The translations under genes and the position numbers were made by a program. Below the pieces are notes generated by a model. It worked only from the letters and a program-made list of their open reading frames with translations. It ran no database searches and was not told where the DNA came from. 64,000 bases of DNA, from the IMG/VR virus record IMGVR_UViG_3300046543_000266, positions 1-64,000 of that record; one strand, written 5' to 3'. Shown here one piece after another: positions 1-64,000 of the stretch (positions are counted from its first letter, which is position 1; each line of letters begins with the position of its first letter).

Positions 1-17
1 ACAAGGAGTATCACACA

Positions 18-566
18 ATGCCCCGTAAATCCACCGCAATTCCCGCTGCGAAACCGGCTGCAATTCCCGCCAAGCCTGTGACCAAAGTCGCGCGCAAGCT
101 GACGCCGGAGCATTCGGCAGGTTCGCTTACGCGCGATGACATTCTCGCAGTCGTCGGACAGGCGATCGCAACGCATCCGGCACTGCAACGCGCAGACGTG
201 CAAGTCGTCGCAGACGCAAACGGCCCGATCGTTGGCAACTCGCAGAAGTCGCTTCAGCTTCAGGCTGGCCCGGCGACTTCGGGTGTTCCCGCAACGCCGA
301 TCAATCACGCGCTCGACGAACTGCATCTGCAACTGCAACTGCTGAACGCCGACCTCGGCTCGATGCAAGAAGTGCTGCGTCCGCACCTGCAGAACGCAGT
401 CTTCGACGACACGCCCGCCGAGAGCGGCTCGGTCCAACGCGCTGAAACGTATCGCACCTACGGCAGCGACATGTCGCCGACACTCGTCGCCCTCAACTGT
501 TCGCTGAACTTCGTCGAAGGACTGCGCGAGCGTATCTCGTTCCTGACCCGCAACGTCGTGAACTAA
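18..566 (+). CDS. hypothetical protein, Lys/Ala/Pro-rich N-terminus
   Basis: 182 aa ORF; AAGGAG SD at 4-9; followed by terminator. Confidence 0.75.
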   Translation: MPRKSTAIPAAKPAAIPAKPVTKVARKLTPEHSAGSLTRDDILAVVGQAIATHPALQRADVQVVADANGPIVGNSQKSLQLQAGPATSGVPATPINHALDELHLQLQLLNADLGSMQEVLRPHLQNAVFDDTPAESGSVQRAETYRTYGSDMSPTLVALNCSLNFVEGLRERISFLTRNVVN

Positions 567-604
567 TCAGACGGCGCGAGAAGCACTACCTGAAGTAGCA
601 ATGG

Positions 605-640
605 AAGGCCCGACACTGTATGCAAGGTGTCGGGCCTTTT
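605..640 (+). terminator. Rho-independent terminator
   Basis: 12-bp stem AAGGCCCGACAC/GTGTCGGGCCTT followed by T tract. Confidence 0.85.
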
Positions 641-796
641 GCCGTTTGTGGTTCGCCACACATAGAGCAAACCCGTAAACCTCCACATCACGTGGGGAGC
701 CTGACGTGAGGCGTTTTACTCCGGGTAACCGGAAAACAGCCCTGTTGCAAACTGACCACAACCCGGTTTTGGCGTCGTGCAGGGTTTTTATTGGCG

Positions 797-805
797 TGGT
801 ATAAT
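797..805 (+). promoter_or_regulatory. extended -10 sigma70-type promoter
   Basis: TGgTATAAT (TATAAT 800-805) in intergenic DNA, followed by CCGGCA/TGCCGG hairpin. Confidence 0.75.
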
Positions 806-878
806 GTACGTACCGGCAGAGGTATCCGTGCCGGGCCAAACAAACCAGTAACCTGCAAACATGCCAATAGGGGCAAAC

Positions 879-1157
879 ATGCAAACGCAAATGCAGTCGC
901 GCTGTGTCTCGCACCGGTCTGATCGTTCGGTGGTCTTCGTCAAGTCTTACGAAGAACGCCGTCTCGACGGAATCGCTCGCAAGCGCGAAGCGCGTCGCAA
1001 GCTGTTGGCGACACTCGCCGAACTCAACGCCGAGTTCGTGCATCCGGCGCACCATCTGCGCTGGAGCGAAGGCCAGTCCGAGGATCTTCTGATCACTTGG
1101 GCGTACTCGCAAGACTTGCTGTCCAGTCGTGATCAGCGCACCTTGCTGATGATGTAA
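879..1157 (+). CDS. hypothetical protein
   Basis: ORF 861..1157, second ATG preceded by AGGGG; first gene after promoter. Confidence 0.65.
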   Translation: MQTQMQSRCVSHRSDRSVVFVKSYEERRLDGIARKREARRKLLATLAELNAEFVHPAHHLRWSEGQSEDLLITWAYSQDLLSSRDQRTLLMM

Positions 1158-1165
1158 CGCAGGAC

Positions 1166-1238
1166 GGGACCTCCGGGTCCCTGTTCTTGTATCGGCTGTC
1201 TGCAACACCAATGATATCTGTCTCCTTACGATCCGGAG
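1166..1238 (+). repeat. degenerate copy of hairpin + TGATA + CTCC-N9-GGAG leader cassette
   Basis: GGGACC-TCCG-GGTCCC hairpin 1166-1181; CTCC-TTACGATCC-GGAG 1222-1238, 6 nt before ATG 1245. Confidence 0.65.
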
Positions 1239-1244
1239 TGCCGC

Positions 1245-1553
1245 ATGAAATCCCAAGTACAAATTTTCGCAGCAAACGTCCGCAACACTACGCGCACATT
1301 CGCAGAATCGCTGGTCGCTGCTGGCGTGAAAGTCAAAAGTGTCCGCCGTCTGTTTCTGCAAGACGTGCCGTCGGCCGACGCAATCACGGTTCGTGGCAAG
1401 GGTCGCTTCGATGCGCTCCTGCGCCTGAACTACGAGCTCGGCCACTTCGAGGTCTCGGTGTACAGCAAGCGCGGCACCCAGATGAAGGCAGTCGTCGCAT
1501 CGCACCACGAGTTGAGTGCGCTATTCAAGGTCTGGAACATCGCTTCGTACTGA
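1245..1553 (+). CDS. hypothetical protein
   Basis: 102 aa ORF with GGAG SD. Confidence 0.75.
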   Translation: MKSQVQIFAANVRNTTRTFAESLVAAGVKVKSVRRLFLQDVPSADAITVRGKGRFDALLRLNYELGHFEVSVYSKRGTQMKAVVASHHELSALFKVWNIASY

Positions 1554-1563
1554 GGAGACCATC

Positions 1564-1740
1564 ATGATCGAAGCGCTCAACAAGACTGCGGCTCACCGCT
1601 CGTTCGTTTCCACCACGTACCTCCGTTACGTGATCAGCCTGTACAATCGGCAGCGCGTTGACTGCCTGTATCACAGCCATATCGACTACCGCAACATGGT
1701 AGGCTATCTGGCCGGTCGCATCATCGCATCCTCGCTGTAG
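1564..1740 (+). CDS. hypothetical protein
   Basis: GAGGAG SD then ATG 1564, in frame with ORF 1516..1740. Confidence 0.65.
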   Translation: MIEALNKTAAHRSFVSTTYLRYVISLYNRQRVDCLYHSHIDYRNMVGYLAGRIIASSL

Positions 1741-1825
1741 AGTACCCTATCCCTCCGAGAAGTAGAAGCAACCACACGCGAATGCAACTATCACCAACTA
1801 AACCTTCACCAAAAGGAGCTTCACC

Positions 1826-2155
1826 ATGAAATCCCTCAAGTTCGTCATCAACACCAAGTCCCTCCTGAAACTCGTGGATGCCTCGACCATCTGCGCTCAC
1901 TTCGAAGTGCAGCAGACCAACGCCCTCGAAGCGGGCAAGATCAGCCGCCGCATCCCGCATCGCCGTCTGCAAACCTACGCGGAGGAATGCCACGCGTCGC
2001 TGCGCAGCCAAATCCGCCAATGTGTTTCGCCGAAGGACGCCGCTGTGTTGTACAACAATCTCGAGAAGCAGATCGGTCCGCACCGTCTGGGATTTCTCGG
2101 GGCCGCATGGCGCGGCGACCGGCGCTCCACTCTGAAGGCACTCAACGGCGGCTGA
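1826..2155 (+). CDS. hypothetical protein
   Basis: 109 aa ORF, AAGGAG SD. Confidence 0.75.
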   Translation: MKSLKFVINTKSLLKLVDASTICAHFEVQQTNALEAGKISRRIPHRRLQTYAEECHASLRSQIRQCVSPKDAAVLYNNLEKQIGPHRLGFLGAAWRGDRRSTLKALNGG

Positions 2156-2220
2156 CCAGTCTATCAGCCGTCTGTATCAACTACAACGAACAACTCGGGC
2201 ATCGCCCATAGGACCAGACC

Positions 2221-2562
2221 ATGAAATTCCTGAACGGTAAACGTGTCGTCGACTACGCCAACGAACTGCACACGATCAAGAAGCGCCAGCGTGAACTCCG
2301 GGAAGAGTTCCGCACACTGCGAGCACAGGGCGAGGCCATCGAAGAGTTCCTGTACCGCCGTTCGGGTGGCGAGAACTTCCGGTTCAACGGCGACGATGAC
2401 TACGTCAAGGAGCTGGACTTCGTGCCGCGTTCCCGCGAGGACATCGACGACGCTGCAGTCCGCCGCATCTTCGCCCGGCTCAACAAGAAGGTGCCGGTCA
2501 AGAGCAGCGAGTGGATCGAAATCAAAATCCGTTACGTAACCGAAGACGAGGCTGAAGAATGA
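2221..2562 (+). CDS. hypothetical protein
   Basis: 113 aa ORF, AGGA SD, strong codon bias. Confidence 0.75.
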   Translation: MKFLNGKRVVDYANELHTIKKRQRELREEFRTLRAQGEAIEEFLYRRSGGENFRFNGDDDYVKELDFVPRSREDIDDAAVRRIFARLNKKVPVKSSEWIEIKIRYVTEDEAEE

Positions 2563-2714
2563 ACCCGGTACAGGTGCTCCAAGACACTATGATCCGCACG
2601 GCAATCGTGGTGCCACTGGTCTGCGTGTTCTGTGTAGCCATAGCATACGGCGTCCGTTGCTTCTTCAAGCGGATTCTCGACGACATCGATGGTAAGAGTA
2701 AGGATTGGAAATGA
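2559..2714 (+). CDS. small membrane protein (51 aa, below ORF-track cutoff)
   Basis: Read by hand: MNPVQVLQDTMIRTAIVVPLVCVFCVAIAYGVRCFFKR...; ATGA overlaps at both ends. Confidence 0.6.
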   Translation: MNPVQVLQDTMIRTAIVVPLVCVFCVAIAYGVRCFFKRILDDIDGKSKDWK

Positions 2715-2896
2715 CTTGGAAAGCAGTAGTGTTGTGGACGTGCGTTATCACGCTGGCGGTGGCGCTCGTAGCGTTCGGCCTCCACGCGGTTGGGACGCCG
2801 CAGCCTGTCGTATCCATCATGTGTGTTGGCGTAGCTCTGACCCTGAACCGTGCTCACAGCGTCTGGCTCAACCGTCAGCGCGCCAAGGCCCGATAG
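2711..2896 (+). CDS. small membrane protein, 2 TM
   Basis: Hydrophobic ORF; ATGA coupling with upstream gene. Confidence 0.65.
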   Translation: MTWKAVVLWTCVITLAVALVAFGLHAVGTPQPVVSIMCVGVALTLNRAHSVWLNRQRAKAR

Positions 2897-2940
2897 TCTG
2901 AAGTAGATAACACCCACTCAACGACAATAGGATATAAATC

Positions 2941-3267
2941 ATGAAGAAGCAAGAAGGCAAGAAGGCATTTGTCCGCAACCTCAAACGAACGATGTTCGCG
3001 CAACTGGCGTTCATGTGCTACGTGTACGGCACATCCCACACCGAGAGCCAGCTTCTGGTGGCACACGTAGTCTGTGTGTTGACCGCAGTCATGGCCGTCC
3101 TCCTGGCTATGTTGGGTGCAGTCCACACGGAGCAGCGTGCTCAGCAAGAATGGCTGGCCTCGCAACGGGCCTCCGTTCATTACCCGGCGGGCGCTGCCTT
3201 CCAAGCTAAGGTCGACCGTGCGGAGCAGTCGTACCGCACACGTGGCCGCGTCAACGAGTTTGTCTAA
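2941..3267 (+). CDS. membrane protein
   Basis: 108 aa ORF with two hydrophobic segments. Confidence 0.65.
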   Translation: MKKQEGKKAFVRNLKRTMFAQLAFMCYVYGTSHTESQLLVAHVVCVLTAVMAVLLAMLGAVHTEQRAQQEWLASQRASVHYPAGAAFQAKVDRAEQSYRTRGRVNEFV

Positions 3268-3304
3268 CCTCAACAAGTTTGTTTTTAATAAAAGGAGTCT
3301 TACT

Positions 3305-3715
3305 ATGCCGTGCCGTGATTACGATGACGATACCAATAGCAGCCGAGCCTACAACGACATGGAGCAGCGTCTGAAAGCTCGCAACGATGAGTTGGCTCGC
3401 CATGCCTGTATCCTGGGGGCTGTTCTTGAAGACATCGCCCGTGCTCGGCGCATTCCGGCGGACGAACTCCACGAGAAGATCCGCGTCAAGCACGCGGCGT
3501 TCGGCCCGGCCGCGCTCAAGTGGTGGCTCGCACACAAGAAGGCCGACGCCGATCGCTTGAAGGAAGAAGCCAAGCAGGATGCTCTGAAGAAGCAGGGGCG
3601 CAATCTGCTGGACAAGCTCAGTGCCGAGGACCACGAAGCACTCAAGGCTGTAGGCGTTGATCTTGCCAAACTCACTAAGTTCGGCAAGACTGCCAAGACC
3701 AAGAAGGCCGCATGA
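3305..3715 (+). CDS. hypothetical protein (WW..HK..D / L.KL..E..AL family)
   Basis: AAGGAG SD before ATG 3305; similar to 4530..4862. Confidence 0.7.
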   Translation: MPCRDYDDDTNSSRAYNDMEQRLKARNDELARHACILGAVLEDIARARRIPADELHEKIRVKHAAFGPAALKWWLAHKKADADRLKEEAKQDALKKQGRNLLDKLSAEDHEALKAVGVDLAKLTKFGKTAKTKKAA

Positions 3716-3981
3716 TGAGCGGCGCTAACCGAACCTACTTCTCAGCGAAGTCCAACCCGGAGTCCGACGTTGAACCGTGGAAGTTCACTGTCGGCAGCAA
3801 GGTTGTCCCGCTCAAGACGGTTACTGCTATTCATCACGCGGATCGGACGATAGTCCAGCGGATGGTCGACCACGATACGGGAAAGCGTTACTACCGCTTC
3901 GTGTTGGGGCGCATGGGTACTGGTTTGGATAGCGCCTTCATGATGGAACAGGATTTCGAGTTGGCTCCCCAATCAAGATAA
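3712..3981 (+). CDS. hypothetical protein
   Basis: 89 aa ORF, ATGA coupling. Confidence 0.65.
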   Translation: MMSGANRTYFSAKSNPESDVEPWKFTVGSKVVPLKTVTAIHHADRTIVQRMVDHDTGKRYYRFVLGRMGTGLDSAFMMEQDFELAPQSR

Positions 3982-3994
3982 GCTTGAGGTCAGC

Positions 3995-4315
3995 ATGACG
4001 ACGTTAGAAGAAGCGCGGAAACAGTTCAAGGCGTTCGTCGATGCGTGGCGGGAGCCGATGGTTACGAGTGGTATGTTGATCGATTACGATGAAGACGTCG
4101 TGATCTTCATGAAGGACCACTCCGAGCTGATGATAGACATAGTGGCGAACGGTCGTGAGTTCATGCACTTCGAAGGTGAGTTCTCGGTCCACGTCATGTA
4201 CGATGGCAATGACTACCGGCTGACCGAGTCTGTAATCGGCCAGTCCCTGGATTCGGTGTTGAAAGACCTGCTTGAGCTGTACCGTACTTGCATGAGACAG
4301 ATCGCGTCGAAGTAG
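3995..4315 (+). CDS. acidic hypothetical protein
   Basis: 106 aa ORF, GAGG SD. Confidence 0.7.
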   Translation: MTTLEEARKQFKAFVDAWREPMVTSGMLIDYDEDVVIFMKDHSELMIDIVANGREFMHFEGEFSVHVMYDGNDYRLTESVIGQSLDSVLKDLLELYRTCMRQIASK

Positions 4316-4529
4316 TCGTATTCTGGTTGTGCGCTTTGTAACTCTAGCCCAAGGAACTGGATGATCATGTCCACCAAAATAACATCATGCATCAGCATCA
4401 CCAATAGCCACTCCAACACGCGTTGGAACCCGTCTTCGTTTCTGATTCAAACGTTTGCACTTCCGTACGACGAGAAGTTGCACCTGTACAAAGGCTGATC
4501 TCAGCCACAAACCACCCTGGAGCTGTTCC

Positions 4530-4862
4530 ATGCTGAACCGTGACATTCTTAACGCCAATAGCTACGAACGTGATCTGATCGCTCGCGCCCACAAGCTCGC
4601 GCGCATCGCTACCAACGCGCTGAACTTCCTCGAATCCCAAGATTTGTTGGGAGTGATGATCGAGTCCATCCCCGACCCGATTCAGCGCCAAGAACTCGAA
4701 AAATGGTGGGACAACCATAAGAAGGTCGTAGAGCGAGACAGTGAGAAGAAGCAGAAGGCCGAAGAGCGCGCACGCAAGGTGCAGAAAGCGCTGGCAAAGT
4801 TGACTCCGGCTGAACGAAGACTGCTTCGGATCAAGATCAAGAACGAAAGCGGAACGGCGTAG
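4530..4862 (+). CDS. hypothetical protein, paralog of 3305..3715
   Basis: GGAG SD; KWWDNHKK..ALAKLTPAERRLL motif. Confidence 0.7.
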   Translation: MLNRDILNANSYERDLIARAHKLARIATNALNFLESQDLLGVMIESIPDPIQRQELEKWWDNHKKVVERDSEKKQKAEERARKVQKALAKLTPAERRLLRIKIKNESGTA

Positions 4863-5050
4863 TTCAAGTTCAGCATCTGAGTGGTGACCACGCGGTTGCC
4901 CGTTTTCAGCTGTCTGTTCCCACTCAGTTATGAACACCCCAGTCCGACAACCCCACAAATCATGGAGAGTACATGGCATCGACCAGCAAGACCCGCACTT
5001 ACCAGCGACTGGCCTCCGTAGGCCGAGTTTTCGGACACTGGCGGAAAGTG

Positions 5051-5059
5051 TGGTATAAT
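5051..5059 (+). promoter_or_regulatory. extended -10 promoter
   Basis: TGgTATAAT (5054-5059), intergenic, followed by CGGGG/CCCCG hairpin. Confidence 0.75.
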
Positions 5060-5145
5060 AGTGTTACGGGGCCTCCGCCCCGGAGCAAACCCGGCAAATA
5101 CTCAGGTACGCTGGCAAACGCCTACAAAGCTCCCGGCGCACCCTT

Positions 5146-5161
5146 GTTGTAAAAACGCAAC
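5146..5161. promoter_or_regulatory. GTTG-N8-CAAC palindromic operator-like site
   Basis: GTTGTAAAAACGCAAC; same motif at 15493, 31410, 39015, 49962. Confidence 0.65.
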
Positions 5162-5184
5162 ACCCGCGCAACCCGGAGTGCCCT

Positions 5185-5367
5185 ATGGCAAAACGTTCCC
5201 TGAAGTACAAAGTGGTCGTGGCACCAAGCGTCCAGCAGTTGGAAGACGATGTGAACATCGCGCTGAAGTCTGGCTGGCTTCCACTCGGCGCTCCAGTCAT
5301 CGACTCCGGTAGTATCGGTTCCACGCGGTTCTATCAGGCGCTGATCCTCCAGCTGCAACCTGACTAG
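5185..5367 (+). CDS. DUF1737-like small protein
   Basis: YKVV...LEDDVNIALKSGWLPLGAP....FYQALI pattern. Confidence 0.65.
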   Translation: MAKRSLKYKVVVAPSVQQLEDDVNIALKSGWLPLGAPVIDSGSIGSTRFYQALILQLQPD

Positions 5368-5378
5368 TATGAGAAGGG

Positions 5379-5387
5379 TAGTAAATA
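5379..5387 (+). promoter_or_regulatory. TAGTAAATA box, putative phage late promoter
   Basis: Exact 9-mer, one of nine on + strand, all at gene boundaries. Confidence 0.65.
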
Positions 5388-5408
5388 CCCTGTAGCATCT
5401 GATCCTTA

Positions 5409-5425
5409 CTCCCAACGAAACGGAG
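5409..5425 (+). repeat. CTCCCAACGAAACGGAG leader cassette
   Basis: Identical 17-mer at 31938, 32684, 33375; 6 nt before ATG 5432. Confidence 0.85.
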
Positions 5426-5431
5426 CGCTTC

Positions 5432-5923
5432 ATGCAAATCTATCAACACCTGTCCCGCGATGACACCGCATCTGCCACGGTTCGTTTGAACCGCACCGAA
5501 ATGGCAGAACTGCGCAAGTTCATGCACACTCCCGAGTTTCACCAGTTCGTCGGCTTCCCCAACGGAGTCCGTCTGTATTATCGCAGCAAAGGCTGGTATC
5601 GCCTCGAAGCTACCCGCGACTACCGCGCTTGTGACAAGATCCGCGCAGCTCTGGCAATTCTGCGCAAATTCAAACGGGAGTTTCAGGCGTTGCTCGTAAC
5701 CGACATCCGCCGTCTGATCCTCGCGAAACACCCGGAGTTGCAGACCGTCGCCTATGTGGACGAATCCGACAACGCGCTGATCGGCACTTTCCATGTGCGC
5801 AACACGAAGGAGCCGCTGTCCACCGTCGCGCCTATGGAATCGCGGTTGCCTGTTGATTCCTCCAAGCTTGAGGAGTTGGCCGCAACCTTCGCCAAGTCCA
5901 ATCGAACCCGGCACCACGCATGA
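5432..5923 (+). CDS. hypothetical protein
   Basis: 163 aa ORF after leader cassette. Confidence 0.75.
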   Translation: MQIYQHLSRDDTASATVRLNRTEMAELRKFMHTPEFHQFVGFPNGVRLYYRSKGWYRLEATRDYRACDKIRAALAILRKFKREFQALLVTDIRRLILAKHPELQTVAYVDESDNALIGTFHVRNTKEPLSTVAPMESRLPVDSSKLEELAATFAKSNRTRHHA

Positions 5924-6123
5924 ACGACACCGTATTCCACATCTTCCTGATCGTCTGGGGCGTGTATCACTTCTACACGGTATTCTGCTCGGTGTACAAC
6001 CAGGAAGTCCACAAAGATACGTCGCCGGTCGTAACCCGCTGGCGCTTTGTTGGCTACGTTCTTCTGGCAGAATACCTCGTCATCGTTGTGTGGGCGGCGT
6101 CGCTGCTCCACTTACAATTCTAA
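5920..6123 (+). CDS. small membrane protein
   Basis: 67 aa, two hydrophobic segments, ATGA coupling. Confidence 0.65.
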   Translation: MNDTVFHIFLIVWGVYHFYTVFCSVYNQEVHKDTSPVVTRWRFVGYVLLAEYLVIVVWAASLLHLQF

Positions 6124-6145
6124 CTTCATACCAAGGAACCACACC

Positions 6146-6475
6146 ATGTTCGCATTCAACAAGAAGGCCACCGAAATCCAAGCCGCCGTCGAATACTGCG
6201 CACCGCACTGGATCGTGGTGATCCGCAATCCGCGCGAGTCCAAGTGGACGCCGCTGCGATCGCTCACCAAGAAGGTGCGTGTGCAGGACGAGTTCGGCAA
6301 CGAGAAGTCCAGCCGTCCGGCGATCGAGAGCTTCGAATCCAAGCAGAAAGCCGATGTGTGGGTCAAGGAAAACATGCCTGGAGTCGCGCTGACGCAGCGT
6401 AGTTCGGTGGAGCGCAACAAGGATCACGAGTGGTTCGGTTCGTCGGGTCCTTCGATTAGCGGAGAAATGCAGTGA
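6146..6475 (+). CDS. hypothetical protein
   Basis: AAGGA SD before ATG 6146. Confidence 0.7.
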   Translation: MFAFNKKATEIQAAVEYCAPHWIVVIRNPRESKWTPLRSLTKKVRVQDEFGNEKSSRPAIESFESKQKADVWVKENMPGVALTQRSSVERNKDHEWFGSSGPSISGEMQ

Positions 6476-6478
6476 TCG

Positions 6479-6487
6479 TAGTAAATA
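6479..6487 (+). promoter_or_regulatory. TAGTAAATA box
   Basis: Exact motif just after stop 6475. Confidence 0.65.
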
Positions 6488-6555
6488 GACTGGCAAGCAA
6501 CGTTTCCCCCGCCACCAATTACATACCTGCATCAATCCCCTTGGACAGCGCAACC

Positions 6556-6873
6556 ATGAAGAACCTCGTTCCTCCCATTGGTACGATGGTGCCCATCCGC
6601 TCCGGTGACGCGTCGTTGTCGAAAGACGACAAGACGTATATGTGCCGCATCACGTTCGACGAATCCACGAAGACTTGGATCATCGCGTCGCGGTTCAATC
6701 AAGCAACCGGCCGGTGGGCGCCGACTACCAAACACAAACGTCTGGGCTTCATCGTGTTCCTCAACGACAAGCCGGACACCGACGATACCCATGTGCGTAT
6801 CTCGGCAATCCAGCCTTCCGGGCAGGGAGCATACGGTGACAGCATCAAGCAATCCACGGCCAGTGAGTCGTGA
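6556..6873 (+). CDS. hypothetical protein
   Basis: ATG 6556 in frame with ORF 6472..6873. Confidence 0.65.
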   Translation: MKNLVPPIGTMVPIRSGDASLSKDDKTYMCRITFDESTKTWIIASRFNQATGRWAPTTKHKRLGFIVFLNDKPDTDDTHVRISAIQPSGQGAYGDSIKQSTASES

Positions 6874-7546
6874 ACTGTCGGTGTTCCCGGCTCTCGATAT
6901 CGGTCGGCTAGCTCGATATCGGCAGTTACAGCAGCAGGTGACTGTTGCTCGCAATCGGTATTTCAAGTTTCATGCTCAGGTCTTGCAAATCGCCAACGAG
7001 TATTACGATGCGCTACCCGAAGCGGAAGTAGTTATCCGCTTGCGTCGTGAGATCCGTATGGCAAGCAAGGGCACTCCGGAGACGATGGCTGTAGACAGTA
7101 TTACGAGTGCTGGCTACGTATCGTTTGGAACTGAGCAGCTTTACAACGCAGAGGCGCATCTGGTGAAGAAGGCGTATCGTATGCTGGCTCCGATGGTTCA
7201 CCCCGATCGGTGCGGCGGCGATGTAACTCGCTTCCAGCTAGTAAATGCAGCATACCGGCTTCGCGATCTGACGTTTCTGCAGGAACTGTACATCCAGTTG
7301 GTGAAGGACAATCTGTGGTATCGCACCACGGACGAAGCCTTTGCATACCTGGAGCAGGAACTTCAGCGTCCGGCGGTGAGCACGATGTTGCTGCGCAGTC
7401 AGCCTGAGTTCACAATCGCACAGCTTCACCTGTCGGGAAACCTGGACGCAGCGCAAGCCACCGCCCGGCGCCGTATCCTGGAACTGGTCCGCACGCTCAA
7501 CAACGAGCTGGCCTACCTGCTAACGAAAACAACCCATCCCAACTAA
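6863..7546 (+). CDS. J-domain (DnaJ-like) protein
   Basis: VKKAYRMLAPMVHPDRCGGDVTRFQLVNAAY with HPD motif; GTG start inferred. Confidence 0.8.
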   Translation: MSRELSVFPALDIGRLARYRQLQQQVTVARNRYFKFHAQVLQIANEYYDALPEAEVVIRLRREIRMASKGTPETMAVDSITSAGYVSFGTEQLYNAEAHLVKKAYRMLAPMVHPDRCGGDVTRFQLVNAAYRLRDLTFLQELYIQLVKDNLWYRTTDEAFAYLEQELQRPAVSTMLLRSQPEFTIAQLHLSGNLDAAQATARRRILELVRTLNNELAYLLTKTTHPN

Positions 7547-7554
7547 GGACCATC

Positions 7555-8328
7555 ATGGCAATTCAGAAGAAAGTGAAATCGACGGTAGCAGAAAAGCCGC
7601 CGGTCAAGAAGAGCAAGACTGCAGTCGCCGCCCCCGCTCCGGCAGCGAAGAAGGGTGTCCCCGCCAAGAAGGGCTTCCCCGCGAAGAAGGTTGGTGGTCC
7701 GGCACGTAAGCGCCCGGCGACGGCACGCAAGCCGCTCGCAACGTGGCAAGCTCCCGCCGACTTCAAGCCGCACTTCATCGAGATCGGTGTGCGTACCGAC
7801 AAGGACGGGCTGCTCAGCAACGCCATCAAGGCCACGCGCTACCAAGGTCGCTACGATCCGGAAGCCGAGGACAAGAAGAAGTTCGACGTGGGTGGTTACG
7901 ACATGGCGACGCTGGTTGGCATTCAAGCGCGTCTCGCTGGTGTGACGTTCCGCGCCAACGCAGATCGCAAGTACCCGTCGGGCATCAAGGAACGCAACGC
8001 CACGGAAACGCTGAAGAAGGAAGACGGCACCAAGCGTGAAGCCCTCGTGTTCCGCGCCGCACATCGGTTGCCCGCCAACACGACGTTCCGCATCCTGCTG
8101 CGCGTCAACAAGAAGTCGGCCGACGGCACGCTGTCGATCGTGTTCAAGCATGTCGAGCAACTCGTGAAATCGGCGAAGACGGGCAACGTCTCGCCGGTTC
8201 TGCTGGACAAGAAGGATCCGGTGTACCGCGCTTTCCGCAAGGCGAACCGCATCCTCCCGGCAGCGTTCAAGAACGTGCTCATGCCGCCGAAGCGCACTCG
8301 CGGTCGCAACGTGCCTGACGAAGAGTAA
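7555..8328 (+). CDS. hypothetical protein with histone-H1-like K/A/P N-terminal tail
   Basis: 257 aa; first ~60 aa PAAKK-type repeats. Confidence 0.8.
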   Translation: MAIQKKVKSTVAEKPPVKKSKTAVAAPAPAAKKGVPAKKGFPAKKVGGPARKRPATARKPLATWQAPADFKPHFIEIGVRTDKDGLLSNAIKATRYQGRYDPEAEDKKKFDVGGYDMATLVGIQARLAGVTFRANADRKYPSGIKERNATETLKKEDGTKREALVFRAAHRLPANTTFRILLRVNKKSADGTLSIVFKHVEQLVKSAKTGNVSPVLLDKKDPVYRAFRKANRILPAAFKNVLMPPKRTRGRNVPDEE

Positions 8329-8390
8329 CTCCTCGGGCCGCAGTAAAGTAATTCGGTAACAACAAAAACCAACCCCACGAGGTTCCCAGT

Positions 8391-8951
8391 ATGTTCGTCC
8401 AGTCCCCCAAGCAGATCACCGCTCGCATCATCGTCCCTTCGCTTATCGCCGGTGCCGCCGACGAAATCATCACCGTCCAGATGGACCTCCTGCAAGATGC
8501 AAAGAAGCAGGGTGATGTCAAGTCGGCACTCCGCGTGGTAGTCGTCAACGGAACGGTGTTTGCCGCCAAGGGCGATCTCGAACCGGTGTTCGGCATGTTC
8601 GTCAGCAAGTTCGGTATCGGCAGCCGCGACGTCGAAAACGCAACGCTGAAGTTCGGCTCGCAGCTGACTCGCCTCACGGCCGAGGCCTACTATCTGCTTG
8701 GTGGCATGACGACCAAGCAATATCGTGTTTCGAAGCTCCGGCTTGCTGAGGAAATCCGCAAGGAGCGGGAGCGCGACATGAAGGCGCAGGGTGCAGGGAT
8801 GCTGCTCGATCTGATCGACGACGGGTTCATCACGGCGGCCGAAGCCAAGAAGTTGATCGACAAGCGTATCCGGGAAATCAAGCAGCAAGGCGCAGTAGCA
8901 ACAAAGCCTGCCGCCGAATCCACCGATCCGCTGTGGGACAACATCGGCTGA
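8391..8951 (+). CDS. hypothetical protein
   Basis: 186 aa ORF, strong codon bias. Confidence 0.75.
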   Translation: MFVQSPKQITARIIVPSLIAGAADEIITVQMDLLQDAKKQGDVKSALRVVVVNGTVFAAKGDLEPVFGMFVSKFGIGSRDVENATLKFGSQLTRLTAEAYYLLGGMTTKQYRVSKLRLAEEIRKERERDMKAQGAGMLLDLIDDGFITAAEAKKLIDKRIREIKQQGAVATKPAAESTDPLWDNIG

Positions 8952-9009
8952 CCGGTTTTCGAAGTGTGTTACAATACTGCCAGCCGCCGCGCACAGCATT
9001 CCCGGCGGG

Positions 9010-9054
9010 TAGTAAATACAGCACAGTAGCAAACTCCGCAGCACGTAGTAAATA
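9010..9054 (+). promoter_or_regulatory. tandem TAGTAAATA boxes
   Basis: Exact motifs at 9010-9018 and 9046-9054 upstream of 9144. Confidence 0.7.
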
Positions 9055-9143
9055 TCGTATGTACGGGGCAGTCTGTACTCGCAATCACAGACATCACAAC
9101 CAATCCAACGTTTCACCATTCTTTATCGATAAAGGAATACAAA

Positions 9144-10052
9144 ATGGCAATCCGCAACGCAGCGAAGGGCACGAAGGCAGCAGCAGGTAAGGCTAAGGCA
9201 GCTCCGGCACGCAAGACGGCAGCTCCGGCTCGCGGTCGTGGTCGCGCAGCAGCTCCGGCTCCGGCGAAGCAAGGCCCGAAGGCTCGTGCAGCAGCGGCAG
9301 CAGCGAAGGCTGAAGCTCTGGCAGCGCGCAAGGCGAAGGCTCTGGCAGCGAAGAAGAAGGCAGCAGCTCCGAAGAAGCCGGTTCGTGGCGCGAAGGCCGC
9401 TCCGGTTCGTCAAGCTCGTGGCGCGAAGGCAGTGAAGGCAGTTGCTCAGCAAGCAGTCGGCACGCAAGTGTTCATCAAGATGGTCGTGACCACGCAAGCT
9501 GGCGGCAAGCCGACCGAAGCATCGTACTTCGGCGCACAAGGCCAGATCATCCCGCGTTCGACGGTCAAGGCAGTGGTCGGCAGCGTAATCTATCACGAAG
9601 TGCTGGTCCCGATGGGCACGGTCACCGAAGTGAAGGTGCAGAAGGGCATCACGATCTACATCACGGAAAACGGCCCGGTCATCGCGCTGGACCCGGCTTC
9701 GGTGTTCACCTCGTTCGGCGGCGCATCGGCAGTGATCGCCCCGGCTGGTGACGAAGACGAAGACGGCGTCGAAGGTGACGACGAAGAAGATGAAGACGAA
9801 GACGGCGTCGAAGGTGACGACGAGGACGAAGAGTCCGACGAAGAAGAAGACGAAGACGAAGAAGAAGACGAGGACGAAGAGTCAGACGACGGCGACGAAG
9901 AAGACGAAGAGTCGGACGACGGCGACGAAGAAGACGAAGACGAAGAAGAAGACGACGGCGACGAAGAAGACGAAGAAGAAGAAGACGACGGCGACGAAGA
10001 AGACGAAGACGACGGCGACGAAGAAGACGAAGACGAAGACGAACTGTTCTAA
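9144..10052 (+). CDS. basic K/A-rich N-terminus + small beta domain + ~100 aa Asp/Glu tail
   Basis: 302 aa; AAGGA SD; tail GDEDED...EDELF encoded 9747-10049. Confidence 0.85.
   Translation: MAIRNAAKGTKAAAGKAKAAPARKTAAPARGRGRAAAPAPAKQGPKARAAAAAAKAEALAARKAKALAAKKKAAAPKKPVRGAKAAPVRQARGAKAVKAVAQQAVGTQVFIKMVVTTQAGGKPTEASYFGAQGQIIPRSTVKAVVGSVIYHEVLVPMGTVTEVKVQKGITIYITENGPVIALDPASVFTSFGGASAVIAPAGDEDEDGVEGDDEEDEDEDGVEGDDEDEESDEEEDEDEEEDEDEESDDGDEEDEESDDGDEEDEDEEEDDGDEEDEEEEDDGDEEDEDDGDEEDEDEDELF
9747..10046 (+). repeat. low-complexity GAC/GAA coding repeat
   Basis: Imperfect repeats of GACGGCGACGAAGAAGACGAA encoding polyacidic tail. Confidence 0.9.
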
Positions 10053-10079
10053 TCTTCCGGCATCGGCGGTATAGGTCAG

Positions 10080-10111
10080 GGCTGGGAGCACACAAGGGCT
10101 CCCAGCCTTTT
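10080..10111 (+). terminator. Rho-independent terminator
   Basis: GGCTGGGAGC/GCTCCCAGCC stem + TTTT. Confidence 0.85.
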
Positions 10112-10146
10112 CAGCATTTGCTGGCTGCACACAACAGAGACGTCCC

Positions 10147-10449
10147 GTGGCAAAAGAGCATCTAGCACTTTACTCTAATGACTGTAAGCGATGCCGACAT
10201 CTGGACCCGTCCGAGGCCAGAGCCTTTGCGAAGTGTCACTACAGCAAGGGTAACAAGCATTGTCCAGCGCAAGATCTGGTCATTGTAGTCGTAGGCCAAG
10301 CGTACCGTTGGGCGAATCTGGTGATTGCTGCCCGCGAGAAACGTGACGCCGCGTCTGAAGCTCGCATCCTGGCGCAGGTGGCGAAGAAACCTGCATCGTT
10401 CCAAGAACGCTTTTATTCAGCAATCGAAAATCCGGCGGACATCCGATGA
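10147..10449 (+). CDS. Cys-rich hypothetical protein
   Basis: CKRCRH..C..HC pattern, 100 aa. Confidence 0.65.
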   Translation: MAKEHLALYSNDCKRCRHLDPSEARAFAKCHYSKGNKHCPAQDLVIVVVGQAYRWANLVIAAREKRDAASEARILAQVAKKPASFQERFYSAIENPADIR

Positions 10450-11192
10450 ACAAGGCGATACCAGCGGCTACGAAACCCGCATCTAACTCTCCCACCGTAA
10501 TCCGCTTGACGAAGATCAAGCAGTGGTGGCTCCCAGTCGACGCCGAGTCCTACTTGGCTTTGCGCGAGGCCGGTGTGCCACTCGTCCGCTTTCATGTGGA
10601 CTTCCTCCCAGCGCTATCCCTCATTACGAAGAAGCATCGCATCCGTGCGAAGGAAGTATCCTTCAAGGATGAAATCCTGACGCCGTTCCTCAATCTGGTC
10701 GGCACCACCTGGAACAAGAAGCAACACTGCCGGGCAACCATCGCCGCGCGGTCCATGAAGTTCGAGACCCTGAAGCCCGAGGTCTACACGAAAGCGAAAG
10801 AGAGCATCACGAAGCTCACCGACATCCTCGAGAAGTTCTTTGTTCGGTGGGGCTTCAAATACCAGTTCGAGTACAGCGAGTCGCGCGGTAAGTGTAAATT
10901 GAATGTGGAGTACTACTTCGACAGCACCAAGATGCCGGTCATTCCTCTGGAGACCCCGGTCACTGATCTGCCGAAGGTCCAACTGAAGATCGGCTTTACG
11001 CGCATCACGATGACGTTCGGCGACCGCTATGTGGATACGCTGATCGAAGTCAGTCAGGGTGGCAAGTTCACCCCGTTGCACTCAACGCGTTGCACGTACT
11101 CGCAGATATCCTCAGTCAAACCTATGATCGCGGCACTCATGCAGGTGCCCGATCATGACATTCACAACTTCGACAACTCGGCCACCCCATGA
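10446..11192 (+). CDS. hypothetical protein
   Basis: 248 aa ORF coupled (ATGA) to neighbours. Confidence 0.75.
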   Translation: MNKAIPAATKPASNSPTVIRLTKIKQWWLPVDAESYLALREAGVPLVRFHVDFLPALSLITKKHRIRAKEVSFKDEILTPFLNLVGTTWNKKQHCRATIAARSMKFETLKPEVYTKAKESITKLTDILEKFFVRWGFKYQFEYSESRGKCKLNVEYYFDSTKMPVIPLETPVTDLPKVQLKIGFTRITMTFGDRYVDTLIEVSQGGKFTPLHSTRCTYSQISSVKPMIAALMQVPDHDIHNFDNSATP

Positions 11193-13870
11193 TTATGGCT
11201 CTCGCCAAAAAGAAAGTCGCCGCTCCGACAAAGAAGGCGGCTTCGTATTCGAGCAAGGACATCACAACCTTGCGCTTCCCGGACAACGTCCGCTCGAACC
11301 CTTCGATGTATCTTGGGTCGGTGGACGCCGCTGGTGTGTGGCTCACGGCCCGGGAATTGCTGGACAACGCGCTGGATGAGCATCTGGCGCACCGTAACGA
11401 CGCAGTCATGCTGCACGTCGATAAGGACGGCTCCTATTGGGTGCTGGATCGTGGTCACGGCGTGCCGCAGGGTGTGAAGAAGTTCAGCGTGCACGTCAAC
11501 GGCAAGGACATCGAGACGAAGATGCCCACGATGCAAGCCGTCTTCGGTGAACTGCATACGTCGGGCAAGTATCGCTCGGATGCATACGCAACCTCGGTTG
11601 GTACGCACGGCATCGGCGCCAAGGGCACCAACGCAACCTCGGAGTTCTTCGAGGTCTTCACGTTCTACGAAGGCCAGTGGTTCACCATCGGCTTCAAGAA
11701 GGGCAAGCTGGTCAAGCACGTCGCGAAGTGCAGCGCCCCGAAGGGTCCCGACGGCAAGACTGTTACCAAGGGCACGGTCATCCACTTCAAGCCGGATCCC
11801 ACGATCTTCACCGTCAAGTCCTTCCCACCCTCGATGGTGATGGAATGGGCCGACGTGATGTCGCATCTGAATCCCGGCTTCGCAATCGTCGTATCCAGCC
11901 CCAAGGGCAAGAAGCAGTTCCTGTCGAAAATCGGCCCGGCCGGTTACGTCCAGCAGCGCATCGAGAAGTTGAAGACCGAAGCTGAACGCCTGATGTTCGA
12001 GTACAAGTCGGATCTGGCGGACGTCGTGGTGGCCTTCTCGAACTATGACGGCTGCGACGTGCGCGGTTTCACGAACGGCCTGAACAATGCTCAGGGCGGC
12101 AAACATCTGGACGCTGTGACCGGCGCACTGTACGCGGGCCTCAAGCCCTACATCAAAACCAAGCGCGTGGAAGGGAAGCCGGTTCCGGTGTTCCGCGAGG
12201 CTGACTTCAAGGAAGGCTTGGTTGGTCTTGTCAACGCCAAGCTCCACAAGGCCGAGTTCAGTTCGCAGGACAAGGCACGGCTGACTGATGCTCGTATGGG
12301 TGCGGCGTTCGAGAAAGAGCTCACGCTGGCAACCATCAAGTTCTTCAAGGACAACAAGGCACTGGCACTGCGTCTGTGTGCGCGGGCCACAAAGCTCAAC
12401 GAACTGAAGACCAAGTTCACGTTGTCGAAGAAGGCTGCGTCCACGCTCAACGCTATGAAGCGCAACGGTCTGCCCGCCAAGTACGCTGGATTCGACAGCA
12501 AGACGAAGACCGAAGACCGCGAACTGTTCATCGTCGAAGGGGATTCGGCAGGTGGTACGGTCAAGAAGGGTCGCTTCCCGTATCAGGCAGTGCTGCCCCT
12601 CAAGGGCAAGATCATGAACGCGTTGAAGGATGGCAAGGGCAAGACGCTGGAGTCGGAGGAAATCCTGAACATCCTGGCGGCTATCGGCTTCGACGTCAAG
12701 GCAGTCGACCCGTATGCCAAGCTCACGGTCGGCAAGATTGTGTGTCTGGCTGACCCGGATCCGGACGGCCCCTTCATCGGCGACACCCGCATCAACTTCC
12801 GCTACAATACGCACGGCACGACGCAGTCGGCCAGCATCGAGTGCCTCGCCAAGATGGCAGCTGATGGTACGGAGTTCGTGGTTCCGGTGTGGAACGGCCA
12901 AACCGAAGTGTGGGCCAGCGCCAGCGCTCGCCTCGAACGCAACGTCGAGCAACTGGTTGCTCTCGAGATCGGCAAGACGAAGTACAAGGTCAGCGTCGAT
13001 CACAAGTGGCTGTGTGTTAAAACCGATGCGCTGCGCGGCCGCGACGTGGGCGAACATGCAGACAACCTCGTGTTCGTCAGGGCGGCTGATCTGAAGGTAG
13101 GCGACCGGGTGTTCATGCCCGCAGCTAACAACACGCGGGACAAGTCTAGCTGCGACTACGCGACGAAGCTCGGGTTCGCCCCAGTCTCGAAGATGCGCAT
13201 CCAGCAGTTGGACCAGCCGGTTCCGGTGTACTGTCTGAGCGTGCCGAAGTATCACCACTTCATGCTGCCTTCGGGTATCGTGTCGAGCAACTGCCACATC
13301 AACTCGTTGCTGCTCACGCTGTTCTACCGCTATCTGCCTGAGCTGTTCAGCCGGGGCATGGTGTTCGTTGCCAACAGCCCGGAGTTCTACAGCATCCACA
13401 AGAATCAGCTGGTGACCGGCGAGTCGCTGTCGGCAATGGGCAAGAACCTGAAGCGCATCAAGGCACCGGCCAACACGCCGATCCATCACATCAAGGGTTG
13501 GGGAGAAATCGATGCTCCGCTGATGCGCATCTTGGCAATGGACCCGGCCACGCGGAAGCTCATCAAGATTGGCGCAATCGAGCACGACGACAAGGTTGAC
13601 TTCGAGCGGCTCATGAACGACGACGTTGCCTATCGCCGTGACATGTTGGGCTTGCCGTCCAATGCCGTCGGCGGTGACGTGGAGGAGGAAGGCACTCCGA
13701 AGTCCAAGGCCGCACGTAAAGTACCTGTGAACAAAGCGGTCGTCGCAGCCAAGAAAATTGCGACAGCCAACCGGAAGATCGTTCACCGTCGCGATGAAAT
13801 CGAAGCCAAGCGCATCGAGAAGCGACGTGGCCTCCGTCCGGTGGGCAAGACGTTGCGCAAAGCCGCATAA
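11189..13870 (+). CDS. gyrB: type IIA topoisomerase ATPase/Toprim subunit (GyrB/ParE-like), intein-containing
   Basis: ELLDNALDE, DRGHG, GTHGIGAKGTNA (GHKL); IVEGDSAGG, PLKGKIMN, DPDPDG (Toprim). Confidence 0.95.
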   Translation: MIMALAKKKVAAPTKKAASYSSKDITTLRFPDNVRSNPSMYLGSVDAAGVWLTARELLDNALDEHLAHRNDAVMLHVDKDGSYWVLDRGHGVPQGVKKFSVHVNGKDIETKMPTMQAVFGELHTSGKYRSDAYATSVGTHGIGAKGTNATSEFFEVFTFYEGQWFTIGFKKGKLVKHVAKCSAPKGPDGKTVTKGTVIHFKPDPTIFTVKSFPPSMVMEWADVMSHLNPGFAIVVSSPKGKKQFLSKIGPAGYVQQRIEKLKTEAERLMFEYKSDLADVVVAFSNYDGCDVRGFTNGLNNAQGGKHLDAVTGALYAGLKPYIKTKRVEGKPVPVFREADFKEGLVGLVNAKLHKAEFSSQDKARLTDARMGAAFEKELTLATIKFFKDNKALALRLCARATKLNELKTKFTLSKKAASTLNAMKRNGLPAKYAGFDSKTKTEDRELFIVEGDSAGGTVKKGRFPYQAVLPLKGKIMNALKDGKGKTLESEEILNILAAIGFDVKAVDPYAKLTVGKIVCLADPDPDGPFIGDTRINFRYNTHGTTQSASIECLAKMAADGTEFVVPVWNGQTEVWASASARLERNVEQLVALEIGKTKYKVSVDHKWLCVKTDALRGRDVGEHADNLVFVRAADLKVGDRVFMPAANNTRDKSSCDYATKLGFAPVSKMRIQQLDQPVPVYCLSVPKYHHFMLPSGIVSSNCHINSLLLTLFYRYLPELFSRGMVFVANSPEFYSIHKNQLVTGESLSAMGKNLKRIKAPANTPIHHIKGWGEIDAPLMRILAMDPATRKLIKIGAIEHDDKVDFERLMNDDVAYRRDMLGLPSNAVGGDVEEEGTPKSKAARKVPVNKAVVAAKKIATANRKIVHRRDEIEAKRIEKRRGLRPVGKTLRKAA
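12770..13291 (+). mobile_element. 174 aa mini-intein, class-3-like, Pro at position 1
   Basis: Inserted between DPDPDG and CHINSLLL; PFIGDT..SVDHKWL..VYCLSV..HHF..GIVSSN|C; no LAGLIDADG motifs. Confidence 0.85.
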
Positions 13871-13879
13871 GGAATCGAC

Positions 13880-15463
13880 ATGGTAATCAAAAGACGAGTA
13901 GCGAAGCCCGAAGCCGACGATATGGACTTCGACAAACCCGCACCGCGCACACGGGCTCCGGCCCGTCGTGGCAAAGCGCCGGTCAAGCGGGTTCTGAAGG
14001 GTACTGAGGACAAGCACGTCGATAACGAAAGCATCCGTAGCTTCGGCAAGCGCAACATGACCACGTATGCTGTGGCGGTCAACCTCGATCGCAGCGTGCC
14101 TGACATGTACGACGGGTGGAAGCCTGTGCATCGCCGCATCATCTGGGCGGCTTCCACTCAGGCTCGCGACCTAACCAAGACGGCGCGGGTCGTGGGCGAT
14201 ACGCTTGGCAAGTATCACCCCCACGGTGACCGCAGCGTGGCCGACGCCATCGAGACGATGGTCAACATGCCTACTGCTCCGCTTTTGGGCAAGGGCAATT
14301 GGGGATCGATGATCGACAGCGCGGCAGCCATGCGATACACCAACATGAAGCTGTCGGCGTATGGCCTCACGTTCCTGAACCCGCACTACATCCACTCGGA
14401 AGTCACGTCGTTCGTACCCAACTACGACGACAAGGACGTGGAGCCGGTCACGCTTCCGGCGCAGTTGCCGAACGTGCTGATCAACGGCTCCGAGGGTATC
14501 GGCGTTGGCATTACCACTGGCTTGCCGTCGTTCACGCCTGAGTCGATGATCAGTGTGCTGGAGAGCATGCTCAAGGGTGAGAAGCTGAAGGCCGTCGACT
14601 TCGCGAAGCGCCTGAAGTTCGCTCACAAGTGGGGCGGGCAGATCGTCCAGTCGAAGGAGAACCGCTTATCAATGATGGGCATCTTCAACGGCAGCGTCGG
14701 CACTGTACAGTTCGAGTCGGCCATCGAAGTGGATCGTGACCGCAAGAGCATGACCATCGGCGACTGGCCTCCAGGCACTAACCTCGAGAAGTTCGTGGCG
14801 CGTGTCCGGGCCATGCCTGAATGTCAGCGCTGCTATAACAGCGAAGGCGTCACCAACTTCACGATCGAGTGCAAGCCCGCCTACAACTATGTGCAGTTCG
14901 ACAAGTTCGTTGAGAAGGTTCAGGCGGCGACTCGGCAGAAGCGCAACTACAAGATCAACGTAACGCAGCGTGTCGCCAACGATAACGACGGCGTCATTAG
15001 CTTCGAGACCAAGTTCTTGGCGCTGTCGGTGCCTGAGCTGATCTTGCAGTGGTTGCGTATGCGCCTCCAGTTGGAACTGAAAAGTCTGACGTTCCGGATC
15101 AAGAAGCAGGAAGCAGCCATCGCCTACTCCGAGCTCCTGATCTACGCGTGCGACAAACTGGATCTGATCTTCAAGGCGATTCGTAGCAGCGACCCGAAAG
15201 CCGCGATGGTAAAGCTGCTGAAGATCACCGAGGAGCAAGCCAAGCAAATCCTGGAGTTGCGCTTGTCACAACTCACGCGCATGGATCAAAGCGCGATGAA
15301 GGAAAAGCTGGCCGAGCAACGCAGTCATCACAAGCAACTGCTCGTGTGGCAGAAGAAGCCTCGCAGCAAGGTGCTTCTCGATCTCGAAGATGTCCGAGCC
15401 GCAATCGACAAGGACCGGAAGTTCGAAAACACCAAGGAAGAGCAGTCGCTTACGGTGGTGTAA
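13880..15463 (+). CDS. gyrA: type IIA topoisomerase breakage-reunion subunit (GyrA/ParC-like), no CTD pinwheel
   Basis: DGWKPVHRRI, KTARVVGDTLGKYHPHGD, AAMRYT (Tyr 14336-14338); only 527 aa. Confidence 0.95.
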   Translation: MVIKRRVAKPEADDMDFDKPAPRTRAPARRGKAPVKRVLKGTEDKHVDNESIRSFGKRNMTTYAVAVNLDRSVPDMYDGWKPVHRRIIWAASTQARDLTKTARVVGDTLGKYHPHGDRSVADAIETMVNMPTAPLLGKGNWGSMIDSAAAMRYTNMKLSAYGLTFLNPHYIHSEVTSFVPNYDDKDVEPVTLPAQLPNVLINGSEGIGVGITTGLPSFTPESMISVLESMLKGEKLKAVDFAKRLKFAHKWGGQIVQSKENRLSMMGIFNGSVGTVQFESAIEVDRDRKSMTIGDWPPGTNLEKFVARVRAMPECQRCYNSEGVTNFTIECKPAYNYVQFDKFVEKVQAATRQKRNYKINVTQRVANDNDGVISFETKFLALSVPELILQWLRMRLQLELKSLTFRIKKQEAAIAYSELLIYACDKLDLIFKAIRSSDPKAAMVKLLKITEEQAKQILELRLSQLTRMDQSAMKEKLAEQRSHHKQLLVWQKKPRSKVLLDLEDVRAAIDKDRKFENTKEEQSLTVV

Positions 15464-15492
15464 CCGCCTCGCGTCACTGCCGGGTTTTCGGT

Positions 15493-15535
15493 GTTGCAAA
15501 AACGCAACAGAGCGGTTCGCGCGGTGTGGTACAAT
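15493..15535 (+). promoter_or_regulatory. palindrome + extended -10 promoter
   Basis: GTTGCAAAAACGCAAC 15493-15508, 21 nt, then TGgTACAAT (15530-15535); ACGTGC/GCACGT hairpin follows. Confidence 0.75.
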
Positions 15536-15666
15536 ATGGTACGTGCCGCGCGCACGTCGTGCAGGGTTTTGGCCGGTTTTACCCGCACGGTGCAAAAGCA
15601 CAAAATCGGCAAGTAGGTCTACCCGCTCGCGGGTTCGTAGTTCATCCAAACCACAGGAGCAGCACA

Positions 15667-16038
15667 ATGCCAGCACTCGCACACTTCCAGGTAGCGAAAA
15701 CCGTCTACGATCTGGTAGACAAACGTACCAAGGCGGGAGATCCGCCAAACCGTCGGGAGCTCATGGCTGAACTCCGCCCCGTACTCAGTCTTCTGGGCCG
15801 GGCGGAATCTACCGCGCAGCAAATGCTCGATGTTCTCATGCGCATCGGCGCAATCGAGCGCGACGTCAGCCGGTACTATCAGACGGTGCGGGAAATCGAT
15901 CTCGCGAAGTTTGCGACTGCAGTCGATCGCAACAACAAACGGCGCAAGATGCTGATCTCGTATCAGGAACTCCCGGTTCCGGCCGGTGCCGCCGAGTGGG
16001 TCGAAGAATCCGACTTCGCGGAATCGACGGCTCTGTAA
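15667..16038 (+). CDS. hypothetical, possible winged-helix DNA-binding protein
   Basis: AGGAG SD; PPNRRELMAEL..AQQMLDVLMRIGAIER pattern (weak). Confidence 0.6.
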   Translation: MPALAHFQVAKTVYDLVDKRTKAGDPPNRRELMAELRPVLSLLGRAESTAQQMLDVLMRIGAIERDVSRYYQTVREIDLAKFATAVDRNNKRRKMLISYQELPVPAGAAEWVEESDFAESTAL

Positions 16039-16116
16039 CAACCCACGCATCACACGGGCTTCGCCGGGCTCCCGCATCCAACGTCCGGCACATTCCACAA
16101 CAGGAAACGTATCATC

Positions 16117-17397
16117 ATGGCTAAGGCACAAATCGCAGCATCCTCCAAGTCCAACGCAGCAGCAGCCAAGAAGGCGACGGCGAAGAAAGCATTCGCAGCC
16201 AAGAAGGTAGCGCCGAAGGCAAAAGTCGGCGCATCGGCCCGCAGTGGTAACGCAAAGCGTGGTGCCGAGCAGCGCGTCAAGGTAAGCCAGGATGCTGTGA
16301 AGGCATTCGCGTTCCCGACTCGCAAGTCGATGAAAGCGCTCGCCAAGACTCTGACTGTCGGCACTGTGGTTGGTGAAAAGGGTGGTCAGGAGCGCGTCGG
16401 TATGGTCCACGCTGTACCGGGAAGCGGCTCCACGATCCCGACAGGCACGGTCGGCGTCATCTGGGACGAGGGCAAAGGCGTGGAAGTCTACGCGGTCGGA
16501 ATGCTGGAAGTCGTGAAGAACCCGAGCAAGCTCCTGAAGGCGGATATCGGCACCGCCATCGAACAGAACCGCGAGTACGCGAAGCTCGCCAAGAAGTACA
16601 CACTCGGTGCCGAAGTGCAAGAGCTTCAGGAACCCAAGCGTCACGGCATCGTGCAAGCGGTCGCGGCGAAAGGCAGTGGTTACGTGACTGTGCAGTTCGG
16701 TATCGCAGTCGAGGCCAAGCATGTAGGCGACCTCAAGCTGTTGGGCCAGCATCAAGCGCTTCTGGCCCCGACGACTTCGGCTCCGGTTGTCCACACCGCA
16801 TGGGAAGTCGGCACCCGCGTTGAGCATCCGACACACGGATTGGGTGTCGTGGCTATCAGCGCAGAAGGTATGCCCGACGACGTCGCCACCGTCCACTTCG
16901 ATGACGGTGATCAAGTGGCGAAGGAAATCGCAGCCAGCGAACTGAAAGTGATCAACGATACGTTTGCAGTTGGCGAGATCGTCGAGCACGCGGAACACGG
17001 TATGGGTCGCATCGAGACGCTGCATCCCAACGCCACTACCGCAGCGGTTCGTTTCCTGGACGCTGACGTGGTTGTTACGCGCAAGCTCAGCGAATTGCAT
17101 TCGCTCAAGGACGCAGAGATCACCATCGAGCGCGCCGCCGATGCCGCAGTCACGCCGGTCTCGAAGGTCAAGCGCGTCCGCTTCGATGAGCTCGGGCTGT
17201 TCGAAGCGTTCGTCCACGAAGACCGCACGCATGTCAAGGTCGGCAACACTAGCGCGCTCCGCGTTGTCGTCGCCGGAATCACGAGCGAGCCGTTCGCAAT
17301 GCTGGCAACCCAGGAATCGAAACTGGTGAAGGATGCCAAGGTGCGCTTCCGTCTGAAAGACAAGGTCGCCCGTTACGCAGTTCACGCCGCGCAGTAA
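16117..17397 (+). CDS. K/A-rich tail + tandem SH3/Tudor-like repeat protein
   Basis: Repeats VGTRVEHPTHGLGVV..ATVHF and VGEIVEHAEHGMGRI..AVRF, plus two weaker copies. Confidence 0.75.
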   Translation: MAKAQIAASSKSNAAAAKKATAKKAFAAKKVAPKAKVGASARSGNAKRGAEQRVKVSQDAVKAFAFPTRKSMKALAKTLTVGTVVGEKGGQERVGMVHAVPGSGSTIPTGTVGVIWDEGKGVEVYAVGMLEVVKNPSKLLKADIGTAIEQNREYAKLAKKYTLGAEVQELQEPKRHGIVQAVAAKGSGYVTVQFGIAVEAKHVGDLKLLGQHQALLAPTTSAPVVHTAWEVGTRVEHPTHGLGVVAISAEGMPDDVATVHFDDGDQVAKEIAASELKVINDTFAVGEIVEHAEHGMGRIETLHPNATTAAVRFLDADVVVTRKLSELHSLKDAEITIERAADAAVTPVSKVKRVRFDELGLFEAFVHEDRTHVKVGNTSALRVVVAGITSEPFAMLATQESKLVKDAKVRFRLKDKVARYAVHAAQ

Positions 17398-17466
17398 ATA
17401 GCAGGTAAGTCGGGGCGGGTGTGTTCTGCCCGTTCCCGCAATCAGTAATTTGAAGTTCCACTCTCG

Positions 17467-17475
17467 TAGTAAATA
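17467..17475 (+). promoter_or_regulatory. TAGTAAATA box
   Basis: Exact motif upstream of 17549; variant CAGTAAATA at 17392-17400. Confidence 0.65.
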
Positions 17476-17548
17476 AACGGTGTGCCACAAACCACACAGC
17501 ACAACGTCTTCTGTATTATCAACCTTTCCCAATCAAGGAATACAAATC

Positions 17549-18034
17549 ATGGCAACGCAAATCAACGCAGTTCAAGCAGCTCGCTCGGTCGCACAAACGG
17601 TCGCTCAACTCACGCGCAAAGTTGCACAGCAAGAAAAGCTGATCGCTCGTCTGCAAGCGAAGGGCAACGGCGCGGCGAAGCCGGTTCGTGCAGCAAAGGG
17701 TCCGAAGGCTGCTCCGGCTGCGAAGAAGGCTGGCAAGATCGTGCGCGAAGCGCGTGAAGGTCGCGGCGCAGCGAAGAACGTGAAGGTCAACGCGAAGGCG
17801 GCTGGTCGTGCTGGCAAGGCATCGGCAGAAGACGACGAAGACGCTCCGGTTGCGAAGCGCGTGAAGGTCGCTGGCAAGGCTGGTCGCGTGGTGAAGGGTC
17901 CGAAGGCTGTCGCAGGCAAGCAAGGTCCGGTCGCGAAGAAGCAAGCAGCGGGCAAGGGTCCGAAGGCTGCTCCGGCGAAGGCTGGCAAGCCGGTCAAGGC
18001 TGCGAAGAAGGGCGGCGACGACTTCCTGCTGTAA
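17549..18034 (+). CDS. histone-H1-like basic protein with N-terminal coiled coil
   Basis: AAGGA SD; KGPKAAPAKAGKP repeats; ends GGDDFLL. Confidence 0.8.
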   Translation: MATQINAVQAARSVAQTVAQLTRKVAQQEKLIARLQAKGNGAAKPVRAAKGPKAAPAAKKAGKIVREAREGRGAAKNVKVNAKAAGRAGKASAEDDEDAPVAKRVKVAGKAGRVVKGPKAVAGKQGPVAKKQAAGKGPKAAPAKAGKPVKAAKKGGDDFLL

Positions 18035-18084
18035 TCGGCCGGTCGGCAACACGCAACACGATGTAAATCTGCATTAGGCAGATC

Positions 18085-18130
18085 GAAGGGCGAAACGCGA
18101 ATTCCGAATCCCGGTTGCGTTTCGCCCTTC
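18085..18130 (+). terminator. long hairpin (terminator or RNase III-type processing site)
   Basis: 14-bp perfect stem GAAGGGCGAAACGC/GCGTTTCGCCCTTC; weak T tract. Confidence 0.55.
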
Positions 18131-18192
18131 TGCCGTTTCGGCACTGCGCGAATTTAATGGGGTCGCCCAGAATTCACGCCACGGAGATAACT

Positions 18193-19206
18193 GTGAAAAA
18201 CGTACAGCGCGTAGCAGATACAAACTTTGATCGCTTCCAGGCCAAGCAAGGTCTGACTGCGAAGAACCAGTCGCAAATGACGAAACTCCTGCCGATGTTG
18301 CAGGTTGGTAGCAAGGCCGGACCTGACGACGCACAGGTCCTCGCTAAGATGGAAGCACGGCTCACCGCGCTCAAAGAATTGCGGGCATCGTTGCACAAGA
18401 CGACGATCTCCCTAGCCAAGCTCCACATAGTAGACAAGGAGCAACAGCTGAAGAAACTCACGATCGCACGCAAGAAGGTGGTGGCGATCGCCGAATCGAA
18501 ACCGCCGGTCGGCGTGTCCAAAGCATTGCGCGCATGTCTGAACGAACTGACGTCGCTGCGCGAGGGTGTGTACGTCGGCACCGCCACTACCCGCAAGACG
18601 CTGGCAATCGTGGCGTGCAGCGATGCTGTCGAGCATGTCGATGGTCTGATCGCCAAGACGACGAAGCGCCTCGAAGCTGCGAAGTCGCAGACGCAAGCTG
18701 GCTCCGGCGATCCGGTGTTCCAGGACGAAGTGGTGAAGGTCATCCAGCGCACGGCCGAAGACGCACACAAGCTGGAGTCGCTGAAGGGCAAGTCGTTCGT
18801 CGTGTGTCGCGTCCCGGTGGTTGCTGTCGCGAAGACGATGCTCGACGCCAACAAGTTGAAAGCCAAGGGCTTCAAGGCCGAAGACATCGGCGGGTATCCG
18901 GTCCTGCACAATCAGCTGGTGATCGGTATCAACAAGGCGATGCTCAACCTCAAGAAGAACGAGATGGACGAGCAAGGTAACAGCCTCAAGCCACTGAGCA
19001 CCGACCGTTGGGTCAACGCCGCCGATCAAGTGCTGGCGATGATCCGCAAGCAGACGAAGGTCAAGTATCAGCTGGTGGATGCGCGTCCGTACGGACATGC
19101 TGGTGGTGCGTGGTTCTGGGCGATGCCGGAACGTGATCTGAATCTGTTTGCTACGTCGTTCCCGGGCAAGGCAGTTTCCCTGCAATCGTGGGGCTTCGGC
19201 TTCTAA
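18193..19206 (+). CDS. hypothetical protein
   Basis: GGAG SD before GTG 18193; long ORF. Confidence 0.75.
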   Translation: MKNVQRVADTNFDRFQAKQGLTAKNQSQMTKLLPMLQVGSKAGPDDAQVLAKMEARLTALKELRASLHKTTISLAKLHIVDKEQQLKKLTIARKKVVAIAESKPPVGVSKALRACLNELTSLREGVYVGTATTRKTLAIVACSDAVEHVDGLIAKTTKRLEAAKSQTQAGSGDPVFQDEVVKVIQRTAEDAHKLESLKGKSFVVCRVPVVAVAKTMLDANKLKAKGFKAEDIGGYPVLHNQLVIGINKAMLNLKKNEMDEQGNSLKPLSTDRWVNAADQVLAMIRKQTKVKYQLVDARPYGHAGGAWFWAMPERDLNLFATSFPGKAVSLQSWGFGF

Positions 19207-19224
19207 CAGGCGGAGGTGCCAACC

Positions 19225-19737
19225 ATGCTTGTCCATCAACTGGTAGTGCTTCCGACGCCGGAAACTCTCGACTATCTCGGGAAAGTGTTTTCGGCGTGTC
19301 CGTTCAACCTCGATCTGTCGCAAGCGTATGTCGAGATAAACAGCTCGCAGACGTCGATGGTTCCCGACACTGCCCGCATCTACACGGCGCGAGCAGGAAA
19401 TCTGCAGGTGTTCTACGACGCGTCCACTCAGCAGACGTCGTTGCTGTTGCCGTTGCACAGTCCGGCGCTCGAATCGCGCGTTTCCGAACTGCGGGAGTCT
19501 GCGCCGTCTGCGTTCTACGGCGAGCACTACTTCCCGAATCTGGTGCTGGTCCGCGGAATGCCGCCGCTGGCTCGGACGTACCGCTCGTTCATTGCCAGTG
19601 TTGCAACCACGCTGGCGAGCGATCCCAACCAAGTGTTGACGTTCGACGCCGAGCTCGTGATGTCCAAGGATTTCCACACCATCCCGGACGCCGACTACTA
19701 CGAATCGCAGTTGGCAAACAACTTCGCACGTCGTTGA
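19225..19737 (+). CDS. Acb1/T4 gp57B-like 2H phosphoesterase fold, catalytic His absent
   Basis: GGAGG SD; ETLDYL, AGNLQVF, SLLLPLHSPALESR, YFPNLVL align by eye with recalled gp57B. Confidence 0.5.
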   Translation: MLVHQLVVLPTPETLDYLGKVFSACPFNLDLSQAYVEINSSQTSMVPDTARIYTARAGNLQVFYDASTQQTSLLLPLHSPALESRVSELRESAPSAFYGEHYFPNLVLVRGMPPLARTYRSFIASVATTLASDPNQVLTFDAELVMSKDFHTIPDADYYESQLANNFARR

Positions 19738-19754
19738 TCCTGGAATAGCCGTAT

Positions 19755-19796
19755 GCACGCGGAGCAGTTTTACAACTCCGCGTGCCCTAGTAAATA
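19755..19796 (+). promoter_or_regulatory. hairpin followed by TAGTAAATA box
   Basis: GCACGCGGAG/CTCCGCGTGC stem 19755-19785; motif 19788-19796. Confidence 0.65.
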
Positions 19797-19899
19797 GTTT
19801 GCAGTTACCTGATCTTCTCTAACCTATCGAAAGGGTTATCGCGCGTTACCTGTTGTCGGCGTTCAGTCGATACCATTACTCCCCACGCTGAAATAAACT

Positions 19900-20352
19900 A
19901 TGGACTCAATCGTCCTTCCACATTGTTGGGTCTGTGAGAAACGTTTCACAGATGCCAGTCCACCCGGACCCGCCAACAAGGAAATCCACCACATCATCCC
20001 TCGTCAGGCTGGTGGATCCGACGGACCGACAGTTACGATTTGTGACGGTCATCACGCGGCGCTCCACAAGATTGCGCTGCGTATGAAAAGCGGCAAACCC
20101 CACTTCGATCTTCTGGTAGGCGACACACCGCCCCAGAAGCAGAAGGTGCTTTGGCTGGCGTCCCGGGTCCACATCGCGTTCGAGGCCGTCAAGAATGACC
20201 CGAACAAGAAGGTGGTGGTAGTCATGGGTCTCAACGCACAGCAGCAGTTGATGATTGATCGCCTCAAGAAAGTGTATCCCACCCTGAAGTCTCGCGAGGC
20301 CATTTTCAATCTCGCACTTCAGAACCTTTACAACCGTCACTTCCAGGAGTAA
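19900..20352 (+). CDS. HNH endonuclease with C-terminal RHH-like segment
   Basis: CWVC..EIHHIIPRQAGGSDGPTVTICDGHHAALH. Confidence 0.8.
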   Translation: MDSIVLPHCWVCEKRFTDASPPGPANKEIHHIIPRQAGGSDGPTVTICDGHHAALHKIALRMKSGKPHFDLLVGDTPPQKQKVLWLASRVHIAFEAVKNDPNKKVVVVMGLNAQQQLMIDRLKKVYPTLKSREAIFNLALQNLYNRHFQE

Positions 20353-20356
20353 GTTC

Positions 20357-20743
20357 ATGGATGAAATCAAAACCGGTGAAGTTATCATCGTCCACCTGAC
20401 CAACGGTCAGACCATCGTTGGCAGGGGTGCTCCCAACATCGACTCCGTCGAGGACGGCTTGCTGCTCGACTCGCCCCACGAATTGATTGGTGGTCAGCGC
20501 CCGGACGGCACTCTTGGCTTCGGGATGCAACCGTATCTGTCGATGGGTGGTCTGCTTCCGGCGTTTGAGCGCTTCGCCTTCGAGTGGGACAACATCGTCA
20601 CCGCCCGCGAATGTCCGGAGCAGATTCAGCGTGCGTTCCTGGAACTGACGAGTGGACTGCAGATTGCCAAGACGCTGCCGACCGGTGGACAAAACGGGCA
20701 AGGCCGACCCACAAACCCGGCCAGTTTGCTAGTGGTGCCCTAA
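20357..20743 (+). CDS. hypothetical, possible Sm-like fold
   Basis: IIVHLTNGQTIVG start pattern (weak). Confidence 0.6.
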   Translation: MDEIKTGEVIIVHLTNGQTIVGRGAPNIDSVEDGLLLDSPHELIGGQRPDGTLGFGMQPYLSMGGLLPAFERFAFEWDNIVTARECPEQIQRAFLELTSGLQIAKTLPTGGQNGQGRPTNPASLLVVP

Positions 20744-20839
20744 TTAAAAGCCGGTAAAGTCACGCGGTAACATTTACTGGCGGGCATTTCTGCAGGGTCT
20801 ACTTACCGCAAATAGGCAATAACGCCATTGTACATACGG

Positions 20840-20845
20840 TATAAT
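20840..20845 (+). promoter_or_regulatory. -10 promoter element
   Basis: TATAAT in a 330-bp intergenic gap upstream of 21075/21767. Confidence 0.55.
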
Positions 20846-21074
20846 GTTTCCAGTGGTGCTTAATTGGTTTGCGGGTTTATAGCAGGTTGCGTTTTACCAA
20901 ACTCGCAAACCAGTCACGTGCTGGTAATCCACAGCAGGCATCACAGGTCCCGCGTATCGTATATCCACTCAGTCTGGTGGAAGGCTCTAGATCAGATCCG
21001 TGCTACGAGGCTCGGGTTCGTACTCCTCAAACACATATCATAAAAACGGTCGACCCTCAGGGTCACACATCACT

Positions 21075-21749
21075 ATGCTGAAGAAAGACACTCTTGGTAG
21101 TGCCAGTGCCAAATCCCTCGATGAGGCCTTCAAATGTGGTGAGTGCGTACACTTCAAGCAGCACGCGCACTCCAGTCGTCAGCAGGTATGTTCAAAAGAA
21201 GGGATACGTGCCGTCGGCATCGCCCCTAAGTGTTTCACCCCGGACGTTACGGTCATCGCCCAGAACTCCGACCACTTCGTCCAGGTCGCAGCAATGTTTC
21301 AGTCGTTCACACCAAAGCAGCGCCGCATCTTTCTGGCGCTCCTGCGCAGCAACAAGAAGAAGCCGCACGCGATGGGAACCAAGCTGTACTTCAAGGTCGG
21401 CAAGGATTTCATCAGCAACTACCTGTGCGGTTATGTCGCGGGCTACACATCCAGTGGCGAGCTCATGCTCATCGGCAGCCCGGATCGCAAAACTCGTGGT
21501 ACGTCGTTCGTGTCTTACCTTGCTCCTGATAGTGCTGGACTGCTTACTGCCTCTGAATGGAAAGTGAAACGTCAATCCTTGAAGGAACGCAATCTGATTC
21601 ACGATCCCTCAAATCGTGTGATCAAGCGTGCCTCGGTCGTAGACAACTACGAACCGCCGACCATCGACAACGCCCCGTCGTCGTGGTACGACAAAAAGGA
21701 ACCGGTCAAGCGCCGGAAGACGGATTCACTTTCCTTCAACATCAGTTAA
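21075..21749 (+). CDS. hypothetical protein with Cys cluster
   Basis: CGECVHF..C..C; ATG 21075 in frame. Confidence 0.7.
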   Translation: MLKKDTLGSASAKSLDEAFKCGECVHFKQHAHSSRQQVCSKEGIRAVGIAPKCFTPDVTVIAQNSDHFVQVAAMFQSFTPKQRRIFLALLRSNKKKPHAMGTKLYFKVGKDFISNYLCGYVAGYTSSGELMLIGSPDRKTRGTSFVSYLAPDSAGLLTASEWKVKRQSLKERNLIHDPSNRVIKRASVVDNYEPPTIDNAPSSWYDKKEPVKRRKTDSLSFNIS

Positions 21750-21766
21750 TAAAAAGAGGCAGTATT

Positions 21767-22711
21767 TTGTTACGGCAACTTTTGGGTCTCCGGCCTTCGG
21801 AGATGGCGAAAATCGGCGGGGCCGTTTTCGCCTACTTGTTTCATCGGATCACACAGCGCGAGCTCGTGGCGATCATCGATGATAAAGAGAAAGAGGAACG
21901 TATCCTTGAAGTCGTTAGACGCAAGGGCTACGTTCTTCGAGACTGCAAACTGTACGCTTGGGCGGCGTACCGTGCGCGTTTCGGCTATCCCAAGCCAAGC
22001 ATTAAAGAGTTCGGTGTTACTCGAAGGGACGCCGCCTTCTTGTCCCGGCTCAATCTCGGTCACTTGTCCATTGACTTCGAGTCTTACAATTTGGAAGACT
22101 TCAAGGCTCTTGTAGAAGGCACGGTGAAGAGTCCGACCATGGATGCATACATCGGACGCTTCATTAGCAAGAAGATGTTGTTCTTAACTCGCAGTTACGG
22201 GGTGAAGCGCAGTGATCTCGAATCCGACATGCTGTCCGGCGCTCTGCGTGCCGTGTACATGCACTTCCCGAGATTCGAGTCGCTGCTGCATTTCACAAAT
22301 GTGGCAAAGGCGGCAATCCATAACACTGGTATGTCGCTCATCACGTACCACACCAGTCCAGCCCGACAACGGCTGTTTATCAACGAGAGCGGTGGCTTCG
22401 AGGCGACCCACGTCGATGTGGACGTGATGTCCAGCGTCGAGGCACCGCAGCAATACATGGCCCACGCGAAGGAATCCCTGGAGGTCCTCGTAAAGCTGGC
22501 GCACAAAATGCGTCCCGATGTTCAACGGTTCTTGTTGTGTTGTGCAGGTCACTACGACGAGGGATTCTCGGACTACCTGGAAACCGATAACTCCTTGGCC
22601 GTAGATAGCATGGCGTACTCGCGGTATCTGGGTAAGGCCCGGAAGTACTTCGAGTTCAGTGAAACGCAGGTACAGAAACTCTTCGAGAAATTGAAGATGC
22701 ATTTAGAGTAA
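21767..22711 (+). CDS. putative sigma-70-family phage sigma factor
   Basis: Region-2-like RSDLESDMLSGALRAVYMHF..HFTNVAKAAIHN..LI; region-4-like C-terminal FSETQVQKLFEKL; TTG start after GAGG inferred. Confidence 0.55.
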   Translation: MLRQLLGLRPSEMAKIGGAVFAYLFHRITQRELVAIIDDKEKEERILEVVRRKGYVLRDCKLYAWAAYRARFGYPKPSIKEFGVTRRDAAFLSRLNLGHLSIDFESYNLEDFKALVEGTVKSPTMDAYIGRFISKKMLFLTRSYGVKRSDLESDMLSGALRAVYMHFPRFESLLHFTNVAKAAIHNTGMSLITYHTSPARQRLFINESGGFEATHVDVDVMSSVEAPQQYMAHAKESLEVLVKLAHKMRPDVQRFLLCCAGHYDEGFSDYLETDNSLAVDSMAYSRYLGKARKYFEFSETQVQKLFEKLKMHLE

Positions 22712-22727
22712 CCAACGGGGTGCTTTA

Positions 22728-23039
22728 ATGTGTAACGACGCAGCGGTCCTGTCCAGAGAACTAACCGAGTTCCAACGACGTCAGCAGGTGTTTGCCGCTC
22801 AGTTCAATCTGAGCCTTGATGAATACCTTCGCATCATGCGAGCATCCACGACCGAAGAAGCTATCGTGATCCTCGAACTGACAAAAGTAAGGAAGCACCG
22901 CTCGTTACACCGTAGTAAGGCACATGACCAAGTTCGCAGGTGGCTAGATCTGAATCTGTTGGATAAGCCCCTGCACCCTTCCCAGTACATATTCTTCCGG
23001 CCGAAGTGGCCGATCACGTGGCAGTTCCCTAAACCCTAA
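22728..23039 (+). CDS. hypothetical protein
   Basis: 103 aa ORF. Confidence 0.6.
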   Translation: MCNDAAVLSRELTEFQRRQQVFAAQFNLSLDEYLRIMRASTTEEAIVILELTKVRKHRSLHRSKAHDQVRRWLDLNLLDKPLHPSQYIFFRPKWPITWQFPKP

Positions 23040-23173
23040 CCTCCAGTCAGCTATGCAAGGTATCTACGTTCTTATTGGCATCGTCATCGCAGGTACGGCA
23101 TTTCTATCAGCCGTCGGCTACGGCTACTGACTAGCCTAGCCATTCATCAATCAACCCTCTGAGGTTCATTACT

Positions 23174-23617
<444 letters not shown>

Positions 23618-23653
23618 CCTGCTGCATCCAACGCTCATTATTGAGGAGAAGTA

Positions 23654-23809
23654 ATGCACGGAAAACGATATGGGGTTGATCGCTTCGCGGCTCGTGACAA
23701 GAAGCTGAACCACCTCCATTCGCGTCTTGCTCTGATGGAGCGGGCTGGCAACACGGCGGAGATCACCCGCCTTCACAAGTTGATCAAGCAACTGTCGTGC
23801 TCTATCTGA
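23654..23809 (+). CDS. small basic protein (51 aa, below ORF-track cutoff)
   Basis: GAGGAG SD; MHGKRYGVDRFAARDKKLNHLHSRL... Confidence 0.65.
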   Translation: MHGKRYGVDRFAARDKKLNHLHSRLALMERAGNTAEITRLHKLIKQLSCSI

Positions 23810-23934
23810 AGTAGTCGTTCATCTTGTTTCGCTTGTAGCACTTTGCAGTATAGGCCAATCTAAAATCACAAACGGGACACACCGACCCTTCCCAAACAAT
23901 CATCGGTGTGTCCCTTAAAACAAAGGTAATAAAA

Positions 23935-25692
23935 ATGAAAAAGACGACCATCGCAATCGCAATCCTGTCCTCGTTCGCAGCTCCGGCATTCGCAACGCAG
24001 TACGTGGCCTACGACACGGTTCCGGGCAGTCACGGCCAGTCGGAAGTGGACTACGGCAACGTCACGATGCAGGGTACGAACGGCACGAAGATCCACAACG
24101 TCGCGGCGGGTACGTCAGGCACGGATGCAGTCAATGTCAACCAGCTGAACAGCGCAATCGCTACGGTCAAGACCCAGAAGGGCGATACCGGCGCGACGGG
24201 TGCCACAGGTGCTCAAGGGGTCGCGGGTAAGGACGGCAAGAACGGCATCGATGGTAAGAACGGCATCGATGGTAAGAACGGCATCGATGGAGCAGCGGGT
24301 GCGACCGGCGCTCAAGGCGTCGCAGGTAAGGATGGTGCGAAGGGCGACACTGGCGCACAGGGTATCCAGGGTGTGAAAGGCGATAAGGGTGAGAAGGGCA
24401 ACACTGGCGCTTCTGTTGCTGGCGTGTCTATCAACGGCACGACTGTGACGACAACGCTCGACAACGGTTCGCAGGTGAACGGCACTATCACGGGTCTGGC
24501 TACGACGGAGCAGTTGAACCAGACGAACGTCAACGCCAGCGCTCTGGGTTCGAAGGTGGACCAAGCTACCACGACGGCGAATCAAGCCAAGTCCATCGCA
24601 CAAGGGGCAGACGCCAAGTCGAACACGGCAATCGGCATCGCCGCCGGAGCAGCTATCACCGCGACCGGTGCAGCCATCGTCAGCGGCATCGCCTACGAGA
24701 AGGCTGACAATGCTCAGCAAGTCGCTGGTCAGGCCAACGCCACGTCCAACCAAGCGAAGAACATCGCTCAAGGTGCGGCGTACCAAGCCAGTCACGCAGA
24801 CCAAGTCGCGGCTGAAGCCAACACGACGGCAGGTAAGGCAACCGTCACAGCACAGGCAGCAGATGCGAAGTCGGACATCGCACTGGCAACCGGCGTGAAG
24901 AACAGCGGTGACATCAACAAGCTGAACGCGGGCTTGGCGACTACCAACTCGCATGTCGCGCAGAACACGGCAGACATAGCGGCCAATCAGCAAGCCATCC
25001 GCTCGGAAGCTGGCCGTGCTCAAGACGCTGAGTGGAAGCTGGGATCAGCGATCACGTCGGAAACGTCGCGCGCAACGGCTGCCGAGCAGGGCATCCAGTC
25101 GCAAGTGACGGGCAACACGAAGAGCATCAACAATCTCAACGCACGCCAAGCCAACACCGAAGCGTGGATCGGAAATGCGAACGCGGGAGCCATCGGTCAA
25201 GGCTCGCAAGTGAAGGCGAACAACGCAGTTGCACTCGGTGCTGGCTCCGTGGCAGATCGTGACAATACCGTGTCCGTAGGCGCTGCTGGTCAGGAGCGTC
25301 AGGTCACCAACGTCGCAGCCGGTACGCAAGCAACCGACGCGGTGAACGTGTCGCAGCTGAACAGCTACATGCGTCAGACAGCAAAGGCGGTGGACAACTC
25401 GAATGCCTACACGGATCAGCGAGTCAACGCTCTGCAGTCGTCGTTCGATAGCTTCAAGAAGGATACCTACGGCGGCATCGCAACGGCGCTGGCAATTGCA
25501 GGACTGCCGCAGCCGACGGCTCCGGGTCGTTCGATGGTGTCGGTGGCGGGTTCCACGTATCACGGGGCAACCGGTCTGGCCGCTGGCTACTCGCAGGTAA
25601 CGCAAGACGAGCGTTGGGTGATGAAGGCGTCGGTTACCACGAGCAACCGTGGCGACTTCGGTGCTGTGCTCGGCGCTGGTCGTCAATTCTGA
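23935..25692 (+). CDS. trimeric autotransporter adhesin (YadA-like) with collagen-like G-X-Y segment
   Basis: Signal peptide MKKTTIAIAILSSFAAPAFA; VAAG..TDAVNVxQL necks; GXY repeats; AVALGAGSVA head; anchor GIATALA..GAGRQF. Confidence 0.92.
   Translation: MKKTTIAIAILSSFAAPAFATQYVAYDTVPGSHGQSEVDYGNVTMQGTNGTKIHNVAAGTSGTDAVNVNQLNSAIATVKTQKGDTGATGATGAQGVAGKDGKNGIDGKNGIDGKNGIDGAAGATGAQGVAGKDGAKGDTGAQGIQGVKGDKGEKGNTGASVAGVSINGTTVTTTLDNGSQVNGTITGLATTEQLNQTNVNASALGSKVDQATTTANQAKSIAQGADAKSNTAIGIAAGAAITATGAAIVSGIAYEKADNAQQVAGQANATSNQAKNIAQGAAYQASHADQVAAEANTTAGKATVTAQAADAKSDIALATGVKNSGDINKLNAGLATTNSHVAQNTADIAANQQAIRSEAGRAQDAEWKLGSAITSETSRATAAEQGIQSQVTGNTKSINNLNARQANTEAWIGNANAGAIGQGSQVKANNAVALGAGSVADRDNTVSVGAAGQERQVTNVAAGTQATDAVNVSQLNSYMRQTAKAVDNSNAYTDQRVNALQSSFDSFKKDTYGGIATALAIAGLPQPTAPGRSMVSVAGSTYHGATGLAAGYSQVTQDERWVMKASVTTSNRGDFGAVLGAGRQF
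24235..24288 (+). repeat. 3 x 18 bp tandem repeat (GKNGID)
   Basis: GG(C/T)AAGAACGGCATCGAT x3. Confidence 0.9.
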
Positions 25693-25696
25693 CGCG

Positions 25697-25742
25697 TAGT
25701 AAATAGCAGTACAAGAGGGGTTCCTTGTTTGGGACCCCTCTT
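25697..25742 (+). promoter_or_regulatory. TAGTAAATA box plus hairpin
   Basis: Motif 25697-25705; AAGAGGGGTTCC/GGGACCCCTCTT stem 25713-25742. Confidence 0.65.
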
Positions 25743-25795
25743 CGTCATTTCAGTTGTTACGAAATGTATCTTCCATTTCCAATTTGAGCACATTC

Positions 25796-26068
25796 ATGAA
25801 TCTCTTCGAACGAATTCCCCTCTCCGCAGACGAGCAAGCCGCCGCAAACAACGACGTGCAAGACTGGGGCGAGTCGCTGTCCAACATGACGATCTCTCTG
25901 TGCCAGCTCAACGAATCGGTGCCGAACGGCCAGATCGAGCGCACCGCCCACTACTTCGAGTTGCTCGAAGCCAACGCACGCCATCTCCGTAAGTTCCTGG
26001 AAATCCGCGGCGCTCTCGCCAAGGTCGAAGCTCTCGACGTGCGCGCAGCCGAAGAGCCCACGCTCTGA
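25796..26068 (+). CDS. hypothetical protein
   Basis: ATG 25796 in ORF 25754..26068. Confidence 0.65.
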   Translation: MNLFERIPLSADEQAAANNDVQDWGESLSNMTISLCQLNESVPNGQIERTAHYFELLEANARHLRKFLEIRGALAKVEALDVRAAEEPTL

Positions 26069-26149
26069 CAAGTATAACCTCGGGACGTCGCTGACGGAAA
26101 GAGGATACGAACCCACCCACGTTAACCTTCCTTAGGAGTCGTCCCGACC

Positions 26150-26548
26150 ATGGATATCTCAGCAACCACCCCGATTCTCCAACGATCCATCCTGCCTGAC
26201 GTGCGCCCCTTCTCGTGCGTAGTCGGCCAGAAGTCGATCAGCGGCACCGTCACGTACTACACGCCGCTCGTATCGCCCGACACTCACGGTGTCTACACCG
26301 TAGAAGCCCTCGTCGGCTACACGCAGTACAAGTTTGCCATCAACAGGACGGGGTCCGTGTGGTCCACGGGTATCGTCTCCGTGTACGATCACGGCAAGAT
26401 TGAAAGCCTGGACGCGTTCATCCTGTCACACCCCAAGATTGAGGAACTGTTTGAACAGGCGCTGACCACCCTCACAACGTATCGCAATCACGGCGTCGCT
26501 GGCATCGACTCGACTCAGCCGATCGATACGACGCGGCCCCCAAACTAA
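26150..26548 (+). CDS. hypothetical protein
   Basis: 132 aa, AGGAG SD. Confidence 0.7.
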   Translation: MDISATTPILQRSILPDVRPFSCVVGQKSISGTVTYYTPLVSPDTHGVYTVEALVGYTQYKFAINRTGSVWSTGIVSVYDHGKIESLDAFILSHPKIEELFEQALTTLTTYRNHGVAGIDSTQPIDTTRPPN

Positions 26549-26569
26549 ATAACGGAGCACGGTTCAGTC

Positions 26570-27199
26570 ATGGACGACATCAATCTGTATCCGCAGCAGC
26601 GGGACGAGATGAAGCAGGACGATACCAGTATGCAGCAAGCCTTGGACTGGCTCAAGGATCAACCAGCAAACGCGAACATCACTAGCGAGCGTATCGCCGC
26701 CTTGCACGAGGAACTGTCCGGGCTCAACCAGCGGGACGCGTTCCTGGAAGTGGCCGCACGCCACGGTATCATGGTTGTCGATCACTCGGGGTCGATCGAC
26801 AGTGTGGACCGCGTTCTCAAGTGGCAGAACCCTGCACGCATCGTCGATCACGACATCCTCGGCAACCCCATCTACGATCCGACCGAGATCGCAATCCTGA
26901 ACGCGCCGGTTCCGCAGCTGGACATACCGGAAGTTCCCAAGGACCAGCCGGTCCTGGTGGTTGGTGGTGACGGGAGCCGCGCGAGTTCCACGCTCCGCCG
27001 TCTGGCGCTGATAGAATCGTTCGGCTCCGCCATCCTCGGCCCGAACTTCGTGGACGACTTCATTGACCGCAGTATCCCGGCCCGCTTCAAGCCCAAGGAA
27101 CCGCGCAAGCAAACCGATGCTGACCGTCTGGCAATGGCGCGCGCTGAATCCAAGCGTCTGGCGAAGGCAGCGAAGCTGCAGAAGAGGGGTGGGAAATGA
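26570..27199 (+). CDS. hypothetical protein
   Basis: 209 aa ORF. Confidence 0.7.
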   Translation: MDDINLYPQQRDEMKQDDTSMQQALDWLKDQPANANITSERIAALHEELSGLNQRDAFLEVAARHGIMVVDHSGSIDSVDRVLKWQNPARIVDHDILGNPIYDPTEIAILNAPVPQLDIPEVPKDQPVLVVGGDGSRASSTLRRLALIESFGSAILGPNFVDDFIDRSIPARFKPKEPRKQTDADRLAMARAESKRLAKAAKLQKRGGK

Positions 27200-27507
27200 C
27201 AGCCCGCGAACGCACAGTCTCCTGCGTAGTTGGATCCCATCAGATCATGGGAACCGTGTACTTGGACAGCGGTGCGGGCATTCGTGATTACGCAGTCATT
27301 CTCAGTGTTGATGGGAAAGCCTCGTACTCTTTCCGTCTAGTCATGTCCGGCTTCGGGTCGGTTCCCCTGTTCAGCTGTCGCGGCTTCCTTATCAACGAGG
27401 AACGCTTCATAACCATCGACCGGCCGCCGCGTCCCCTGACGGCCCCTCATATGTTCGAGTACGTCGTCCACAAGATCGTGGAGTCCCATGACATCAACCA
27501 CCGGTAG
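27196..27507 (+). CDS. hypothetical protein
   Basis: ATGA-coupled ORF. Confidence 0.6.
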   Translation: MTARERTVSCVVGSHQIMGTVYLDSGAGIRDYAVILSVDGKASYSFRLVMSGFGSVPLFSCRGFLINEERFITIDRPPRPLTAPHMFEYVVHKIVESHDINHR

Positions 27508-27787
27508 ACCGTTAACGGATAACACTGGCGCTTGCGGCGTCATCGAGCACAAGCATAACGCCACTACCGTAACCATGACTGGATCGGGTACGGTCACCGT
27601 GTCGATAGGTGCCAGCAACGTCACAGCAACCGGACCAGTAGCGCGGATCAGCTTCCGTGATGCCGATACCTGCGTATCGCCGTTCGGAACGCTGGACGAG
27701 ATGCGCAAGATCGCTCAGACCGTACACGAAAACAGCTACTATCAACGATTCAACAAGCAACGTGTCCCGAGGAAGATGAAGACATGA
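27488..27787 (+). CDS. hypothetical protein
   Basis: GGAG SD, 99 aa. Confidence 0.6.
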   Translation: MTSTTGRPLTDNTGACGVIEHKHNATTVTMTGSGTVTVSIGASNVTATGPVARISFRDADTCVSPFGTLDEMRKIAQTVHENSYYQRFNKQRVPRKMKT

Positions 27788-28188
27788 ATATCCGTGACCA
27801 GTTCATCAAGTCGTTTCTGCAGCACGCGTGCCCGCCCGGCTTTGGTGAAGGCACTGCAACTCACACGATGTACCGCGACAAGGCAGTGGCTCTGATTGAA
27901 TGCAACGACACCGCGTTCGTCATGTTCAAGCAGGGAGTAGCATCCGCTGTGCGGGACCGGCCGACCGTGTATCTGTCGGAGTTCTCCAATGGAGTAGGCG
28001 GTAAGCCCGCAGTCTCAATCTCGAATCTCAGTATGGACGTCAGCGGCCCGGACCACTCCTGGGATAACAACAGCATGTTCCTCGTGCAACCGGGCCACAA
28101 TGGAAAAGGTGTGATCCGTATGTCGGACACGCTGACAACGCTTCGCAACATCCTGGGTAACGCTGGGATCATAACCGTCACGGAATAA
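27784..28188 (+). CDS. hypothetical protein
   Basis: ATGA-coupled, 134 aa. Confidence 0.65.
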   Translation: MNIRDQFIKSFLQHACPPGFGEGTATHTMYRDKAVALIECNDTAFVMFKQGVASAVRDRPTVYLSEFSNGVGGKPAVSISNLSMDVSGPDHSWDNNSMFLVQPGHNGKGVIRMSDTLTTLRNILGNAGIITVTE

Positions 28189-28190
28189 CA

Positions 28191-28526
28191 ATGAAAACAA
28201 TCTATCGTGCCGACGACGGCAAAGAATTCGACACCGCTCTCGACTGCCATAGATACGAGCGCAGCATGTCCATTGGTTCTGACGCCCGCTTCGTCGACAA
28301 GCTGGCGGTCATTCTGCAGCCGGTTATCGCTTCCGACGATCGAGGCAACGACGTCATCCATGCAAGTACTGATGACACGGATGAGTACAGTCTGACGGAA
28401 ATGGCGATCTACCTTGCGGATCATCTCGACGAGCTGGTTGAACTGCGAGACCAGATAGCGCACGAGCGCATGAAGCCGAAGAATCCCGGGTACAAGGTCA
28501 AGCCCAAGTCGAACCGTAGTAAATAA
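28191..28526 (+). CDS. hypothetical protein
   Basis: IYRADDGKEFDTALDCHRYE start motif typical of small phage proteins. Confidence 0.7.
   Translation: MKTIYRADDGKEFDTALDCHRYERSMSIGSDARFVDKLAVILQPVIASDDRGNDVIHASTDDTDEYSLTEMAIYLADHLDELVELRDQIAHERMKPKNPGYKVKPKSNRSK
28517..28525 (+). promoter_or_regulatory. TAGTAAATA box
   Basis: Exact motif overlapping the stop of 28191..28526. Confidence 0.6.
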
Positions 28527-28572
28527 CTGGTAAGCAGTCCACCAACCAGACAACCAAACACCGGAGCAACCC

Positions 28573-29094
28573 ATGAGCGACATTCAACAGTTCAAGATGG
28601 AAGACGTGCAGAAGCGCGTGGCCGAAACGATCAAGGCGCAGTTCGCAATGCTGATCCCGGAAGAAGCCTTCAACGAGATGGCGAAGACGGCGATCAACGA
28701 CTTCTTCAACACTGAGCAGTCGTACAAGGTAACGCGCAACGAGCGCCGGATCCCCAATCCGTCGGGCTACGGCGATCGCACTGAAACGTGGTATCAGCTG
28801 GCGACACCACTCACGCCGTTCAAGGTCATGCTGTGGGAAGCTATCCGCGAGGAAGTCGAGCAGCGCGTCAAGCGGTGGAGTGGTGAGCAGCAGGCCGCAC
28901 TCAAGGCAGAGATTGACCAGTTCTTCGCAGTGGGAACCGAGTTCCATGGCGAGTTCTCTGGGCAAATCGAAGTGCTCGCCAAGAAGATGGCAGCCGCCAT
29001 GCAGATGTCCATCATCAATCAAGCCACTGGAATCGCGCACAGCAATCTCCAAAGCTTCGCCTCAGCCAACAACCTACGGGTTCCGGGCTACTAA
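28573..29094 (+). CDS. hypothetical protein
   Basis: 173 aa, GGAG SD. Confidence 0.75.
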   Translation: MSDIQQFKMEDVQKRVAETIKAQFAMLIPEEAFNEMAKTAINDFFNTEQSYKVTRNERRIPNPSGYGDRTETWYQLATPLTPFKVMLWEAIREEVEQRVKRWSGEQQAALKAEIDQFFAVGTEFHGEFSGQIEVLAKKMAAAMQMSIINQATGIAHSNLQSFASANNLRVPGY

Positions 29095-29120
29095 CAATCC
29101 GCAACAAGCAATCAACCATG

Positions 29121-29154
29121 AGGGGAACTGTCAGTTATCTGCCGTTCCCCTTTT
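29121..29154 (+). terminator. Rho-independent terminator
   Basis: AGGGGAAC..CAG-TTAT-CTG..GTTCCCCT + TTT. Confidence 0.7.
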
Positions 29155-29173
29155 GCACGACTGGGAGCAGGTA

Positions 29174-29446
29174 ATGACCGCCGACCAAGTTCTTGTGGAC
29201 TTCGAGTTTCTGGCATGGATAGAACGCTGCATGTTCTTCCGCAAAGACATGGCCCTTCACCTGAAACGGATTGGCCTCGACGATCAGGCAGTCTTCGAGT
29301 TCACCCACTCTGACGCCGTCAAGGCCGCCAGTGTGGTCCAGCTCTATCAAGACATAGGCATGTATCGCCCGGAAGAGTTCAAGCTGTTCATCATGGATTG
29401 CTGGAACACCTACCAAACACTCTCTGCCATAGTGCATCCGACATGA
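29174..29446 (+). CDS. hypothetical protein
   Basis: GGAG SD before ATG 29174, in frame with ORF 28880..29446. Confidence 0.6.
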   Translation: MTADQVLVDFEFLAWIERCMFFRKDMALHLKRIGLDDQAVFEFTHSDAVKAASVVQLYQDIGMYRPEEFKLFIMDCWNTYQTLSAIVHPT

Positions 29447-30084
29447 ATCAGCAACTGTTCTTCACAGCAGACCTGCACTTCGGTCATGCTGGCATCCTGA
29501 AGCATACCGCACGCGGCACCCTCTTCGACAGCATCAACCAGCATGACCTCCACGTGGTCGACTCTATCAACAAGGTCGTTGGCGCCAAGGACATCCTGTA
29601 CATTCTCGGTGACGTTTCGTGGTACGGTCAGTGGGTCACCGGCGCATTGATCGACGGCATCCGCTGCCAGAACCGCTATCTGGTGTACGGCAATCACGAC
29701 AACAAGCTGCGCGACTTCTACAAGACGTCCGGTCTATTCAAGGAATGCAGCGACCGCATGTTCTTCAAGCACTACAGCAACAAGCTCTGTCTCGACCACT
29801 TCCCGAGCGCTGAGTGGGCCGAAGCCCATCATGGCAGCTGGATGTTGCATGGTCACACGCATGGTTCTTTCGACTACGAGGCACGAGGCCTCGCCAACTA
29901 TCGCATCTTCGATGTGGGTTGGGACGAGAGCCCCAAGCACGACACGGGTTATGGCTACCATCCCGATGCTCATGGGTACAAACCCTTCAGCCTCGACTTC
30001 CTGAACAAGCAGATCGGCAGCAAGGAGAAACTCCCACATCATGGTTACACGCGCCCGGACGGCTACGAAAGCGAATCCCGATAG
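29443..30084 (+). CDS. calcineurin-like metallophosphoesterase
   Basis: FTADLHFGH, LGD, GNHD, LHGHTH motifs. Confidence 0.9.
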   Translation: MNQQLFFTADLHFGHAGILKHTARGTLFDSINQHDLHVVDSINKVVGAKDILYILGDVSWYGQWVTGALIDGIRCQNRYLVYGNHDNKLRDFYKTSGLFKECSDRMFFKHYSNKLCLDHFPSAEWAEAHHGSWMLHGHTHGSFDYEARGLANYRIFDVGWDESPKHDTGYGYHPDAHGYKPFSLDFLNKQIGSKEKLPHHGYTRPDGYESESR

Positions 30085-30256
30085 GTTCCACGTACGACTG
30101 CGTGACATCGAAGAAACCTTCTGGTGGTCATACAACGTGCCCGCCAAGTCACACGGACATGCAGTGGAACTCGCCAAGCTTCACATGGGTTGGGGCAACT
30201 GCCACTGTGTGGCCTCTGTCAAGAAACTGGCGATTCGAAATCGTTGAGGAGTCAAC

Positions 30257-30679
30257 ATGAAAGTCAGAACTGATGAGTTGAGCGGTGCGGCGCTGGATTG
30301 GATGGTCGCGCAGTGCGAAGGTTACACCTTGACCACGGACGGGATCAACAAACTGGTCGAGAAGGACAATAAGCTCGACATCCTCGGCCCCTGCACTACG
30401 GGACAAGGCATCCCCTGTGGTTACAGCCCGAGTAGCTACTGGAGCATAGGCGGGCCGATCATCGAGCGCGAGCACATCAACATCGAACATCGTGGGGATT
30501 CGGGAGGATGGCGCGCAAGGATTTGGGCCGAGGCTGCGATGGATTTCATCGAGGTCGGGTTCAGCGGGCCATACTGCAAAACTGCGTTGATCGCGGCGAT
30601 GCGCTGCTACGTTGCCTCGAAGCTCGGCGTCGAAGTCGATGTCCCCGCCGGACTGCCTGGAGCTCGCCTCAATGCTTAA
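30257..30679 (+). CDS. NinX/DUF2591-family phage protein
   Basis: ELSGAALDWMVA..YSPSSYWSIGGPIIERE..LIAAMRCYVASKLG. Confidence 0.85.
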   Translation: MKVRTDELSGAALDWMVAQCEGYTLTTDGINKLVEKDNKLDILGPCTTGQGIPCGYSPSSYWSIGGPIIEREHINIEHRGDSGGWRARIWAEAAMDFIEVGFSGPYCKTALIAAMRCYVASKLGVEVDVPAGLPGARLNA

Positions 30680-30869
30680 AGATCTGGGTCTGGACCGTAA
30701 CGACATCTTCATAATCGTGGCCTGTATCGTCGGCGTAATCGTCGCGATAGTCGGCGTGTATTACTTCTATGTAGCCCTCCTATGGGCTACGGCAAAAGCC
30801 ATTGGCTATGTCCTCGGTGCGTTCTTCGGCAACTTCGTCGACGCGTACCGTGCAATCGCACACCACTGA
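30672..30869 (+). CDS. small membrane protein
   Basis: Long hydrophobic stretch. Confidence 0.6.
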   Translation: MLKDLGLDRNDIFIIVACIVGVIVAIVGVYYFYVALLWATAKAIGYVLGAFFGNFVDAYRAIAHH

Positions 30870-30879
30870 GTAAGCATCT

Positions 30880-31197
30880 ATGATCTGTAGCAAGTGTAAA
30901 CAAGCACGCGGCCGTCACATGGCGGTCAGCTACCATTGCCCTACCGAAAACGGCAAGTTCCACAAGACCGAGCGCTTCAGCCTCGACGTCGAGCGCCTCA
31001 CACCAACCGAATTCCAAGGATATCTTGGGCGCGGCCGGGGCCGTACCCCCGAGAACCTAGAGCGCGAAGTCGCCAAGCGAGTGTTGAAACAAGTTGAAGC
31101 GGCACTCGCCGTGTATGACCTGCAGTCCAAATCTAACTACACCCGACAAGAGCTGATCTCCAACCTGGAGCTGATCAAGCGTGGGTATCAACTATAA
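30880..31197 (+). CDS. hypothetical protein with CxxC-H-C motif
   Basis: CSKCKQARGRH....HCP. Confidence 0.65.
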   Translation: MICSKCKQARGRHMAVSYHCPTENGKFHKTERFSLDVERLTPTEFQGYLGRGRGRTPENLEREVAKRVLKQVEAALAVYDLQSKSNYTRQELISNLELIKRGYQL

Positions 31198-31211
31198 GAA
31201 GGCTGACCACC

Positions 31212-31403
31212 ATGTTCCAAATGTTCACGCACGTACCGTCGCTCCACGCACTGTGGATTCTTGTAATGATCGCCGCAGCAGTCTTGGTCGGTATGTTCGT
31301 GGTGTGTGCCTGTCGGACAGCGGCAGCCTATGACCGCAGCCTAGATTCTGTGGAAGTTTCAGCGGCACCGAATGTGGAGCAAATCACCTCCATACAGCCT
31401 TAA
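31212..31403 (+). CDS. small membrane protein
   Basis: 63 aa, one TM. Confidence 0.6.
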   Translation: MFQMFTHVPSLHALWILVMIAAAVLVGMFVVCACRTAAAYDRSLDSVEVSAAPNVEQITSIQP

Positions 31404-31409
31404 AACCGC

Positions 31410-31477
31410 GTTGTTTTTACGCAACACGGGCCTTCGGAGGGCATGGTATAATAAAGTGCGGGCGCGCCTCTTCCGCA
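31410..31477 (+). promoter_or_regulatory. palindrome + extended -10 + 5' stem-loop
   Basis: GTTGTTTTTACGCAAC 31410-31425; 21 nt; TGgTATAAT (31447-31452); GTGCGG/CCGCAC hairpin. Confidence 0.8.
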
Positions 31478-31543
31478 CTGGAGCACTGTGCAATTGTCCC
31501 CGGCAATGCGGCAGCCGGTGTGTCCGTCGCGCGTCCCGCACCC

Positions 31544-31568
31544 TCTGATACCTCCTTCCGATATGGAG
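31544..31568 (+). repeat. TCTGATA..CTCC-N9-GGAG leader cassette
   Basis: CTCC-TTCCGATAT-GGAG 31552-31568, 5 nt before ATG 31574. Confidence 0.7.
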
Positions 31569-31573
31569 CAAGA

Positions 31574-31894
31574 ATGGAACATCGTCAATGGCTGCTGGCC
31601 CCGAAGTACCCGCTGATCACCAAGCTGCTCAACGCATACCTCGTACACATCCAGGTCGAAGGCGTCGACCCGGAGTCAATCCTGGCCGAGATTGACGAAG
31701 ACTTCGGTGACGAGAACGGCTTCGATGCCGCCGAAGCGTATCTTGCCACTCTGGGCGAAGAGCAGTTCGTGAAGCTCGCGTCCTCCGAAGCTGGCAAGGA
31801 ATACGAAGCCTTCTCCAAGTCCATTCCCGACGAGCACCACGGAGCGCGGTCAGCACTGGCGGACTTGTTCGAAACCGCCGACAACTTCAAGTAA
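31574..31894 (+). CDS. acidic early protein, paralog of N-terminus of 32707
   Basis: 106 aa, 22 D/E vs 8 K/R (hand count); GARSALADLF shared. Confidence 0.8.
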   Translation: MEHRQWLLAPKYPLITKLLNAYLVHIQVEGVDPESILAEIDEDFGDENGFDAAEAYLATLGEEQFVKLASSEAGKEYEAFSKSIPDEHHGARSALADLFETADNFK

Positions 31895-31900
31895 CATGAC

Positions 31901-31954
31901 GGGGGCCTTCGGGTCCCCATCCGCACTTCTGATAAACCTCCCAACGAAACGGAG
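31901..31954 (+). repeat. UUCG hairpin + leader cassette
   Basis: GGGGGCC-TTCG-GGTCCCC 31901-31918; TCTGATA; CTCCCAACGAAACGGAG 31938-31954. Confidence 0.85.
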
Positions 31955-31959
31955 AACAC

Positions 31960-32310
31960 ATGAACAACGCACAACACAAGTGGGCAGTCATCACCAATGG
32001 CGATCTGCTGGTCCAAGAATGCGACGACCGCAATCATGCAGAGCGCATCGCAAAGAAGGCCAACGACTGGCACGCCTCGCAAGTGGCCGAGGGTCTTATC
32101 CAAGGACTCGGCACTGTGCGTTACGGTGTCCGCAGCCCCGCTGGTCAACGCATCTTCGCTGGAGTGGTCGAGACCGCCGTCCAGCCGGTCCTGCTCCAAG
32201 CGGCTCTTCGTCGCAACGGCGTCTGGCTTGTTGACACCAACGGCAACGCCACTGACTTCTATCATCGCGGCTGCTTCCAACACAATCTGCAGTCGAAGGC
32301 TGTCCACTGA
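31960..32310 (+). CDS. hypothetical protein
   Basis: 116 aa after cassette. Confidence 0.75.
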   Translation: MNNAQHKWAVITNGDLLVQECDDRNHAERIAKKANDWHASQVAEGLIQGLGTVRYGVRSPAGQRIFAGVVETAVQPVLLQAALRRNGVWLVDTNGNATDFYHRGCFQHNLQSKAVH

Positions 32311-32333
32311 TATCTACTCCCTACGAAACGGAG
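32307..32333 (+). repeat. leader cassette
   Basis: CTGATATCTA-CTCCCTACGAAACGGAG. Confidence 0.8.
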
Positions 32334-32339
32334 ATCGCA

Positions 32340-32645
32340 ATGTCCCAAGCCAAAGCACACCCGCAACAAACGTTCCCGACTCTGCTGTACAAACCGCAGT
32401 TCATTACGACCAACACGTCGACCACCGACCCGCAAGACATGATGTTCTTCGTCGGCTTCGAGATGGTCGGCTTCGTCCACAAGCCCAAGTTCGAGCCCCT
32501 CGGCGAAGACGGTCGTCTGGACTGCCGCACCTTCTGGGACGGCGACGCCGCTCAAGCCGCTCTCGACGAGCTCCTCCACTGGTACGATACCGAGGGCGTC
32601 AAGTGGGGCGATACGAAGCCCGACAATCTCGGTATCATTGCCTAA
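32340..32645 (+). CDS. hypothetical protein
   Basis: 101 aa after cassette. Confidence 0.75.
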   Translation: MSQAKAHPQQTFPTLLYKPQFITTNTSTTDPQDMMFFVGFEMVGFVHKPKFEPLGEDGRLDCRTFWDGDAAQAALDELLHWYDTEGVKWGDTKPDNLGIIA

Positions 32646-32657
32646 CCTTGCAGACCC

Positions 32658-32700
32658 GGCCCTTCGGGGCCTCCTGATATAAACTCCCAACGAAACGGAG
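32658..32700 (+). repeat. UUCG hairpin + leader cassette
   Basis: GGCCC-TTCG-GGGCC; CTGATA; CTCCCAACGAAACGGAG 32684-32700. Confidence 0.85.
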
Positions 32701-32706
32701 CACCAC

Positions 32707-33330
32707 ATGACAAAGATCACCAATCTCAAGACCCTCGCCGATCTGTACCCGACCACCAACAAGCTGATCCGGATGTATCTCGACGAGGTCGACGCCGGTG
32801 ACGTGCATGTTGCTGACGTGTACATCGAGATGGAATCGGGTCCCGGGGAACCCGCTCTGATGGCGGTGGAGTGGTACTGCAAGACGCTTACCGAAGATCA
32901 GCTTGAGCAAATGGTCGAGATGGCTGTCGATAACTTCGACAAGTATGCCAAGACCATCCCGCCTCAGCATTACGGCGCACGCTCGGCACTGGCCGATCTG
33001 TTCACTGCGTGCGACGTCTACGCGGATGGTGGTAGCGAAGCGGCACTGCTCCCAGCAGATGTCCTGCCACTGGCGAAGAAGCCATACTTCTTGGTCCTCA
33101 AGCCCAACGCAGCGCCGCATCTCGACAAAGAAATGAAGTTCTTCACCGGATTCAGCGCGCACATGGAACCCAACTTCGTAGCACTTCCGGACAACAGCCC
33201 GCTGGAAATTGGCCTTCGCGTCGTCACGTACTGGACAAAGAGCGCGGCGGCTGCGGGATTGGCTGAGCTGGTCGCGTGGTATGCGACGAACGGCCAGACA
33301 CCTTCGCGTAACCTGACCATAGCACAGTAA
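32707..33330 (+). CDS. two-domain early protein; N-terminal domain paralogous to 31574
   Basis: YPTTNKLIRMYL..TIPPQHYGARSALADLF. Confidence 0.8.
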   Translation: MTKITNLKTLADLYPTTNKLIRMYLDEVDAGDVHVADVYIEMESGPGEPALMAVEWYCKTLTEDQLEQMVEMAVDNFDKYAKTIPPQHYGARSALADLFTACDVYADGGSEAALLPADVLPLAKKPYFLVLKPNAAPHLDKEMKFFTGFSAHMEPNFVALPDNSPLEIGLRVVTYWTKSAAAAGLAELVAWYATNGQTPSRNLTIAQ

Positions 33331-33334
33331 CAAG

Positions 33335-33391
33335 ATGGGGACCTTCGGGTCCCTATCGGCGCTTCTGATACAAACTCCCAACGAAACGGAG
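33335..33391 (+). repeat. UUCG hairpin + leader cassette
   Basis: GATGGGGACC-TTCG-GGTCCCTATC; TCTGATA; CTCCCAACGAAACGGAG 33375-33391. Confidence 0.85.
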
Positions 33392-33397
33392 CATTCC

Positions 33398-33604
33398 ATG
33401 CCAGCCATCTACGTAACTCTCGTGAACTCTGGGTCCTACGACCGCAGCAAAGACCGTTCCACCATCGTGTACTCCACCACCCCAACGCATGAACTTATCA
33501 TGTGGGTTCACAAGTCGTATCCGGATCTGGGTATGACTCAAGCAGTTGTCCAGCACATCCTCAAGCAGTTGAAGCTCGGCCGTTCCAACTGCACCATCGC
33601 CTGA
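33398..33604 (+). CDS. hypothetical protein
   Basis: ATG 33398 after cassette. Confidence 0.7.
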   Translation: MPAIYVTLVNSGSYDRSKDRSTIVYSTTPTHELIMWVHKSYPDLGMTQAVVQHILKQLKLGRSNCTIA

Positions 33605-33630
33605 TCTCGCAGTCATCTACGGAGAAGACA

Positions 33631-33855
33631 GTGAAGAACTTTCAACAAACGCCCAAGCAGCGTCGGCTTCAGAAGCAGAAGCTGGAGTTGTCCAAACGCG
33701 CCGCCGCTCACTCGAAGCCGCACTTCACGCCGCGCGACTCGTGGACTTCCAAGCGCAAGATCGGGGATGCCCCGCTCTCGGTGCTGGCTCGCAAGCAACC
33801 CAGTCTGGCTGCCGTCTTTGACTGGCCCGGTTGGGGTTGGGGCGAAAGCTGGTAA
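33631..33855 (+). CDS. small basic hypothetical protein
   Basis: GGAG SD before GTG 33631. Confidence 0.6.
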   Translation: MKNFQQTPKQRRLQKQKLELSKRAAAHSKPHFTPRDSWTSKRKIGDAPLSVLARKQPSLAAVFDWPGWGWGESW

Positions 33856-33935
33856 CTTCAATCAATCAACAGCGGTCACCACATGGTGACCGCTTCATCG
33901 CCGTAATCTATCAGACACACAGTGGAGCATCGAAC

Positions 33936-34391
33936 ATGAAAGCGAAGCAGCAAGCATCGACCCCGACCCTCGTTCTACGTTCAGTCCGGCCGTCGAAGCT
34001 CGCCACACCGCAGAGTCTGAATCAGATTCTGTCACACCTGCGCTTGGCTTCCGAGCGCCTCGGTTCCTGCATACCCTTGGCTGAATGTCACGACGACCGC
34101 GTCGCCAAGTGTGGTTACAACGGCCACGAAACACATACCCGCGTCGAGTCTGGAGCCATCGAATTGTGGCTGACTGAGGATCAGGACTCGACGTTCACAC
34201 GCGCCTCCAATCTGGGGTGGGTGCTCGTAGGATGCTGGTCTGCGCCTGTGACCTACGGTCCGGCCAAGATTCTGCTGATCCTTGGCAACCGTGACCAAGT
34301 AGTTGGCCTCATGCCGAGCGGCAAGATGGAGCGAGCTCCTGCTGGTAGCAGGTCATTCGTCATCCCACGTCAGTGGTGGAATGCGCGGTAA
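33936..34391 (+). CDS. hypothetical protein
   Basis: GGAG SD before ATG 33936. Confidence 0.65.
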   Translation: MKAKQQASTPTLVLRSVRPSKLATPQSLNQILSHLRLASERLGSCIPLAECHDDRVAKCGYNGHETHTRVESGAIELWLTEDQDSTFTRASNLGWVLVGCWSAPVTYGPAKILLILGNRDQVVGLMPSGKMERAPAGSRSFVIPRQWWNAR

Positions 34392-34407
34392 TCACAACGA
34401 GGCTCCA

Positions 34408-34917
34408 ATGCAAATCAATCGAGATAGTGAAGTGTTCAACGTGGTAGCCGGAGCCCTGTCGTTGGCTAGTCCGGCGCATCCGATGCCGCGATACGTAACC
34501 CCACGCAGTTCATTGCAAGTCAACGTCCACGGTTCGCGTGGCATCAACTGGCGATTGCTGGTCACAACCATCAACGCTCGAATCCCCGCAATGCCACCCA
34601 TCACCGTTGAAGAGGCGAGCGGTTGCATCACAGTGGCTGACCTGTGTCGTTTGGTTGCGTCGCGACAGTCCGGCGAGTCGTCGGTCACCAACACGCTGAC
34701 TCCGCGCCAGACCTATGCGTGCTCGTTGCTCGTCGGTCAGTTGCGTGATTTCACGCCCGAGGCATTGCGTGGCTTTGGTGAGTATTTGGCAACTCGCGAC
34801 GGTGATCGGGATCTGGTGCTGGATCAGTTGCGCAAGATGGTGAGCTCCATCGTCAGCCATGCCCCCGGTTCCGGCACCTCACAGGTGCTACCCTTTCGAC
34901 ACAAAGTCAACGATTGA
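34408..34917 (+). CDS. degenerate acyl-carrier-protein-like N-terminal domain fusion
   Basis: ITVEEASGCITVADLCRLV mirrors ITDEEAALCCTVQHATRLV of 35939; no DS motif. Confidence 0.5.
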   Translation: MQINRDSEVFNVVAGALSLASPAHPMPRYVTPRSSLQVNVHGSRGINWRLLVTTINARIPAMPPITVEEASGCITVADLCRLVASRQSGESSVTNTLTPRQTYACSLLVGQLRDFTPEALRGFGEYLATRDGDRDLVLDQLRKMVSSIVSHAPGSGTSQVLPFRHKVND

Positions 34918-34942
34918 AATTTCTGAATACGAAGGTGAATCC

Positions 34943-35230
34943 ATGACCGATCCGAACCCGCCGTATGAAAAGGAAGTCTCTCCCTCGGAGCAAAAGAGCC
35001 GTGATCATGTGACCGGCTCGCGCTTTCGCCTAACCACCGACGCCTATCACGAGTGGGCGTCTCATAAGTGGGTGATGTATGCCGCGGTCACCATCCGCGG
35101 TAAGCAGTTGCTCATGGAAGGCAACATGCTCGGTATGTACCGTGTGACCATTGGGTCCCACGTGGATACTCCGCGCTATCACGGCCCCAGTCTTGTGGAT
35201 GCAGTCAACGCGTACAACGAGGAACTGTAA
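34943..35230 (+). CDS. hypothetical protein
   Basis: AAGGTG SD. Confidence 0.65.
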   Translation: MTDPNPPYEKEVSPSEQKSRDHVTGSRFRLTTDAYHEWASHKWVMYAAVTIRGKQLLMEGNMLGMYRVTIGSHVDTPRYHGPSLVDAVNAYNEEL

Positions 35231-35679
35231 TGGCTGAGCCGCGCATCTCGACGACTAATCCGGATTGGTCCTCTCTTGAGGAGGACATCGGCAAGATCAT
35301 GTTCGACAATGTCCGGGCCCATAGAGTGGTTCCGAACCTAGCAGACTTCCTGCTAACACAGGCTGAAGCTTCGGCGTTCGCCAAGTTGGTTCTGTCTAAC
35401 ACGAAGCCCATGGATATGCCGTATCTGTCTGTGGGTATAAACGGTTTGTCCCACGACCGGCTGATCACATGGTCCAGGACCAGTTCCTTCGACGCTCCGC
35501 ACAACAACGATGGCGTAGTCATTCAGGTGCTTGGTAATGGTGGCGTGGAAATCAGTCGCGAGGGTCACTGGCCCTTCGCCGCATTCTTGGTGAGTTATCG
35601 CCTAGATCACACAGGCAACATCAGGCAAGCAAAATGCTTGATATCCGACAACCAATCCGATCCCAACAAGGAGTTATAA
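35230..35679 (+). CDS. hypothetical protein
   Basis: TAATG coupling. Confidence 0.6.
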   Translation: MAEPRISTTNPDWSSLEEDIGKIMFDNVRAHRVVPNLADFLLTQAEASAFAKLVLSNTKPMDMPYLSVGINGLSHDRLITWSRTSSFDAPHNNDGVVIQVLGNGGVEISREGHWPFAAFLVSYRLDHTGNIRQAKCLISDNQSDPNKEL

Positions 35680-35680
35680 C

Positions 35681-35896
35681 ATGCCTTTCGATATCCGCTT
35701 CAAACGTGCTACTGCGGTTGCCGACGCGCTCGACGATTACTTCTTGGCGAAGGATCTCTTCGCGAAGGTTAGTAACGAGTGCCGTGAAAATCACGGTATG
35801 GTCATTCACGACATCGTTCACAACGAGCAGAGTGCGCTGGATGCAACTCGTCAGACGTTCATCCGAGCCTTGGTTGACATTCAGACCGGCATCTGA
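35681..35896 (+). CDS. hypothetical protein
   Basis: AAGGAG SD, 71 aa. Confidence 0.7.
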   Translation: MPFDIRFKRATAVADALDDYFLAKDLFAKVSNECRENHGMVIHDIVHNEQSALDATRQTFIRALVDIQTGI

Positions 35897-35938
35897 ACAT
35901 CTAAACCTCCGCAAGAACTCACATAACTGGAGAGTACC

Positions 35939-36493
35939 ATGACCAAGAAAGCAACTATGAAGCTCAAGCCTCAGTCCACGCTTGAACAAGTCCGGGCGGC
36001 GGTATGTCAAGCGTTGGGTCTCAACAAGAGTGCGCTTCGCGATGACGCCCACTTCGCAAACGATCTGGGTGCCGATAGTATCGACCTCGGCGAGATCTTC
36101 ACCAATCTCGAAGAGGCGTTCGACATTTCGATTACCGATGAAGAAGCCGCGCTGTGCTGCACGGTTCAGCACGCCACTAGACTGGTTGAACTGAAGCTTC
36201 GGCCCGAAGAGGGCACTCGCTGGTACATCGTGTATCTCGACAACGACCCGAGCGTCTTGGGCCTCGTCGAGTTGAAGATCAACAGTGTGCCGCTGGACCA
36301 CAAGCCCTACGGTAACCGAGGTGACGAGATAGACCATCTGCACACGGTGCCGAACAAGTCGCACCTGAAGCGGGCGTCCTATCAAGCCTTCCCCAAGATG
36401 GAAGACGCTGCCGAGTACGGGGCTCAGCTGGCTCGTACACATAGCAAGTCGTTCTACCTGTTTGACACACAGTTCCGCATTCTCGACAACTAA
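35939..36493 (+). CDS. acyl carrier protein domain fused to unknown C-terminal domain
   Basis: FANDLGADSIDLGEIFTNLEEAFDISITDEEA; Ser codon 36077-36079. Confidence 0.85.
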   Translation: MTKKATMKLKPQSTLEQVRAAVCQALGLNKSALRDDAHFANDLGADSIDLGEIFTNLEEAFDISITDEEAALCCTVQHATRLVELKLRPEEGTRWYIVYLDNDPSVLGLVELKINSVPLDHKPYGNRGDEIDHLHTVPNKSHLKRASYQAFPKMEDAAEYGAQLARTHSKSFYLFDTQFRILDN

Positions 36494-36504
36494 CAGAGGC
36501 CATA

Positions 36505-36750
36505 ATGAAAACACGCCAACTGTGGGCGCACGTACGAGCCAATGTGTTCTGTCTGGGAAGACTGTGTCTTTTGGTCAAAACCGGCAAAGCATGGTCGGTG
36601 GAAACCCAGAGTGTCGAATTAGACGGTGGGTCCACCACCGTGGCGTATATTGGAGCAGTCCATGTACCCAAGGGTCAGTCGTGGCCCAATGGTGAAGGCA
36701 TAGAGCGTGTCGCGTTCTATGGACGCCGCCTCACACTGAAGGAACTTTAG
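36505..36750 (+). CDS. hypothetical protein
   Basis: GAGG SD. Confidence 0.6.
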   Translation: MKTRQLWAHVRANVFCLGRLCLLVKTGKAWSVETQSVELDGGSTTVAYIGAVHVPKGQSWPNGEGIERVAFYGRRLTLKEL

Positions 36751-36796
36751 AACGGCTCCTACCTAGGAGCTGCCAAACAATCACGGAGATACGCGC

Positions 36797-37132
36797 ATGA
36801 ATGCACATACTATCACGGCGACGAACCCGATCACGGCTGTGCGCAAGGTCCACCTGATGGATCTGCTGTGTAAGTACCGTATGGAAGTAACGATAGACCA
36901 GGACGCCGAGTGGGAATGGGAACCCAACAATCAGCTGTCCATACATGACGTCGTGTACGACCTATCGGTCAAGGCCGAGTGGGGAGGCAAGCGTTCAGAC
37001 AACTTCAGCTTCCGGCCACAGGCAGGTCGGGCCGGTGGTGATGCCTACTTCCGAGCCTTGGAACAGGCTATCCATTCCTGGGTCAAGAAGAATGGTAAGC
37101 ACGAAGCCGCGTTCAGTGCGGAGCCCCTCTAA
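36797..37132 (+). CDS. hypothetical protein
   Basis: GGAG SD. Confidence 0.65.
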   Translation: MNAHTITATNPITAVRKVHLMDLLCKYRMEVTIDQDAEWEWEPNNQLSIHDVVYDLSVKAEWGGKRSDNFSFRPQAGRAGGDAYFRALEQAIHSWVKKNGKHEAAFSAEPL

Positions 37133-37335
37133 TGTTCCGAGTCATCATCAAGGGGCCGAACAACACGCAAGCAGTCCTCAATCCCGAACAGTTCCAGGCA
37201 GTGCGTCATATCATCGTGAAGATGATGAACAACGGTATGACGCGTGCCCGCGCCCATATCACGATAGCCGAGCGTCTGGCCGAAGTTGGCCTTCCCCTAC
37301 AATTCGTTGAACGGAGTAATAAACATGCCGACTAA
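37132..37335 (+). CDS. hypothetical protein
   Basis: TAATG coupling. Confidence 0.6.
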   Translation: MFRVIIKGPNNTQAVLNPEQFQAVRHIIVKMMNNGMTRARAHITIAERLAEVGLPLQFVERSNKHAD

Positions 37336-37825
37336 ATCTGGTGTAGCAACCCTTGCGGATCTGAAGCAAGGTGTGTCCCTGTTCTATGTGTTCAGTGTGT
37401 CCGACGCCAGCGGTACGCGTCGTGTTGCTCATGAAGTAGAACGCTTTGAAGTCATCCGAGTAACTCGCGATTTTATCGGGAATCGGTATTCGACTCGCGT
37501 CCACTTCAAGAGCCCCGACCGCTGGTCTATCGATCACCCGCAGGGCCGTCCGGCACCGATGGACGTTGACCAGATGTTTGCTGAGGACATGGGTATCCAT
37601 CCCAAGGGCCGAGTCTGGATCCGAGACGTTGGTCACAAGTGTTTCCTGTCGTATGCCCGCGCCGAGTCGTATCGCAAACGTCTGATCGCAACACCGCAGT
37701 CCGCGAAGGAAACAAAGCACGCCATCTACGTACACCAGCTCCTTCTGAAGTCGATGTCTACTGCACAAAGGTTCGGTGCCCCTAAGGAACAGTTGTTCAA
37801 GATGGTCGAACAGATGGAGGGTTAA
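37325..37825 (+). CDS. hypothetical protein
   Basis: GGAG SD before ATG 37325. Confidence 0.65.
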   Translation: MPTKSGVATLADLKQGVSLFYVFSVSDASGTRRVAHEVERFEVIRVTRDFIGNRYSTRVHFKSPDRWSIDHPQGRPAPMDVDQMFAEDMGIHPKGRVWIRDVGHKCFLSYARAESYRKRLIATPQSAKETKHAIYVHQLLLKSMSTAQRFGAPKEQLFKMVEQMEG

Positions 37826-37852
37826 TACCACATCAACCAACGGAGGGCTACC

Positions 37853-38107
37853 GTGCCGAAGATAAAGAAGATGTTCGAACCGCCCCCAGTCTCTGGACGG
37901 TTCACGTATCGGGGAACGAAGAACAGTCGGCCGCCTCCCAACAAGCCCGCGCTGTTCATTTGTCAGCAGCAAGTAGGTATCTTCGACCTGAACGATCCGT
38001 TCGTGGTCGCTGCCTACAACAATGCCGTTCTACTGTATCCGCACAGTGATATGCTGACGGATCTTCAGTTGTTCAATGATCTATGCAATACCTTTCTAGC
38101 GAGGTAA
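37853..38107 (+). CDS. hypothetical protein
   Basis: GGAGG SD before GTG. Confidence 0.6.
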   Translation: MPKIKKMFEPPPVSGRFTYRGTKNSRPPPNKPALFICQQQVGIFDLNDPFVVAAYNNAVLLYPHSDMLTDLQLFNDLCNTFLAR

Positions 38108-38109
38108 CA

Positions 38110-38631
38110 ATGCCAGCCAAGAAGACAAGCAAGTCCAAGGTGGTCGACGCCGTTGAAGAACGCACGCCCAAGCCAACCAAGCCAGCCAAATCAAGCAAGA
38201 CGACGAAGGTGGGTGCTCCTGAATGCTCGCGATTCGTCAACCTGTTGACTGAGGCGCTGCGCACCAACGCGCTCCTGGAACGCCATCGTATTGAAGTCGA
38301 ACTCATGCTAGGTGTCGAGGACGCGTATGCCACGGCCGGAACTCTCGGAGCGCAGTTCTCTTACCCCGAAACGGACGATCACTGCCCGGCCGACGCGCAG
38401 TTCTTGAACGGTAAGAAGCATGTGGTTATCGTCAACCTCGAGTCCAATGACTACCTATTCGAAGACACGGCCGCCGGGATGCGGGCTCTTATCGGTGTAG
38501 AAGCTCATGAAGCCATCGTGCGCAAACGCAAGGACGCTGCCCTTCGCAAGCTCACTCAGGAAGAGCGGGAAGCGCTGAACATGGGGCATTGGGTTGACCC
38601 GTTCAGGCAAGCGGCCAAGCCGAATCAATAA
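38110..38631 (+). CDS. hypothetical protein, K-rich N-tail, C-terminal ALRKLTQEEREAL motif
   Basis: GAGGT SD before ATG 38110. Confidence 0.7.
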   Translation: MPAKKTSKSKVVDAVEERTPKPTKPAKSSKTTKVGAPECSRFVNLLTEALRTNALLERHRIEVELMLGVEDAYATAGTLGAQFSYPETDDHCPADAQFLNGKKHVVIVNLESNDYLFEDTAAGMRALIGVEAHEAIVRKRKDAALRKLTQEEREALNMGHWVDPFRQAAKPNQ

Positions 38632-38658
38632 CTACCGTCTATACAGGAACGCCCATTC

Positions 38659-39000
38659 ATGCCACATCACCAGTCTCATCTGGATGCCTTTCATAAGAAC
38701 GCTTCCCTACACTGCCGGATTGGCGATCTCCCAGTTGGATCCAAGGCCATCATCCTCAGTATGCACTTCAAGCGCGCCTTGATAGTCCGCTTGAATGGGC
38801 GTGCTACCGACGGAATGCACATCTACGGCACGGTGCTGTTCCCGAAAGGAATCAGCCCCAAGGGTGCAGAGCAGAAGTTCGACCGTGTGGCGAGCGCACT
38901 GGCTCTGCCATTGACGGACGCGCAAGCCAACGAGTACATCGCAGCAGCCGAAGCGGCGGTCGCCCATCGGTCCGAAGCACAGAAGGCCAGCCACTCCTAG
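38659..39000 (+). CDS. hypothetical protein
   Basis: 113 aa, AGGA SD. Confidence 0.65.
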   Translation: MPHHQSHLDAFHKNASLHCRIGDLPVGSKAIILSMHFKRALIVRLNGRATDGMHIYGTVLFPKGISPKGAEQKFDRVASALALPLTDAQANEYIAAAEAAVAHRSEAQKASHS

Positions 39001-39014
39001 GCTCGCAACTCGGT

Positions 39015-39067
39015 GTTGTTTTGACGCAACACGCCCGCTAGGAGGCTATGTTAGGGCGTGGTATAAT
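39015..39067 (+). promoter_or_regulatory. palindrome + extended -10 promoter
   Basis: GTTGTTTTGACGCAAC 39015-39030; 31 nt; TGgTATAAT (39062-39067) then AAGGTGCG. Confidence 0.8.
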
Positions 39068-39169
39068 AAGGTGCGGGCGCAGCGCGCATCACTCACAGCG
39101 CGTGGCACGTCTACTCCAGGCGGCGCTCCTGCCCCGCATCTGATAACGTCTAACGAAAGGACAACCAAT

Positions 39170-39931
39170 ATGAAACGCGTTTACTGGTCGCAAGCTGAGA
39201 AGAAAGAAGTCGCCGAAGTATCCTTCACCTTCCGCAACGACCACGCATTCACCGGCTCGGATTTGGATTGCGTGCGCGAGGCAATGCGCAAGTGCCTACG
39301 ACCGGATCGTCATCGCAACCTCATTTCCATGGCTGAAGTCCCGTGGTTGCGCGGCTGCTGGATCGAACTCAGCCACGCAGTCAAAGAACATAAGCGTCCG
39401 CTCATTCAAGGTGCTGTGCATCCGCACGTCGAGCGAGAACATGCTCCGCAGTTCAGCCTGACCGACGTTTCCATAGCCGACCTCTTCAAGGAACTGTCGA
39501 AGCGCATCGACGATCTTGCCAATCCGAACAAGCTCCGCGCGCTGATCCGCGCTGAGGTTAATGCAACCATCGACCGTCGGTTGCCCGGCGTCATCCCACC
39601 GGATACGCTGGATGTTGCCGACAAGCCGAAGCCTCGCGCTGTAGTTCCGAAGGTCGCGGTCATAGGTTTGCTTGGTCAGCAGCAACACATGCTGAAGCAG
39701 CATTACAATGGACAGGTGGACTTCCACTGGTTGGAAGGTAACGAAGGTAGCCAGCGAGTCAAGAACACGGCCCGTACTATGGACCTGACGATCAAGTCCA
39801 AGTGGTCCAAGGGGGAGTTGGGTTCCACCAAGGACTTCGAGAAGTTCCACGCAGTCAACGGCGGACTAGGCCAGATCCGGGCCCTCATCAACCGCACGTT
39901 CATGCTCGACGGTACACCTGCCGCCAAGTAA
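39170..39931 (+). CDS. hypothetical early protein, possible DUF2325-like C-terminal domain
   Basis: ATG 39170 after partial cassette TCTGATAACGTCTAACGAAAGGA; KVAVIGL..VNGGLGQIRALI. Confidence 0.7.
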   Translation: MKRVYWSQAEKKEVAEVSFTFRNDHAFTGSDLDCVREAMRKCLRPDRHRNLISMAEVPWLRGCWIELSHAVKEHKRPLIQGAVHPHVEREHAPQFSLTDVSIADLFKELSKRIDDLANPNKLRALIRAEVNATIDRRLPGVIPPDTLDVADKPKPRAVVPKVAVIGLLGQQQHMLKQHYNGQVDFHWLEGNEGSQRVKNTARTMDLTIKSKWSKGELGSTKDFEKFHAVNGGLGQIRALINRTFMLDGTPAAK

Positions 39932-39993
39932 AACCCAACACAGCCCCGAAAGGGGCTATTCCCGTTTCTGATCCACGCACCCATCGCACAGGC

Positions 39994-40173
39994 ATGAACA
40001 TGAAAGGCCGACTCTTGCTTCTCGCAGCAACCATCGCAGCTCTGATCCTGTACTACCTCAGCCCGTCTCACGTGGAAGTCGGGTTCGAGGATGAAGTCTG
40101 GGCGGATTGCCGGGTGGACGATCATAACGTGTGCGTTCCTACCCAACGACCGAAGTACCAATCAAACATCTGA
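39994..40173 (+). CDS. small membrane-anchored protein
   Basis: N-terminal hydrophobic segment. Confidence 0.55.
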   Translation: MNMKGRLLLLAATIAALILYYLSPSHVEVGFEDEVWADCRVDDHNVCVPTQRPKYQSNI

Positions 40174-40175
40174 TC

Positions 40176-40838
40176 ATGAAGATCCAAAGCCGATACAAGG
40201 ATTACTACGATTACGTCGCCCATCAGTTCGGCGGCGGCGATCCAAAGGTGGTGTACGAGCGGGAGCGTGTGGTTGCCCCGACGTATCACGACGGGCAGAT
40301 TGCGTACGAGAACACGATGGACGTTCCTACCAACATGTCGCTGTACATTCCGAACTCCAGTCTCAGGTGGGGACGGAACATCACGGGCTCATCGTGGTAC
40401 TTCAAAGGACTGGTCGTAGCCGGTCGCTGGTACATGCTTCGACAGGAGTCGCGTGCGCCAGCAGTCCGAGGCACGAGCAAGGAGTTCCCGAAGCGCGAGC
40501 TCGGCCCCTGGACGATCCATATAACCCGCGAAGCATCTGGTCAGTTCCAACCTCGAATGGTGGAGCTCTCGCGTCTGGTTAAGGCTCCAGTGTTCACGGT
40601 GGTTGGTGACGGATACAACTACCACAAGGTGGAGGGCAAAGTGCCCCATCTTGGTGACTTGGGGTTCGCCAAGATCATGAGTCCGGAGCAGTGCTATCAG
40701 GAGATCGCCATGTTTCTCGGGAACACCATCTTGGTGAACCCTGACGAGACTCCCGAGTCCAAGCCGCCGCTCACAAACGAAGAGCGTGCTGTTGCACACG
40801 GATTCGACAAGAAGGTGTCGTTCCGTCACCGCAAGTAG
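40176..40838 (+). CDS. conserved-type phage hypothetical protein
   Basis: MKIQSRYKDYYD..HGFDKKVSFRHRK. Confidence 0.75.
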   Translation: MKIQSRYKDYYDYVAHQFGGGDPKVVYERERVVAPTYHDGQIAYENTMDVPTNMSLYIPNSSLRWGRNITGSSWYFKGLVVAGRWYMLRQESRAPAVRGTSKEFPKRELGPWTIHITREASGQFQPRMVELSRLVKAPVFTVVGDGYNYHKVEGKVPHLGDLGFAKIMSPEQCYQEIAMFLGNTILVNPDETPESKPPLTNEERAVAHGFDKKVSFRHRK

Positions 40839-40846
40839 GCAACATC

Positions 40847-41053
40847 ATGGGCAAGCAGCTTTACGATAAGCCTATGACCAACATCGCGTGCCGCCTGAGT
40901 GACGAGGACATCGAGTTGTTCCGCGAGCTTGGTGGCGGCAGCTACTCGTTGGGCATCCGTCGAGCAGCACGCATGATCCGTGAGAACCGCCTGTCTATGA
41001 GCGCCGCCGTTCCCAGGCGCGATCTAGATTGGGTTGAAGTAAATAAGTCATAA
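40847..41053 (+). CDS. small RHH/CopG-like DNA-binding protein
   Basis: NIACRLSDEDIELFRELGGGSYSLGIRRAA. Confidence 0.55.
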   Translation: MGKQLYDKPMTNIACRLSDEDIELFRELGGGSYSLGIRRAARMIRENRLSMSAAVPRRDLDWVEVNKS

Positions 41054-41074
41054 CAATAATTCTGGAGTACCTAC

Positions 41075-41314
41075 ATGATAACGCTGACTGTGTTGGAAGC
41101 TGAGAAACTACGGTTGTACAAGAAGCGCATCGGTGCGATGACCGCGGCTGAAGCGTTAGAGCTTGCTATGGAGTCAGAGCAGTTCATGCGAGACTGTGGC
41201 CCGTTCGACGCGGCGTTCGAGCACTTTGCGCGTTCCTGCCGGGAAATGACCAACTACGCGGAACTCCTGGAGAAGGAAGAGCAGTCAGCGGCGTTGGCAG
41301 TAGCAAACACATAA
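41075..41314 (+). CDS. hypothetical protein
   Basis: GGAG SD; AAGTAAATA variant at 41037-41045. Confidence 0.65.
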   Translation: MITLTVLEAEKLRLYKKRIGAMTAAEALELAMESEQFMRDCGPFDAAFEHFARSCREMTNYAELLEKEEQSAALAVANT

Positions 41315-41331
41315 CCAATACAACTCAAATC

Positions 41332-43263
41332 ATGAATACCAATCAAGATCTCGTATCGTTGAAGCGACAGTACAAACGGGCGGTGGTCGCGTACTACAAC
41401 GCAGACAAGCCCATCATGACAGACGCCGCCTTCGACAAGCTGGAGGACCAGATCCGCAAGGCTGATCCGTCGTGGAAGGAACTGGCTAACACTGGCGTCA
41501 AGGTTGCGGACAAGAAGACCGAGGCACCGTTGGTCGAGTTCATGCCTAGTCTCAACAAGATGTACCCGGAAGCGGTCAGCAAGTTCTACGCTCGCCCCGC
41601 GTCGGCCAAGGTCGGCGCATGGCTATGGATGGACAAGCTGGATGGGACCAGCCTCCAGCTAGTGTACAAGAACGGTCGCCCCTTCAAGCTTATCACGCGT
41701 GGCGACGGCACTCTTGGTGGTGACATCAGCTTCTTCCTGCCTACCTTGGTGAAGCTCAAGCGTATCCCGGCCCAGATCCCCACCAACGGACAGGTGGTGT
41801 TCCGCATCGAGGGTCTGATGTCAGTCAAGACGTTCGCGAAGAAGTGGTCGCGAGGCGTCCGGGGTAAGCTCGGGTTCGACAACATCCGCAACATGGTGAA
41901 CGGCCTCTTCAACAAGAAGGACATGCATCCGGCGCTGGTTGATGTGGACTTGGTGGTGTTGGGAGTGTACGACATGACCATGTACAAAGGTCTGCAGACG
42001 GCAGCCCAATGGGGATTCAACGTCGTGCATTATCAAGTAGTGAAGGGTCACAAGGATTCAGAGAAGGGTCACAAGGACGCAGAAGCGCACGGCAAAGCGT
42101 TGGAGGATCGTCGTGCCGCCAGCATTTACGAGATGGATGGTCTGGTGATTGCTCCGATGATGTTCGAGTTGTCCTATCCCAACGCGGACAAGCCCAAGGC
42201 ACTGATCGCCTTCAAGTTCAACGACGAGGAAAATGCGCAGCAGGTCGTGGTAGAGGACATCATCTGGCAAAAGACGCGGCTCAAGCGCTGGATACCGAAG
42301 ATCAACATCAAGCCCACCAAGATGGACGGCGTCATGGTTTCGAATGCGGCCGCCCACAACGCTGAGTGGATGAAGGAGAAGGGTATCGGGCCGGGAGCTA
42401 TCGTCAAGGTTCTGCGCAGTGGTGGCGTCATCCCGAAGATTGTGGGCGTCGTCAAGAAGGCTGCATTCAAGGAACCGCCTGGACCGTATGAAGTTCAGGG
42501 CGTCCACTTCGTCATGGCCGAGCACGACAAGGCAACCGAAGTACGTGGCATCCACTTCTTCATGACCACGCTTGGCGTCGAGCTCCTGGCCTCGAAGACC
42601 ATCAGCTTGCTGTATGACCACGGCTTCACGACGCCTGAATCCTATATCAAGCTGGCCCACGCATCGGACAAGATCATCAAGCATACGCTGGCTCCCGCAG
42701 AGTTGGGTCCAAAGCAAAGCGCCAAGATCATCGCTGAGCTGAAGCGCGTGCTGTGCAACACGGTGTCGCTGCGTCTGCTGATGGTGGCGTCGGGTGCCTT
42801 CGAGAAGGGTGGCATGGGTAAGCGCAAGCTGGAGCAGCTGGAGGACGCTGGTATCGCAATGGCCCGCTTGTGCAACATGAAGAGCCCTGAGCTTATCAGC
42901 ACGGTGGAAAACATCAAGGGCTTCAGCAGCAAGACTGCCACGATTCTGAATGACGGCGTGAAGGTGTTCCGTGAATGGTATCGTCCGCTGAAGGGCGTGC
43001 TCACCGTGGACGGCGCGTTACCTAAGAAGGCGAAGCCAGTCGCTGGTGGCAAGCTGTCTGGTATCAACGTGGCCTGGACTTCGTACCGGGACAAGGATCA
43101 GGAAGCGAAGGTTGTGGCCCTCGGCGGTGCCGTGGTTCCGTACGGTGCCAAGATGACGGTCCTGCTGTACAAGGAAGGAGCCAAGTTCGCAGCCAAGATC
43201 GAGAAGGCTGGCGACAAGGCCATGACGTGGGAAACGTTCACCAACAATTATGGAGTCAAGTAA
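41332..43263 (+). CDS. ligA: NAD-dependent DNA ligase (BRCT present, no obvious C4 Zn finger)
   Basis: YYN..PIMTDAAFDKL, MPSLNK, KLDG, TRGDG..G.DI, EMDGLV, AFKF, RSGGVIPKI. Confidence 0.93.
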   Translation: MNTNQDLVSLKRQYKRAVVAYYNADKPIMTDAAFDKLEDQIRKADPSWKELANTGVKVADKKTEAPLVEFMPSLNKMYPEAVSKFYARPASAKVGAWLWMDKLDGTSLQLVYKNGRPFKLITRGDGTLGGDISFFLPTLVKLKRIPAQIPTNGQVVFRIEGLMSVKTFAKKWSRGVRGKLGFDNIRNMVNGLFNKKDMHPALVDVDLVVLGVYDMTMYKGLQTAAQWGFNVVHYQVVKGHKDSEKGHKDAEAHGKALEDRRAASIYEMDGLVIAPMMFELSYPNADKPKALIAFKFNDEENAQQVVVEDIIWQKTRLKRWIPKINIKPTKMDGVMVSNAAAHNAEWMKEKGIGPGAIVKVLRSGGVIPKIVGVVKKAAFKEPPGPYEVQGVHFVMAEHDKATEVRGIHFFMTTLGVELLASKTISLLYDHGFTTPESYIKLAHASDKIIKHTLAPAELGPKQSAKIIAELKRVLCNTVSLRLLMVASGAFEKGGMGKRKLEQLEDAGIAMARLCNMKSPELISTVENIKGFSSKTATILNDGVKVFREWYRPLKGVLTVDGALPKKAKPVAGGKLSGINVAWTSYRDKDQEAKVVALGGAVVPYGAKMTVLLYKEGAKFAAKIEKAGDKAMTWETFTNNYGVK

Positions 43264-43607
43264 TGCTGATGCCTATGCTGGAAGTACGTGCCGGAAGCGC
43301 CTATTGGTTCAGCCTCTGCAACGCTCGTGGGAACACAGTGTGGGTTCCCGCGTTGGTTGTCGAGGTGAACGGTGCGCTGATGGCGATCAATCATGCAACG
43401 GCCCTTCCGTTGGATATCTCGGACAAGCGCTGGCAAGCCGCCAAGCTGATGTCGGAGTACACCTTCCACCGCTTCCTGTCGAAGACCTATGCCAAGATGG
43501 GTAATCATGAGAAGTCCATGGAACTGTACTGGAAAGCGATGGGGTCGTTAACTCCGGATCAGCATCGCAGCATTATCGAGTCCAAATCCACGCACGCGGT
43601 TTCCTGA
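43263..43607 (+). CDS. hypothetical protein
   Basis: TAATG coupling to ligA. Confidence 0.6.
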   Translation: MLMPMLEVRAGSAYWFSLCNARGNTVWVPALVVEVNGALMAINHATALPLDISDKRWQAAKLMSEYTFHRFLSKTYAKMGNHEKSMELYWKAMGSLTPDQHRSIIESKSTHAVS

Positions 43608-43616
43608 GGAGCTACC

Positions 43617-43832
43617 ATGTCGCCATACGCTGGACTGGCGCTGTCGGTGGTTGTCACCAGTTCCTTCTTCCTGTATTTGCTTCCCGCGATCATCGCCAGC
43701 CGCCGTAGACATCGTCACGAGAACACCATCTTGGCACTCACCGTCGTATTCGGGTGGACTGTCATCATATGGCTGGCTCTGTTCGCATGGGCGCTGTACG
43801 GTGAAGTGCTTCCCAATCGCATCAACCGCTGA
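43617..43832 (+). CDS. imm: superinfection immunity protein (T4 Imm-like)
   Basis: LYLLPAIIASRRRHRHENTILALTVVFGWTVIIWLALFAWAL. Confidence 0.85.
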   Translation: MSPYAGLALSVVVTSSFFLYLLPAIIASRRRHRHENTILALTVVFGWTVIIWLALFAWALYGEVLPNRINR

Positions 43833-43843
43833 TCGAGTCAACT

Positions 43844-44056
43844 ATGAAATATCCGTATCCTCACCACAGCTCCACGTATCACCGCTCTTCATCGGGTGGT
43901 GGCAATGCTGAAGACAACCTCAAATACTTTCAAGACAAAGCCCTTAACGCGAATGACGAGATGCTTGCCACCGCTATCGGCATCGCTGTCGGTGCCGTAG
44001 CAACTATCGCAGCGGCATGGGTCTGTCATCACTTGTTCACCAGGAAGACGAAATGA
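43844..44056 (+). CDS. small membrane protein
   Basis: C-terminal TM. Confidence 0.55.
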   Translation: MKYPYPHHSSTYHRSSSGGGNAEDNLKYFQDKALNANDEMLATAIGIAVGAVATIAAAWVCHHLFTRKTK

Positions 44057-44382
44057 TTCAACGTTTACTTTCGCTGTTCCGTAACGCGAAGCCTACGTTC
44101 GGCCAGCGCCTTGAATGTGGACCCGGTCGGCAAATCGGTGTTCATGGCCGGATCATCAAGGGATTAGGTGGTCTGAACGATTCCATGTTGTGTACGCGTT
44201 GTGGATACGAGCGCTATGAAGAACGCTGGTCCCAGGAAGAATACGACCGGGCAGTTCCGGCGGAGGCCACCGAAGCCATGTTCGCCGAAGTCATGAAGGC
44301 CCGCAGTCTGCCCGGCGGCATCTACGAAGAGGCCGACCTGGAAGCTATCCACTACCGACCGTATAAGAAGGAGAATACGTGA
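44053..44382 (+). CDS. hypothetical protein
   Basis: ATGA-coupled; CxxC. Confidence 0.6.
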   Translation: MIQRLLSLFRNAKPTFGQRLECGPGRQIGVHGRIIKGLGGLNDSMLCTRCGYERYEERWSQEEYDRAVPAEATEAMFAEVMKARSLPGGIYEEADLEAIHYRPYKKENT

Positions 44383-44574
44383 ATGAGCAATCACCAAGTG
44401 CGTCGCGGCGGTCCGAACGGTGTGACCTGTCTGGGAAACAACGAGCCGGACCGCAAGCCTTACTTGGCTAACTGGAACGGCGTGTCTATAGGCTGCTACA
44501 CCAAGGAAGAGGCTGCGGCAAAAGTTATTCAGCTTCGTGAAGCGGCCCGCAATGAATACCTCGATAACGACTAG
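44383..44574 (+). CDS. hypothetical protein
   Basis: 63 aa, AGGAG upstream. Confidence 0.6.
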   Translation: MSNHQVRRGGPNGVTCLGNNEPDRKPYLANWNGVSIGCYTKEEAAAKVIQLREAARNEYLDND

Positions 44575-44591
44575 AAGGAGCGCCACTGAAA

Positions 44592-44939
44592 ATGGCAAGG
44601 CAACGACAACCATCACCCCTGAAGTGTGCGGTGTGCAAGAAGGCACACGGGGATCACAAGGAAGGAACTCTGAACTGTCCTATGGGAATGCGTCACCGAG
44701 CTGGAACCTATTCGTACTTCAGCAAGGATCAGTACTTCACGCTTCCGTTGCCAGACGTCAGCATTCGTACTCGTAGGCTACTCGAACGGTTCGATGTGCG
44801 TGCCCGTGAGTGGGGACGTATGCACGAGTTCGGCACTGGCCCGACTGTGGAGTTGGCCGAACGTGAATTCCGTCAAGCTCGTACCGCCTTGTACAAGCGT
44901 ATAGCCGAGCTCGAAGACGCCTTGTCCAAGGAAAGCTAA
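44592..44939 (+). CDS. hypothetical protein with CxxC-H-C motif
   Basis: CAVCKKAHGDH....NCP; AAGGAG SD. Confidence 0.65.
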   Translation: MARQRQPSPLKCAVCKKAHGDHKEGTLNCPMGMRHRAGTYSYFSKDQYFTLPLPDVSIRTRRLLERFDVRAREWGRMHEFGTGPTVELAEREFRQARTALYKRIAELEDALSKES

Positions 44940-45256
44940 TGCTCAAAGCTGTCGAGTATAAAGTCCGATTGTTCAATCGGGAAATTCGCAAGCTACCATT
45001 CGTCCTGTCGTTAACCACTGACTATTGCATCAACGGCGACCTGCTGCCGATCGTGGAGATTACTGCGGTGATCGAAACCAAAGAGCCGGTGCAAACATCG
45101 CAGTACCTGAAAATCATCGAACTGTTCATCAACCACTTTGGTGATCAGGCGATACCCACAATCGAGACTGGCCCGACCACTGTCGTCATCAGCAAGGGCC
45201 GGTTCACCAACGAAACTGAAGTCATACATAAAAGCTTCTATGCCCAACTCTATTAA
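44939..45256 (+). CDS. hypothetical protein
   Basis: TAATG coupling. Confidence 0.6.
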   Translation: MLKAVEYKVRLFNREIRKLPFVLSLTTDYCINGDLLPIVEITAVIETKEPVQTSQYLKIIELFINHFGDQAIPTIETGPTTVVISKGRFTNETEVIHKSFYAQLY

Positions 45257-45647
45257 AGACCCAACCGCCACCGCCGTCGGGTATGATACCGACGATATCA
45301 TAGACATCGCCGAAGACTTCGGCACCGTAGTCGAGCCGGATCCGCGTGAAGGCATCCAAGGATTCGTGAGCTTCAGCTTCGAAGGGTTCATCAACTTCGC
45401 CAAGGCGCTGATCGTAGATGTGCGCAATGACGACTATTCTTCGCGCCTCAGCATGGACCACAAGCTTGACGTGGTGATGGCCCACGCTATCACCACGGCG
45501 CTCGGTCACGGCCTGTACGATCAATATGGTCCGTACATCCGCAACTGGCCCAAGGACGACAAGTACGTGCTGATGCATAGCGCACTCACCAAGCTTCTTG
45601 AAGAGCATCGTCAACGGCAAGCAGACAAGAGTCTACAAGAAGTGTAG
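45240..45647 (+). CDS. acidic hypothetical protein
   Basis: ATG 45240 in ORF 45138..45647. Confidence 0.6.
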   Translation: MPNSIKDPTATAVGYDTDDIIDIAEDFGTVVEPDPREGIQGFVSFSFEGFINFAKALIVDVRNDDYSSRLSMDHKLDVVMAHAITTALGHGLYDQYGPYIRNWPKDDKYVLMHSALTKLLEEHRQRQADKSLQEV

Positions 45648-45705
45648 ATTTACACAAACTCGATTGTTCACAACATCATAAACAGAAATCACAAAGGGGT
45701 GTTTT

Positions 45706-46101
45706 ATGAAACGATTCTTGCTTCTGGCTGCGCTCGCGTCGACGGGTGTTGCTCATGCAGAGACTAACATGATCTTCACCGGGAACTTCGGCACGGGTCG
45801 AGCATCGTATGACCAATACGTCGACGGGTACAGTGTTCGTTCCGAAGGTAGCGAGGTCTACATCGCGGTAGCGGTTAAGCAGTACAAGATGGCGCAGACG
45901 TGGCCGGGTGCGGAGCGCAAGATGTACACTCACATGTTCATGCGCACGCGTGTGAACTGCGGTACGGGAACCGTAGGGTTTGAGCGTGTGATAGTTTCGG
46001 CCAACGGTCAAGAAGTCGACGATTTCACGACAGACGGCGAAATGATGTCTGCTGGCTTCAACACCAACAAGTCGGCGATCCGCGATCTTATCTGCAAGTA
46101 A
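45706..46101 (+). CDS. secreted/periplasmic protein
   Basis: Sec signal MKRFLLLAALASTGVAHA. Confidence 0.75.
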   Translation: MKRFLLLAALASTGVAHAETNMIFTGNFGTGRASYDQYVDGYSVRSEGSEVYIAVAVKQYKMAQTWPGAERKMYTHMFMRTRVNCGTGTVGFERVIVSANGQEVDDFTTDGEMMSAGFNTNKSAIRDLICK

Positions 46102-46180
46102 CACTCGATTGCGTACGAAGAACACCTGTCATTTGCATCCGCCGGAAGTACTAACCTTCTCCACACAAAGATAATAAATC

Positions 46181-46519
46181 ATGAAAAAGATCATTGCTAT
46201 CGTCCTTGCATCCTTCGCACTCAACGCACACGCGGTCACCCCTGAACAGCAGATGGAGCGCGACGCCAATTGCGATATGATGGCGGGCTTCGGTGAGGTG
46301 GCAGCCCAGATGAAGGCCAAAGGTGGTAAGTACACCGACTACGCAGAAGTGGTCGACGCGACGCTTCGTCAAGAGCCGGCGGGCAAGCGGTACTCGATGG
46401 GGATTCATCGCATTGGCTCGTGGGTCTTCAGCCGGAACCAGCCTATGACCGACGTAGAAGTCAAGCGCAACACTCGCATCTCGTGCCAGCTCATGCCTGA
46501 GTGGTACGGTGTGAAGTAA
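46181..46519 (+). CDS. secreted/periplasmic protein
   Basis: Sec signal MKKIIAIVLASFALNAHA. Confidence 0.75.
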   Translation: MKKIIAIVLASFALNAHAVTPEQQMERDANCDMMAGFGEVAAQMKAKGGKYTDYAEVVDATLRQEPAGKRYSMGIHRIGSWVFSRNQPMTDVEVKRNTRISCQLMPEWYGVK

Positions 46520-46543
46520 CCCCTTTCCAACAAAGATAACATC

Positions 46544-46813
46544 ATGAATAACCGAATCGCAAAGGTTCCGATGATCCGAGAGGTCACGCAGTACTCCGCA
46601 CCTGACGGCAAGGTATTCCCCTCAGAGCAACAGGCTCAGCGTCACGCTGATGACCTGCTGTGCAACAAGCTCGAAGCGTTGATCAATCTTGCATTCCCAA
46701 CCGGTCACCGCCCTTCCACAATCAAAGCGGTAGAGCTTCTAGCCGAAGATCGCACTATCGCCGTTTCCATGTTGCGTGGGCTGCTCGACGTCCTTACCTA
46801 CGGCGACGAGTAA
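46544..46813 (+). CDS. hypothetical protein
   Basis: YSAPDGKVFPSEQQAQRH motif. Confidence 0.7.
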   Translation: MNNRIAKVPMIREVTQYSAPDGKVFPSEQQAQRHADDLLCNKLEALINLAFPTGHRPSTIKAVELLAEDRTIAVSMLRGLLDVLTYGDE

Positions 46814-46863
46814 CCAACTCGACTAACAAACCCGGTTCTATAACAATCTATGGAGAAGTAGCA

Positions 46864-47394
46864 ATGGACAACCAACACAAACACATCCGTGGCTATCGCG
46901 ATCTGACTGCTGCCGACATCGCGCTGATGAACACGTTGAAGCGGCAGGAGGCGAGCCTCAACCGCATTCTGACGGAAACCACGCAGACGTTCATGCGCAT
47001 CCTGGAAAGCGAGGCGACCAACGGTCTGCTGGCGCAACCCATCTACAGCGACAAGGTCCACACGCACAGCGAGCTGATGTCGAAGGCTAGGGACCAGCTG
47101 ATGGTGGGCTTCATGCTGGCGATCCGGTCCGTGGCACAGCCGCAACCTCTGCAGGAAGAGCAGACGCCGTTCGTGCCGTGGCGACGTGTCAACATTGACT
47201 CGATGTCCGACGAGAAGCTGAAGGCCAGCCCAGATCAGTTGGTACTCGCGATCAACGAGGACGGTCAGATCGAGCAGACCACGTATGCCACGATCCGATC
47301 AACGTTTGCCCGCACTGTCCCGTCCAGCCGTGGCATTCCCAGTTACTATCGCGCGTTCTGCCCGCTGTCGGATCTGCCGCTGCCCAAGGAGTGA
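46864..47394 (+). CDS. acb2: Acb2-like anti-CBASS cyclic-nucleotide sponge with ~83 aa C-terminal extension
   Basis: GGAG SD; MDNQHKHIRGYRDLTAADIALMNTLK...GFMLAIRSVAQP matches recalled Acb2 termini. Confidence 0.8.
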   Translation: MDNQHKHIRGYRDLTAADIALMNTLKRQEASLNRILTETTQTFMRILESEATNGLLAQPIYSDKVHTHSELMSKARDQLMVGFMLAIRSVAQPQPLQEEQTPFVPWRRVNIDSMSDEKLKASPDQLVLAINEDGQIEQTTYATIRSTFARTVPSSRGIPSYYRAFCPLSDLPLPKE

Positions 47395-47969
47395 TGATGC
47401 AACTTGATTTGCGTCGACGTGCAGTCATGGGCACGTTCTTGTTCAATCCTGCGTGGGTTGCGCAAGTGCCCACTCCAGGCTTTCAATCGAGAAGCATCTG
47501 GGCCAGCGCTCCCACGGTGTTCCAGGACATCTGGCCGGAAGCGAAGTCAAGTTCACCCGTCGCTGCACTGTGCGGTTCGCTTACCTTGCAAGGTCTACTG
47601 TACGTAGCTGCTCGGGTCGAAAGCGTGTGGCGTCCGTCCACGGATCAACGCGCAGTTATGCCTTCCATTCCTTTGGACGGTGTTCGTTACGAGTCCCCAC
47701 TGTTCGCACCTACTGAAGCCGGTATGCAATATCTGCTGACTAGCGACGATTTCGACCACCGGTCACTAGTCGAGCTCGGCATCCCGCGCGGCTGGCGCAA
47801 GATTGCCTACGACGCGCAGAACACCAAAGTCAGTCGGATGTTCGAGCACTTCGTCCATTACACGGTGGATGAACGCGATCATCTGATCGGCCGTGCCCTA
47901 GCGCGGCGACGACAACCGCGATCTGGAAACTCGCGTGGGAAGCAACCAGCAATTCTGAAGGGTGATTGA
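47391..47969 (+). CDS. hypothetical protein
   Basis: GTGA-coupled to acb2. Confidence 0.6.
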   Translation: MMMQLDLRRRAVMGTFLFNPAWVAQVPTPGFQSRSIWASAPTVFQDIWPEAKSSSPVAALCGSLTLQGLLYVAARVESVWRPSTDQRAVMPSIPLDGVRYESPLFAPTEAGMQYLLTSDDFDHRSLVELGIPRGWRKIAYDAQNTKVSRMFEHFVHYTVDERDHLIGRALARRRQPRSGNSRGKQPAILKGD

Positions 47970-48223
47970 CGGAGGCGGTCATGATTGGCATTAGCTCTAA
48001 ACCGAAGTACGCTCGTGGTGAGGAAGTCAGGCTAAGTCACACGGTAGACGCGGTGACTGGATTGGTAATCGATGTATTGCCGGGCGAGATCAACACAAAG
48101 CGATTGCTGTACGTGGTTGCCCTCAAGAATCCTCTGATCGACACTGCTGACGTGCACAATCGATACACCATTCAGTTCCTCGAAGCTGAAGAGCTTCGAC
48201 CATACGTAGCGGAGAGTTCATAA
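47966..48223 (+). CDS. small SH3-like hypothetical protein
   Basis: KYARGEEVRL..TGLVIDV..LYVV. Confidence 0.55.
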   Translation: MTEAVMIGISSKPKYARGEEVRLSHTVDAVTGLVIDVLPGEINTKRLLYVVALKNPLIDTADVHNRYTIQFLEAEELRPYVAESS

Positions 48224-48570
48224 TGGGTATCGGCCCTGGATACAAGTATCGAGGTTGTTCATCCTCGCCGTATAGCGTGCCGGACAGCAATCCGATACCG
48301 ACACGCTTCACGGTGCTGGATTGGCAGTACTTCCGCAACCGAAAGGGGAAACTGTATTTGCTTGTGAAGGTGAAGTACCCAGACGCCACGAACTTCGACG
48401 GCATCAAGGTTATGCTGTACCAAGGCTTTGCTCACGTGGATGATCTGCTGAATGCCACGAACAACGAGCTCGATCCGCACTTCTCTGAGCATGGCATCAG
48501 CCCAATCGCGCGGTTCCCACCCACTGACGCCGGATGGCGCCGAGCCCTCCGCTTCGCAGGTTCACTATGA
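48223..48570 (+). CDS. hypothetical protein
   Basis: TAATG coupling; LDPHF..SPIARFPPT motif. Confidence 0.7.
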   Translation: MGIGPGYKYRGCSSSPYSVPDSNPIPTRFTVLDWQYFRNRKGKLYLLVKVKYPDATNFDGIKVMLYQGFAHVDDLLNATNNELDPHFSEHGISPIARFPPTDAGWRRALRFAGSL

Positions 48571-49079
48571 ACAACAAGCACACTATGAACAACAAGCATG
48601 AAGTGACCGTTACCTCCGCCCCGGCCGCGTATCGGGTGTGGCCTTCCGGTGGAAACGCCTGGATTCTCACCCATGACGCGGCGTTTGTGGACTTCGCACG
48701 GCTCCACAAGTGGGAAGTCGTTGAACTGTTCGACAAAAGACAACTGCTACTGGTCGACGGCCTACCTGAGCCACGCATCGCCGAGTTAGCAGAGGCGACT
48801 CTGTGGCTCGCTTCGCGTTCGTTAGATGGTAGAATCGAAGATTACCTTGTGGACGCGATCACCACTGCGGTTCACGAGGCGGTCAGCGTATCTCAGGAAC
48901 ATGATCGCCTAGACGCCGACCGATGGCGAGCCTTCATGGCCGCCGGTATCCGTGGTGACTTGTGGGTCACGGCGTATCGACCACTAGGTCGAGCGAAGAA
49001 ACCTTCGGCTGTGCCTGTTATGGACCTGAATAGTTTCGCAGACGGACTTATCAACCCATCAACAAAGAGGGAATCGTGA
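48567..49079 (+). CDS. hypothetical protein
   Basis: ATGA-coupled; start lies in 18-bp tandem duplication 48563-48598. Confidence 0.65.
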   Translation: MNNKHTMNNKHEVTVTSAPAAYRVWPSGGNAWILTHDAAFVDFARLHKWEVVELFDKRQLLLVDGLPEPRIAELAEATLWLASRSLDGRIEDYLVDAITTAVHEAVSVSQEHDRLDADRWRAFMAAGIRGDLWVTAYRPLGRAKKPSAVPVMDLNSFADGLINPSTKRES

Positions 49080-49600
49080 CTACGTATGCATCGCTCATCG
49101 GAATGAACCCCAATCTTTCAGGGCAAGAAATCTTCGACGCTGGGATTGCCGAAGGCACTCGTCGCCTACGTGATTCGGATTATCCGAAGACGCATTTCAC
49201 GTTGGCGCAAGTCGAGGAACACGACAAGCACCTTCTCGATGCAGTAGTCGGCATCCTGCGCAACACACTGCAAGCGGCGGCGTTCATCGACTACCCGGTC
49301 TACACTCTAAACGTGGCGATCAAGCAGATAAACGGTCTGCGCGATGGCATGGCACCGAAGCAGGTTTTGCGTTGGAAAGTCACTCACATGCTGCCGGTCT
49401 GTAGCACGGAACCACGCAGTGAGGGTGTTCCAGTCGTGGTCTGGTCCACAGCGATGCCCGCGTTACCACTCGCGATGGACGCCTTCTACGGTATGCGACT
49501 GGCTGTGTCCCCTGAGCAGCCGCCGTGTTTCTACCATGCCGGAGGCTTGATCCCGGGCGTCACCAACTGGCGATACCGCGACGAAACACCCAACACGTAA
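49076..49600 (+). CDS. hypothetical protein
   Basis: GTGA-coupled. Confidence 0.6.
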   Translation: MTTYASLIGMNPNLSGQEIFDAGIAEGTRRLRDSDYPKTHFTLAQVEEHDKHLLDAVVGILRNTLQAAAFIDYPVYTLNVAIKQINGLRDGMAPKQVLRWKVTHMLPVCSTEPRSEGVPVVVWSTAMPALPLAMDAFYGMRLAVSPEQPPCFYHAGGLIPGVTNWRYRDETPNT

Positions 49601-49630
49601 AACCCAAACACTAAAGAGGTCACTAATAAA

Positions 49631-49930
49631 ATGAATCATCCTGTAACTGCCGAAGAAAAGCTCGTTGATGCCTTGCTGGAAATCCACCGTCTGAAAGAAC
49701 AGCTCGCGGCTGTGAACGGGCAGAAGAAGGCTGTGCTTCCATGGCAAGATCCGGATACGGTCAAAGGCCAGCGTCTGATGAAATACAACTTGGCAATCAA
49801 GCCTGAGCTGTACTTGAAAGTCAAGTGGCTCTTAGAACACAAGGGTGGACTCAAGTCAATGCAGGTGTTCTTCGAGAGGGCGGCTAACAAGCTGGCTGAT
49901 GAATACGTGGCGGAGCTCAGCGCCAAGTGA
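49631..49930 (+). CDS. possible RHH DNA-binding protein
   Basis: KYNLAIKPELYLKVKWLL..SMQVFFERAANKL. Confidence 0.6.
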   Translation: MNHPVTAEEKLVDALLEIHRLKEQLAAVNGQKKAVLPWQDPDTVKGQRLMKYNLAIKPELYLKVKWLLEHKGGLKSMQVFFERAANKLADEYVAELSAK

Positions 49931-49931
49931 G

Positions 49932-49957
49932 AAAAGGGAGCCTCTGTGGCTCCTTTT
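49932..49957 (+). terminator. Rho-independent terminator
   Basis: AAAAGGGAGCC..GGCTCCTTTT. Confidence 0.7.
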
Positions 49958-49961
49958 ACGC

Positions 49962-50023
49962 GTTGTTTTTACGCAACACTGCCGGTTGCCCCGTATGTTA
50001 TAATAAGGTGCGCCCACGCGCAC
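49962..50023 (+). promoter_or_regulatory. palindrome + extended -10 + 5' stem-loop
   Basis: GTTGTTTTTACGCAAC 49962-49977; 21 nt; TGtTATAAT (49999-50004); GTGCG/CGCAC hairpin. Confidence 0.8.
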
Positions 50024-50102
50024 TCCATCAAGGCGCGCGTGGCTCACGGCGCACAGCAAACAAACATAAGTAAGCGCGGCCTCCGTCGCGCACTGTTATC
50101 TA

Positions 50103-50119
50103 CTCCTTCCGAAACGGAG
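50103..50119 (+). repeat. leader cassette
   Basis: CTCC-TTCCGAAAC-GGAG, 6 nt before ATG 50126. Confidence 0.75.
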
Positions 50120-50125
50120 CACTGC

Positions 50126-50230
50126 ATGAAATCCCAAGTTATCGCATTCCTGAATTCCAAGAACCTCGGTCTGGTCGGCGCTTGCCTCACTGGCGCAGTC
50201 CTCGCAGCAACGGTCTTCTTCAGCTTCTGA
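50126..50230 (+). CDS. 34 aa membrane peptide
   Basis: MKSQVIAFLNSKNLGLVGACLTGAVLAATVFFSF after cassette. Confidence 0.6.
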   Translation: MKSQVIAFLNSKNLGLVGACLTGAVLAATVFFSF

Positions 50231-50241
50231 TCGAGGTCGTC

Positions 50242-50508
50242 ATGAACAAGACGCAACTGCAAGCGGCACGATTCGTGACCAACCGCGTAGAGCACGCCAA
50301 TCGTATGCGCTCTGGCGATCCGATGAACGGCGTCATCACTTGGCGTCAACTCGATTGGGGCGACAACGTTGTCGTGCTCGACGGGTCGAATGTCAACGAC
50401 GAGAAGAAGTGGTTCGAGACGCACATCCACGTTATCGCCGAGATCGGCCCGCGTGGTGGTGTCAAGCTTCGCCATTGCGAAGGCATTCGCATAACCGTTT
50501 TGAAGTGA
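50242..50508 (+). CDS. hypothetical protein
   Basis: GAGGT SD. Confidence 0.7.
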   Translation: MNKTQLQAARFVTNRVEHANRMRSGDPMNGVITWRQLDWGDNVVVLDGSNVNDEKKWFETHIHVIAEIGPRGGVKLRHCEGIRITVLK

Positions 50509-50523
50509 TCGGAGCGCGCAATC

Positions 50524-50847
50524 ATGTGGATGATCAAGGCTGGCACCACGATTCTCATCGACGCACCGTTCGGCAAGATCGGTGGTCCTCGTTCGGTCCC
50601 GTCGTCGGACGGGTTGAGTTCGGTAACCGATACCGCTCCCTGGAAGGCGTATGTCACGCCAGAAGATCGCTTCTATGAGAAGGAGCAGGTTTGGGATACG
50701 GTTCGGGTTCACAACAATCAGCATACGGAGGACATTCCGTACTGGATCAGCCACAACATCGAGCTGCTGCGTGGTGCTGAAGTCATCGTGCAGTGCAAAG
50801 GCAAGTGGGCGCGAGTCAAGCGCTCGGATATCGAATACCTGGACTAA
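50524..50847 (+). CDS. hypothetical protein
   Basis: GGAG SD. Confidence 0.7.
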   Translation: MWMIKAGTTILIDAPFGKIGGPRSVPSSDGLSSVTDTAPWKAYVTPEDRFYEKEQVWDTVRVHNNQHTEDIPYWISHNIELLRGAEVIVQCKGKWARVKRSDIEYLD

Positions 50848-50851
50848 TCGC

Positions 50852-51007
50852 ATGAGCTATATCGCCCAACGAGTTCTCGAGCTCGCACATCTCGACAAGC
50901 AGAACCGCGTATTCATCCACCGCCTCGGCGGTAGTGTGCAACGCGATGGCTACAATGCAACGATGCTACGCGTCCTCGCGCTGCGCATCATCGCCAACGA
51001 TTACTAA
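50852..51007 (+). CDS. small hypothetical protein
   Basis: ATG 50852 in ORF 50651..51007. Confidence 0.55.
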   Translation: MSYIAQRVLELAHLDKQNRVFIHRLGGSVQRDGYNATMLRVLALRIIANDY

Positions 51008-51030
51008 CCCCATCGCAGTACCAATTCAAC

Positions 51031-51651
51031 ATGACACAAGATCTCGCAATGAAAAACGAAAACCAACAAATCGCGAACGCTGCTCCCATCATGTTGGTGA
51101 CGCCGATCGCCAGCAACAAGAAGCCGGGAACGGTTATCGCACGCGTCGGTAAGCAACTGTGCTTCTTCGAGTCGGACGAGCCGATGCCGGCTCCGAACGT
51201 CCCCGTATCAGTGATGATCACGCGGTGTCTGTACCGCAAGCATCCCGACGGGCACTACGACTTCACGCAGGTGATGGCGCTAGTCTTGCGCGTTGTCACC
51301 GACGAGTACATGCTCGTTGGTCACCACGGCTTCGAGAACGAGGGTTCCATGTGCCGCACTACGGCGCAGACGACTCTGCGGTTTAAGAACGACCAGCCGG
51401 ATAGTGCGGGACTGCATCGCACGCTAACTCCTGGTCGTACCGGAGTGTACGTGTGCGACAACCACGGCGTTGATTGGGACAACGCAGTCAATCGCACCTA
51501 TGGTGACGGGCAGAAGCAAACCAGCCGGAATCCCAGCAAGCCAGGACATGTGTACGTCAAGCGGGCCGACATGCTCCGCAGCGGGGTGGTTCGCGCGGAG
51601 GGGTTGGTATCAGTGCTTGACGGGGAGTTCTCCGAGCACTTACAAAAATAA
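51031..51651 (+). CDS. hypothetical protein
   Basis: 206 aa ORF. Confidence 0.7.
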   Translation: MTQDLAMKNENQQIANAAPIMLVTPIASNKKPGTVIARVGKQLCFFESDEPMPAPNVPVSVMITRCLYRKHPDGHYDFTQVMALVLRVVTDEYMLVGHHGFENEGSMCRTTAQTTLRFKNDQPDSAGLHRTLTPGRTGVYVCDNHGVDWDNAVNRTYGDGQKQTSRNPSKPGHVYVKRADMLRSGVVRAEGLVSVLDGEFSEHLQK

Positions 51652-51780
51652 GAGCGCCCTACCCCGAAAGGGGTTTGGTCGTCTGTGGCTACCTAACAAG
51701 GAACTGGAGCTCGCGTTGGCCTCGTCGCGAAGTTCCAGCCAGTCACCATCAACTATCCATATGAATTACCGGAGGTAGTA

Positions 51781-52191
51781 ATGAAGGACAAGGAAGACAA
51801 CCTGGACGCTGTTCGCTTGTGCCTAATGGCTCGTTACTGCCAGACGCACACGCGAAATCTGAAGTGCGTCCAGCCCCGTCAGGTCTCGGTGTTAACTCAT
51901 GCCGACGATGACTGGCTCCTCAAACGTCAGCTTGAGGATAAGCGCAATCTCTTCCTTCTGCTAACTGACTCGCGGGCTTACACGAAACTGGAATGGCCTG
52001 ATCTCGTGATATACGAAGGGCGGCTGTTTCGTAGCGTGATGTCAGTTCCCCTACCGAAAGAGCTTTGCACCAAATCTTACTTCGGACTGCGGCTGTACGA
52101 GCAAGTGCTCACGTTCGACCGCTCCGAACCGTACTCCCTTATCGACCTTAGCAAGCCAGCAGATACATCTATCCAGGAGGCTCACCAATGA
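51781..52191 (+). CDS. hypothetical protein
   Basis: GGAGGT SD. Confidence 0.65.
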   Translation: MKDKEDNLDAVRLCLMARYCQTHTRNLKCVQPRQVSVLTHADDDWLLKRQLEDKRNLFLLLTDSRAYTKLEWPDLVIYEGRLFRSVMSVPLPKELCTKSYFGLRLYEQVLTFDRSEPYSLIDLSKPADTSIQEAHQ

Positions 52192-52520
52192 AGAAGACAA
52201 TCATGCGCATCATTGTTACCACCCTGTTAGGCGCAATCGCTTTCGGGCTGTTCATTTGCTACGACCCGTGGACCATTCATACCGACCCGTGGCTTCGCAG
52301 CGCCGTGTTTGCTAGTCTAGTGGCGCTGTCCTTCTTCGTGGGTCTGCTGCTTGCCAGTGATCCACAGGTTGCGGAAACGCGTCGCACGTTGGATCGGCTG
52401 CATCGCGATCGTCAGGAGTTTCTGGCGCGGAAGGTTCCGAATCGGCCCCGTCGTGTGCATCCGCAGCGTGCTCACATGGAAGCCAAGTTCGCAGTTACTG
52501 ACTGGAATCACAAGAGCTGA
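52188..52520 (+). CDS. membrane protein, 2 TM
   Basis: AGGAGG SD; hydrophobic N-half. Confidence 0.7.
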   Translation: MKKTIMRIIVTTLLGAIAFGLFICYDPWTIHTDPWLRSAVFASLVALSFFVGLLLASDPQVAETRRTLDRLHRDRQEFLARKVPNRPRRVHPQRAHMEAKFAVTDWNHKS

Positions 52521-52554
52521 AGTCGTTAATAATCAACCCTTCCAACGGAGCTTC

Positions 52555-52887
52555 ATGATGGCAACCAAACAGAACAAGGTAGTAACGCTCGACTCCGACG
52601 TTTCCCAAAAGAGCCTGTTCCCGTATCGGGGCGTTATCAAACCTGCGCACGTCCTGTCGTATGGTCCGACGAACAGTCCGATGATCATGCTCTTGCTGGT
52701 CGACTCCCACATGACCAACTCGTACTGGCCGAAGTATGTGCGAGTCGGCGGTCTGGTGTATGTTCGAGGCGCACTCCAGCCGGTTCCAGATCATCTGACG
52801 CGGGAAGTGTACATGGCCCGTGAGTACCAGACGTTGGCAAGTCACGCAGCAGTGGTCAAGGACACGTTCGATCTGCTGGAGCTCTGA
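52555..52887 (+). CDS. hypothetical protein, resembles 51781
   Basis: GGAG SD; LLLVDS..WPKYV..GG.VY. Confidence 0.65.
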   Translation: MMATKQNKVVTLDSDVSQKSLFPYRGVIKPAHVLSYGPTNSPMIMLLLVDSHMTNSYWPKYVRVGGLVYVRGALQPVPDHLTREVYMAREYQTLASHAAVVKDTFDLLEL

Positions 52888-52888
52888 C

Positions 52889-53236
52889 ATGCGGACCGGA
52901 CCTTTCCCGACGACCCCTGTGAATGCGTTCATGCTGCATCGTGGCATGGGCGTCATGGTGTGGCAGGACAACGCGTGGCGTCCAGCCACCGTCCTGAAGG
53001 TGAATCGGTTCACGATCCGAGTTCTTGAATACCCAAGAGTCCTGTTTGGATTCGAACACGTTAACACGAAACTGGTGAACGTTGATGAAAGCATCCAAGT
53101 TAAAGGCAGCGAAGTTGCGCCTCAAGGTCAAGGAAGCGAAAGCGACGGAGGTCCGCAAGTTGGAGGCGAAAGCCGCGAGCCTAAAGTCCCAGACGTTGGG
53201 ATTAGCCCGCACTCCGCGCAAGAAGGCAGTGACTGA
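52889..53236 (+). CDS. hypothetical KOW/SH3-like protein
   Basis: GMGVMVWQDNAWRPATVLKVNR; 3' part overlaps next gene. Confidence 0.45.
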   Translation: MRTGPFPTTPVNAFMLHRGMGVMVWQDNAWRPATVLKVNRFTIRVLEYPRVLFGFEHVNTKLVNVDESIQVKGSEVAPQGQGSESDGGPQVGGESREPKVPDVGISPHSAQEGSD

Positions 53237-53507
53237 CGCCTTCGAGGCCAGCAAGATGCCGCAGTATGCGAAGCAACGAGCGATCCAGCACACTCGTCCA
53301 GTAGAGGATCGCTTCACAATGGCCGAGCCCAAGCCTTCTCGTCAGCTCACCGGCGAGATGTTGGCTCGGGAGTTGGCCGCCAAGGAGATCTACGAGACGA
53401 AGATGAAACCCCGCATCGGTCCGGCGTTCAACAAGTCTGGGGACATGTATCTGTCTGAGTCCGAGCTAGATGCTGAAAAGAAGGGAGAACTGCGGAGACG
53501 CTCGTGA
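53082..53507 (+). CDS. basic hypothetical protein
   Basis: GPAFNKSGDMY motif. Confidence 0.7.
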   Translation: MMKASKLKAAKLRLKVKEAKATEVRKLEAKAASLKSQTLGLARTPRKKAVTDAFEASKMPQYAKQRAIQHTRPVEDRFTMAEPKPSRQLTGEMLARELAAKEIYETKMKPRIGPAFNKSGDMYLSESELDAEKKGELRRRS

Positions 53508-53860
53508 CTCCCACCGGATGGTCGCACTCAGTGACCCATCGCCCTCCGGCAACCTTCCCGCCGCCGAACACGTTCAACCGGAAGGCCAAGGAGGTGTACC
53601 TGATTATGCGTCGCCCGAAAGTCAGTCCAAATGGTTTGGCGTCGGCCATTCAGATGACGCAGTTCTTCATCAATCGTGCGGGCAAGGCCATGCCCGAGAA
53701 GCAGAAGCATGAGCTTCGCAAGGCGATCGAGATGTTGCGCATCGAACTGCGTTTCCTCAAGCAATCAGAAGCGTGTGGGTTGAAGGGAAAGGCCAAGCCC
53801 GTTCACCCACCACCGGCGAAACGCATCGGTGGTCGCTTCGGTTATAACTGGAAAGGATGA
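53504..53860 (+). CDS. DUF3175-like protein
   Basis: LASAIQMTQFFINRAGKAM..ELRKAIEML. Confidence 0.7.
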   Translation: MTPTGWSHSVTHRPPATFPPPNTFNRKAKEVYLIMRRPKVSPNGLASAIQMTQFFINRAGKAMPEKQKHELRKAIEMLRIELRFLKQSEACGLKGKAKPVHPPPAKRIGGRFGYNWKG

Positions 53861-53863
53861 ATC

Positions 53864-54055
53864 ATGAGAACAGAGCGGTTGGTAGAACTGTTGCAGCACG
53901 ACGTGCACGAAGCTGTAGAGTTACTGCGATCCGTAGACGACTACGGCATCCGCCTCACTATGGGTGGCGAATGGTGTCATCGGGTGGATCGGTTGCTTGC
54001 CAAGTATCCACAGCATAACGGTGCTGCTCACGCCGCCGACGGAGATTCAGAATGA
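53864..54055 (+). CDS. hypothetical protein
   Basis: 63 aa ORF. Confidence 0.6.
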   Translation: MRTERLVELLQHDVHEAVELLRSVDDYGIRLTMGGEWCHRVDRLLAKYPQHNGAAHAADGDSE

Positions 54056-54366
54056 ACATGGACGATGACGTTGTGACTCAACTCGTGTTGCTCGTACTCG
54101 TCGTCATTCTTTTCGTCGGGTGGCTCTGGTCGGAGCGATGGGCACGTAGAAAGCTGCGGGCCTACGGGGACTCTCCTACTAACGATCCCTACATCGAGTC
54201 GGTGCGGGCCATGCGGGAAGCCAATCCCAGCATTCCCCCGTGCGCCGTGTCGATTCAAGATCGTGAGACTGGTGAGTTCTACTACTATCCGGCCGGTTCG
54301 GAACTCCGTATGAAACGTAACAAGAACGGTCGGCTGTACGCAGACCCGGCCGTTCAGCAGAAGTAG
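54052..54366 (+). CDS. membrane-anchored protein
   Basis: N-terminal TM, ATGA coupling. Confidence 0.65.
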   Translation: MNMDDDVVTQLVLLVLVVILFVGWLWSERWARRKLRAYGDSPTNDPYIESVRAMREANPSIPPCAVSIQDRETGEFYYYPAGSELRMKRNKNGRLYADPAVQQK

Positions 54367-54372
54367 TAAGAC

Positions 54373-54972
54373 TTGATGAATATCTTTTGGCTTGACCTTG
54401 ACGTAGAGCGTTCTGCCAAGTTCGCAATGGATCAGCACATAGTCAAGATGCAGACCGAGCACACGCAGCAGATGGCGACCATCCTGACAGAGTTCGGGTT
54501 ATCCGCCTACATGCGACCCACTCACAGTGGACATCCGTGCGTCCGTTGGCTGGCCGAAGACTTCGCCAACTTCGTGTACCTGTATCAGCTGAACGGCGCG
54601 TACTTCAAGCAGTATGCGCTCCGATACACCAAGCGTGAGGGTCACGGAGGCTACATCAAGGGTGTTACCGCAGTCATGCAGAATGGGTGGTCGACAATCC
54701 GTCGAGCCTACCGAGCACACGGTGCTGACCGGACCGGTGCTAAGTTGAAGGACATGCTGGCTCTTCCACACGAGTACATAACGGTTCCGCCACAAGCGAT
54801 ACCGGTAGATGTTCGAGTGGCACTGACCGGCGATCGAGTCCAGGACCTGCGAGGCGTAGTAAAAGCATACCGACGTTGCTATCAGATTCACAAGAGTTGG
54901 TTTGCCCGGTATCATCATTCCGATGTACCGGCGTTCATGGCAGACTACGTATTCTTCTTCAACCGTAGGTAG
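54373..54972 (+). CDS. pyrimidine dimer DNA glycosylase / endonuclease V-like
   Basis: MNIFWLD..A..DQHIVKM.TE..Q..T..Y.PTH.GHPC..W. Confidence 0.75.
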   Translation: MMNIFWLDLDVERSAKFAMDQHIVKMQTEHTQQMATILTEFGLSAYMRPTHSGHPCVRWLAEDFANFVYLYQLNGAYFKQYALRYTKREGHGGYIKGVTAVMQNGWSTIRRAYRAHGADRTGAKLKDMLALPHEYITVPPQAIPVDVRVALTGDRVQDLRGVVKAYRRCYQIHKSWFARYHHSDVPAFMADYVFFFNRR

Positions 54973-55175
54973 ACTCAACACTCGTTCTTCAACCCCGCAT
55001 GTGGAGGTTAACGATGGGCGCTGTCACTTATACGCTGTGGTTACTAGCCAGACTTCTAATCATACTCCTCGTAGTCGCGGCCGTCGTGGCGTGCGGGGCA
55101 ACGGCATTTGTAATCGAGAGGATGGCTAAACATAGAGGTGCTTCGCCCTACGAGTCGACTCTAAAGGACTGAGCC

Positions 55176-55382
55176 ATGCACTACGTCACTAACATGGGCC
55201 AACTATACTCTTTGTCTACCCGGCGATACCGGGAGTTCTTGCGTATGGTTAGTATGGGGATCAGTATCCACGAAGCCCTTGATGGTGCGAACGCGCGCTT
55301 TATTGGTATCAACATCAACGTTACAGGGTGGGGAACAGCCGAAGCTCGGATTGCCCACTCTACCCTTTCGCCACGCAGTTAA
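55176..55382 (+). CDS. hypothetical protein
   Basis: 68 aa ORF. Confidence 0.55.
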   Translation: MHYVTNMGQLYSLSTRRYREFLRMVSMGISIHEALDGANARFIGININVTGWGTAEARIAHSTLSPRS

Positions 55383-55394
55383 AGGAGCCCTGAC

Positions 55395-55607
55395 ATGACG
55401 TCCCAACAAATCCAGCATCTTGCAATCCTTCTGCCCCTCGCAATCTTGTGGGTTGCCAGTGCTATCCACGTCCACGCGAACACTGGCATGTCGTATCCGT
55501 ATGCGATTGCTCAGGGGATGGGATTCGCCGCGCTGATGTTCGTGTGCGGTTACGCGATGTTCCTGTTCGTTGGGCGGCCGCTCGTTCGACGCATCGCGCG
55601 TCGGTAA
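55395..55607 (+). CDS. membrane protein, 2 TM
   Basis: AAGGAG SD. Confidence 0.7.
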   Translation: MTSQQIQHLAILLPLAILWVASAIHVHANTGMSYPYAIAQGMGFAALMFVCGYAMFLFVGRPLVRRIARR

Positions 55608-55655
55608 CACGTAAATAGACAGTACCAAACAACGTTGTTCTCGGAAAACCAATCT

Positions 55656-56054
55656 ATGTCCAATCTCGTAACACCAAACTATCACAACAATGATCGGGTA
55701 GAGCGCCTTCAGCGCGTGGTCAATGCCCTGCTTCAAAGCTCGCCGGTCAACCTGCATTCCACGATCGTGGTGATCGCCCCGCGCGGCACTCAACGCCTGT
55801 GGATGCACGCCGAGTCGGTCCTTCACACTGGCCGTCACTTCGTCTATGTCGAACCGCGCAAGGTAGGAATGGTGGTCCAAGCCACTGATCATCAGGTAGT
55901 GTTTGTCACCGACGACATTGCTGAGGCCGACCGTCCGGCGGTACTCACAGAACTGAAGAAGCTGAACATGGACCTCGGCCATCGCATGTTCCTGACTTTC
56001 TCGGTTGACGATCTAGAACAGAGCAACTCACCGCTGTCGTTGATCAAGCAGTAA
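55656..56054 (+). CDS. hypothetical protein
   Basis: GTAAATA variant at 55611-55617 upstream. Confidence 0.65.
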   Translation: MSNLVTPNYHNNDRVERLQRVVNALLQSSPVNLHSTIVVIAPRGTQRLWMHAESVLHTGRHFVYVEPRKVGMVVQATDHQVVFVTDDIAEADRPAVLTELKKLNMDLGHRMFLTFSVDDLEQSNSPLSLIKQ

Positions 56055-56058
56055 ACTT

Positions 56059-56379
56059 GTGGACGGAGTCTGGTATCGCTGTTCGTTGCGTCAGCCACTC
56101 ATGCAGCTACCTCGGGGCCAAGTGGTAGCGGTTATAAAATCCAAGCTGGCGCACGCTTCTATCGGATCCACGTTCTGGATCCTTTCCACGGATTACGACG
56201 TCATCTATCAAGTGGCCGAGTCGGCCTACGGTCGTAATCTCAACCAACTTATAATAAAGGAGCGCCCGGTCAAAAGCCAGGAGCTCTGCAAGATTAACGC
56301 TAATCGTCTACTGTCCACCGGGCAGTACGGCCTGGAGCATCGTCATGAAATCCGCAAACTTATCAAGCGTCGCCGTTAA
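56059..56379 (+). CDS. hypothetical protein
   Basis: ORF, start uncertain. Confidence 0.5.
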   Translation: MDGVWYRCSLRQPLMQLPRGQVVAVIKSKLAHASIGSTFWILSTDYDVIYQVAESAYGRNLNQLIIKERPVKSQELCKINANRLLSTGQYGLEHRHEIRKLIKRRR

Positions 56380-56773
56380 TTCCGTAAGTAGCACCCGCAT
56401 CTCACGCATGGAGCGTGCTCGACGCCGCACACCGGCGATCCTAGTCAAGCACGCTATGCTACTAGACGCGAACGGCAACGCCGCATTGGTTCGTCTTGCT
56501 GACCTTCCGCACGGGATCATCAAGTCTTCATACGGTATGAAGGTGTGGGAGACTGACGAAGTTATCAAGCCGCCGTCGAAGACCTTCCAGTTCCCACTCG
56601 TCGCGCCACTCGCGCACGTTGTTCGCGCCCAAACCCGTTACGGTCGTGAACAGTTCGGCGACAAGGCAGTCATCTGGGAAATGGGGTTGCAGAACGACTC
56701 CGGATTCAGCATTCCGGCAGCCGACATCATCAACTCGCTGTACGTGGTTGTACCCAACAAGGAGAGTCATTGA
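56345..56773 (+). CDS. hypothetical protein
   Basis: GGAG SD. Confidence 0.6.
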   Translation: MKSANLSSVAVNSVSSTRISRMERARRRTPAILVKHAMLLDANGNAALVRLADLPHGIIKSSYGMKVWETDEVIKPPSKTFQFPLVAPLAHVVRAQTRYGREQFGDKAVIWEMGLQNDSGFSIPAADIINSLYVVVPNKESH

Positions 56774-57096
56774 TGAACACCAATTCAACGAACGCAGTTC
56801 CGTCGTGCCCTTACTGTGGAAACCTTCACCAGACGGTGTGTCCGATGGTCAAAGCTATCGAATATCATCCCGACGGTGTGAGCGTCAAGCGTGTCGAGTT
56901 CAAGACGGCAATGGACTACCCACAGTCCCACGTGTTCGTGCCTGGAGCTACGCCGGACCTGCGGTTCAATCCAGGTCAGGGTTTACCCTTCCATCCTGGA
57001 CAGTCCTACGGTCCAATCGGAATGGGCTCCGTAGCAACCACACGCACTCAGCAGTTCCAGGACGAGGCCGCAGTCACTCCGCAGGTACAAGGGTGA
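56770..57096 (+). CDS. hypothetical protein with CPYC..H..C motif
   Basis: AAGGAG SD. Confidence 0.7.
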   Translation: MMNTNSTNAVPSCPYCGNLHQTVCPMVKAIEYHPDGVSVKRVEFKTAMDYPQSHVFVPGATPDLRFNPGQGLPFHPGQSYGPIGMGSVATTRTQQFQDEAAVTPQVQG

Positions 57097-57214
57097 CTAC
57101 ACCCGGCAAGCTGCGAGCGTATCTGGATAAGATCCGCGTGAAGGCCGCTCTGAAACGGAAGCAGCGCCAGAAGTTCAACAAGGCAAAGAAGCAACGTCGT
57201 GCTCGCACTGGAAG

Positions 57215-57583
57215 GTGACTATGAATCAAATCAACAGCTTGTCTGATAGCTACGTGGATGCGTGGCTCGCCTATTGTCTGGACTACTCCAACATCGGGGT
57301 GGTCAACGGTCGTTTGTACGCATGTGATCCGATTCAAGGGTCGTGGCAACCGGTTGACTTTCACACCGAGAATGTTGGAACCGAGCTGATCGATACACAA
57401 CCTGTATCGATCGAGCCGCACTGGAAAGAAGGGGTTCACATTGGCTGGCGCGCACACTGTCGCAACGGAATGTTCAGCGGAGCTGGTGTGTCTCATCGTC
57501 AGGCTGCGCTACGCTGCATACTTGCCACGCTGATGAACAGTCGCGACGTACCGTCCGACCTTCCGCCAGCCAAACGCAAGTAA
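57215..57583 (+). CDS. divergent NinX/DUF2591-like protein
   Basis: VDAWLA..ELIDTQPVSIEP..GWRA..HRQAALRCILA parallels 30257. Confidence 0.55.
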   Translation: MTMNQINSLSDSYVDAWLAYCLDYSNIGVVNGRLYACDPIQGSWQPVDFHTENVGTELIDTQPVSIEPHWKEGVHIGWRAHCRNGMFSGAGVSHRQAALRCILATLMNSRDVPSDLPPAKRK

Positions 57584-57654
57584 TCACGCCGCCCTGAGCC
57601 TCGCGTTTCAACCACGTCCAATCATTAACAAACTTAAACGGATAGAGTACCAAA

Positions 57655-57906
57655 ATGGCTAAGCTCGTGAAAGTATCACCGACCAAAGCGTATCGTATCG
57701 AAGCGATCCAGATCGATGACAATCAGATGATCTCCATCCGCCAGATGTACGCCACCAAGAAGGACCCGAAGTTGAAGCCGGGGCGTCAGGGCCTCACCAT
57801 TCCGCTTGAACAAGCCGAGCGGGTTGCCAAGTGGATCAAGCAATTGGCGACCGACCCGAACACTGAATTCACCGTGCTCGAAGCACGTGGAGGTAGCGAC
57901 GAATGA
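57655..57906 (+). CDS. PC4/YdbC-like ssDNA-binding protein
   Basis: ISIRQMY..KPGRQGLTIPLEQAERV. Confidence 0.75.
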   Translation: MAKLVKVSPTKAYRIEAIQIDDNQMISIRQMYATKKDPKLKPGRQGLTIPLEQAERVAKWIKQLATDPNTEFTVLEARGGSDE

Positions 57907-58082
57907 AAGTCCAACGCGTAGTTTGGGATCAAGGAATGCCGCAAGAGTCGGTGCAGTACATTGACACTGCGACTGGTAAGACCGTGCAACCGCCGCAGCG
58001 GCCGCGGATCGAAGGCTTCAACGGCCAGACGTGGGACCGCGGTATGCCCCAAGAAACGTTTGAACGGTGGGACGACAAATGA
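57903..58082 (+). CDS. 59 aa protein with duplicated WDxGMPQE motif (below ORF-track cutoff)
   Basis: GGAGG SD; read by hand; ATGA overlaps at both ends. Confidence 0.65.
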   Translation: MKVQRVVWDQGMPQESVQYIDTATGKTVQPPQRPRIEGFNGQTWDRGMPQETFERWDDK

Positions 58083-58378
58083 GTGAAGCCCAAGTGCCCA
58101 CGCCAACACCCCACCAATCCGAGTCAGTCTTCGGCTGTCTTGGTACAGTGTATCGCAGCACCTACACTGGATGCGAAGGCTGGAACAGCACCAAGATTGG
58201 CACCGTATCCGTGTACGGTGCGTTGCCTCAGCTTGCGAAGTTGAAGGCCGACAAAGAGGCTGCGTATCCGCCCGGTCCCGCGTTCATGCGTACCACGATC
58301 AAGTGGGGTGACCCGGTTGCGCTGCATGACTTGTCGGACATTTGGAAGTTCCTTCACGGTGACGTTGTTACTCACTAG
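58079..58378 (+). CDS. hypothetical protein
   Basis: ATGA-coupled. Confidence 0.6.
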   Translation: MSEAQVPTPTPHQSESVFGCLGTVYRSTYTGCEGWNSTKIGTVSVYGALPQLAKLKADKEAAYPPGPAFMRTTIKWGDPVALHDLSDIWKFLHGDVVTH

Positions 58379-58387
58379 GAGTTGGTC

Positions 58388-58672
58388 ATGTCGCGGGAAC
58401 AAGAACACCGAATTCAGATTACCGTCAGTCCCAGCAAGTCGCCGAAGGATTATCCAGTGGTTCGCACCTTCCGCATCCCGAACGTTGGGGTCAGGACTGA
58501 CGTTTCAGCATACGTAGTGTTAGACGGCAATCAGTATCGCTTGGTAGTGGGTCGCGGCAATGGGCGACTGGGGTTCGCCGAACCTGAAGAGATCTACCAG
58601 TTGCTCCGTGAGCTAGTCTCCTACATCGATGAATTGACCTACACTCTTCTCCTCCTACACAAAACGCCATGA
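58388..58672 (+). CDS. hypothetical protein
   Basis: AGGAG SD. Confidence 0.6.
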   Translation: MSREQEHRIQITVSPSKSPKDYPVVRTFRIPNVGVRTDVSAYVVLDGNQYRLVVGRGNGRLGFAEPEEIYQLLRELVSYIDELTYTLLLLHKTP

Positions 58673-58986
58673 ACTACAACGACTACGACGACATTCCCGA
58701 TTTCCCACCGTCCCCGTACATTGACCGGATGGCTCAAGCTAAGGGTCGAACCTCCGTTCAACCGGCGTCCGCTCCGGTGCCGGTGACCTTCGACGAAGTT
58801 CGTATGGAAGTCCGTATCGCCCGCTACCTGTCGTCACAGTCGGTTCAGCTGGAAGTCGCCCATCACTTCTACTATCAGGGGGTACGGGTGGTGAAGGGCC
58901 GGTGGACGTTTCTAGTAGTGAGCGATCAAACCGCCAACCACTTAATCATGCACGGAATCTCAGGCAGCGTCCAGTGCAGGGAATAG
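58669..58986 (+). CDS. hypothetical protein
   Basis: ATGA-coupled. Confidence 0.6.
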   Translation: MNYNDYDDIPDFPPSPYIDRMAQAKGRTSVQPASAPVPVTFDEVRMEVRIARYLSSQSVQLEVAHHFYYQGVRVVKGRWTFLVVSDQTANHLIMHGISGSVQCRE

Positions 58987-58998
58987 AGGAATATTCTT

Positions 58999-59238
58999 AT
59001 GGAACTTCTGGTTCTCTACTCGCAGATCAATTCTTCAACTGGCGAACCTGTCCAGCGCCGGAGGCTCGTCAATACGTTGAGCAGGTTCATGTCGGACATG
59101 GATGCGAAGGGTCGTGACTACGAACTCATCGATGCGTACCCGGTGACCGACACGGCGGCTGAGGGACTTCGATGGGACATCGACGCTGAGAACGAGGCGC
59201 AGCGAACAAAAGCAAAGTCTGGGAAGGCTAGTAAATAA
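58999..59238 (+). CDS. hypothetical protein
   Basis: GAGGA SD. Confidence 0.65.
   Translation: MELLVLYSQINSSTGEPVQRRRLVNTLSRFMSDMDAKGRDYELIDAYPVTDTAAEGLRWDIDAENEAQRTKAKSGKASK
59229..59237 (+). promoter_or_regulatory. TAGTAAATA box
   Basis: Exact motif overlapping stop 59238, upstream of 59291. Confidence 0.65.
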
Positions 59239-59290
59239 ACGGTGTAGCAACCAAACAAAACTACCCTTCCCAACACACAGGATCCGTATC

Positions 59291-60139
59291 ATGAACATCG
59301 AAGAATACCAACACGTAGTCGGCTCGACCTCCGCAGAATTCGCATCGACCGGTTTGCATATCGGCCAGCTCTTCATGTGGCAGATCATCAAGCAGAATCA
59401 GATGTACAGCCTCCCGGTCAACAAGTACCCGACGCTCGACGGCTTGAACGAAAGCCCGCTGAAGCGCATGACTGGCTTCATGGAAACGCTCAAGCAGGAA
59501 ATGGAAGAGGGTTACGAAATCCACGCAGTCATGCAACTCCGCGAGATGTTCGGCGCGTCGCTCGACACCTCGGCTTACTCCGAGTCGGGCATCCTCACGC
59601 ATCTCGTGGCGAACGGCGTCGACGGCAAGCGTGCAGCAAAGCTGGCACCGGAAGTGTTCCAGTGGATTCAGAACTCGGCTGAACCCTACGAAGACGGCAC
59701 CACGGAACTGGATCGCCAGATCCTCGTGATGCTCGCCGACTGGCTTGGCGACATGAACGTGTACAACCGCTCGGAAGCGCTGAAGTACGGCATTCCGCTG
59801 GAAGGCGTACTGGCCTGTATCATGGGTTCGAACTTCACGAAGCTCGGAGCGGACGGCCAGCCTATCATCAACCCGGACAACGGCAAGGTGCTGAAGGGCC
59901 CGAACTTCACGCCGCCGGAAGACCACATCTACGCAACCATGTTCGGCACCAACGAACTGTACGACGACCTCGAAGCCAAGAAGAACGAAGTCGCCGACAT
60001 TCAAGCCATCGCTGGCGAAGTTATCGTCGATCCGATGACGGAAGTGTTTGCAGCGTTCGACGCGGTTGACGAAGAGGAGTTTGGCTTCGACGACGCTTCG
60101 GAAGAAGAGGCAGAAGACGACGAAGAAGAACTCGGTTAA
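59291..60139 (+). CDS. MazG-like / PRA-PH nucleotide pyrophosphohydrolase with acidic tail
   Basis: LKQEMEEG..MLADWLGD..IMGSNFTKLGADGQPI..GKVLKGPNFTPP. Confidence 0.85.
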   Translation: MNIEEYQHVVGSTSAEFASTGLHIGQLFMWQIIKQNQMYSLPVNKYPTLDGLNESPLKRMTGFMETLKQEMEEGYEIHAVMQLREMFGASLDTSAYSESGILTHLVANGVDGKRAAKLAPEVFQWIQNSAEPYEDGTTELDRQILVMLADWLGDMNVYNRSEALKYGIPLEGVLACIMGSNFTKLGADGQPIINPDNGKVLKGPNFTPPEDHIYATMFGTNELYDDLEAKKNEVADIQAIAGEVIVDPMTEVFAAFDAVDEEEFGFDDASEEEAEDDEEELG

Positions 60140-60158
60140 TTGTAATCTATCGAGTATG

Positions 60159-60193
60159 AGGCCGGTCATTCCAACAGGAGTGCCCGGCCTTTT
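60159..60193 (+). terminator. Rho-independent terminator
   Basis: AGGCCGG..CATTCC/GGAGTG..CCGGCCT + TTT. Confidence 0.75.
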
Positions 60194-60241
60194 GTTCGTT
60201 GGTGGCAATTTTACGCCTGATACTACCGTCAGGATACCGCC

Positions 60242-61945
60242 GTGGACCAAACTAAAATCACCGCTTCACAGCTAGTCAATCTTCTCGAGATACTATACGT
60301 TCTCGTCATCGATTACGTTGAGAACGGACCCGAGCGCAAGCCGGACGCAGAAACCGCTGAAGAGCTCAAGCATCTGGGCAAACCTGCTGTCGCTCAGTGG
60401 GGCAAGGATCTGCCGGCTCTGCGAGACAGCATCAACGCGGCATTGGCTGGTCGCAGCAAAGCCGAGCAACTCGCGCTTCTCGGTGAAGAAGTGAAGGGTG
60501 CCTTCCAGAACTTCCGCGCCAACGAACGGTTCACCAGTCAGGAAATCGAACTGCTCAAGGCACTCGGCGCCTATCTGCGCACTGACTCCGAGATCGCGCT
60601 GCAGAAGATCAAGAAGTTCGCGGGCGTGATGAACAATCCGTACATCAGCAAGCGCATGGCTCCGGAAGTCGGCACACAGAAGAAGTCGTCGAATGCGTTG
60701 CGCCAACTCATCAAGAAGATGGTTGGTCGCGACGATACAGCTCTTACCTTGGACGAAGCGAAGATCGCCAAGGAGATGCATCCGGATCTGTATAAGCAAT
60801 ACATGGCGTATCGCAAACAGCACCGGGAAGTGTGGCAGAACGCGATGATCTCGTACATCCGTAACAGCGGACACAGCACGGTTCCGTACGAAGAGCTCCT
60901 GCAATATCTGCTGGCGAACGGCATCGACCACATGCTCCCGCTGGGATTCACTGGTCAGGTGGACGATCAAGGCAAGCTGTACACCAACGACGGTCATCTG
61001 ATCGACGGCGTGCCGCAAGCAACCAACTTCCCGAGCGTGGAAATGAACGCGCATTACGGTCAGCCGGGTGCCGAGCATTACGTGTTCCAAGCCATCCGCT
61101 CGAATGGCGGCCCCGGTCCGTACTTCTACACGTCTGACTTCAAGAAGGCCGCTAGTCGCGCCAAGTTTGAGAAGGTCGCCGATCTGGCACCGAAGCTCAA
61201 CTCAATGCAGAAGAAGTGGTTCGCCAACGTCAAGAAGTTCGATCCCGAGAACGTGCGCTGCGTCTGCGCTACCGTGCTGGAAATCCTGTACGAGTTCAGC
61301 GCCCGCGTCGGTTCCAAGGGTAACGCTGCGGCTGGACAATCCACGTTCGGTGTGTCCACGCTTCTGGTCCGTCACGTCAGCGTCGATCAAGGAGGCAATG
61401 TGATCCTGCGCTATCGCGGTAAGGACGCAGTGCCTACGATGCACAAGCTGATGAAGAACGATCCGCAGCAACGATTCGTGATCGCCAATCTGATGCAGCT
61501 GATGAACGGCAAGCAACCGAAGGATCGGCTGTTCACGGTGTCCAGTCCAACAGGACGACTCAAACCAGTTGGCGGTGCCGCGGTCAACGCGTACTTCCGT
61601 AGTCTGGGTGCGCCCGAAGGTGTGACCGTCCACAAGCTGCGTACCTTCCGTGGCACTGCGCTGTTCCGTGAGCTGATGGACAAGCTCTTCGAGAGTGGTA
61701 AGCTTCCGAAGGACGAACGCGCTGCAACCCTCATGTTCAACAAGATGGCGATGGCCGTCGGCAAAGCGCTCAATCACGTGCGCCGTGGTGCGAACGGGAC
61801 GTCAGTCACCGGGACAACTGCGCTTGCCAACTACATCGACCCCTCCATCCAAATCACCTTCTGGCGTCAGTTGGGCTTCCGACCGCCGAAGTCCCTCGAA
61901 CGCTTCGATGTCGGTGGTGGCGCTGGTTCCACTGACGAAGAATAA
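60242..61945 (+). CDS. DNA topoisomerase IB with long N-terminal extension
   Basis: Pentad: SARVGSKGN (R), FGVSTL..HV, YRGKD (K), HKLRTF (R), LNH (H), NYIDP (Tyr 61832-61834). Confidence 0.85.
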   Translation: MDQTKITASQLVNLLEILYVLVIDYVENGPERKPDAETAEELKHLGKPAVAQWGKDLPALRDSINAALAGRSKAEQLALLGEEVKGAFQNFRANERFTSQEIELLKALGAYLRTDSEIALQKIKKFAGVMNNPYISKRMAPEVGTQKKSSNALRQLIKKMVGRDDTALTLDEAKIAKEMHPDLYKQYMAYRKQHREVWQNAMISYIRNSGHSTVPYEELLQYLLANGIDHMLPLGFTGQVDDQGKLYTNDGHLIDGVPQATNFPSVEMNAHYGQPGAEHYVFQAIRSNGGPGPYFYTSDFKKAASRAKFEKVADLAPKLNSMQKKWFANVKKFDPENVRCVCATVLEILYEFSARVGSKGNAAAGQSTFGVSTLLVRHVSVDQGGNVILRYRGKDAVPTMHKLMKNDPQQRFVIANLMQLMNGKQPKDRLFTVSSPTGRLKPVGGAAVNAYFRSLGAPEGVTVHKLRTFRGTALFRELMDKLFESGKLPKDERAATLMFNKMAMAVGKALNHVRRGANGTSVTGTTALANYIDPSIQITFWRQLGFRPPKSLERFDVGGGAGSTDEE

Positions 61946-61953
61946 GGACACCT

Positions 61954-62511
61954 ATGACAGTCAAGCTAACTGCACTCACTCGCCTTCTGCTCACCGAGGG
62001 TGAGATCGCGGATGCTACCGAGCAGGGGCTGTTCAAGCAGCCTCTGCAAGACACCGACTACTGGAAGTCTATGGCTGCCGGTGGTCTGGTGCTGGCGCGT
62101 GATACCAAACGGTTGCTCCTCAACAAGCGAAGTTCCAAGGTATCTGATCCGGGCCTGTGGGGTGTGTTCGGTGGGACTGTCGATTGTGGTGAAACTCCCA
62201 AGAAGACGGTGCTACGGGAATTGAACGAAGAAGCCGGTCTGCCTGGAGGCAAGCCTTTCGGTGGCGGCAATACCAACGGAGCGCATCGAGTTTTCCCGAT
62301 GCTCACGTACCGTAACATGGATGCAGGATTCGTCTACTACAACTTCTTGGTCGTGGTCGAGAAGGAGTTCAAGCCGGTCCTGAACTGGGAATCCGAAGCT
62401 GCCGAGTGGTTCACCTACGGCAATTGGCCCAGTCCGCTGCATCCGGGCGTGACCGCGCTGTTCAACGACAAGGTATCCGTAGATACCATTCGTCATCATC
62501 TTCGCAGATAG
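61954..62511 (+). CDS. Nudix hydrolase
   Basis: Nudix box GGTVDCGETPKKTVLRELNEEAG. Confidence 0.9.
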   Translation: MTVKLTALTRLLLTEGEIADATEQGLFKQPLQDTDYWKSMAAGGLVLARDTKRLLLNKRSSKVSDPGLWGVFGGTVDCGETPKKTVLRELNEEAGLPGGKPFGGGNTNGAHRVFPMLTYRNMDAGFVYYNFLVVVEKEFKPVLNWESEAAEWFTYGNWPSPLHPGVTALFNDKVSVDTIRHHLRR

Positions 62512-62518
62512 GCATAGA

Positions 62519-63787
62519 ATGACAATCGCACTCAATGCGGCCGCACGTTTAACCGCGGCGATGGCCGACGAGAAGCAATCGTTGGTGTTCCTGCAGTCGC
62601 TCGGGTTCAATGGCCTTCGCTACAAGAACGCGGAAGAGGATCGCATCCGCTTCCACTACACGACGTATAACGAGCAGTTCCTCATCAAGCACTTTGGCAA
62701 GCCCGAAAGCATCAAGATCGGCAAAGTGTGGAAGTTCGGTACGGAAGGCGCTATCCTCGTGCGCACCACTATGAGTCTGGTGGTGCTCCGCAATGCCAAA
62801 GGCAACGCCAAGCGTCGGGCACCTGCTCCAGTCGCACCCGTTGCACCTATCGAGACGCATGTTCCGGCACCGGCACCGGCTCCCGCGCCAGAGCCGAAGC
62901 TTCCTCCGGCACAGGATCCGAATGTTCCAGGGGCTAAGGACAACGACGACGCGAATGTCCCGGTCACGCATTTGCCTGACAATCTGGTCAAGTTCTACAG
63001 CCGAGCCAAGGCACTGAAGGACGACCGGATATACCGTAAGCGCTTCATGGCTCTGCTGTGGCATTACCTGAACACCAACAAGTTCGGCGGTCAGTTGAAG
63101 GAACCACGCTTCAACTTGCTCAAGGATCAAGATGCGTATCGGATGCGACTGCGTGGTCGTTGGTGGCCGGGTAAGCGCGTGCTGGATATCGCGCCTCGTC
63201 TGTACAACGCACAGCAGAACTTCTTCGTCGAGATCTTCCTCCACGAGATGTGCCATCAGGCAGTGTCCGAAATCGACCACGCGGACTTCGACCCATCCGA
63301 GCGTTACCATAAGGGACACGGTCCGTACTGGCAAGACTGGATGCGCAAGGTCGGCTTGAACCCATTGCGGTTCGATCCGAATGACAACTCGACCTACATG
63401 ACCGAGGACGAGAAAGAAGAACATAAAGAACGCGTTGAACAGCGTAAAGAAGCATCGGAAGAACTGCGTGATCGGGGCATCACCCGTCTGATGTATTACG
63501 AGGGTATCACACCGGCAACCGCAGTGTGGCAGGGGAAGATCTTGGTTGGTCTGGCAGTATGCCCGACCGCCAAGAACGGTAAGGCTATCGCATTCCTCGA
63601 CATCAACGAGTTGCCCGGCAATTCGTTCAAGCTCGTAGCAGGAACCGCACTGTACAAGTTTTCGGGTACAGAAGAGCAGAAGGCCACGTTGTTGAGTGCC
63701 CCGTATCTGAGTAAGGCGAAGCGCATTGCTGATTACTACGGCGATAAGGCTCTTCTTCGTCAGCTCAAGCGGACGCGTCGTATCTAA
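62519..63787 (+). CDS. SprT-like zinc metalloprotease domain protein
   Basis: IFLHEMCHQ..HKGHGPYWQDWMRKVG; Pro-rich linker. Confidence 0.85.
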   Translation: MTIALNAAARLTAAMADEKQSLVFLQSLGFNGLRYKNAEEDRIRFHYTTYNEQFLIKHFGKPESIKIGKVWKFGTEGAILVRTTMSLVVLRNAKGNAKRRAPAPVAPVAPIETHVPAPAPAPAPEPKLPPAQDPNVPGAKDNDDANVPVTHLPDNLVKFYSRAKALKDDRIYRKRFMALLWHYLNTNKFGGQLKEPRFNLLKDQDAYRMRLRGRWWPGKRVLDIAPRLYNAQQNFFVEIFLHEMCHQAVSEIDHADFDPSERYHKGHGPYWQDWMRKVGLNPLRFDPNDNSTYMTEDEKEEHKERVEQRKEASEELRDRGITRLMYYEGITPATAVWQGKILVGLAVCPTAKNGKAIAFLDINELPGNSFKLVAGTALYKFSGTEEQKATLLSAPYLSKAKRIADYYGDKALLRQLKRTRRI

Positions 63788-63849
63788 TCAAAACACAATC
63801 ACCCACCTTCCCACACTCGTACCCCCCATAATCCATTGGAGTGCAGTGT

Positions 63850-64000
63850 ATGATATCTATCAGTAGCCCGGTTGCAGGCAGTGTCGTAAGCGGTACGGTG
63901 AACATCACCGGATCGTCCAGTCAATCAGTAAGCGCTCAGGTCGGAGCATCGGCACCCGGTACGCCGGTGGTCCTGCCTAGCGCAAGCTTCTCTGTGTCAG
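63850..64000 (+). CDS. partial gene, Ig-like (Big) domain start
   Basis: GGAG upstream; MISISSPVAGSVVSGTVNITG..; runs off window end. Confidence 0.55.
   Translation, partial: MISISSPVAGSVVSGTVNITGSSSQSVSAQVGASAPGTPVVLPSASFSVS

What the first reader, a model, noticed from the sequence alone, without database searches (positions are those of the whole stretch)
7555..18034. Cluster of histone-H1-like, polyacidic and basic-tailed proteins around the topoisomerases: a possible phage chromatin/condensate module
Seen in sequence: 7555, 9144, 16117 and 17549 all carry long Lys/Ala/Pro low-complexity tails (PAAKK, KGPKAAP). GyrB has basic extensions at both ends (MALAKKKVAAPTKKAA..; ..KAARKVPVNKAVVAAKK..RKAA) and GyrA has a basic N-tail, which is atypical of these enzymes. 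Similar tails occur on 18 and 38110. 9144 adds a ~100 aa D/E tail. 9144 and 17549 share the leader AAGGAATACAAA and upstream TAGTAAATA boxes. A J-domain protein precedes the block. Established: H1-like proteins (Chlamydia Hc1/Hc2, Pseudomonas AlgP) compact DNA, and polyacidic tracts characterise nucleoplasmin-type histone chaperones. Inference: the phage may build a shell-less DNA factory or condensate in which basic tails act as partition tags and the acidic protein as chaperone.
Basis: partly seen in the sequence, partly recalled or inferred. Interest (0 to 1): 0.75.

Follow-up and report, generated by a model that had tools for sequence, protein, structure and literature searches.

The report
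DNA-tethering tails around phage topoisomerase
A gene block conserved in a whole clade of giant soil phages surrounds the phage topoisomerase with proteins carrying floppy, positively charged DNA-gripping tails, one of which also has a long negatively charged tail. This looks like an undescribed phage "chromatin" kit switched on together with the DNA-replication genes.

Summary
The window is the first 64 kb of a 217.6-kb rhizosphere jumbo phage related to Ralstonia phage RSL1. ORFs 7555, 9144, 16117 and 17549 and both topoisomerase II subunits carry basic Lys/Ala/Pro-rich tails. ORF 9144 also has a 109-residue tail with 84 Asp/Glu.

The block is a conserved module: J-domain protein, g7555, g9144, a four-cysteine protein, g10446, the two topo II subunits, a multi-Tudor-like protein, g17549, g18115. 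It recurs in RSL1, BcepSauron, Motura and metagenomic relatives.

Tail sequence drifts but charge is kept: 112 g7555 homologues have a median tail of 56 aa and +14. In lower-GC relatives the K/A/P tails of the g9144 and g17549 families are replaced by AT-hooks. This is the same swap known for myxobacterial CarD, and it argues for DNA binding.

About 30 g9144 relatives keep a small beta-barrel, a polyacidic tail and an acidic-aromatic C-terminal tip. The phage's SSB and UvsX-like recombinase carry similar tails.

A promoter-like box, [TC]AGTAAATA, precedes g9144, g17549, SSB, UvsX, DNA polymerase and helicases.

Best reading: replication-phase, DNA-tethered architectural proteins of H1/HMGA type. 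The condensate and "partition tag" idea is neither tested nor excluded. I rate it a new variant of a known kind.

The parts
6863..7546 (+). J-domain (DnaJ-like) protein; the start codon is uncertain (ORF open from 6578)
   Evidence: PF00226 E=4e-6, 27.2 bits, HPD motif. Homologues sit at the same position in L003, BcepSauron gp174 and L017.
7555..8328 (+). g7555: basic disordered N-tail (aa 1-68, +17) plus a conserved, basic alpha/beta domain of unknown fold
   Evidence: More than 226 homologues. 112 tails have a median of 56 aa and +14. AF2 gives core pLDDT >90 and tail about 50-58. No PDB match. Invariant Arg/Lys residues in the core.
8391..8951 (+). g8391: a non-conserved ORF between g7555 and g9144, with no tail
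   Evidence: No tblastn match in RSL1 or L003. No Pfam or PHROG hit.
9010..9054 (+). Two TAGTAAATA promoter-like boxes (9010-9018 and 9046-9054) upstream of g9144
   Evidence: The GTAAATA box is also upstream of g9144 homologues in RSL1, L003 (3 tandem copies), BcepSauron and Motura.
9132..9143 (+). Shared Shine-Dalgarno/leader AAGGAATACAAA of g9144
9144..10052 (+). g9144: basic K/A/P N-tail (aa 1-103, +27, with one RGRGR), small beta-barrel core (aa about 106-190), polyacidic tail (aa 194-302, -84) ending in ...DELF
10147..10449 (+). Conserved small four-cysteine protein (zinc-ribbon-like by eye)
   Evidence: Syntenic homologues in RSL1 ORF330, L003, BcepSauron gp171 and L017.
10446..11192 (+). 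Conserved 248-aa protein of unknown function
   Evidence: 50-57% identity to RSL1 ORF331 and L003.
11189..13870 (+). Topoisomerase II large subunit (GHKL ATPase + Toprim). Basic N-tail aa 3-26, basic C-tail aa 835-893, and a 174-aa intein-like insert at aa 528-701 (nt 12770-13291).
   Evidence: Pfam DNA_gyraseB, Toprim, DNA_gyraseB_C and a weak Intein_splicing hit. Tails. Insert boundaries.
13880..15463 (+). Topoisomerase II medium subunit (GyrA/ParC-like) with a basic N-tail (aa 1-47)
   Evidence: PF00521 E=4e-72. Tail.
16117..17397 (+). g16117: basic K/A N-tail (aa 5-55, +13) followed by about four Tudor/SH3-like repeats and a conserved C-terminal domain
   Evidence: Sub-threshold CarD_TRCF_RID and PcrA_UvrD_tudor hits. 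Language-model neighbours are DUF3553 and the RapA Tudor domain. The C-terminus matches RSL1 ORF341. The L017 counterpart has a faint RID hit.
17392..17475 (+). Two boxes (CAGTAAATA at 17392-17400 and TAGTAAATA at 17467-17475) upstream of g17549
17535..17546 (+). Shared leader AAGGAATACAAA of g17549
17549..18034 (+). g17549: N-terminal coiled-coil-like helix (about 45 aa), a long K/A/P/G basic region (net +28 overall) and a C-terminal tip GGDDFLL
   Evidence: Homologues: RSL1 ORF342, L003, BcepSauron gp166, Motura gp329, L017.
18115..19206 (+). g18115: a conserved protein that closes the syntenic block
   Evidence: 50% identity to L003. Counterparts are BcepSauron gp165 and Motura gp328.

Best explanation
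The region is a conserved 'DNA-architecture' module built around the two-subunit topoisomerase II of RSL1-type jumbo phages, which do not form a phage nucleus.

The basic tails: the Lys/Ala/Pro-rich tails are intrinsically disordered polycations that bind DNA non-specifically. They are functionally equivalent to the C-terminal domain of histone H1 and to HMGA AT-hooks. They tether their proteins to DNA during the replication phase.

Proposed roles of the parts (inferred):
- g17549 is a coiled-coil (probably dimeric) H1/HMGA-like protein that coats or bridges DNA.
- g9144 is an HMGA/HMGB-like or CarD-like architectural factor. Its basic region binds DNA. Its roughly 100-residue polyacidic tail acts as a DNA-like counter-ion that competes with DNA for its own and other proteins' basic tails. 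Its acidic-aromatic tip docks on a partner, as SSB C-terminal tips do.
- g7555 and g16117 are DNA-tethered proteins of unknown activity.
- On the topoisomerase, SSB and UvsX-like recombinase the tails raise local DNA affinity or processivity.

Shown: the composition, the conservation of charge, the AT-hook substitution, the synteny, and the shared box with replisome genes.

Inferred: DNA binding itself, the roles of the acidic tail and its tip, and the timing of expression.
For: 1. Synteny. The same gene order is found in RSL1, L003, BcepSauron, Motura and L017.

2. Selection on charge, not sequence. 112 g7555-family tails have a median of 56 aa and net +14, and none is negative. Composition tracks GC content: K/A/P in GC-rich genomes, K/S/E in AT-rich ones.

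3. AT-hook substitution. In L003 (39% GC) and L017 (51% GC), both the g9144 and the g17549 homologues carry AT-hooks instead of K/A/P. Pfam AT_hook scores are 22.9, 17.4 and 16.8 bits against a cut-off of 17.4. The same interchange is functionally equivalent in myxobacterial CarD (PMC9304148, PMC4374960).

4. g9144 family. About 30 members all have a small barrel and a polyacidic tail (net -25 to -76). 27 of 30 have an aromatic residue in the last 6 residues, against about 21% expected. Where the N-tail is missing, basic islands or AT-hooks sit inside the acidic tail.

5. Disorder. AF2 pLDDT for the g7555 tail is about 50-58 with no secondary structure.

6. The same device on known DNA enzymes. 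The SSB (phrog_15004) has a block-polyampholyte tail and the UvsX/RecA-like protein has a K/A/P N-tail. Both are conserved in RSL1 and Motura, and the Motura SSB ends in DDDIPF.

7. Co-regulation. The [TC]AGTAAATA box has 28 sites (I estimate about 1.3 by chance), all oriented towards the next ORF on their own strand. It precedes g9144 (twice), g17549 (twice), SSB, UvsX, DNA polymerase, DnaB-like helicase and a 1577-aa helicase. The box is kept before the homologues in four other phages.

8. Precedent. Lysine repeats on Streptomyces TopA stabilise the DNA complex and raise processivity (PMC5714199). PAKKA motifs tether PhaM to the nucleoid in Cupriavidus necator (PMC9049629).
Against: - There is no direct evidence of DNA binding. 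Polycationic tails could also bind RNA, polyphosphate or acidic proteins.
- The topoisomerase tails are not conserved across the clade.
- The folds of the g7555 and g9144 cores give no functional clue (best Z 5.6 and 4.6).
- The temporal class is inferred only from which genes follow the box. From memory, the box also resembles the T4 late promoter TATAAATA, and structural genes were not annotated here.
- No RNA data exist for this phage.
- The complex prediction for g7555 with g9144 gave no answer.
Confidence: 0.6

Rival explanations
1. Condensate model. The polycationic tails, the polyanionic g9144 tail and the block-polyampholyte SSB tail drive complex coacervation with DNA. This would form a membrane-less, shell-less replication compartment, with the basic tails acting as partition tags and g9144 as a chaperone or regulator of the condensate.
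For: - The charge-block architecture is extreme and conserved. g9144 carries +27 and -84. The SSB tail alternates acidic and basic blocks in the window phage, RSL1 and Motura.
- The tails sit on several replication and recombination enzymes.
- The clade lies far from the nucleus-forming phages (Matilda preprint).
- Shell-less phage replication zones and phase separation during phage infection have precedents (PMC10066036, PMC13401047; abstracts seen).
Against: - No test of phase behaviour is possible with these tools.
- The topoisomerase tails are missing in Motura, L003 and L017, so they are not a universal tag.
- All the data are equally explained by simple DNA tethering.
Confidence: 0.2
2. 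Host-takeover model. The H1-like proteins compact or silence the host nucleoid, as Hc1 does when expressed in E. coli. The polyacidic tail of g9144 would act as a DNA mimic that sequesters host nucleoid proteins or DNA-targeting defence enzymes.
For: - The composition resembles Hc1 and H1.
- The acidic tails carry aromatic residues. From memory, the acidic tails of T7 gp2.5 and bacterial SSB compete with DNA for DNA-binding surfaces.
- An Hc1-like protein has been reported in another lineage of large aquatic phages, with host shut-off discussed (PMC12619734).
Against: - The genes share their box with replication genes rather than looking like immediate-early takeover genes.
- The same tails sit on the phage's own topoisomerase, SSB and UvsX, which act on phage DNA.
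- There is no Pfam Hc1 or HC2 match.
Confidence: 0.15
3. CarD-like transcription factor model. g9144 and/or g16117 use their Tudor-like barrels to bind the beta subunit of host RNA polymerase and their basic tails to bind DNA. This would redirect the host enzyme to phage promoters.
For: - The architecture (small Tudor-like barrel, acidic segment, AT-hooks or an H1-like region) equals that of M. xanthus CarD (PMC4374960, PMC9304148).
- g16117 scores 22.1 bits on CarD_TRCF_RID against a cut-off of 23. The L017 counterpart has a faint RID hit.
- PcrA/UvrD Tudor domains are among the best structural matches of the g9144 core.
- RSL1 has no RNA polymerase of its own and is rifampicin-sensitive (PMC5468394).
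Against: - All the matches are below threshold (Z <= 4.6).
- Small barrels are ubiquitous.
- No covarying partner has been identified.
Confidence: 0.15
4. Virion internal proteins. The basic proteins are packaged with the DNA to neutralise its charge or are injected with it.
For: - From memory, basic low-complexity proteins are known as internal head proteins in other phages.
- The box resembles the T4 late promoter (from memory).
Against: - The genes lie inside the replication and topoisomerase block.
- They share the box with DNA polymerase, helicases, SSB and UvsX.
- A protein with net charge -56 (g9144) is an unlikely partner for packaged DNA.
- No published virion proteome of RSL1 could be read here.
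Confidence: 0.07
5. Neutral low-complexity drift. The tails are a by-product of GC-rich composition and have no function.
For: The amino-acid make-up of the tails tracks genome GC content.
Against: - Positive charge and tail presence are kept in more than 100 homologues across 39-59% GC.
- Conserved motif islands (TPLEKARLARA, KKGFPAKK) and conserved C-terminal tips exist.
- AT-hooks are specific motifs.
Confidence: 0.03

Closest known systems
Myxococcus xanthus CarD and its orthologues (RNAP-interacting Tudor-like domain, acidic segment, HMGA AT-hooks or a K/A/P H1-like region)
   Same: - A small beta-barrel is combined with an acidic stretch and a disordered basic DNA-binding region.
- Orthologues interchange AT-hooks and K/A/P H1-like tails (PMC9304148), exactly as seen between the window phage, RSL1, BcepSauron and Motura on one side and L003 and L017 on the other.
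   Different: - There is no significant sequence or structural match to CarD_TRCF_RID.
- The domain order differs in most members: basic, barrel, acidic.
- The acidic tail is far longer and ends in an aromatic tip.
- The proteins are phage-encoded and linked to topoisomerase II, with no CarG partner.
Eukaryotic HMGA and HMGB1
   Same: HMGA combines AT-hooks with an acidic C-terminal tail (PMC4482583 abstract). From memory, HMGB1's acidic tail folds back on its basic regions and interacts with the H1 tail. That is the proposed mode of action for the g9144 tail.
   Different: g9144 has a folded small barrel and no HMG box. The window copy has K/A/P plus a single RGRGR, not canonical GRP hooks. 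Its acidic tail is three or more times longer.
Histone H1 C-terminal domain, and bacterial H1-like proteins (Chlamydia Hc1/Hc2, Pseudomonas AlgP, PhaM/PhaF)
   Same: K/A/P-rich disordered polycations that bind DNA non-specifically. PhaM uses PAKKA motifs to tether cargo to the nucleoid in Cupriavidus necator (formerly Ralstonia eutropha), a relative of the likely hosts (PMC9049629).
   Different: There is no H1 winged-helix globular domain and no Pfam Hc1 or HC2 match. The similarity is compositional and analogous, not homologous.
Actinobacterial topoisomerase I with C-terminal lysine repeats
   Same: A basic repeat tail on a topoisomerase stabilises the enzyme-DNA complex and confers processivity (PMC5714199).
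   Different: That enzyme is type IA. Here the enzyme is a phage type IIA with tails at the N and C ends, and the tails are only lineage-specific.
SSB C-terminal tip (DDDIPF) and the T7 gp2.5 / T4 gp32 acidic tails
   Same: An acidic disordered tail ending in an aromatic or hydrophobic tip. The Motura SSB of this clade ends in DDDIPF, and the window phage's SSB tail carries four DDF motifs. The tips of g9144 (DELF) and g17549 (DDFLL) look alike.
   Different: g9144 and g17549 have no OB fold and are not the SSB, which lies at 168530-170068. No binding partner for the tips has been identified.
Nucleoplasmin-type histone chaperones
   Same: Long polyacidic tracts next to basic partners.
   Different: No nucleoplasmin pentamer fold appears among the structural matches. 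No chaperone activity can be tested here.

Membership tests
Linker histone H1 | Winged-helix globular domain (Pfam Linker_histone) | tested here: not met
   No Pfam hit at E<=0.01 for g7555, g9144, g16117 or g17549, nor at E<=10 for g9144 and g17549.
Linker histone H1 | K/A/P-rich disordered basic C-terminal domain | tested here: met
   K+A+P is 55-68% of the tails, with net +13 to +27. pLDDT is about 50-58 for the g7555 tail.
Chlamydial Hc1/Hc2 | Sequence match to Pfam Hc1 (PF07432) or HC2 (PF07382) | tested here: not met
   Neither family is listed in the hmmscan output.
HMGA | Repeated AT-hook (R-G-R-P core) motifs | tested here: inconclusive
   The window proteins have K/A/P plus one RGRGR and give no Pfam AT_hook hit. 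Relatives do: P0149 22.9 bits, the L003 g17549 homologue 17.4, the L003 g9144 homologue 16.8 (cut-off 17.4). L017 has 3-4 hooks by eye.
HMGA | Acidic C-terminal tail; protein otherwise unfolded | tested here: inconclusive
   The acidic tail is present (-84). However, g9144 has a confidently folded barrel (pLDDT 88.7).
CarD / CarD_CdnL_TRCF | CarD_TRCF_RID Tudor-like domain (PF02559) above threshold | tested here: inconclusive
   g16117 scores 22.1 bits against a cut-off of 23 and matches only part of the model. The g9144 core gives no Pfam hit. Structural matches to Tudor domains reach Z <= 4.6.
CarD / CarD_CdnL_TRCF | Binding to the RNA polymerase beta subunit | not testable with these tools
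   Needs pull-down or two-hybrid experiments.
Nucleoplasmin | Pentameric beta-sandwich core domain | tested here: not met
   No nucleoplasmin appears among the best 50 Foldseek or VIA matches. The matches are SH3, Tudor and Sm barrels.
Bacterial or phage SSB | OB fold or SSB family match | tested here: not met
   There is no PF00436 or PF08804 match in the genome. The phage SSB (phrog_15004) is a different gene, at 168530-170068.
Bacterial or phage SSB | Acidic tail with a hydrophobic or aromatic C-terminal tip | tested here: met
   27 of 30 g9144-family members have F/Y/W in the last 6 residues. g17549-family tips are DDFLL, DDFLI, GFFI, YDLL, DYLL, ADFLL and DDFLL; Motura gp329 instead has the F seven residues from the end (...DDDDSFTLGN).
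Phage two-subunit type IIA topoisomerase | GHKL/GyrB, Toprim and GyrA/ParC breakage-reunion domains | tested here: met
   PF00204 2.5e-17, PF01751 9.4e-8, PF00521 3.7e-72.
J-domain proteins | DnaJ domain with an HPD motif | tested here: inconclusive
   PF00226 scores 27.2 bits against a cut-off of 27.8, E=4e-6. HPD is present.

The most novel reading that the evidence does not exclude
RSL1-type jumbo phages, which lack a chimallin shell, organise replication in a protein-DNA coacervate built from three parts. The first is polycationic tails (H1-like or AT-hook) on topoisomerase II, UvsX and several dedicated proteins. The second is the polyanionic, DNA-mimicking tail of g9144. The third is the block-polyampholyte SSB tail. 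The SSB-like acidic-aromatic tips of g9144 and g17549 would then serve as docking sites that recruit replication and repair enzymes onto double-stranded phage chromatin. This would be a second, shell-less solution to the problem solved by the phage nucleus.
Probability: 0.17. Interest if true: 0.85.

Novelty: new variant of a known kind. Interest (0 to 1): 0.6.

Why it matters
How jumbo phages that do not build a protein-shelled nucleus organise, protect and process a genome of more than 200 kb is largely unknown. This module is conserved across at least five phage lineages of Burkholderiales hosts and hundreds of metagenomic relatives. It gives concrete, testable candidates for phage-encoded chromatin proteins.

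It also offers a second natural example, after CarD, in which H1-like tails and AT-hooks interchange. It provides two new protein families, g7555 and g9144, with confidently predicted folds that match no solved structure clearly.

RSL1 and BcepSauron are cultured phages of a plant pathogen and of the B. cepacia complex, so experiments are feasible. The two jumbo-phage reviews that could be read do not mention histone-like, AT-hook or condensate features for this clade.

Tried and rejected
- Pfam and PHROGs on the cluster proteins: only the topoisomerase and J-domain were recognised.
- g7555 as a Whirly-type SSB (a language-model lead): rejected. There is no Pfam Whirly match, no structural match, and the real SSB lies elsewhere.
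- g9144 as the phage SSB or an OB-fold protein: rejected for the same reason. Its core is an SH3/Tudor-like barrel with only weak matches.
- A sliding clamp as partner for the C-terminal tips: no beta-clamp or gp45 family was detected, so this could not be pursued.
- Complex prediction of g7555 with g9144 (aa 98-302): score 0.01, 'no answer'. This is not evidence either way.
- RNA evidence for expression and transcription starts: only DNA runs from rhizosphere metagenomes hold the phage.
- Per-gene expression or virion data: the RSL1 genome paper (Yamada 2010), the CarD domain-swap paper (PMC2726384) and the viral chromatin-protein review (PMC3243496) are not held. The Matilda preprint gives no per-gene values in its main text.
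- The third near-match of the leader, at 31796, lies inside a coding region and was dropped.

Full report
**What the window is.** It is the first 64 kb of a 217,605-bp virus record with direct terminal repeats, rated complete. Near-identical DNA is present in at least ten rhizosphere metagenomes. The closest cultured relative is Ralstonia jumbo phage RSL1, but only the topoisomerase genes reach 73% DNA identity. Protein-level synteny with RSL1 runs from about 5.4 kb to 17.4 kb of the window.

**Observation check.**
- g7555 has a 68-residue N-tail (+17).
- g9144 has a 103-residue N-tail (+27) and a 109-residue C-tail with 84 Asp/Glu.
- g16117 has a 51-residue N-tail (+13).
- g17549 is basic over about 130 of its 161 residues.
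- The topoisomerase II large subunit is basic at both ends, and the medium subunit at its N end.
- The leader AAGGAATACAAA occurs exactly twice, in front of g9144 and g17549, and TAGTAAATA boxes lie upstream of both.
- The preceding ORF is a J-domain protein.
- A six-frame scan finds K/A/P windows at only 11 loci in the genome, five of them inside this 10.5-kb stretch (scan p about 0.009). Composition-shuffled proteomes give almost none.

**A conserved module.** The same gene order recurs in RSL1, in the metagenomic relative L003 at 39% GC, in Burkholderia phage BcepSauron, in Achromobacter phage Motura, and in the distant contig L017 at 51% GC. The order is: J-domain protein, g7555 family, g9144 family, a small four-cysteine protein, g10446 family, the two topoisomerase II subunits, a protein with Tudor-like repeats, g17549 family, g18115 family. 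In Motura the annotated DnaJ-like gene lies several kilobases upstream rather than adjacent. g8391 is not conserved.

**The tails are selected for charge.** The g7555 core has more than 226 homologues, many on contigs of 180-240 kb. In 112 of them the segment before the conserved P-x-D-F-K-P anchor has a median length of 56 residues and a median net charge of +14, and it is never negative. The sequence is not conserved and the composition follows GC content: K/A/P in GC-rich genomes, K/S/E in AT-rich ones. Two short motif islands recur, TPLEKARLARA and KKGFPAKK; the window copy has the second. AlphaFold models the core at pLDDT above 90 and the tail at about 50-58 without secondary structure.

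**AT-hooks replace K/A/P.** In L003 and L017 the homologues of both g9144 and g17549 carry repeated R-G-R-P hooks instead of K/A/P runs. In L003 the two proteins even share the same 22-residue unit. Pfam AT_hook scores at or near its cut-off of 17.4 bits: 22.9, 17.4 and 16.8. AT-hooks bind the DNA minor groove. The same interchange between AT-hooks and a K/A/P H1-like region is documented among orthologues of the myxobacterial regulator CarD (PMC9304148; architecture in PMC4374960). [quoted passage not shown] This is the strongest argument here that the tails are DNA-binding devices.

**The g9144 family.**
- A profile of the core, searched against 1.84 billion representative proteins, returns about 26 true members. 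With the window copy, RSL1, BcepSauron and Motura this makes 30.
- All have an all-beta core of about 90 residues followed by a polyacidic tail (net -25 to -76).
- 27 of 30 have an aromatic residue within the last six positions (ELF, LEF, DLF, EMF, DFEF, SFDF and similar). About 21% would be expected from composition.
- The basic part is usually N-terminal. Where it is missing, basic islands or AT-hooks are embedded in the acidic tail (P0126, P0128, P0130, P0139, P0147; also BcepSauron gp172). The three ingredients are therefore kept while their order is shuffled.
- The core model (pLDDT 88.7) resembles small SH3/Tudor/Sm barrels only weakly. The best matches are the FlgD Tudor domain, the PcrA/UvrD Tudor domain and Hfq, with Z no higher than 4.6. 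No Pfam or PDB sequence match exists.

**The other families.**
- g17549 homologues have an N-terminal helix with weak coiled-coil matches, a long basic region, and tips DDFLL, DDFLI, GFFI, YDLL, DYLL, ADFLL and DDFLL. Motura gp329 instead has the aromatic residue seven residues from the end (...DDDDSFTLGN). In this genome only g9144 and g17549 end in an acidic-Phe-hydrophobic tip.
- The g7555 core is strongly basic, with invariant Arg/Lys residues. It has no convincing structural neighbour.
- g16117 contains about four Tudor/SH3-like repeats, with sub-threshold hits to CarD_TRCF_RID and PcrA_UvrD_tudor.

**Topoisomerase tails are lineage-specific.** They are long in the window phage, RSL1 and BcepSauron. 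They are absent or very short in L003, L017 and on the Motura large subunit.

**Genome-wide context.**
- The phage's SSB (phrog_15004, E=7e-77; 168530-170068, minus strand) ends in a 250-residue tail. In it, acidic blocks alternate with PAPKKGAKK-type basic islands, and there are four DDF motifs.
- The adjacent UvsX/RecA-like recombinase has a K/A/P N-tail.
- Both features are conserved in RSL1 and Motura, and the Motura SSB ends in DDDIPF, the classical bacterial SSB tip.
- The box [TC]AGTAAATA occurs 28 times (I estimate about 1.3 by chance), always pointing towards the next ORF on its own strand. It precedes g9144 (twice), g17549 (twice), SSB, UvsX, DNA polymerase, a DnaB-like helicase, a 1577-residue helicase and a MazG-like enzyme.
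- The GTAAATA core is kept in front of the g9144, g17549 and SSB homologues in RSL1, L003 (three tandem copies), BcepSauron and Motura.
- RSL1 has no RNA polymerase and is rifampicin-sensitive (PMC5468394). A sigma-factor gene sits two genes upstream of the SSB in RSL1 and Motura, and there is a weak Sigma70_r2 hit at the same place in this genome.
- I infer a replication-class regulon read by host polymerase, possibly with the phage sigma factor.

**Mechanism proposed.** The tails are disordered polycations that tether proteins to DNA. g17549 coats or bridges DNA. g9144 binds DNA through its basic region, while its polyacidic tail competes with DNA for basic tails, as in HMGB1-like autoinhibition and exchange, and its tip docks on a partner as SSB tips do. 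On topoisomerase II, SSB and UvsX the tails raise DNA affinity or processivity, as lysine repeats do for Streptomyces TopA (PMC5714199). Shown: composition, conservation, the AT-hook swap, synteny and the shared box. Inferred: binding, timing, and the roles of the tail and tip.

**Rivals.**
- The condensate model is compatible with the charge-block architecture and with the clade's distance from nucleus-forming phages. It is untested, and the non-universal topoisomerase tails argue against obligatory 'partition tags'.
- Host nucleoid takeover or DNA mimicry is possible.
- A CarD-like role on host RNA polymerase is also possible.
- Packaging into virions is made less likely by the regulon and by the net charge of g9144 (-56).
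- Neutral drift is contradicted by the conservation data.

**Comparison and novelty.** These proteins work like H1, HMGA and CarD-type DNA-binding tails, but they are not members of the H1, Hc1/Hc2, nucleoplasmin or SSB families; the defining domains were tested and not met. CarD membership is inconclusive. An Hc1-like gene has been noted in another phage lineage (PMC12619734). I found no description of this multi-gene module, of the g7555 and g9144 families, or of tails on phage topoisomerase II, SSB and UvsX in the two jumbo-phage reviews I could read (PMC7824862, PMC13282480). I therefore rate it a new variant of a known kind, with interest about 0.6.

Noticed in passing
window 12770-13291 (topo II large subunit aa 528-701): A 174-residue insert sits between the Toprim DPDPDG motif and CHINSLLL. 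It gives a weak Intein_splicing hit (18.2 bits against a cut-off of 35.8), ends in ...SSN followed by Cys, and begins with Pro rather than Cys/Ser/Ala. It could be an atypical or degenerate intein. It is conserved in RSL1 and L003 and absent from Motura (672 aa).
   Followed up: partly
L003:5010-8146: The L003 large-subunit gene carries an additional canonical-looking intein (EGDSAGG|CFLG...VVHN|S). It is split into two ORFs (5010-6680 and 6857-8146), so it may be a broken or split intein.
   Followed up: no
L001:8750-9605 (RSL1 ORF328 + ORF329): In the RSL1 record the g9144 homologue is annotated as two ORFs, with a frame break inside the conserved core. This is either a sequencing error or a genuine frameshift.
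   Followed up: partly
genome 168530-170068 (-) = L008:8531-10069: The SSB (phrog_15004) has a 250-residue block-polyampholyte tail: acidic blocks alternate with PAPKKGAKK-type islands, and there are four DDF motifs. RSL1 ORF222 and Motura gp037 have the same kind of tail, and the Motura one ends in DDDIPF like bacterial SSB.
   Followed up: yes
genome 166864-168417 (-) = L008:6865-8418: The UvsX/RecA-like recombinase (PF00154, phrog_97) has a K/A/P basic N-tail. The tail is also basic in RSL1 and Motura.
   Followed up: yes
genome-wide; in the window at 5379, 6479, 9010, 9046, 17392, 17467, 19788, 25697, 28517, 59229: The [TC]AGTAAATA box has 28 copies, all on the same strand as the next downstream ORF. 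It marks a regulon that includes DNA polymerase, helicases, SSB and UvsX. It is probably a phage promoter element.
   Followed up: partly
genome 170729-170848 (-) = L014: A weak Sigma70_r2 match (16.2 bits) lies in a 326-aa ORF just upstream of the SSB. RSL1 ORF224 and Motura gp034 are annotated as sigma factors at the equivalent position.
   Followed up: partly
window 24-101 and genome 217502-217579: The start of g18, including its basic tail, is repeated at the end of the record. This fits the direct terminal repeat or a circularly permuted assembly.
   Followed up: no
genome 85544-85999 (+) = L009:1545-2000: A 151-aa ORF has a short K/A-rich stretch followed by an acidic tail, a miniature of the g9144 charge layout. 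No family hit was found.
   Followed up: no
g7555 and g9144 families: Many members of both unrelated families begin with the same N-terminal pattern, M-A-I-x-K-K. The cause could be composition or a shared signal.
   Followed up: no

What the first reader, a model, noticed from the sequence alone, without database searches (positions are those of the whole stretch)
12770..13291. Pro1 class-3-type mini-intein in the GyrB Toprim motif with non-canonical block G
Seen in sequence: 174 aa inserted at DPDPDG|CHI. It starts with Pro rather than Cys/Ser, has Trp in block B (SVDHKW, 13007-13009) and Cys in block F (VYCLSV, 13232-13234), and ends GIVSSN before Cys+1. Established: class 3 inteins lack an N-terminal nucleophile, use the block-F Cys and carry a W-C-T signature; the mycobacteriophage Bethlehem DnaB intein is the Pro1 example. 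Here the signature reads W-C-S, the penultimate His is Ser, and there is no homing endonuclease. It splits the Mg-binding DxD region, so splicing would gate topoisomerase activity, possibly in a redox-sensitive way (inference).
Basis: partly seen in the sequence, partly recalled or inferred. Interest (0 to 1): 0.7.

Follow-up and report, generated by a model that had tools for sequence, protein, structure and literature searches.

The report
Self-splicing mini-intein in phage GyrB
A 174-residue self-excising protein element (an intein) that starts with proline instead of the usual cysteine sits in the magnesium-binding motif of a jumbo phage's DNA topoisomerase subunit. It belongs to a large family of such elements that I could not find described, and that probably starts splicing from an internal cysteine.

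Summary
Window 12770-13291 encodes 174 in-frame residues between DPDPDG and CHIN of a phage GyrB-like gene (11189-13870).

It is a real intein:
- The AlphaFold model has pLDDT 97.5, and its 50 listed PDB matches are all inteins, intein-like BIL domains or Hedgehog.
- The C-terminal splicing motif passes the NCBIfam cut-off.
- More than 60 jumbo-phage GyrBs, including phiRSL1 and BcepSaruman, carry it at the same bond.
- Insert-free alleles nested among the carriers read DPDPDG|xHIN exactly.
- The +1 residue is Cys in all but one carrier and varies freely in empty alleles.
- Intein dN/dS is 0.17-0.28.

Pro1, His B:10, Cys F:4 and Asn G:7 are invariant in 63 sequences. This fits class 3 splicing started by the block F cysteine, but no experiment shows it.

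The signature differs from WCT. B:12 is Trp here but Phe in 60% of relatives, G:5 is Ser, the penultimate His is absent, and +1 is Cys.

By sequence and fold the family is closer to class 1 inteins than to known class 3 ones. Cys1 siblings that also carry Cys F:4 occupy the same site.

Redox gating is untested. I rate it a new variant of a known kind, of moderate interest.

The parts
11189..13870 (+). gyrB-like gene, the host of the intein. The precursor is 893 aa (98.3 kDa). The predicted spliced product is 719 aa (79.0 kDa).
   Evidence: ORF. Pfam DNA_gyraseB, Toprim and DNA_gyraseB_C, and NCBIfam GyrB models. The extein is 63% identical to phiRSL1 GyrB. Masses.
11189..12769 (+). N-extein (527 aa), ending in the Toprim acidic motif DPDPDG (12752-12769).
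   Evidence: dN/dS is 0.05-0.07 against close relatives.
12770..13291 (+). Mini-intein of 174 aa (19.3 kDa) with no endonuclease domain.
   Evidence: The same insert is present in phiRSL1, BcepSaruman and more than 60 metagenomic GyrBs.
12770..12793 (+). Block A, PFIGDTRI. Pro1 replaces the usual Cys/Ser nucleophile. Pro1 and Thr6 are invariant in 63 homologues.
12974..13015 (+). Block B, KTKYKVSVDHKWLC: Ser75 (B:7), His78 (B:10, 13001-13003, invariant) and Trp80 (B:12, 13007-13009). B:12 is Trp in 24, Phe in 38 and Leu in 1 of 63.
   Evidence: Alignment to Pho RadA block B. Residue counts, coordinates.
13223..13270 (+). Block F, PVYCLSVPKYHHFMLP. Cys155 (F:4, 13232-13234) is the proposed initiating nucleophile and is invariant in 63/63 homologues and in all 26 inteins sampled at this site.
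   Evidence: It aligns with the F:4 Asp of Pho RadA..
13271..13294 (+). Block G plus the +1 residue, SGIVSSN|C: Ser172 (G:5), Ser173 (G:6, where His is usual), Asn174 (G:7, 13289-13291, invariant) and Cys+1 (13292-13294).
   Evidence: TIGR01443 above its cut-off. Counts. Cys+1 is present in all carriers but one, and the position is variable in empty alleles.
13292..13867 (+). C-extein (192 aa), starting CHINSLLLTLFYRY, the helix that follows DxDxDG in GyrB Toprim domains.
   Evidence: dN/dS is 0.10-0.14.
13880..15463 (+). gyrA-like partner subunit (527 aa), 10 nt downstream.
   Evidence: Pfam DNA_topoisoIV, 3.7e-72. The gene order is the same in phiRSL1, BcepSaruman, L005 and L007.
10446..11192 (+). 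Conserved upstream gene of unknown function (248 aa), overlapping the gyrB start by 4 nt. It serves as a synteny marker.
   Evidence: No Pfam hit. Homologues lie upstream of gyrB or of free-standing intein-derived ORFs in L013 and L015.

Best explanation
The insert is a functional protein-splicing mini-intein in the GyrB subunit of a 217.6-kb phiRSL1-like jumbo phage. The gene is translated as a 98-kDa precursor in which the intein separates the Toprim DxDxDG metal-binding motif from the helix that follows it. The precursor is therefore expected to be inactive (inference). Splicing should release a 19-kDa intein and a 79-kDa GyrB reading ...DPDPDG-CHIN....

The most likely route is the class 3 one:
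1. With no nucleophile at position 1 (Pro), Cys155 at block F position 4, helped by His78 (B:10), attacks the Gly-1/Pro1 peptide bond and forms a thioester branch.
2. The N-extein is passed to Cys+1.
3. Asn174 cyclises and releases the intein.
4. An S-to-N shift makes the peptide bond.

Shown here: the fold, the homology to inteins, the exact junction, the conservation pattern, purifying selection, and the existence of precise intein-free alleles. Inferred: that splicing happens, and that Cys155 rather than Cys+1 starts it.

My confidence that it is a splicing-competent intein is about 0.9. My confidence that the route is class 3 is about 0.65-0.7.
For: Fold and homology.

The same insert sits at the same bond in phiRSL1, BcepSaruman and more than 60 metagenomic GyrBs, down to 21-30% identity.

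Invariant in 63/63: Pro1, Thr6, His B:10, Cys F:4, Phe164 and Asn G:7.

The +1 residue is Cys in 65 of 66 Pro1 carriers (one has Ser) and in both Cys1 carriers. In 59 insert-free alleles the same position is H, W, S, C, R, L, A, Y, K or G.

Insert-free alleles are nested inside carrier clades with the exact DPDPDG|xHIN junction. The ones closest to carriers still have Cys: P0076 is sister to P0036 (support 99), and P0084 sits inside a clade with support 100. The enzyme therefore works without the insert, and the insert is removable at exactly these bonds.

Intein dN/dS is 0.17-0.28 in close pairs, against 0.05-0.15 for the exteins.

A natural control: three free-standing homologues that are no longer embedded in GyrB have all lost His B:10, Cys F:4 and the terminal Asn together.

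The block positions match the Pro1 Bethlehem class 3 intein (P1, S B:7, H B:10, W B:12, C F:4). In the Bvi IcmO class 3 intein, a natural Cys+1 could not replace Cys F:4 (PMC5222942).
Against: There is no biochemical or proteomic evidence of splicing for any member.

The class 3 signature is incomplete. Thr G:5 is Ser, Trp B:12 is Phe in 60% of the family, and +1 is Cys rather than Ser/Thr.

The penultimate His, which usually assists Asn cyclisation, is absent in 62 of 63.

The family shows no significant sequence similarity to the Bethlehem class 3 intein (3-6 bits). It is closer to class 1 inteins by sequence and fold.

Cys F:4 is also kept in the Cys1 siblings at this site, so its conservation is not tied uniquely to the lack of an N-terminal nucleophile.

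I could not measure distances in the model because no coordinates are returned.
Confidence: 0.7

Rival explanations
1. It is a functional intein that splices by a class 2-like (KlbA-type) route. Cys+1 attacks the Gly-1/Pro1 peptide bond directly, and Cys155 serves only as a structural or assisting residue in place of the usual F:4 Asp.
For: Cys+1 is nearly universal in carriers, whereas typical class 3 inteins have Ser/Thr+1. The family is not related by sequence to known class 3 inteins. Cys F:4 is also present in the Cys1 siblings, which have their own N-terminal nucleophile.
Against: Cys F:4 is invariant in 63/63 Pro1 inteins. Class 2 inteins use Asp at F:4 and Ala at position 1 (PMC2807308). 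In the one studied class 3 intein with a natural Cys+1, Cys+1 could not start splicing. In the subfamily holding the Cys1 forms, the Cys1 members have HPF in block B and their Pro1 siblings have H(K/R)W. That is the covariation expected for class 3.
Confidence: 0.15
2. It is a domesticated HINT-fold insertion that no longer splices and stays in the mature GyrB as an extra domain.
For: No splicing has been shown. There is no penultimate His and no endonuclease. The insert is widespread and appears long-lived in this clade. E. coli GyrB tolerates a large insertion in its Toprim domain, though at another position (own knowledge).
Against: A permanent domain would not need Pro1, His B:10, Cys F:4, Asn G:7 and Cys+1 to be invariant. 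These residues decay together as soon as the domain is free-standing. The +1 position is free to vary only in empty alleles. The insertion separates DxDxDG from its helix in a catalytic motif.
Confidence: 0.05
3. The intein is kept as a conditional switch. Oxidation or metal binding at the Cys155/Cys+1 pair pauses splicing and so holds back phage topoisomerase activity under stress. This does not exclude the best explanation.
For: There is a precedent: the class 3 Msm DnaBi1 intein is reversibly blocked by H2O2 through a disulfide at its catalytic Cys F:4 (PMC6195587). Here two catalytic cysteines are conserved, and they should lie close together in the active site (inference from the HINT fold).
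Against: Nothing here tests it. No additional conserved cysteine exists: Cys25, Cys82 and Cys128 of the window's intein are variable. Empty alleles arise repeatedly inside carrier clades, so the switch is dispensable. The intein evolves 3-5 times faster than the exteins and is exchanged between alleles. That behaviour fits a tolerated parasite.
Confidence: 0.1
4. The excised HINT domain has a second job after splicing, for instance as a small partner of the topoisomerase. This would explain why it is retained without an endonuclease, and why catalytically dead copies persist as separate genes at the gyrB locus.
For: The free-standing ORFs P0047, P0058 and P0040 (172-180 aa) keep intact reading frames, with ends within a few residues of the intein ends. 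Two of them lie directly upstream of gyrB, and for one the gyrB is shown to be intein-free. Intein dN/dS is well below 1 outside the catalytic residues.
Against: Selection on the free-standing copies was not tested, so they may be decaying remnants. Purifying selection on a fold is expected for any intein in an essential gene. There is no known precedent.
Confidence: 0.1

Closest known systems
Mycobacteriophage Bethlehem 'DnaB' intein (MP-Be DnaB), the founding class 3 intein (PMC2807308)
   Same: Both are phage-encoded. Both start with Pro1, have Ser at B:7, His at B:10, Trp at B:12 and Cys at F:4, and end in Asn. Both are inserted in a catalytic motif of a nucleic-acid enzyme.
   Different: MP-Be is 341 aa with a LAGLIDADG-type endonuclease region, while this one is a 174-aa mini-intein. 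MP-Be ends THN|T, while this one ends SSN|C. There is no significant sequence similarity beyond block B (3-6 bits). The host protein differs: the Bethlehem intein lies in gp11 at L004:7680-8702, not in a topoisomerase.
[quoted passage not shown]
   Same: A mini-intein without an N-terminal nucleophile, with Cys F:4 plus Cys+1, so both branch points would be thioesters.
   Different: Bvi IcmO has the full WCT triplet and a penultimate His (per the paper's description of the class). It has a different host protein and comes from a bacterial plasmid. Its sequence was not compared here.
Mycobacterium smegmatis DnaBi1 class 3 mini-intein (PMC6195587; structure discussed)
   Same: A class 3-type mini-intein in an essential replication enzyme. 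It is the precedent for redox control through the catalytic Cys F:4. Asp at B:7, as in DnaBi1, occurs in 19 of 63 members of this family.
   Different: It has WCT, Ser+1 and a non-catalytic Cys48 as disulfide partner. No conserved equivalent of Cys48 exists here. Solved class 3 structures (6zgq, 6rix) rank only 39th and 50th among the fold matches.
Pyrococcus horikoshii RadA mini-intein (PDB 2lqm, 4e2t), a class 1 intein
   Same: It is the closest solved relative by sequence profile (E 9e-11) and by fold (E 3.6e-9, TM 0.66). Its size is similar (about 170 aa). Blocks B, F and G align residue for residue.
   Different: It has Cys1, Asp at F:4 and HN at the C-terminus, while this intein has Pro1, Cys at F:4 and SN.
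Cellular GyrB inteins, such as the cyanobacterial Ssp GyrB (own knowledge), and archaeal GyrB inteins (61 noted in PMC9348778)
   Same: They are inteins in the same host protein family.
   Different: From memory, those I know of are class 1 (Cys1). Whether any uses the DxDxDG|x site was not tested here.

Membership tests
Intein (HINT-fold protein-splicing element) | HINT fold | tested here: met
   The AlphaFold2 model has pLDDT 97.5. All 50 Foldseek PDB matches listed are inteins, intein-like BIL domains or Hedgehog.
Intein (HINT-fold protein-splicing element) | Splicing blocks A, B, F and G with His B:10, a C-terminal Asn, and Cys/Ser/Thr at +1 | tested here: met
   TIGR01443 is above its cut-off. 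The blocks align with Pho RadA. His78, Asn174 and Cys+1 are present and conserved.
Intein (HINT-fold protein-splicing element) | In-frame insertion at a conserved site of a host protein, with homologues that lack it and read through the exact junction | tested here: met
   59 insert-free alleles read DxDxDG|xHIN, and several are nested within carrier clades.
Intein (HINT-fold protein-splicing element) | Demonstrated excision and extein ligation | not testable with these tools
   This needs expression and western blot, or mass spectrometry.
Mini-intein | No homing endonuclease domain between blocks B and F | tested here: met
   The intein is 174 aa with no endonuclease Pfam hit, and the model is a single HINT domain. 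Relatives at the same site of 418-455 aa carry HNH_3.
Class 1 intein | Cys, Ser or Thr at intein position 1 | tested here: not met
   Pro1 in the window and in 63/63 family members.
Class 3 intein | No N-terminal nucleophile required (non-Cys/Ser/Thr at position 1) | tested here: met
   Pro1, as in MP-Be DnaB.
Class 3 intein | Cys at block F position 4 | tested here: met
   Cys155 aligns with the F:4 Asp of Pho RadA and is invariant in 63/63.
Class 3 intein | Trp at block B position 12 | tested here: inconclusive
   The window has Trp80. Across the family the position is Phe in 38, Trp in 24 and Leu in 1, so Trp is not required in this lineage.
Class 3 intein | Thr at block G position 5 | tested here: not met
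   Ser172 in the window. The family has Ser in 61, Thr in 1 and Cys in 1. Ser keeps the hydroxyl, and the literature reports that mutating Thr G:5 can have little effect.
Class 3 intein | Ser or Thr at +1 (typical, not absolute; Bvi IcmO is the exception) | tested here: not met
   Cys+1 in the window and in 65 of 66 Pro1 carriers. One carrier (P0140) has Ser+1.
Class 3 intein | Groups with known class 3 inteins by sequence or phylogeny (the criterion used by Tori and Perler) | tested here: not met
   The family profile scores 3-6 bits against MP-Be. No class 3 chain appears at E<=1 in the PDB sequence search. Class 3 structures rank 39th and 50th by fold. No full phylogeny with an InBase set was possible.
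Class 3 intein | Absolute requirement for Cys F:4 and formation of a block F branched thioester intermediate | not testable with these tools
   This needs mutagenesis and thiolysis assays.
Class 2 (KlbA-type) intein | Ala1, with Asp at F:4 and direct attack by Cys+1 | tested here: not met
   Pro1 and Cys at F:4. Cys+1 is present. The mechanism itself cannot be tested here.

The most novel reading that the evidence does not exclude
This GyrB-site family may be a second, independent origin of splicing initiated by the block F cysteine. On this reading it arose from class 1 ancestors inside phage topoisomerase genes, not from the helicase/terminase class 3 lineage. Transitional forms would still be alive: Cys1 inteins that already carry Cys F:4 sit in one well-supported subfamily with Pro1 inteins at the very same bond, with and without HNH endonucleases. 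The family also does without Trp B:12, Thr G:5 and the penultimate His. If so, it offers a natural mutational path between intein classes. Engineering attempts failed to find such a path, and that failure led others to propose a separate origin for class 3 (PMC7664689). A further possibility is that the HINT domain has been put to new use as a free-standing gene beside gyrB.
Probability: 0.35. Interest if true: 0.7.

Novelty: new variant of a known kind. Interest (0 to 1): 0.55.

Why it matters
Class 3 inteins have so far been described almost only in helicase-type proteins and phage terminases, defined by the Trp-Cys-Thr triplet and, with one exception, Ser/Thr at +1. This finding differs in several ways:
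- It places a Pro1, Cys F:4 intein in a new host and site, the Toprim DxDxDG motif of a type IIA topoisomerase.
- The family has more than 60 members.
- The family shows which signature residues are dispensable (Trp B:12, Thr G:5, His G:6) and which are not (Pro1, His B:10, Cys F:4, Asn G:7, Cys+1).

Cys1 siblings at the same bond that keep Cys F:4 make the disputed question of how class 3 arose directly testable with natural sequences.

In practice, a compact 174-aa cysteine-initiated mini-intein with Gly at -1 and Cys at +1, and many natural variants, could be useful for protein engineering.

For annotation, phiRSL1-like and BcepSaruman-like GyrB genes are currently listed without any mention of an intein.

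For phage biology, an essential replication enzyme depends on a post-translational step. The element moves between alleles without an endonuclease of its own.

Tried and rejected
1. Pfam alone was not decisive. PF14890 matches only the C-terminal half and is below its gathering score. Family profiles and structure were needed.
2. hhalign of the family alignment against the full-length Bethlehem intein gave only a spurious 17-column match, because the endonuclease domain breaks the alignment. An HMM search against the Bethlehem intein with its middle removed aligned only block B, at 3-6 bits. I therefore rejected 'close relative of the Bethlehem intein'.
3. I first looked for the Bethlehem intein in the annotated DnaB-like gene gp62 and found nothing. 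It lies in gp11.
4. Literature searches for a GyrB class 3 intein, for inteins in phiRSL1 or BcepSaruman, and for jumbo-phage topoisomerase inteins found no description. This covers only the held library, and InBase could not be consulted.
5. I searched the phage's own 217.6-kb genome for other copies or other inteins. This one is the only hit.
6. I considered and rejected an RNA-level element or a frameshift. The frame is open throughout and the product folds as HINT.
7. I considered the 989-aa antisense ORF 11162..14131. It has no support and is the usual long antisense frame of GC-rich coding DNA.
8. Read mapping, RNA family searches and complex prediction were not used, because none bears on protein splicing.
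9. Distances between Cys155, the scissile bond and Cys+1 could not be measured, because the structure tool returns no coordinates.
10. Whether cellular GyrB inteins use the same site was not tested.
Full report
**1. What is in the sequence**

The + strand ORF 11189..13870 encodes an 893-aa protein. It matches Pfam DNA_gyraseB, Toprim and DNA_gyraseB_C. It also matches NCBIfam GyrB/ParE models at up to 1e-102, well below their equivalog cut-offs, as expected for a divergent phage enzyme.

A GyrA-like gene follows at 13880..15463 (Pfam DNA_topoisoIV, 3.7e-72).

The window lies in a 217,605-base virus record with direct terminal repeats, rated complete. Its nearest named relatives are Ralstonia phage phiRSL1 (73% nucleotide identity over the N-terminal half of gyrB) and Burkholderia phages BcepSaruman and BcepSauron.

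Between DPDPDG (12752-12769) and CHINSLLL (13292 onwards) lie 174 in-frame codons, 12770-13291.

**2. It is an intein**

- The NCBIfam model for the intein C-terminal splicing region (TIGR01443) is exceeded, with 20.5-22.9 bits against a cut-off of 15.6. Pfam Intein_splicing matches only the C-terminal half and is below threshold.
- A profile built from 63 homologous inserts (alignment A2) finds the Pyrococcus horikoshii RadA intein at E 9e-11, followed by TFIIB, DnaB, CDC21 and DnaE inteins and intein-like BIL domains.
- In that alignment the RadA block B Thr-x-x-His pairs with Ser75-x-x-His78. The RadA block F Asp (F:4) pairs with Cys155. The RadA His-Asn end pairs with Ser173-Asn174.
- An AlphaFold2 model made with A2 has mean pLDDT 97.5 and pTM 0.90 and is almost all beta strand.
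- All 50 Foldseek matches listed from the PDB are inteins, BIL domains or Hedgehog autoprocessing domains. The best is Pho RadA at E 3.6e-9 and TM 0.66.

**3. Comparative evidence that it splices**

The same insert, at the same peptide bond, is present in phiRSL1 and BcepSaruman GyrB at 50% and 47% identity. It is also present in more than 60 GyrB proteins from metagenomic contigs of up to 245 kb, down to 21-30% identity.

Residue counts across the 63 sequences:

| Position | Residues |
|---|---|
| Pro1, Thr6, His78 (B:10), Gly111, Cys155 (F:4), Phe164, Asn174 (G:7) | invariant |
| B:12 | Phe 38, Trp 24, Leu 1 |
| G:5 | Ser 61, Thr 1, Cys 1 |
| G:6 | Ser 40, Ala 12, Gly 6, Lys 4, His 1 |

Among the closest 120 GyrB homologues, 59 have no insert and read DxDxDG|xHIN without a gap.

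In 65 of 66 Pro1 carriers, and in both Cys1 carriers, the residue after the insert is Cys; one carrier has Ser. In the empty alleles that position is His 15, Trp 12, Ser 7, Cys 6, Arg 6, Leu 4, Ala 4, Tyr 3, Lys 1 and Gly 1. The enzyme therefore does not need Cys there. Only carriers of the insert do, which is what a +1 splicing nucleophile predicts.

On a tree of the exteins, empty alleles are nested inside carrier clades:
- P0076 (Cys) is sister to P0036, with support 99.
- P0084 (Cys) lies within a clade with support 100.
- P0086 and P0087 (Ser) are next to P0013.
- P0088 (Tyr) is next to P0038.

Precise gain or loss at these two bonds has thus happened repeatedly. The empty alleles closest to carriers tend to keep the Cys.

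For the three closest relatives (exteins 91-95% identical) I recovered the DNA and computed Nei-Gojobori rates. dN/dS is 0.05-0.07 for the N-extein, 0.10-0.14 for the C-extein and 0.17-0.28 for the intein. The intein evolves faster but is clearly under purifying selection.

**4. A natural control**

Three free-standing ORFs of 172-180 aa (P0040, P0047 and P0058) are homologous to the intein over its whole length (E 8.7e-31 to 2e-5). They start and stop within a few residues of the intein ends.

- P0047 lies directly upstream of an intein-free gyrB (junction DPDPDG|GHIA).
- P0058 lies directly upstream of a gyrB whose N-terminal 197 residues are on the contig before it ends, so the intein status of that gene is not visible.
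- P0040 has no gyrB within 4 kb.
- P0040 and P0047 each sit downstream of a homologue of the window's upstream gene 10446-11192.

All three have lost His B:10, Cys F:4 and the terminal Asn. The residues I propose as catalytic are therefore kept only while the domain is embedded in GyrB.

**5. Mechanism**

With Pro at position 1, the class 1 route (an N-to-S shift at residue 1) is impossible. Two known alternatives remain.

In class 3, defined on the Pro1 Bethlehem intein, Cys F:4 attacks the N-terminal junction, assisted by a variant block B containing Trp B:12. This gives a block F branched thioester, which is then passed to the +1 residue (PMC2807308; PMC5222942).

I located that intein in the Bethlehem genome at L004:7680-8702, inside gp11. 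Its blocks read PLALNTEV / SASHGW / VKCIGI / ILTHN|T. The window's read PFIGDTRI / SVDHKW / VYCLSV / IVSSN|C. The critical residues occupy the same block positions.

In class 2, Cys+1 attacks directly. Those inteins have Ala1 and Asp at F:4.

Three points make class 3 the more likely route:
- Cys F:4 is invariant in every Pro1 member.
- In one subfamily, block B reads H(K/R)W with Pro1 and HPF with Cys1.

I put class 3 at about 0.65-0.7, given that the insert splices at all. The missing penultimate His need not be a problem, since mutating it had minimal effect in the Bethlehem intein.

**6. Not a member of the known class 3 lineage by descent**

The family profile scores 45 bits against the class 1 Pho RadA intein. 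It scores only 3-6 bits, confined to block B, against the Bethlehem intein even with its endonuclease region removed. No solved class 3 intein appears at E<=1 in the sequence search. By fold they rank 39th (AceL NrdHF, 6zgq) and 50th (MchDnaB1, 6rix).

The same GyrB bond also hosts several other forms:
- Pro1 inteins of 322-455 aa; the two scanned (P0122, P0082) show weak HNH_3 matches
- Pro-Val forms ending CHN (P0143, P0153)
- Cys1 inteins: P0131 (418 aa, with HNH_3 above the Pfam cut-off) and P0141 (162 aa)

All 26 inteins sampled at this site have Cys at F:4. The two Cys1 inteins form a clade (100/97) nested in a 100/100 clade with Pro1 inteins P0046, P0082, P0122 and P0140. P0141 and P0046 are 36% identical at E 1e-32. 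A switch between Cys1 and Pro1 therefore occurred within one lineage that already had Cys F:4.

This bears on the argument of Beyer et al. (PMC7664689). Grafting WCT onto a class 1 intein did not give splicing, and they suggested that class 3 may have a separate origin.

**7. Mobility**

The window's intein has no endonuclease, yet the intein and extein histories disagree.

The exteins of the window, P0004, P0014 and P0031 form a clade with support 100 at 91-95% identity. Their inteins are only 49-68% identical. In the intein tree, P0014 and P0031 group with P0017 (100/98), whose extein belongs elsewhere.

An AU test rejects a single clade for the four inteins (p 0.0003). I named the group from the extein tree, after seeing the identity figures.

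Synonymous divergence is 2-3 times higher in the intein than in the flanks (window against L005: dS 1.16 against 0.55 and 0.37). Nucleotide identity falls from about 0.9 to 0.5-0.7 exactly at the N-terminal junction and recovers in the last 45 or so intein codons. This mosaic pattern points to exchange of intein segments by recombination between co-infecting phages.

In phiRSL1 a free-standing HNH endonuclease gene lies immediately upstream of gyrB. I did not test whether it is relevant.

**8. Function for the phage**

Because the insert separates DxDxDG from the following helix, the precursor should be inactive, and topoisomerase activity should depend on splicing (inference).

Redox control has a precedent in the class 3 Msm DnaBi1 intein. 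The conserved Cys155/Cys+1 pair could in principle form a disulfide. Nothing here tests this, the other cysteines are not conserved, and empty alleles arise repeatedly. I treat conditional regulation as an open possibility (about 0.1), not a finding.

**9. Novelty**

I found no description of an intein in phiRSL1-like or BcepSaruman-like GyrB, nor of a class 3-type intein in any gyrase, in the searchable literature. The GenBank annotations of both phages do not mention it. InBase could not be consulted.

The element is best called a new variant of a known kind. It is a Pro1, Cys F:4 mini-intein family with a (Trp/Phe)-Cys-Ser signature, no penultimate His and Cys+1. It sits in a new host protein and site, and it is probably not derived from the known class 3 lineage.

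**10. Verdict**

- The mechanism is unproven, and membership of class 3 by descent is not supported.
- Redox gating is unsupported.
- Interest is moderate (0.55). It would be higher for intein specialists if the family proves to be an independent route to block F-initiated splicing.

Noticed in passing
L013:1881-2414 (P0047), L011:1686-2204 (P0058), L015:4001-4543 (P0040); synteny marker at window 10446-11192: These are free-standing 172-180-aa ORFs homologous to the whole GyrB intein, with ends within a few residues of the intein ends. All have lost His B:10, Cys F:4 and the terminal Asn. P0047 lies directly upstream of an intein-free gyrB, and P0058 lies directly upstream of a gyrB that runs off the contig. 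P0040 and P0047 follow a homologue of the window's upstream gene. They could be remnants, or a HINT domain put to new use.
   Followed up: partly
P0131, P0141, P0122, P0082, P0140, P0143 and P0153 (relatives; same bond as window 12769|12770): The same DxDxDG|x bond hosts Cys1 inteins, long Pro1 inteins with HNH-like regions, and Pro-Val inteins ending CHN. All have Cys at F:4. The Cys1 forms are nested among Pro1 forms (100/100 support). P0140 has Ser+1.
   Followed up: yes
P0019 and P0073 (after the residue equivalent to window GyrB 138); P0010 (after the equivalent of residue 456): Some relatives carry a second, class 1 mini-intein (148-157 aa, Cys1, Thr+1) at one of two other GyrB sites: before the THG(I/V)G ATP-lid motif, or after EGDSAGG of the Toprim domain. 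This phage GyrB family therefore has at least three intein sites, all in catalytic motifs. The window has only the third.
   Followed up: partly
window 12770-13291 against L005, L007 and L008: Intein and extein histories disagree. The AU test rejects a common clade (p 0.0003). dS is 2-3 times higher in the intein. Nucleotide identity drops sharply at the N-terminal junction and recovers about 45 codons before the C-terminal junction. This suggests exchange of intein segments by recombination without an endonuclease.
   Followed up: yes
L001:1387-1929 and L001:4586-4939 (phiRSL1): phiRSL1 has a free-standing HNH endonuclease gene (ORF332) directly upstream of gyrB and a small ORF334 between gyrB and gyrA. 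The window has neither. A possible role of the HNH gene in moving the intein was not examined.
   Followed up: no
L004:7680-8702 (Mycobacterium phage Bethlehem): The reference 'MP-Be DnaB' class 3 intein lies in gp11 (903 aa, annotated as hypothetical and sitting just before the portal gene), not in the annotated DnaB-like helicase gp62. The historical name is misleading.
   Followed up: yes
window 60242-61945, 41332-43263, 23908-25692, 62519-63787: The phage also encodes four other notable proteins: a eukaryotic-type topoisomerase IB catalytic core (2.3e-23); an NAD-dependent DNA ligase; a protein with collagen repeats plus a YadA stalk and membrane anchor (a trimeric autotransporter adhesin architecture, unusual for a phage); and a SprT-like protein.
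   Followed up: no
window 11162-14131, minus strand: A 989-aa open frame lies antisense to the whole gyrB gene. It has no support as a gene and is the usual long antisense frame of GC-rich coding DNA.
   Followed up: no

What the first reader, a model, noticed from the sequence alone, without database searches (positions are those of the whole stretch)
19225..19737. Acb1/gp57B-like 2H fold with both catalytic histidines replaced: candidate pseudo-enzyme
By-eye alignment to the recalled T4 gp57B (Acb1) sequence: ETLDYL/LTLDAL, AGNLQVF/SGHLEVW, SLLLPLHSPALESR/TLVLVLDSEYLRCR, YFPNLVL/YTPHITL. The two HxT/S motifs read YVE and NLV here. Established: Acb1 degrades CBASS cyclic nucleotides via those histidines. 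Inference: a catalytically dead version that binds nucleotide signals or has a new role.
Basis: inference. Interest (0 to 1): 0.6.

Follow-up and report, generated by a model that had tools for sequence, protein, structure and literature searches.

The report
Histidine-less Acb1-like phage pseudo-enzyme
A jumbo-phage gene encodes a protein with the fold of the anti-CBASS nuclease Acb1 but with all four catalytic residues replaced, and it belongs to a large, undescribed, selectively maintained family sitting in a conserved gene cassette where some other phages still carry an active-looking enzyme.

Summary
Window 19225-19737 (+) is a real 170-aa gene in a complete 217.6-kb phiRSL1/BcepSauron-like jumbo phage from rhizosphere metagenomes. 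Its confident model (pLDDT 89.7) is a 2H phosphoesterase fold. The closest solved structures are Acb1 of Burkholderia phage BCSR5 (Z 16.3) and of Erwinia phage FBB1 (Z 13.2). No histidine is conserved in the family.

New findings:
- An exhaustive search finds 120 cluster representatives. Most lack both HxT/S motifs, and the losses recurred on the tree.
- dN/dS is about 0.15, so the gene is under purifying selection.
- The gene always lies in a conserved cassette: A, 2H-like, HNH-like C, D, E, usually after the topoisomerase II genes.
- In five metagenomic contigs the same slot holds a His-intact protein that passes Pfam's Acb1 threshold.
- The phage carries a separate intact Acb1 at about 142 kb, outside the window.

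Best reading: a pseudo-enzyme derived in place from an Acb1-type enzyme, now acting by binding rather than cleaving. Its ligand or partner is unknown, and a role as a signal sponge is neither shown nor excluded. No paper in the searched library describes this family.

The parts
19225..19737 (+). Gene B: 170-aa histidine-less Acb1-like 2H-fold protein (P0001)
   Evidence: ORF and translation. AF2 model pLDDT 89.7, pTM 0.85. 2H/Acb1 fold matches. dN/dS 0.15-0.17.
19212..19216 (+). Shine-Dalgarno-like GGAGG, 8 nt before the ATG
   Evidence: Read directly from the sequence.
19327..19335 (+). Remnant of 2H motif 1: Y35-V36-E37 in place of H-x-T (T4 Acb1 H44/T46)
   Evidence: hhalign and MAFFT mapping. 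In His-less members position 35 is variable (Y/F/H/G/R) and position 37 is E in 46/102.
19537..19545 (+). Remnant of 2H motif 2: N105-L106-V107 in place of H-x-T/S (T4 Acb1 H113/T115)
   Evidence: BLASTP, hhalign and MAFFT. In His-less members position 105 is Y/H/F/N and position 107 is V/I.
18193..19206 (+). Gene A: 337-aa cassette partner directly upstream. N-terminal helical bundle plus C-terminal alpha/beta domain. Function unknown.
   Evidence: Homologues align from residue 27 of the longer ORF. 65 homologues. Model pLDDT 84.5. No convincing structural match. Found upstream of gene B in every locus examined.
19900..20352 (+). Gene C: 150-aa HNH-like zinc-finger protein, the conserved downstream partner
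   Evidence: Invariant C9, C12, H30, H31, C48, H51, H52, H56 in 85 homologues. Weak matches to Pfam HNH, NCBIfam and PHROG 338. Follows gene B in all loci that extend far enough.
20357..20743 (+). Small cassette gene c' (128 aa), present in most but not all related loci
   Evidence: BLASTP across loci.
21075..21749 (+). Gene D: about 225-aa Cys-containing cassette protein
   Evidence: PHROG 17701 at E 3.9e-51, labelled 'DNA topoisomerase' by PHROGs. Conserved in all loci.
21767..22711 (+). Gene E: about 314-aa cassette protein. A sigma-factor-like role is only a lead. The start coordinate is approximate.
   Evidence: Conserved in all loci. PHROG 19229. Atlas feature search lists a Sigma70_r2 viral cluster at 0.96, a lead only.
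11189..15463 (+). Topoisomerase II subunit genes (GyrB-like 11189-13870, GyrA/ParC-like 13880-15463) that lie upstream of the cassette in most related phages
   Evidence: Pfam DNA_gyraseB, Toprim, DNA_topoisoIV. Same arrangement in BcepSauron, Motura, BCSR5, L021 and L028.

Best explanation
Gene B encodes a pseudo-enzyme. It is an Acb1-type 2H phosphoesterase scaffold that lost the whole HxT/HxT catalytic tetrad while staying in its ancestral genomic slot. It can no longer perform the metal-independent acid-base cleavage of 3'-5' phosphodiester bonds that defines Acb1. It is kept by purifying selection as a core gene of phiRSL1/Sarumanvirus-like jumbo phages, inside a conserved early/DNA-metabolism cassette (A, B, HNH-like C, D, E) that usually follows the topoisomerase II genes. 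I infer that it works by binding rather than catalysis, as a non-catalytic module of the tightly packed A-B-C unit. It would use the remodelled cleft or the conserved scaffold surface to hold a partner protein, a nucleic-acid end or a nucleotide. Cyclic-nucleotide degradation in this phage would fall to the separate intact Acb1 at about 142 kb.

Shown: the fold, the loss of the tetrad, selection, synteny, and the presence of a separate gene with intact Acb1 motifs. Inferred: loss of activity, the binding role and the partner.
For: - Fold: the AF2 model has pLDDT 89.7. Its nearest solved structures are Acb1 of BCSR5 (9q2g, Z 16.3) and of FBB1 (7t27, Z 13.2), then plant CPDase, Usb1 and LigT. 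BFVD and ESM Atlas neighbours are Acb1 clusters.
- Homology: hhalign to an Acb1 profile gives 90.9% probability. Some His-less relatives still score weakly on PF23474: P0028 at E 2e-5, P0030 at 5e-4, the BCSR5 orthologue at 0.02.
- Tetrad lost: H44/T46/H113/T115 correspond to Y35/E37/N105/V107. H44A/H113A abolishes T4 Acb1 activity (PMC9117128).
- No replacement site: positions 35 and 105 vary within the family, and no new polar constellation is conserved. The near-invariant positions of 63 members (P10, T14, Y53, A55, L77, P104, F140, E143) are mostly kept in His-intact members too.
- Selection: dN/dS is 0.154 at dS 0.57 and 0.169 at dS 1.18.
- Family: 120 representatives at E<=1e-3. 102 of 131 aligned rows lack both motifs. 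Starred branches force at least 7 changes of the His-less state.
- Cassette: the A-B-C-(c')-D-E order is kept in 11 loci down to 25-35% identity. Stop/start overlaps occur in Motura, BcepSauron, L023, L024, L032 and L033.
- Same slot, intact motifs: five His-intact proteins over Pfam's Acb1 cut-off (P0065, P0083, P0113, P0090, P0074) are flanked by A and/or C homologues.
- Division of labour: an intact Acb1 (HTT and HIS motifs; E 5.7e-30 to 9q2g) lies elsewhere in this genome. BCSR5, BcepSauron and Motura have one too. phiRSL1 lacks it but keeps gene B.
Against: - No direct evidence of binding to anything.
- The one complex prediction (A+C+B) gave no verdict, so it counts neither way.
- Conserved gene order in a phage core region need not mean physical or functional partnership.
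- In this window B and C are 162 bp apart with a hairpin between them, unlike the overlapping arrangement in other lineages.
- Loss of activity is inferred from residues, not measured. Some pseudo-enzymes keep activity through relocated residues.
- A, D and E have no assigned function, so the cassette's role is unknown.
Confidence: 0.45

Rival explanations
1. Signal sponge. The dead Acb1 scaffold still binds cyclic oligonucleotide (or other nucleotide) immune signals and sequesters them without cleavage, like Acb2, Acb4, Tad1 or Tad2 but on a 2H fold.
For: The fold and ancestry are those of a cyclic-nucleotide-binding enzyme. The W74-equivalent base-stacking position is aromatic in 70% of His-less members, the F107-equivalent in about 70%, and the catalytic His positions are often replaced by Y/F. 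A conserved C-terminal aromatic segment (P154, D157, Y158/Y159) could stand in for the Acb1 lid. Repeated loss of catalysis with retention of the protein fits a function where binding is enough. Non-specific degradation can be costly to a phage, since Acb1 triggers Panoptes (bioRxiv 10.1101/2025.08.21.671373).
Against: The Thr that contacts the scissile phosphate is replaced by Glu in 46/102 His-less members and the second Thr by Val/Ile. That puts negative charge and hydrophobic bulk where the phosphate sits. Y12, another stacking residue, is Q5 here. The gene is core and syntenic rather than patchy like typical anti-defence genes. No oligomer or ligand test was possible.
Confidence: 0.2
2. 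Repurposed enzyme. The scaffold gained a new catalytic activity using other residues (for example E37, N39, S41, D65).
For: E37, N39 and S41 lie on the former motif-1 strand and are conserved among the 18 closest homologues. Pseudo-enzymes with migrated catalytic residues are known in general (PMC10211241, listed; abstract only read).
Against: Across the wider His-less clade these positions are not conserved: N39 is N/A/G/M/I and E37 is E in under half. The 63-sequence alignment has no invariant column. The best-conserved polar residues (D65, R85, E143) are shared with His-intact members.
Confidence: 0.1
3. Prozyme-like regulator. The dead paralogue binds and modulates the phage's own active Acb1.
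For: Dead and active 2H proteins occur together in this genome and in BCSR5, BcepSauron and Motura.
Against: phiRSL1 keeps the dead copy but has no PF23474 match anywhere in its 231 kb. The two genes lie about 120 kb apart. In some phages the cassette slot itself holds a His-intact protein. Not tested by complex prediction.
Confidence: 0.05
4. A relic with no function of its own, carried along because it lies inside a conserved operon.
For: Its catalytic motifs are degenerate, and it is less conserved than its neighbours C and D.
Against: The reading frame is intact in all 120 representatives and across phage genera. dN/dS is about 0.15. The model is confident and well packed. The scaffold residues are strongly conserved.
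Confidence: 0.05

Closest known systems
Acb1 (anti-CBASS protein 1; T4 gp57B, Erwinia phage FBB1 Acb1 PDB 7T26/7T27, Burkholderia phage BCSR5 '2H PDE-9' PDB 9Q2G/9Q2Y; Pfam PF23474)
   Same: Same compact 2H fold (Z 13-16). Detectable profile homology. Shared scaffold residues (Y53, Y64, D65, R85, P104, F140, E143) and an aromatic at the W74 position. Phage-encoded and of similar size.
   Different: All four residues of the HxT/HxT tetrad are replaced. It does not reach the Pfam Acb1 threshold or even get reported. It lacks the N-terminal lid of PDE-9: the model aligns to PDE-9 residues 15-165. It has a C-terminal helix instead. It sits in a conserved cassette after the topoisomerase genes rather than where the phage's true Acb1 lies.
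Cellular and viral 2H phosphoesterases (LigT, plant CPDase 1FSI, Usb1, coronavirus ns2, rotavirus VP3, poxvirus cGAMP PDE)
   Same: Same superfamily fold (Z 8-10).
   Different: All of these keep the two HxT/S motifs. This protein has neither.
Non-catalytic uses of the 2H fold (AKAP7/AKAP18 central domain, which binds AMP; the 2H-like trypanosomatid mitoribosomal small-subunit protein in 6HIW/7PUB)
   Same: The 2H fold is used as a binding or structural module. Both appear among the structural matches (Z about 8).
   Different: They are eukaryotic and show no specific sequence relationship. That AKAP7 keeps its histidine motifs is from my own knowledge, not tested here.
Phage nucleotide sponges (Acb2, Acb4, Tad1, Tad2)
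   Same: This is only the proposed mode of action under the sponge rival: stoichiometric sequestration of immune signals (Acb4 paper, bioRxiv 10.1101/2024.12.30.630793, listed).
   Different: The folds are unrelated. No binding evidence exists for this protein.

Membership tests
2H phosphoesterase superfamily | Two-lobed alpha/beta 2H fold with a central cleft | tested here: met
   AF2 model pLDDT 89.7. Foldseek and VIA-align matches are almost all 2H proteins, Z 16.3 down to about 6.
2H phosphoesterase superfamily | Two H-x-T/S motifs on the two cleft strands | tested here: not met
   The motifs read Y-V-E and N-L-V. No histidine is conserved in the family.
Acb1 (Pfam PF23474) | Score above the curated Pfam gathering threshold (27 bits) | tested here: not met
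   PF23474 is not reported for P0001 even at E<=10. The genome-wide PF23474 search finds only the other gene, at 142 kb. The BCSR5 orthologue scores 11.8 bits.
Acb1 (Pfam PF23474) | Catalytic tetrad H44/T46/H113/T115 (T4 numbering) | tested here: not met
   The equivalents are Y35/E37/N105/V107. The role of the tetrad is from PMC9117128.
Acb1 (Pfam PF23474) | Base-stacking aromatics Y12, W74, F107 and lid W147 | tested here: inconclusive
   Y12->Q5, W74->F63, F107->F97/Y98, W147->Y158 (the last is a weak alignment). Aromatics persist at the W74 and F107 positions in about 70% of His-less members. No 3D ligand modelling was possible.
Acb1 (Pfam PF23474) | Cleavage of 3'3'-cGAMP and other CBASS signals; protection of phage from CBASS | not testable with these tools
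   Needs biochemistry and plaque assays.
Cyclic-nucleotide sponge (functional class) | High-affinity stoichiometric binding of an immune signal without turnover | not testable with these tools
   The complex predictor does not score ligands as partners.
Pseudo-enzyme (operational class) | Homology to an enzyme family, loss of its catalytic residues, and evidence of retained function | tested here: met
   Homology and fold, tetrad lost, dN/dS about 0.15 and wide conservation. Absence of activity itself was not measured.

The most novel reading that the evidence does not exclude
The His-less proteins are the first immune-signal sponges, or signal-sensing regulators, built on the 2H fold. They would have arisen repeatedly from Acb1-type nucleases inside one conserved jumbo-phage cassette. 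The driver could be host systems that punish indiscriminate signal degradation, with a more selective Acb1 gained elsewhere in the genome taking over catalysis.
Probability: 0.15. Interest if true: 0.8.

Novelty: new variant of a known kind. Interest (0 to 1): 0.6.

Why it matters
Acb1-type 2H nucleases are a main way phages and animal viruses destroy cyclic-nucleotide immune signals. The largest structure-based survey so far kept only hits with intact histidines: 75 of 84 (bioRxiv 10.1101/2025.08.21.671373). This work shows a large branch, at least about 100 sequence clusters, in which the catalytic tetrad has been lost repeatedly. The protein nevertheless stays under selection in a fixed genomic slot next to an HNH-like protein.

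That gives a natural series from enzyme to pseudo-enzyme in one gene position. The two forms can be compared directly in culturable phages (BCSR5, BcepSauron, Motura, phiRSL1). It also warns annotators that an 'Acb1-like fold' does not imply anti-CBASS nuclease activity.

Tried and rejected
- **Sequence-only searches.** Pfam, PHROGs, NCBIfam and PDB searches with P0001 or its family profile gave nothing usable. Only fold and profile-profile methods linked it to Acb1.
- **BCSR5 structure identity.** I first suspected that 9Q2G might be the BCSR5 orthologue of this protein. It is not. 9Q2G is the other BCSR5 2H protein, the true Acb1.
- **Complex prediction.** Complex prediction with A + C + B (B as partner, own alignments) scored ipSAE 0.00 against a mark of 0.32. 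The verdict was 'no answer', so it is not evidence for or against binding.
- **Gene A.** Folding gave a helical bundle plus an alpha/beta domain. Foldseek found nothing at E<=0.001, and the VIA-wide matches were generic helical bundles. The atlas feature search gave no usable hit. A JGI label of 'endonuclease V' on one homologue found no support.
- **Gene E.** A sigma-factor lead from the atlas has no Pfam support.
- **Expression.** No RNA run holds the region, only rhizosphere DNA metagenomes.
- **Charge.** Net charge and pI do not separate His-less from His-intact members.
- **Literature.** Searches for a described His-less Acb1 or 2H pseudo-enzyme found nothing. Iyer et al. 2021 cite only Motura's intact 2H protein.
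- **IMG/VR scan.** It returned only five extra loci.

Full report
**The gene and its genome.** The window is the first 64 kb of a complete 217,605-bp virus record with direct terminal repeats. The region's DNA has no close match among deposited phage genomes. Its proteins place it with the phiRSL1, BcepSauron/BcepSaruman, Motura and BCSR5 jumbo phages of Ralstonia, Burkholderia and Achromobacter. The DNA occurs in rhizosphere metagenomes. The finding's coordinates match an ORF from ATG 19225 to the stop at 19735-19737, encoding 170 aa (P0001). GGAGG lies 8 nt upstream. The list also shows a GTG start at 19216, but all homologues begin at the ATG-encoded MLV.

**Checking the observation.** Pfam, PHROGs, NCBIfam and PDB sequence searches find nothing for the protein. 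I fetched T4 gene 57B from NC_000866. A profile of 18 homologues against a small Acb1 profile gives hhalign probability 90.9%, E 1.2e-6. That alignment places AYVEI on FHTTV and YFPNLV on YTPHIS.

**The fold.**
- The AlphaFold2 model built on the 18-sequence alignment is confident: mean pLDDT 89.7, pTM 0.85.
- Foldseek against the PDB ranks first the 'phosphodiesterase from Burkholderia phage BCSR5' (9Q2Y/9Q2G, E 6e-9, TM 0.71).
- Next come FBB1 Acb1 (7T27/7T26, E about 7e-6), then plant CPDase, Usb1, poxvirus cGAMP PDE and LigT-like proteins.
- VIA-align gives Z 16.3 (rmsd 2.2 over 144 residues) to 9Q2G and Z 13.2 to 7T27.
- BFVD and the ESM Atlas return Acb1 clusters.

**Catalytic positions.** A 131-row MAFFT alignment maps T4 residues onto the target as follows:

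| T4 Acb1 | Target |
|---|---|
| H44 | Y35 |
| T46 | E37 |
| H113 | N105 |
| T115 | V107 |
| Y12 | Q5 |
| W74 | F63 |
| F107 | F97/Y98 |

In Acb1 the HxT/HxT tetrad performs metal-independent acid-base catalysis, and H44A/H113A is inactive (PMC9117128). The 18 closest homologues share no invariant histidine.

**A second, intact Acb1 in the same phage.**
- A PF23474 search of the whole genome finds one match over the cut-off, at about 141.9-142.4 kb on the minus strand, outside the window.
- It encodes a 169-aa protein with intact H-T-T and H-I-S motifs.
- It matches 9Q2G at E 5.7e-30.
- 9Q2G is the BCSR5 Acb1, called '2H PDE-9'. It cleaves 3'3'-cGAMP, largely spares 2'3'-c-di-AMP, and uses H50/H123 with an N-terminal lid (bioRxiv 10.1101/2025.08.21.671373).
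- BCSR5, BcepSauron and Motura also carry both proteins. phiRSL1 has only the His-less one.
- The target model aligns to PDE-9 residues 15-165, so it lacks that N-terminal lid.

**Size and history of the family.**
- The word-based search found 18 clusters.
- The exhaustive profile search found 120 representatives at E<=1e-3, 76 of them at E<=1e-10.
- In the 131-row alignment, which includes five Acb1 controls, 102 rows lack both HxT/S motifs, 19 have both (14 of them search hits), 8 keep only motif 2 and 2 keep only motif 1.
- A FastTree tree separates a 102-row, mostly His-less group from a 29-row group that holds the Acb1 controls. That basal split is weak (support 75).
- The target sits inside a starred 67-row clade with no fully intact member.
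- The His-less label needs 14 changes on the tree, and starred branches alone force at least 7. Loss was therefore recurrent.
- Several His-intact members pass Pfam's Acb1 threshold, and two motif-2-only members fall just below it.

**Residue statistics**. In His-less members:
- the H44 position is Y/F/H/G/R;
- the T46 position is E in 46 of 102;
- the H113 position is Y/H/F/N;
- the T115 position is V or I in 57 of 102.

Y53, Y64, D65, R85, P104, F140 and E143 are kept in both groups. Nothing new is conserved at the former active site: the 63-row alignment has no invariant column. This argues against a newly evolved catalytic site. The Glu and Val at the phosphate-contacting positions argue against canonical phosphodiester binding. 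The retained aromatics at the W74 and F107 positions leave base binding open.

**The gene is functional.** dN/dS between the window gene and two metagenomic orthologues is 0.154 (dS 0.57) and 0.169 (dS 1.18). More distant pairs are saturated.

**Genomic context.** In BcepSauron, Motura, BCSR5 and phiRSL1 the orthologue has the same neighbours. BLASTP across 11 loci, including very divergent metagenomic contigs (L021, L023, L024), shows a conserved order:
- A, about 305-337 aa;
- B, the 2H-like protein;
- C, an HNH-like protein of about 150 aa;
- sometimes a small gene c';
- D, about 225-240 aa;
- E, about 310-380 aa.

The cassette usually follows the GyrB-like and GyrA-like topoisomerase II genes. 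Stop and start codons of A/B and B/C overlap in several lineages. In this window B and C are 162 bp apart. Protein C keeps an invariant Cys/His set typical of HNH zinc fingers. BcepSauron has an RNA ligase gene inserted between D and E.

**The same slot holds intact enzymes elsewhere.** All five His-intact proteins over Pfam's Acb1 cut-off whose contigs I examined lie in the same slot. P0065, P0083, P0090 and P0074 have an A homologue upstream and a C homologue downstream, and P0065 also has D and E. P0113 has the A homologue only, and its downstream gene gave no match. The slot is therefore ancestral and has held active-looking Acb1-type enzymes. Most lineages, including this one, lost the catalytic residues without losing the gene.

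**Interpretation.** The well-supported part is that this is a pseudo-enzyme derived from an Acb1-type 2H phosphoesterase, functional and core to its phage lineage. The mechanism is inferred.
- **Favoured: non-catalytic binding role in the A-B-C unit.** The gene is core and syntenic, translationally coupled to its neighbours in many lineages, and keeps only scaffold residues.
- **Sponge rival.** It remains possible and would be the most interesting outcome. The Glu/Val substitutions at the phosphate site and the gene's core-like distribution count against it.
- **Other rivals.** A neo-enzyme, a prozyme for the phage's own Acb1 and a functionless relic are each disfavoured by specific results given in the rival explanations.
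- **What gave no help.** The single complex prediction gave no verdict. The fold of protein A gave no functional clue.

**Novelty.** Neither the Acb1 paper, nor the 2025 survey of viral 2H PDEs, nor the jumbo-phage comparative study describes a His-less branch. The survey discarded hits without intact histidines. The comparative study cites only Motura's intact 2H protein. Two text searches found nothing. I rate it a new variant of a known kind.

**Limits.**
- The tree is a FastTree tree with a weak deep split.
- The motif tallies depend on an alignment of very divergent sequences.
- No RNA data exist for this phage, and read laying was not used.

Noticed in passing
window 11189-13870 (+): The GyrB-like topoisomerase II subunit is 893 aa, against 647 aa for the homologue on contig L021 and 672 aa (from the annotated coordinates) in Motura. 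It has a weak Pfam Intein_splicing match at residues 624-700 (E 0.0024). This may be an intein or another insertion. The L028 relative is 918 aa.
   Followed up: partly
window 23908-25692 (+): A 594-aa phage protein combines collagen triple-helix repeats, YadA stalk repeats and a YadA-like membrane anchor (E 7e-14, 1.3e-18, 5e-14). This is the architecture of a trimeric autotransporter adhesin, found inside a jumbo phage.
   Followed up: no
G000:C1 about 141899-142408 (-), outside the window (locus L011:1384-1893): The phage's true Acb1: 169 aa, intact HTT and HIS motifs, PF23474 at 49.6 bits, E 5.7e-30 to the solved BCSR5 Acb1 (9Q2G). It lies beside a 403-aa ORF of unassigned function.
   Followed up: yes
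window 19755-19785: A perfect 10-bp inverted repeat (arms 19755-19764 and 19776-19785, 11-nt loop) lies just after the stop codon of the target gene, in the 162-bp gap before the HNH-like gene. No T-run follows it, so it is not a classical intrinsic terminator.
   Followed up: no
window 16117-17397 (+) and 17549-18034 (+): Two proteins carry long Lys/Ala/Pro-rich tracts that look histone-H1-like or AlgP-like. The first also has a weak CarD/TRCF RID-like match. They may be DNA-binding proteins between the topoisomerase genes and the cassette.
   Followed up: no
window 21767-22711 (+): Cassette protein E has language-model neighbours that include a viral cluster carrying Sigma70_r2 (score 0.96). 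Pfam gives no support. It may be a phage sigma-like factor.
   Followed up: partly
L002 (BcepSauron) 6101-7219: An RNA ligase gene is inserted between cassette genes D and E in BcepSauron only. This hints that the cassette may be linked to RNA end processing.
   Followed up: no
L001 (phiRSL1) 353-1097: The phiRSL1 homologue of cassette protein A is annotated as two overlapping ORFs (ORF002 and ORF003). This suggests a frameshift or sequencing error in that record.
   Followed up: no
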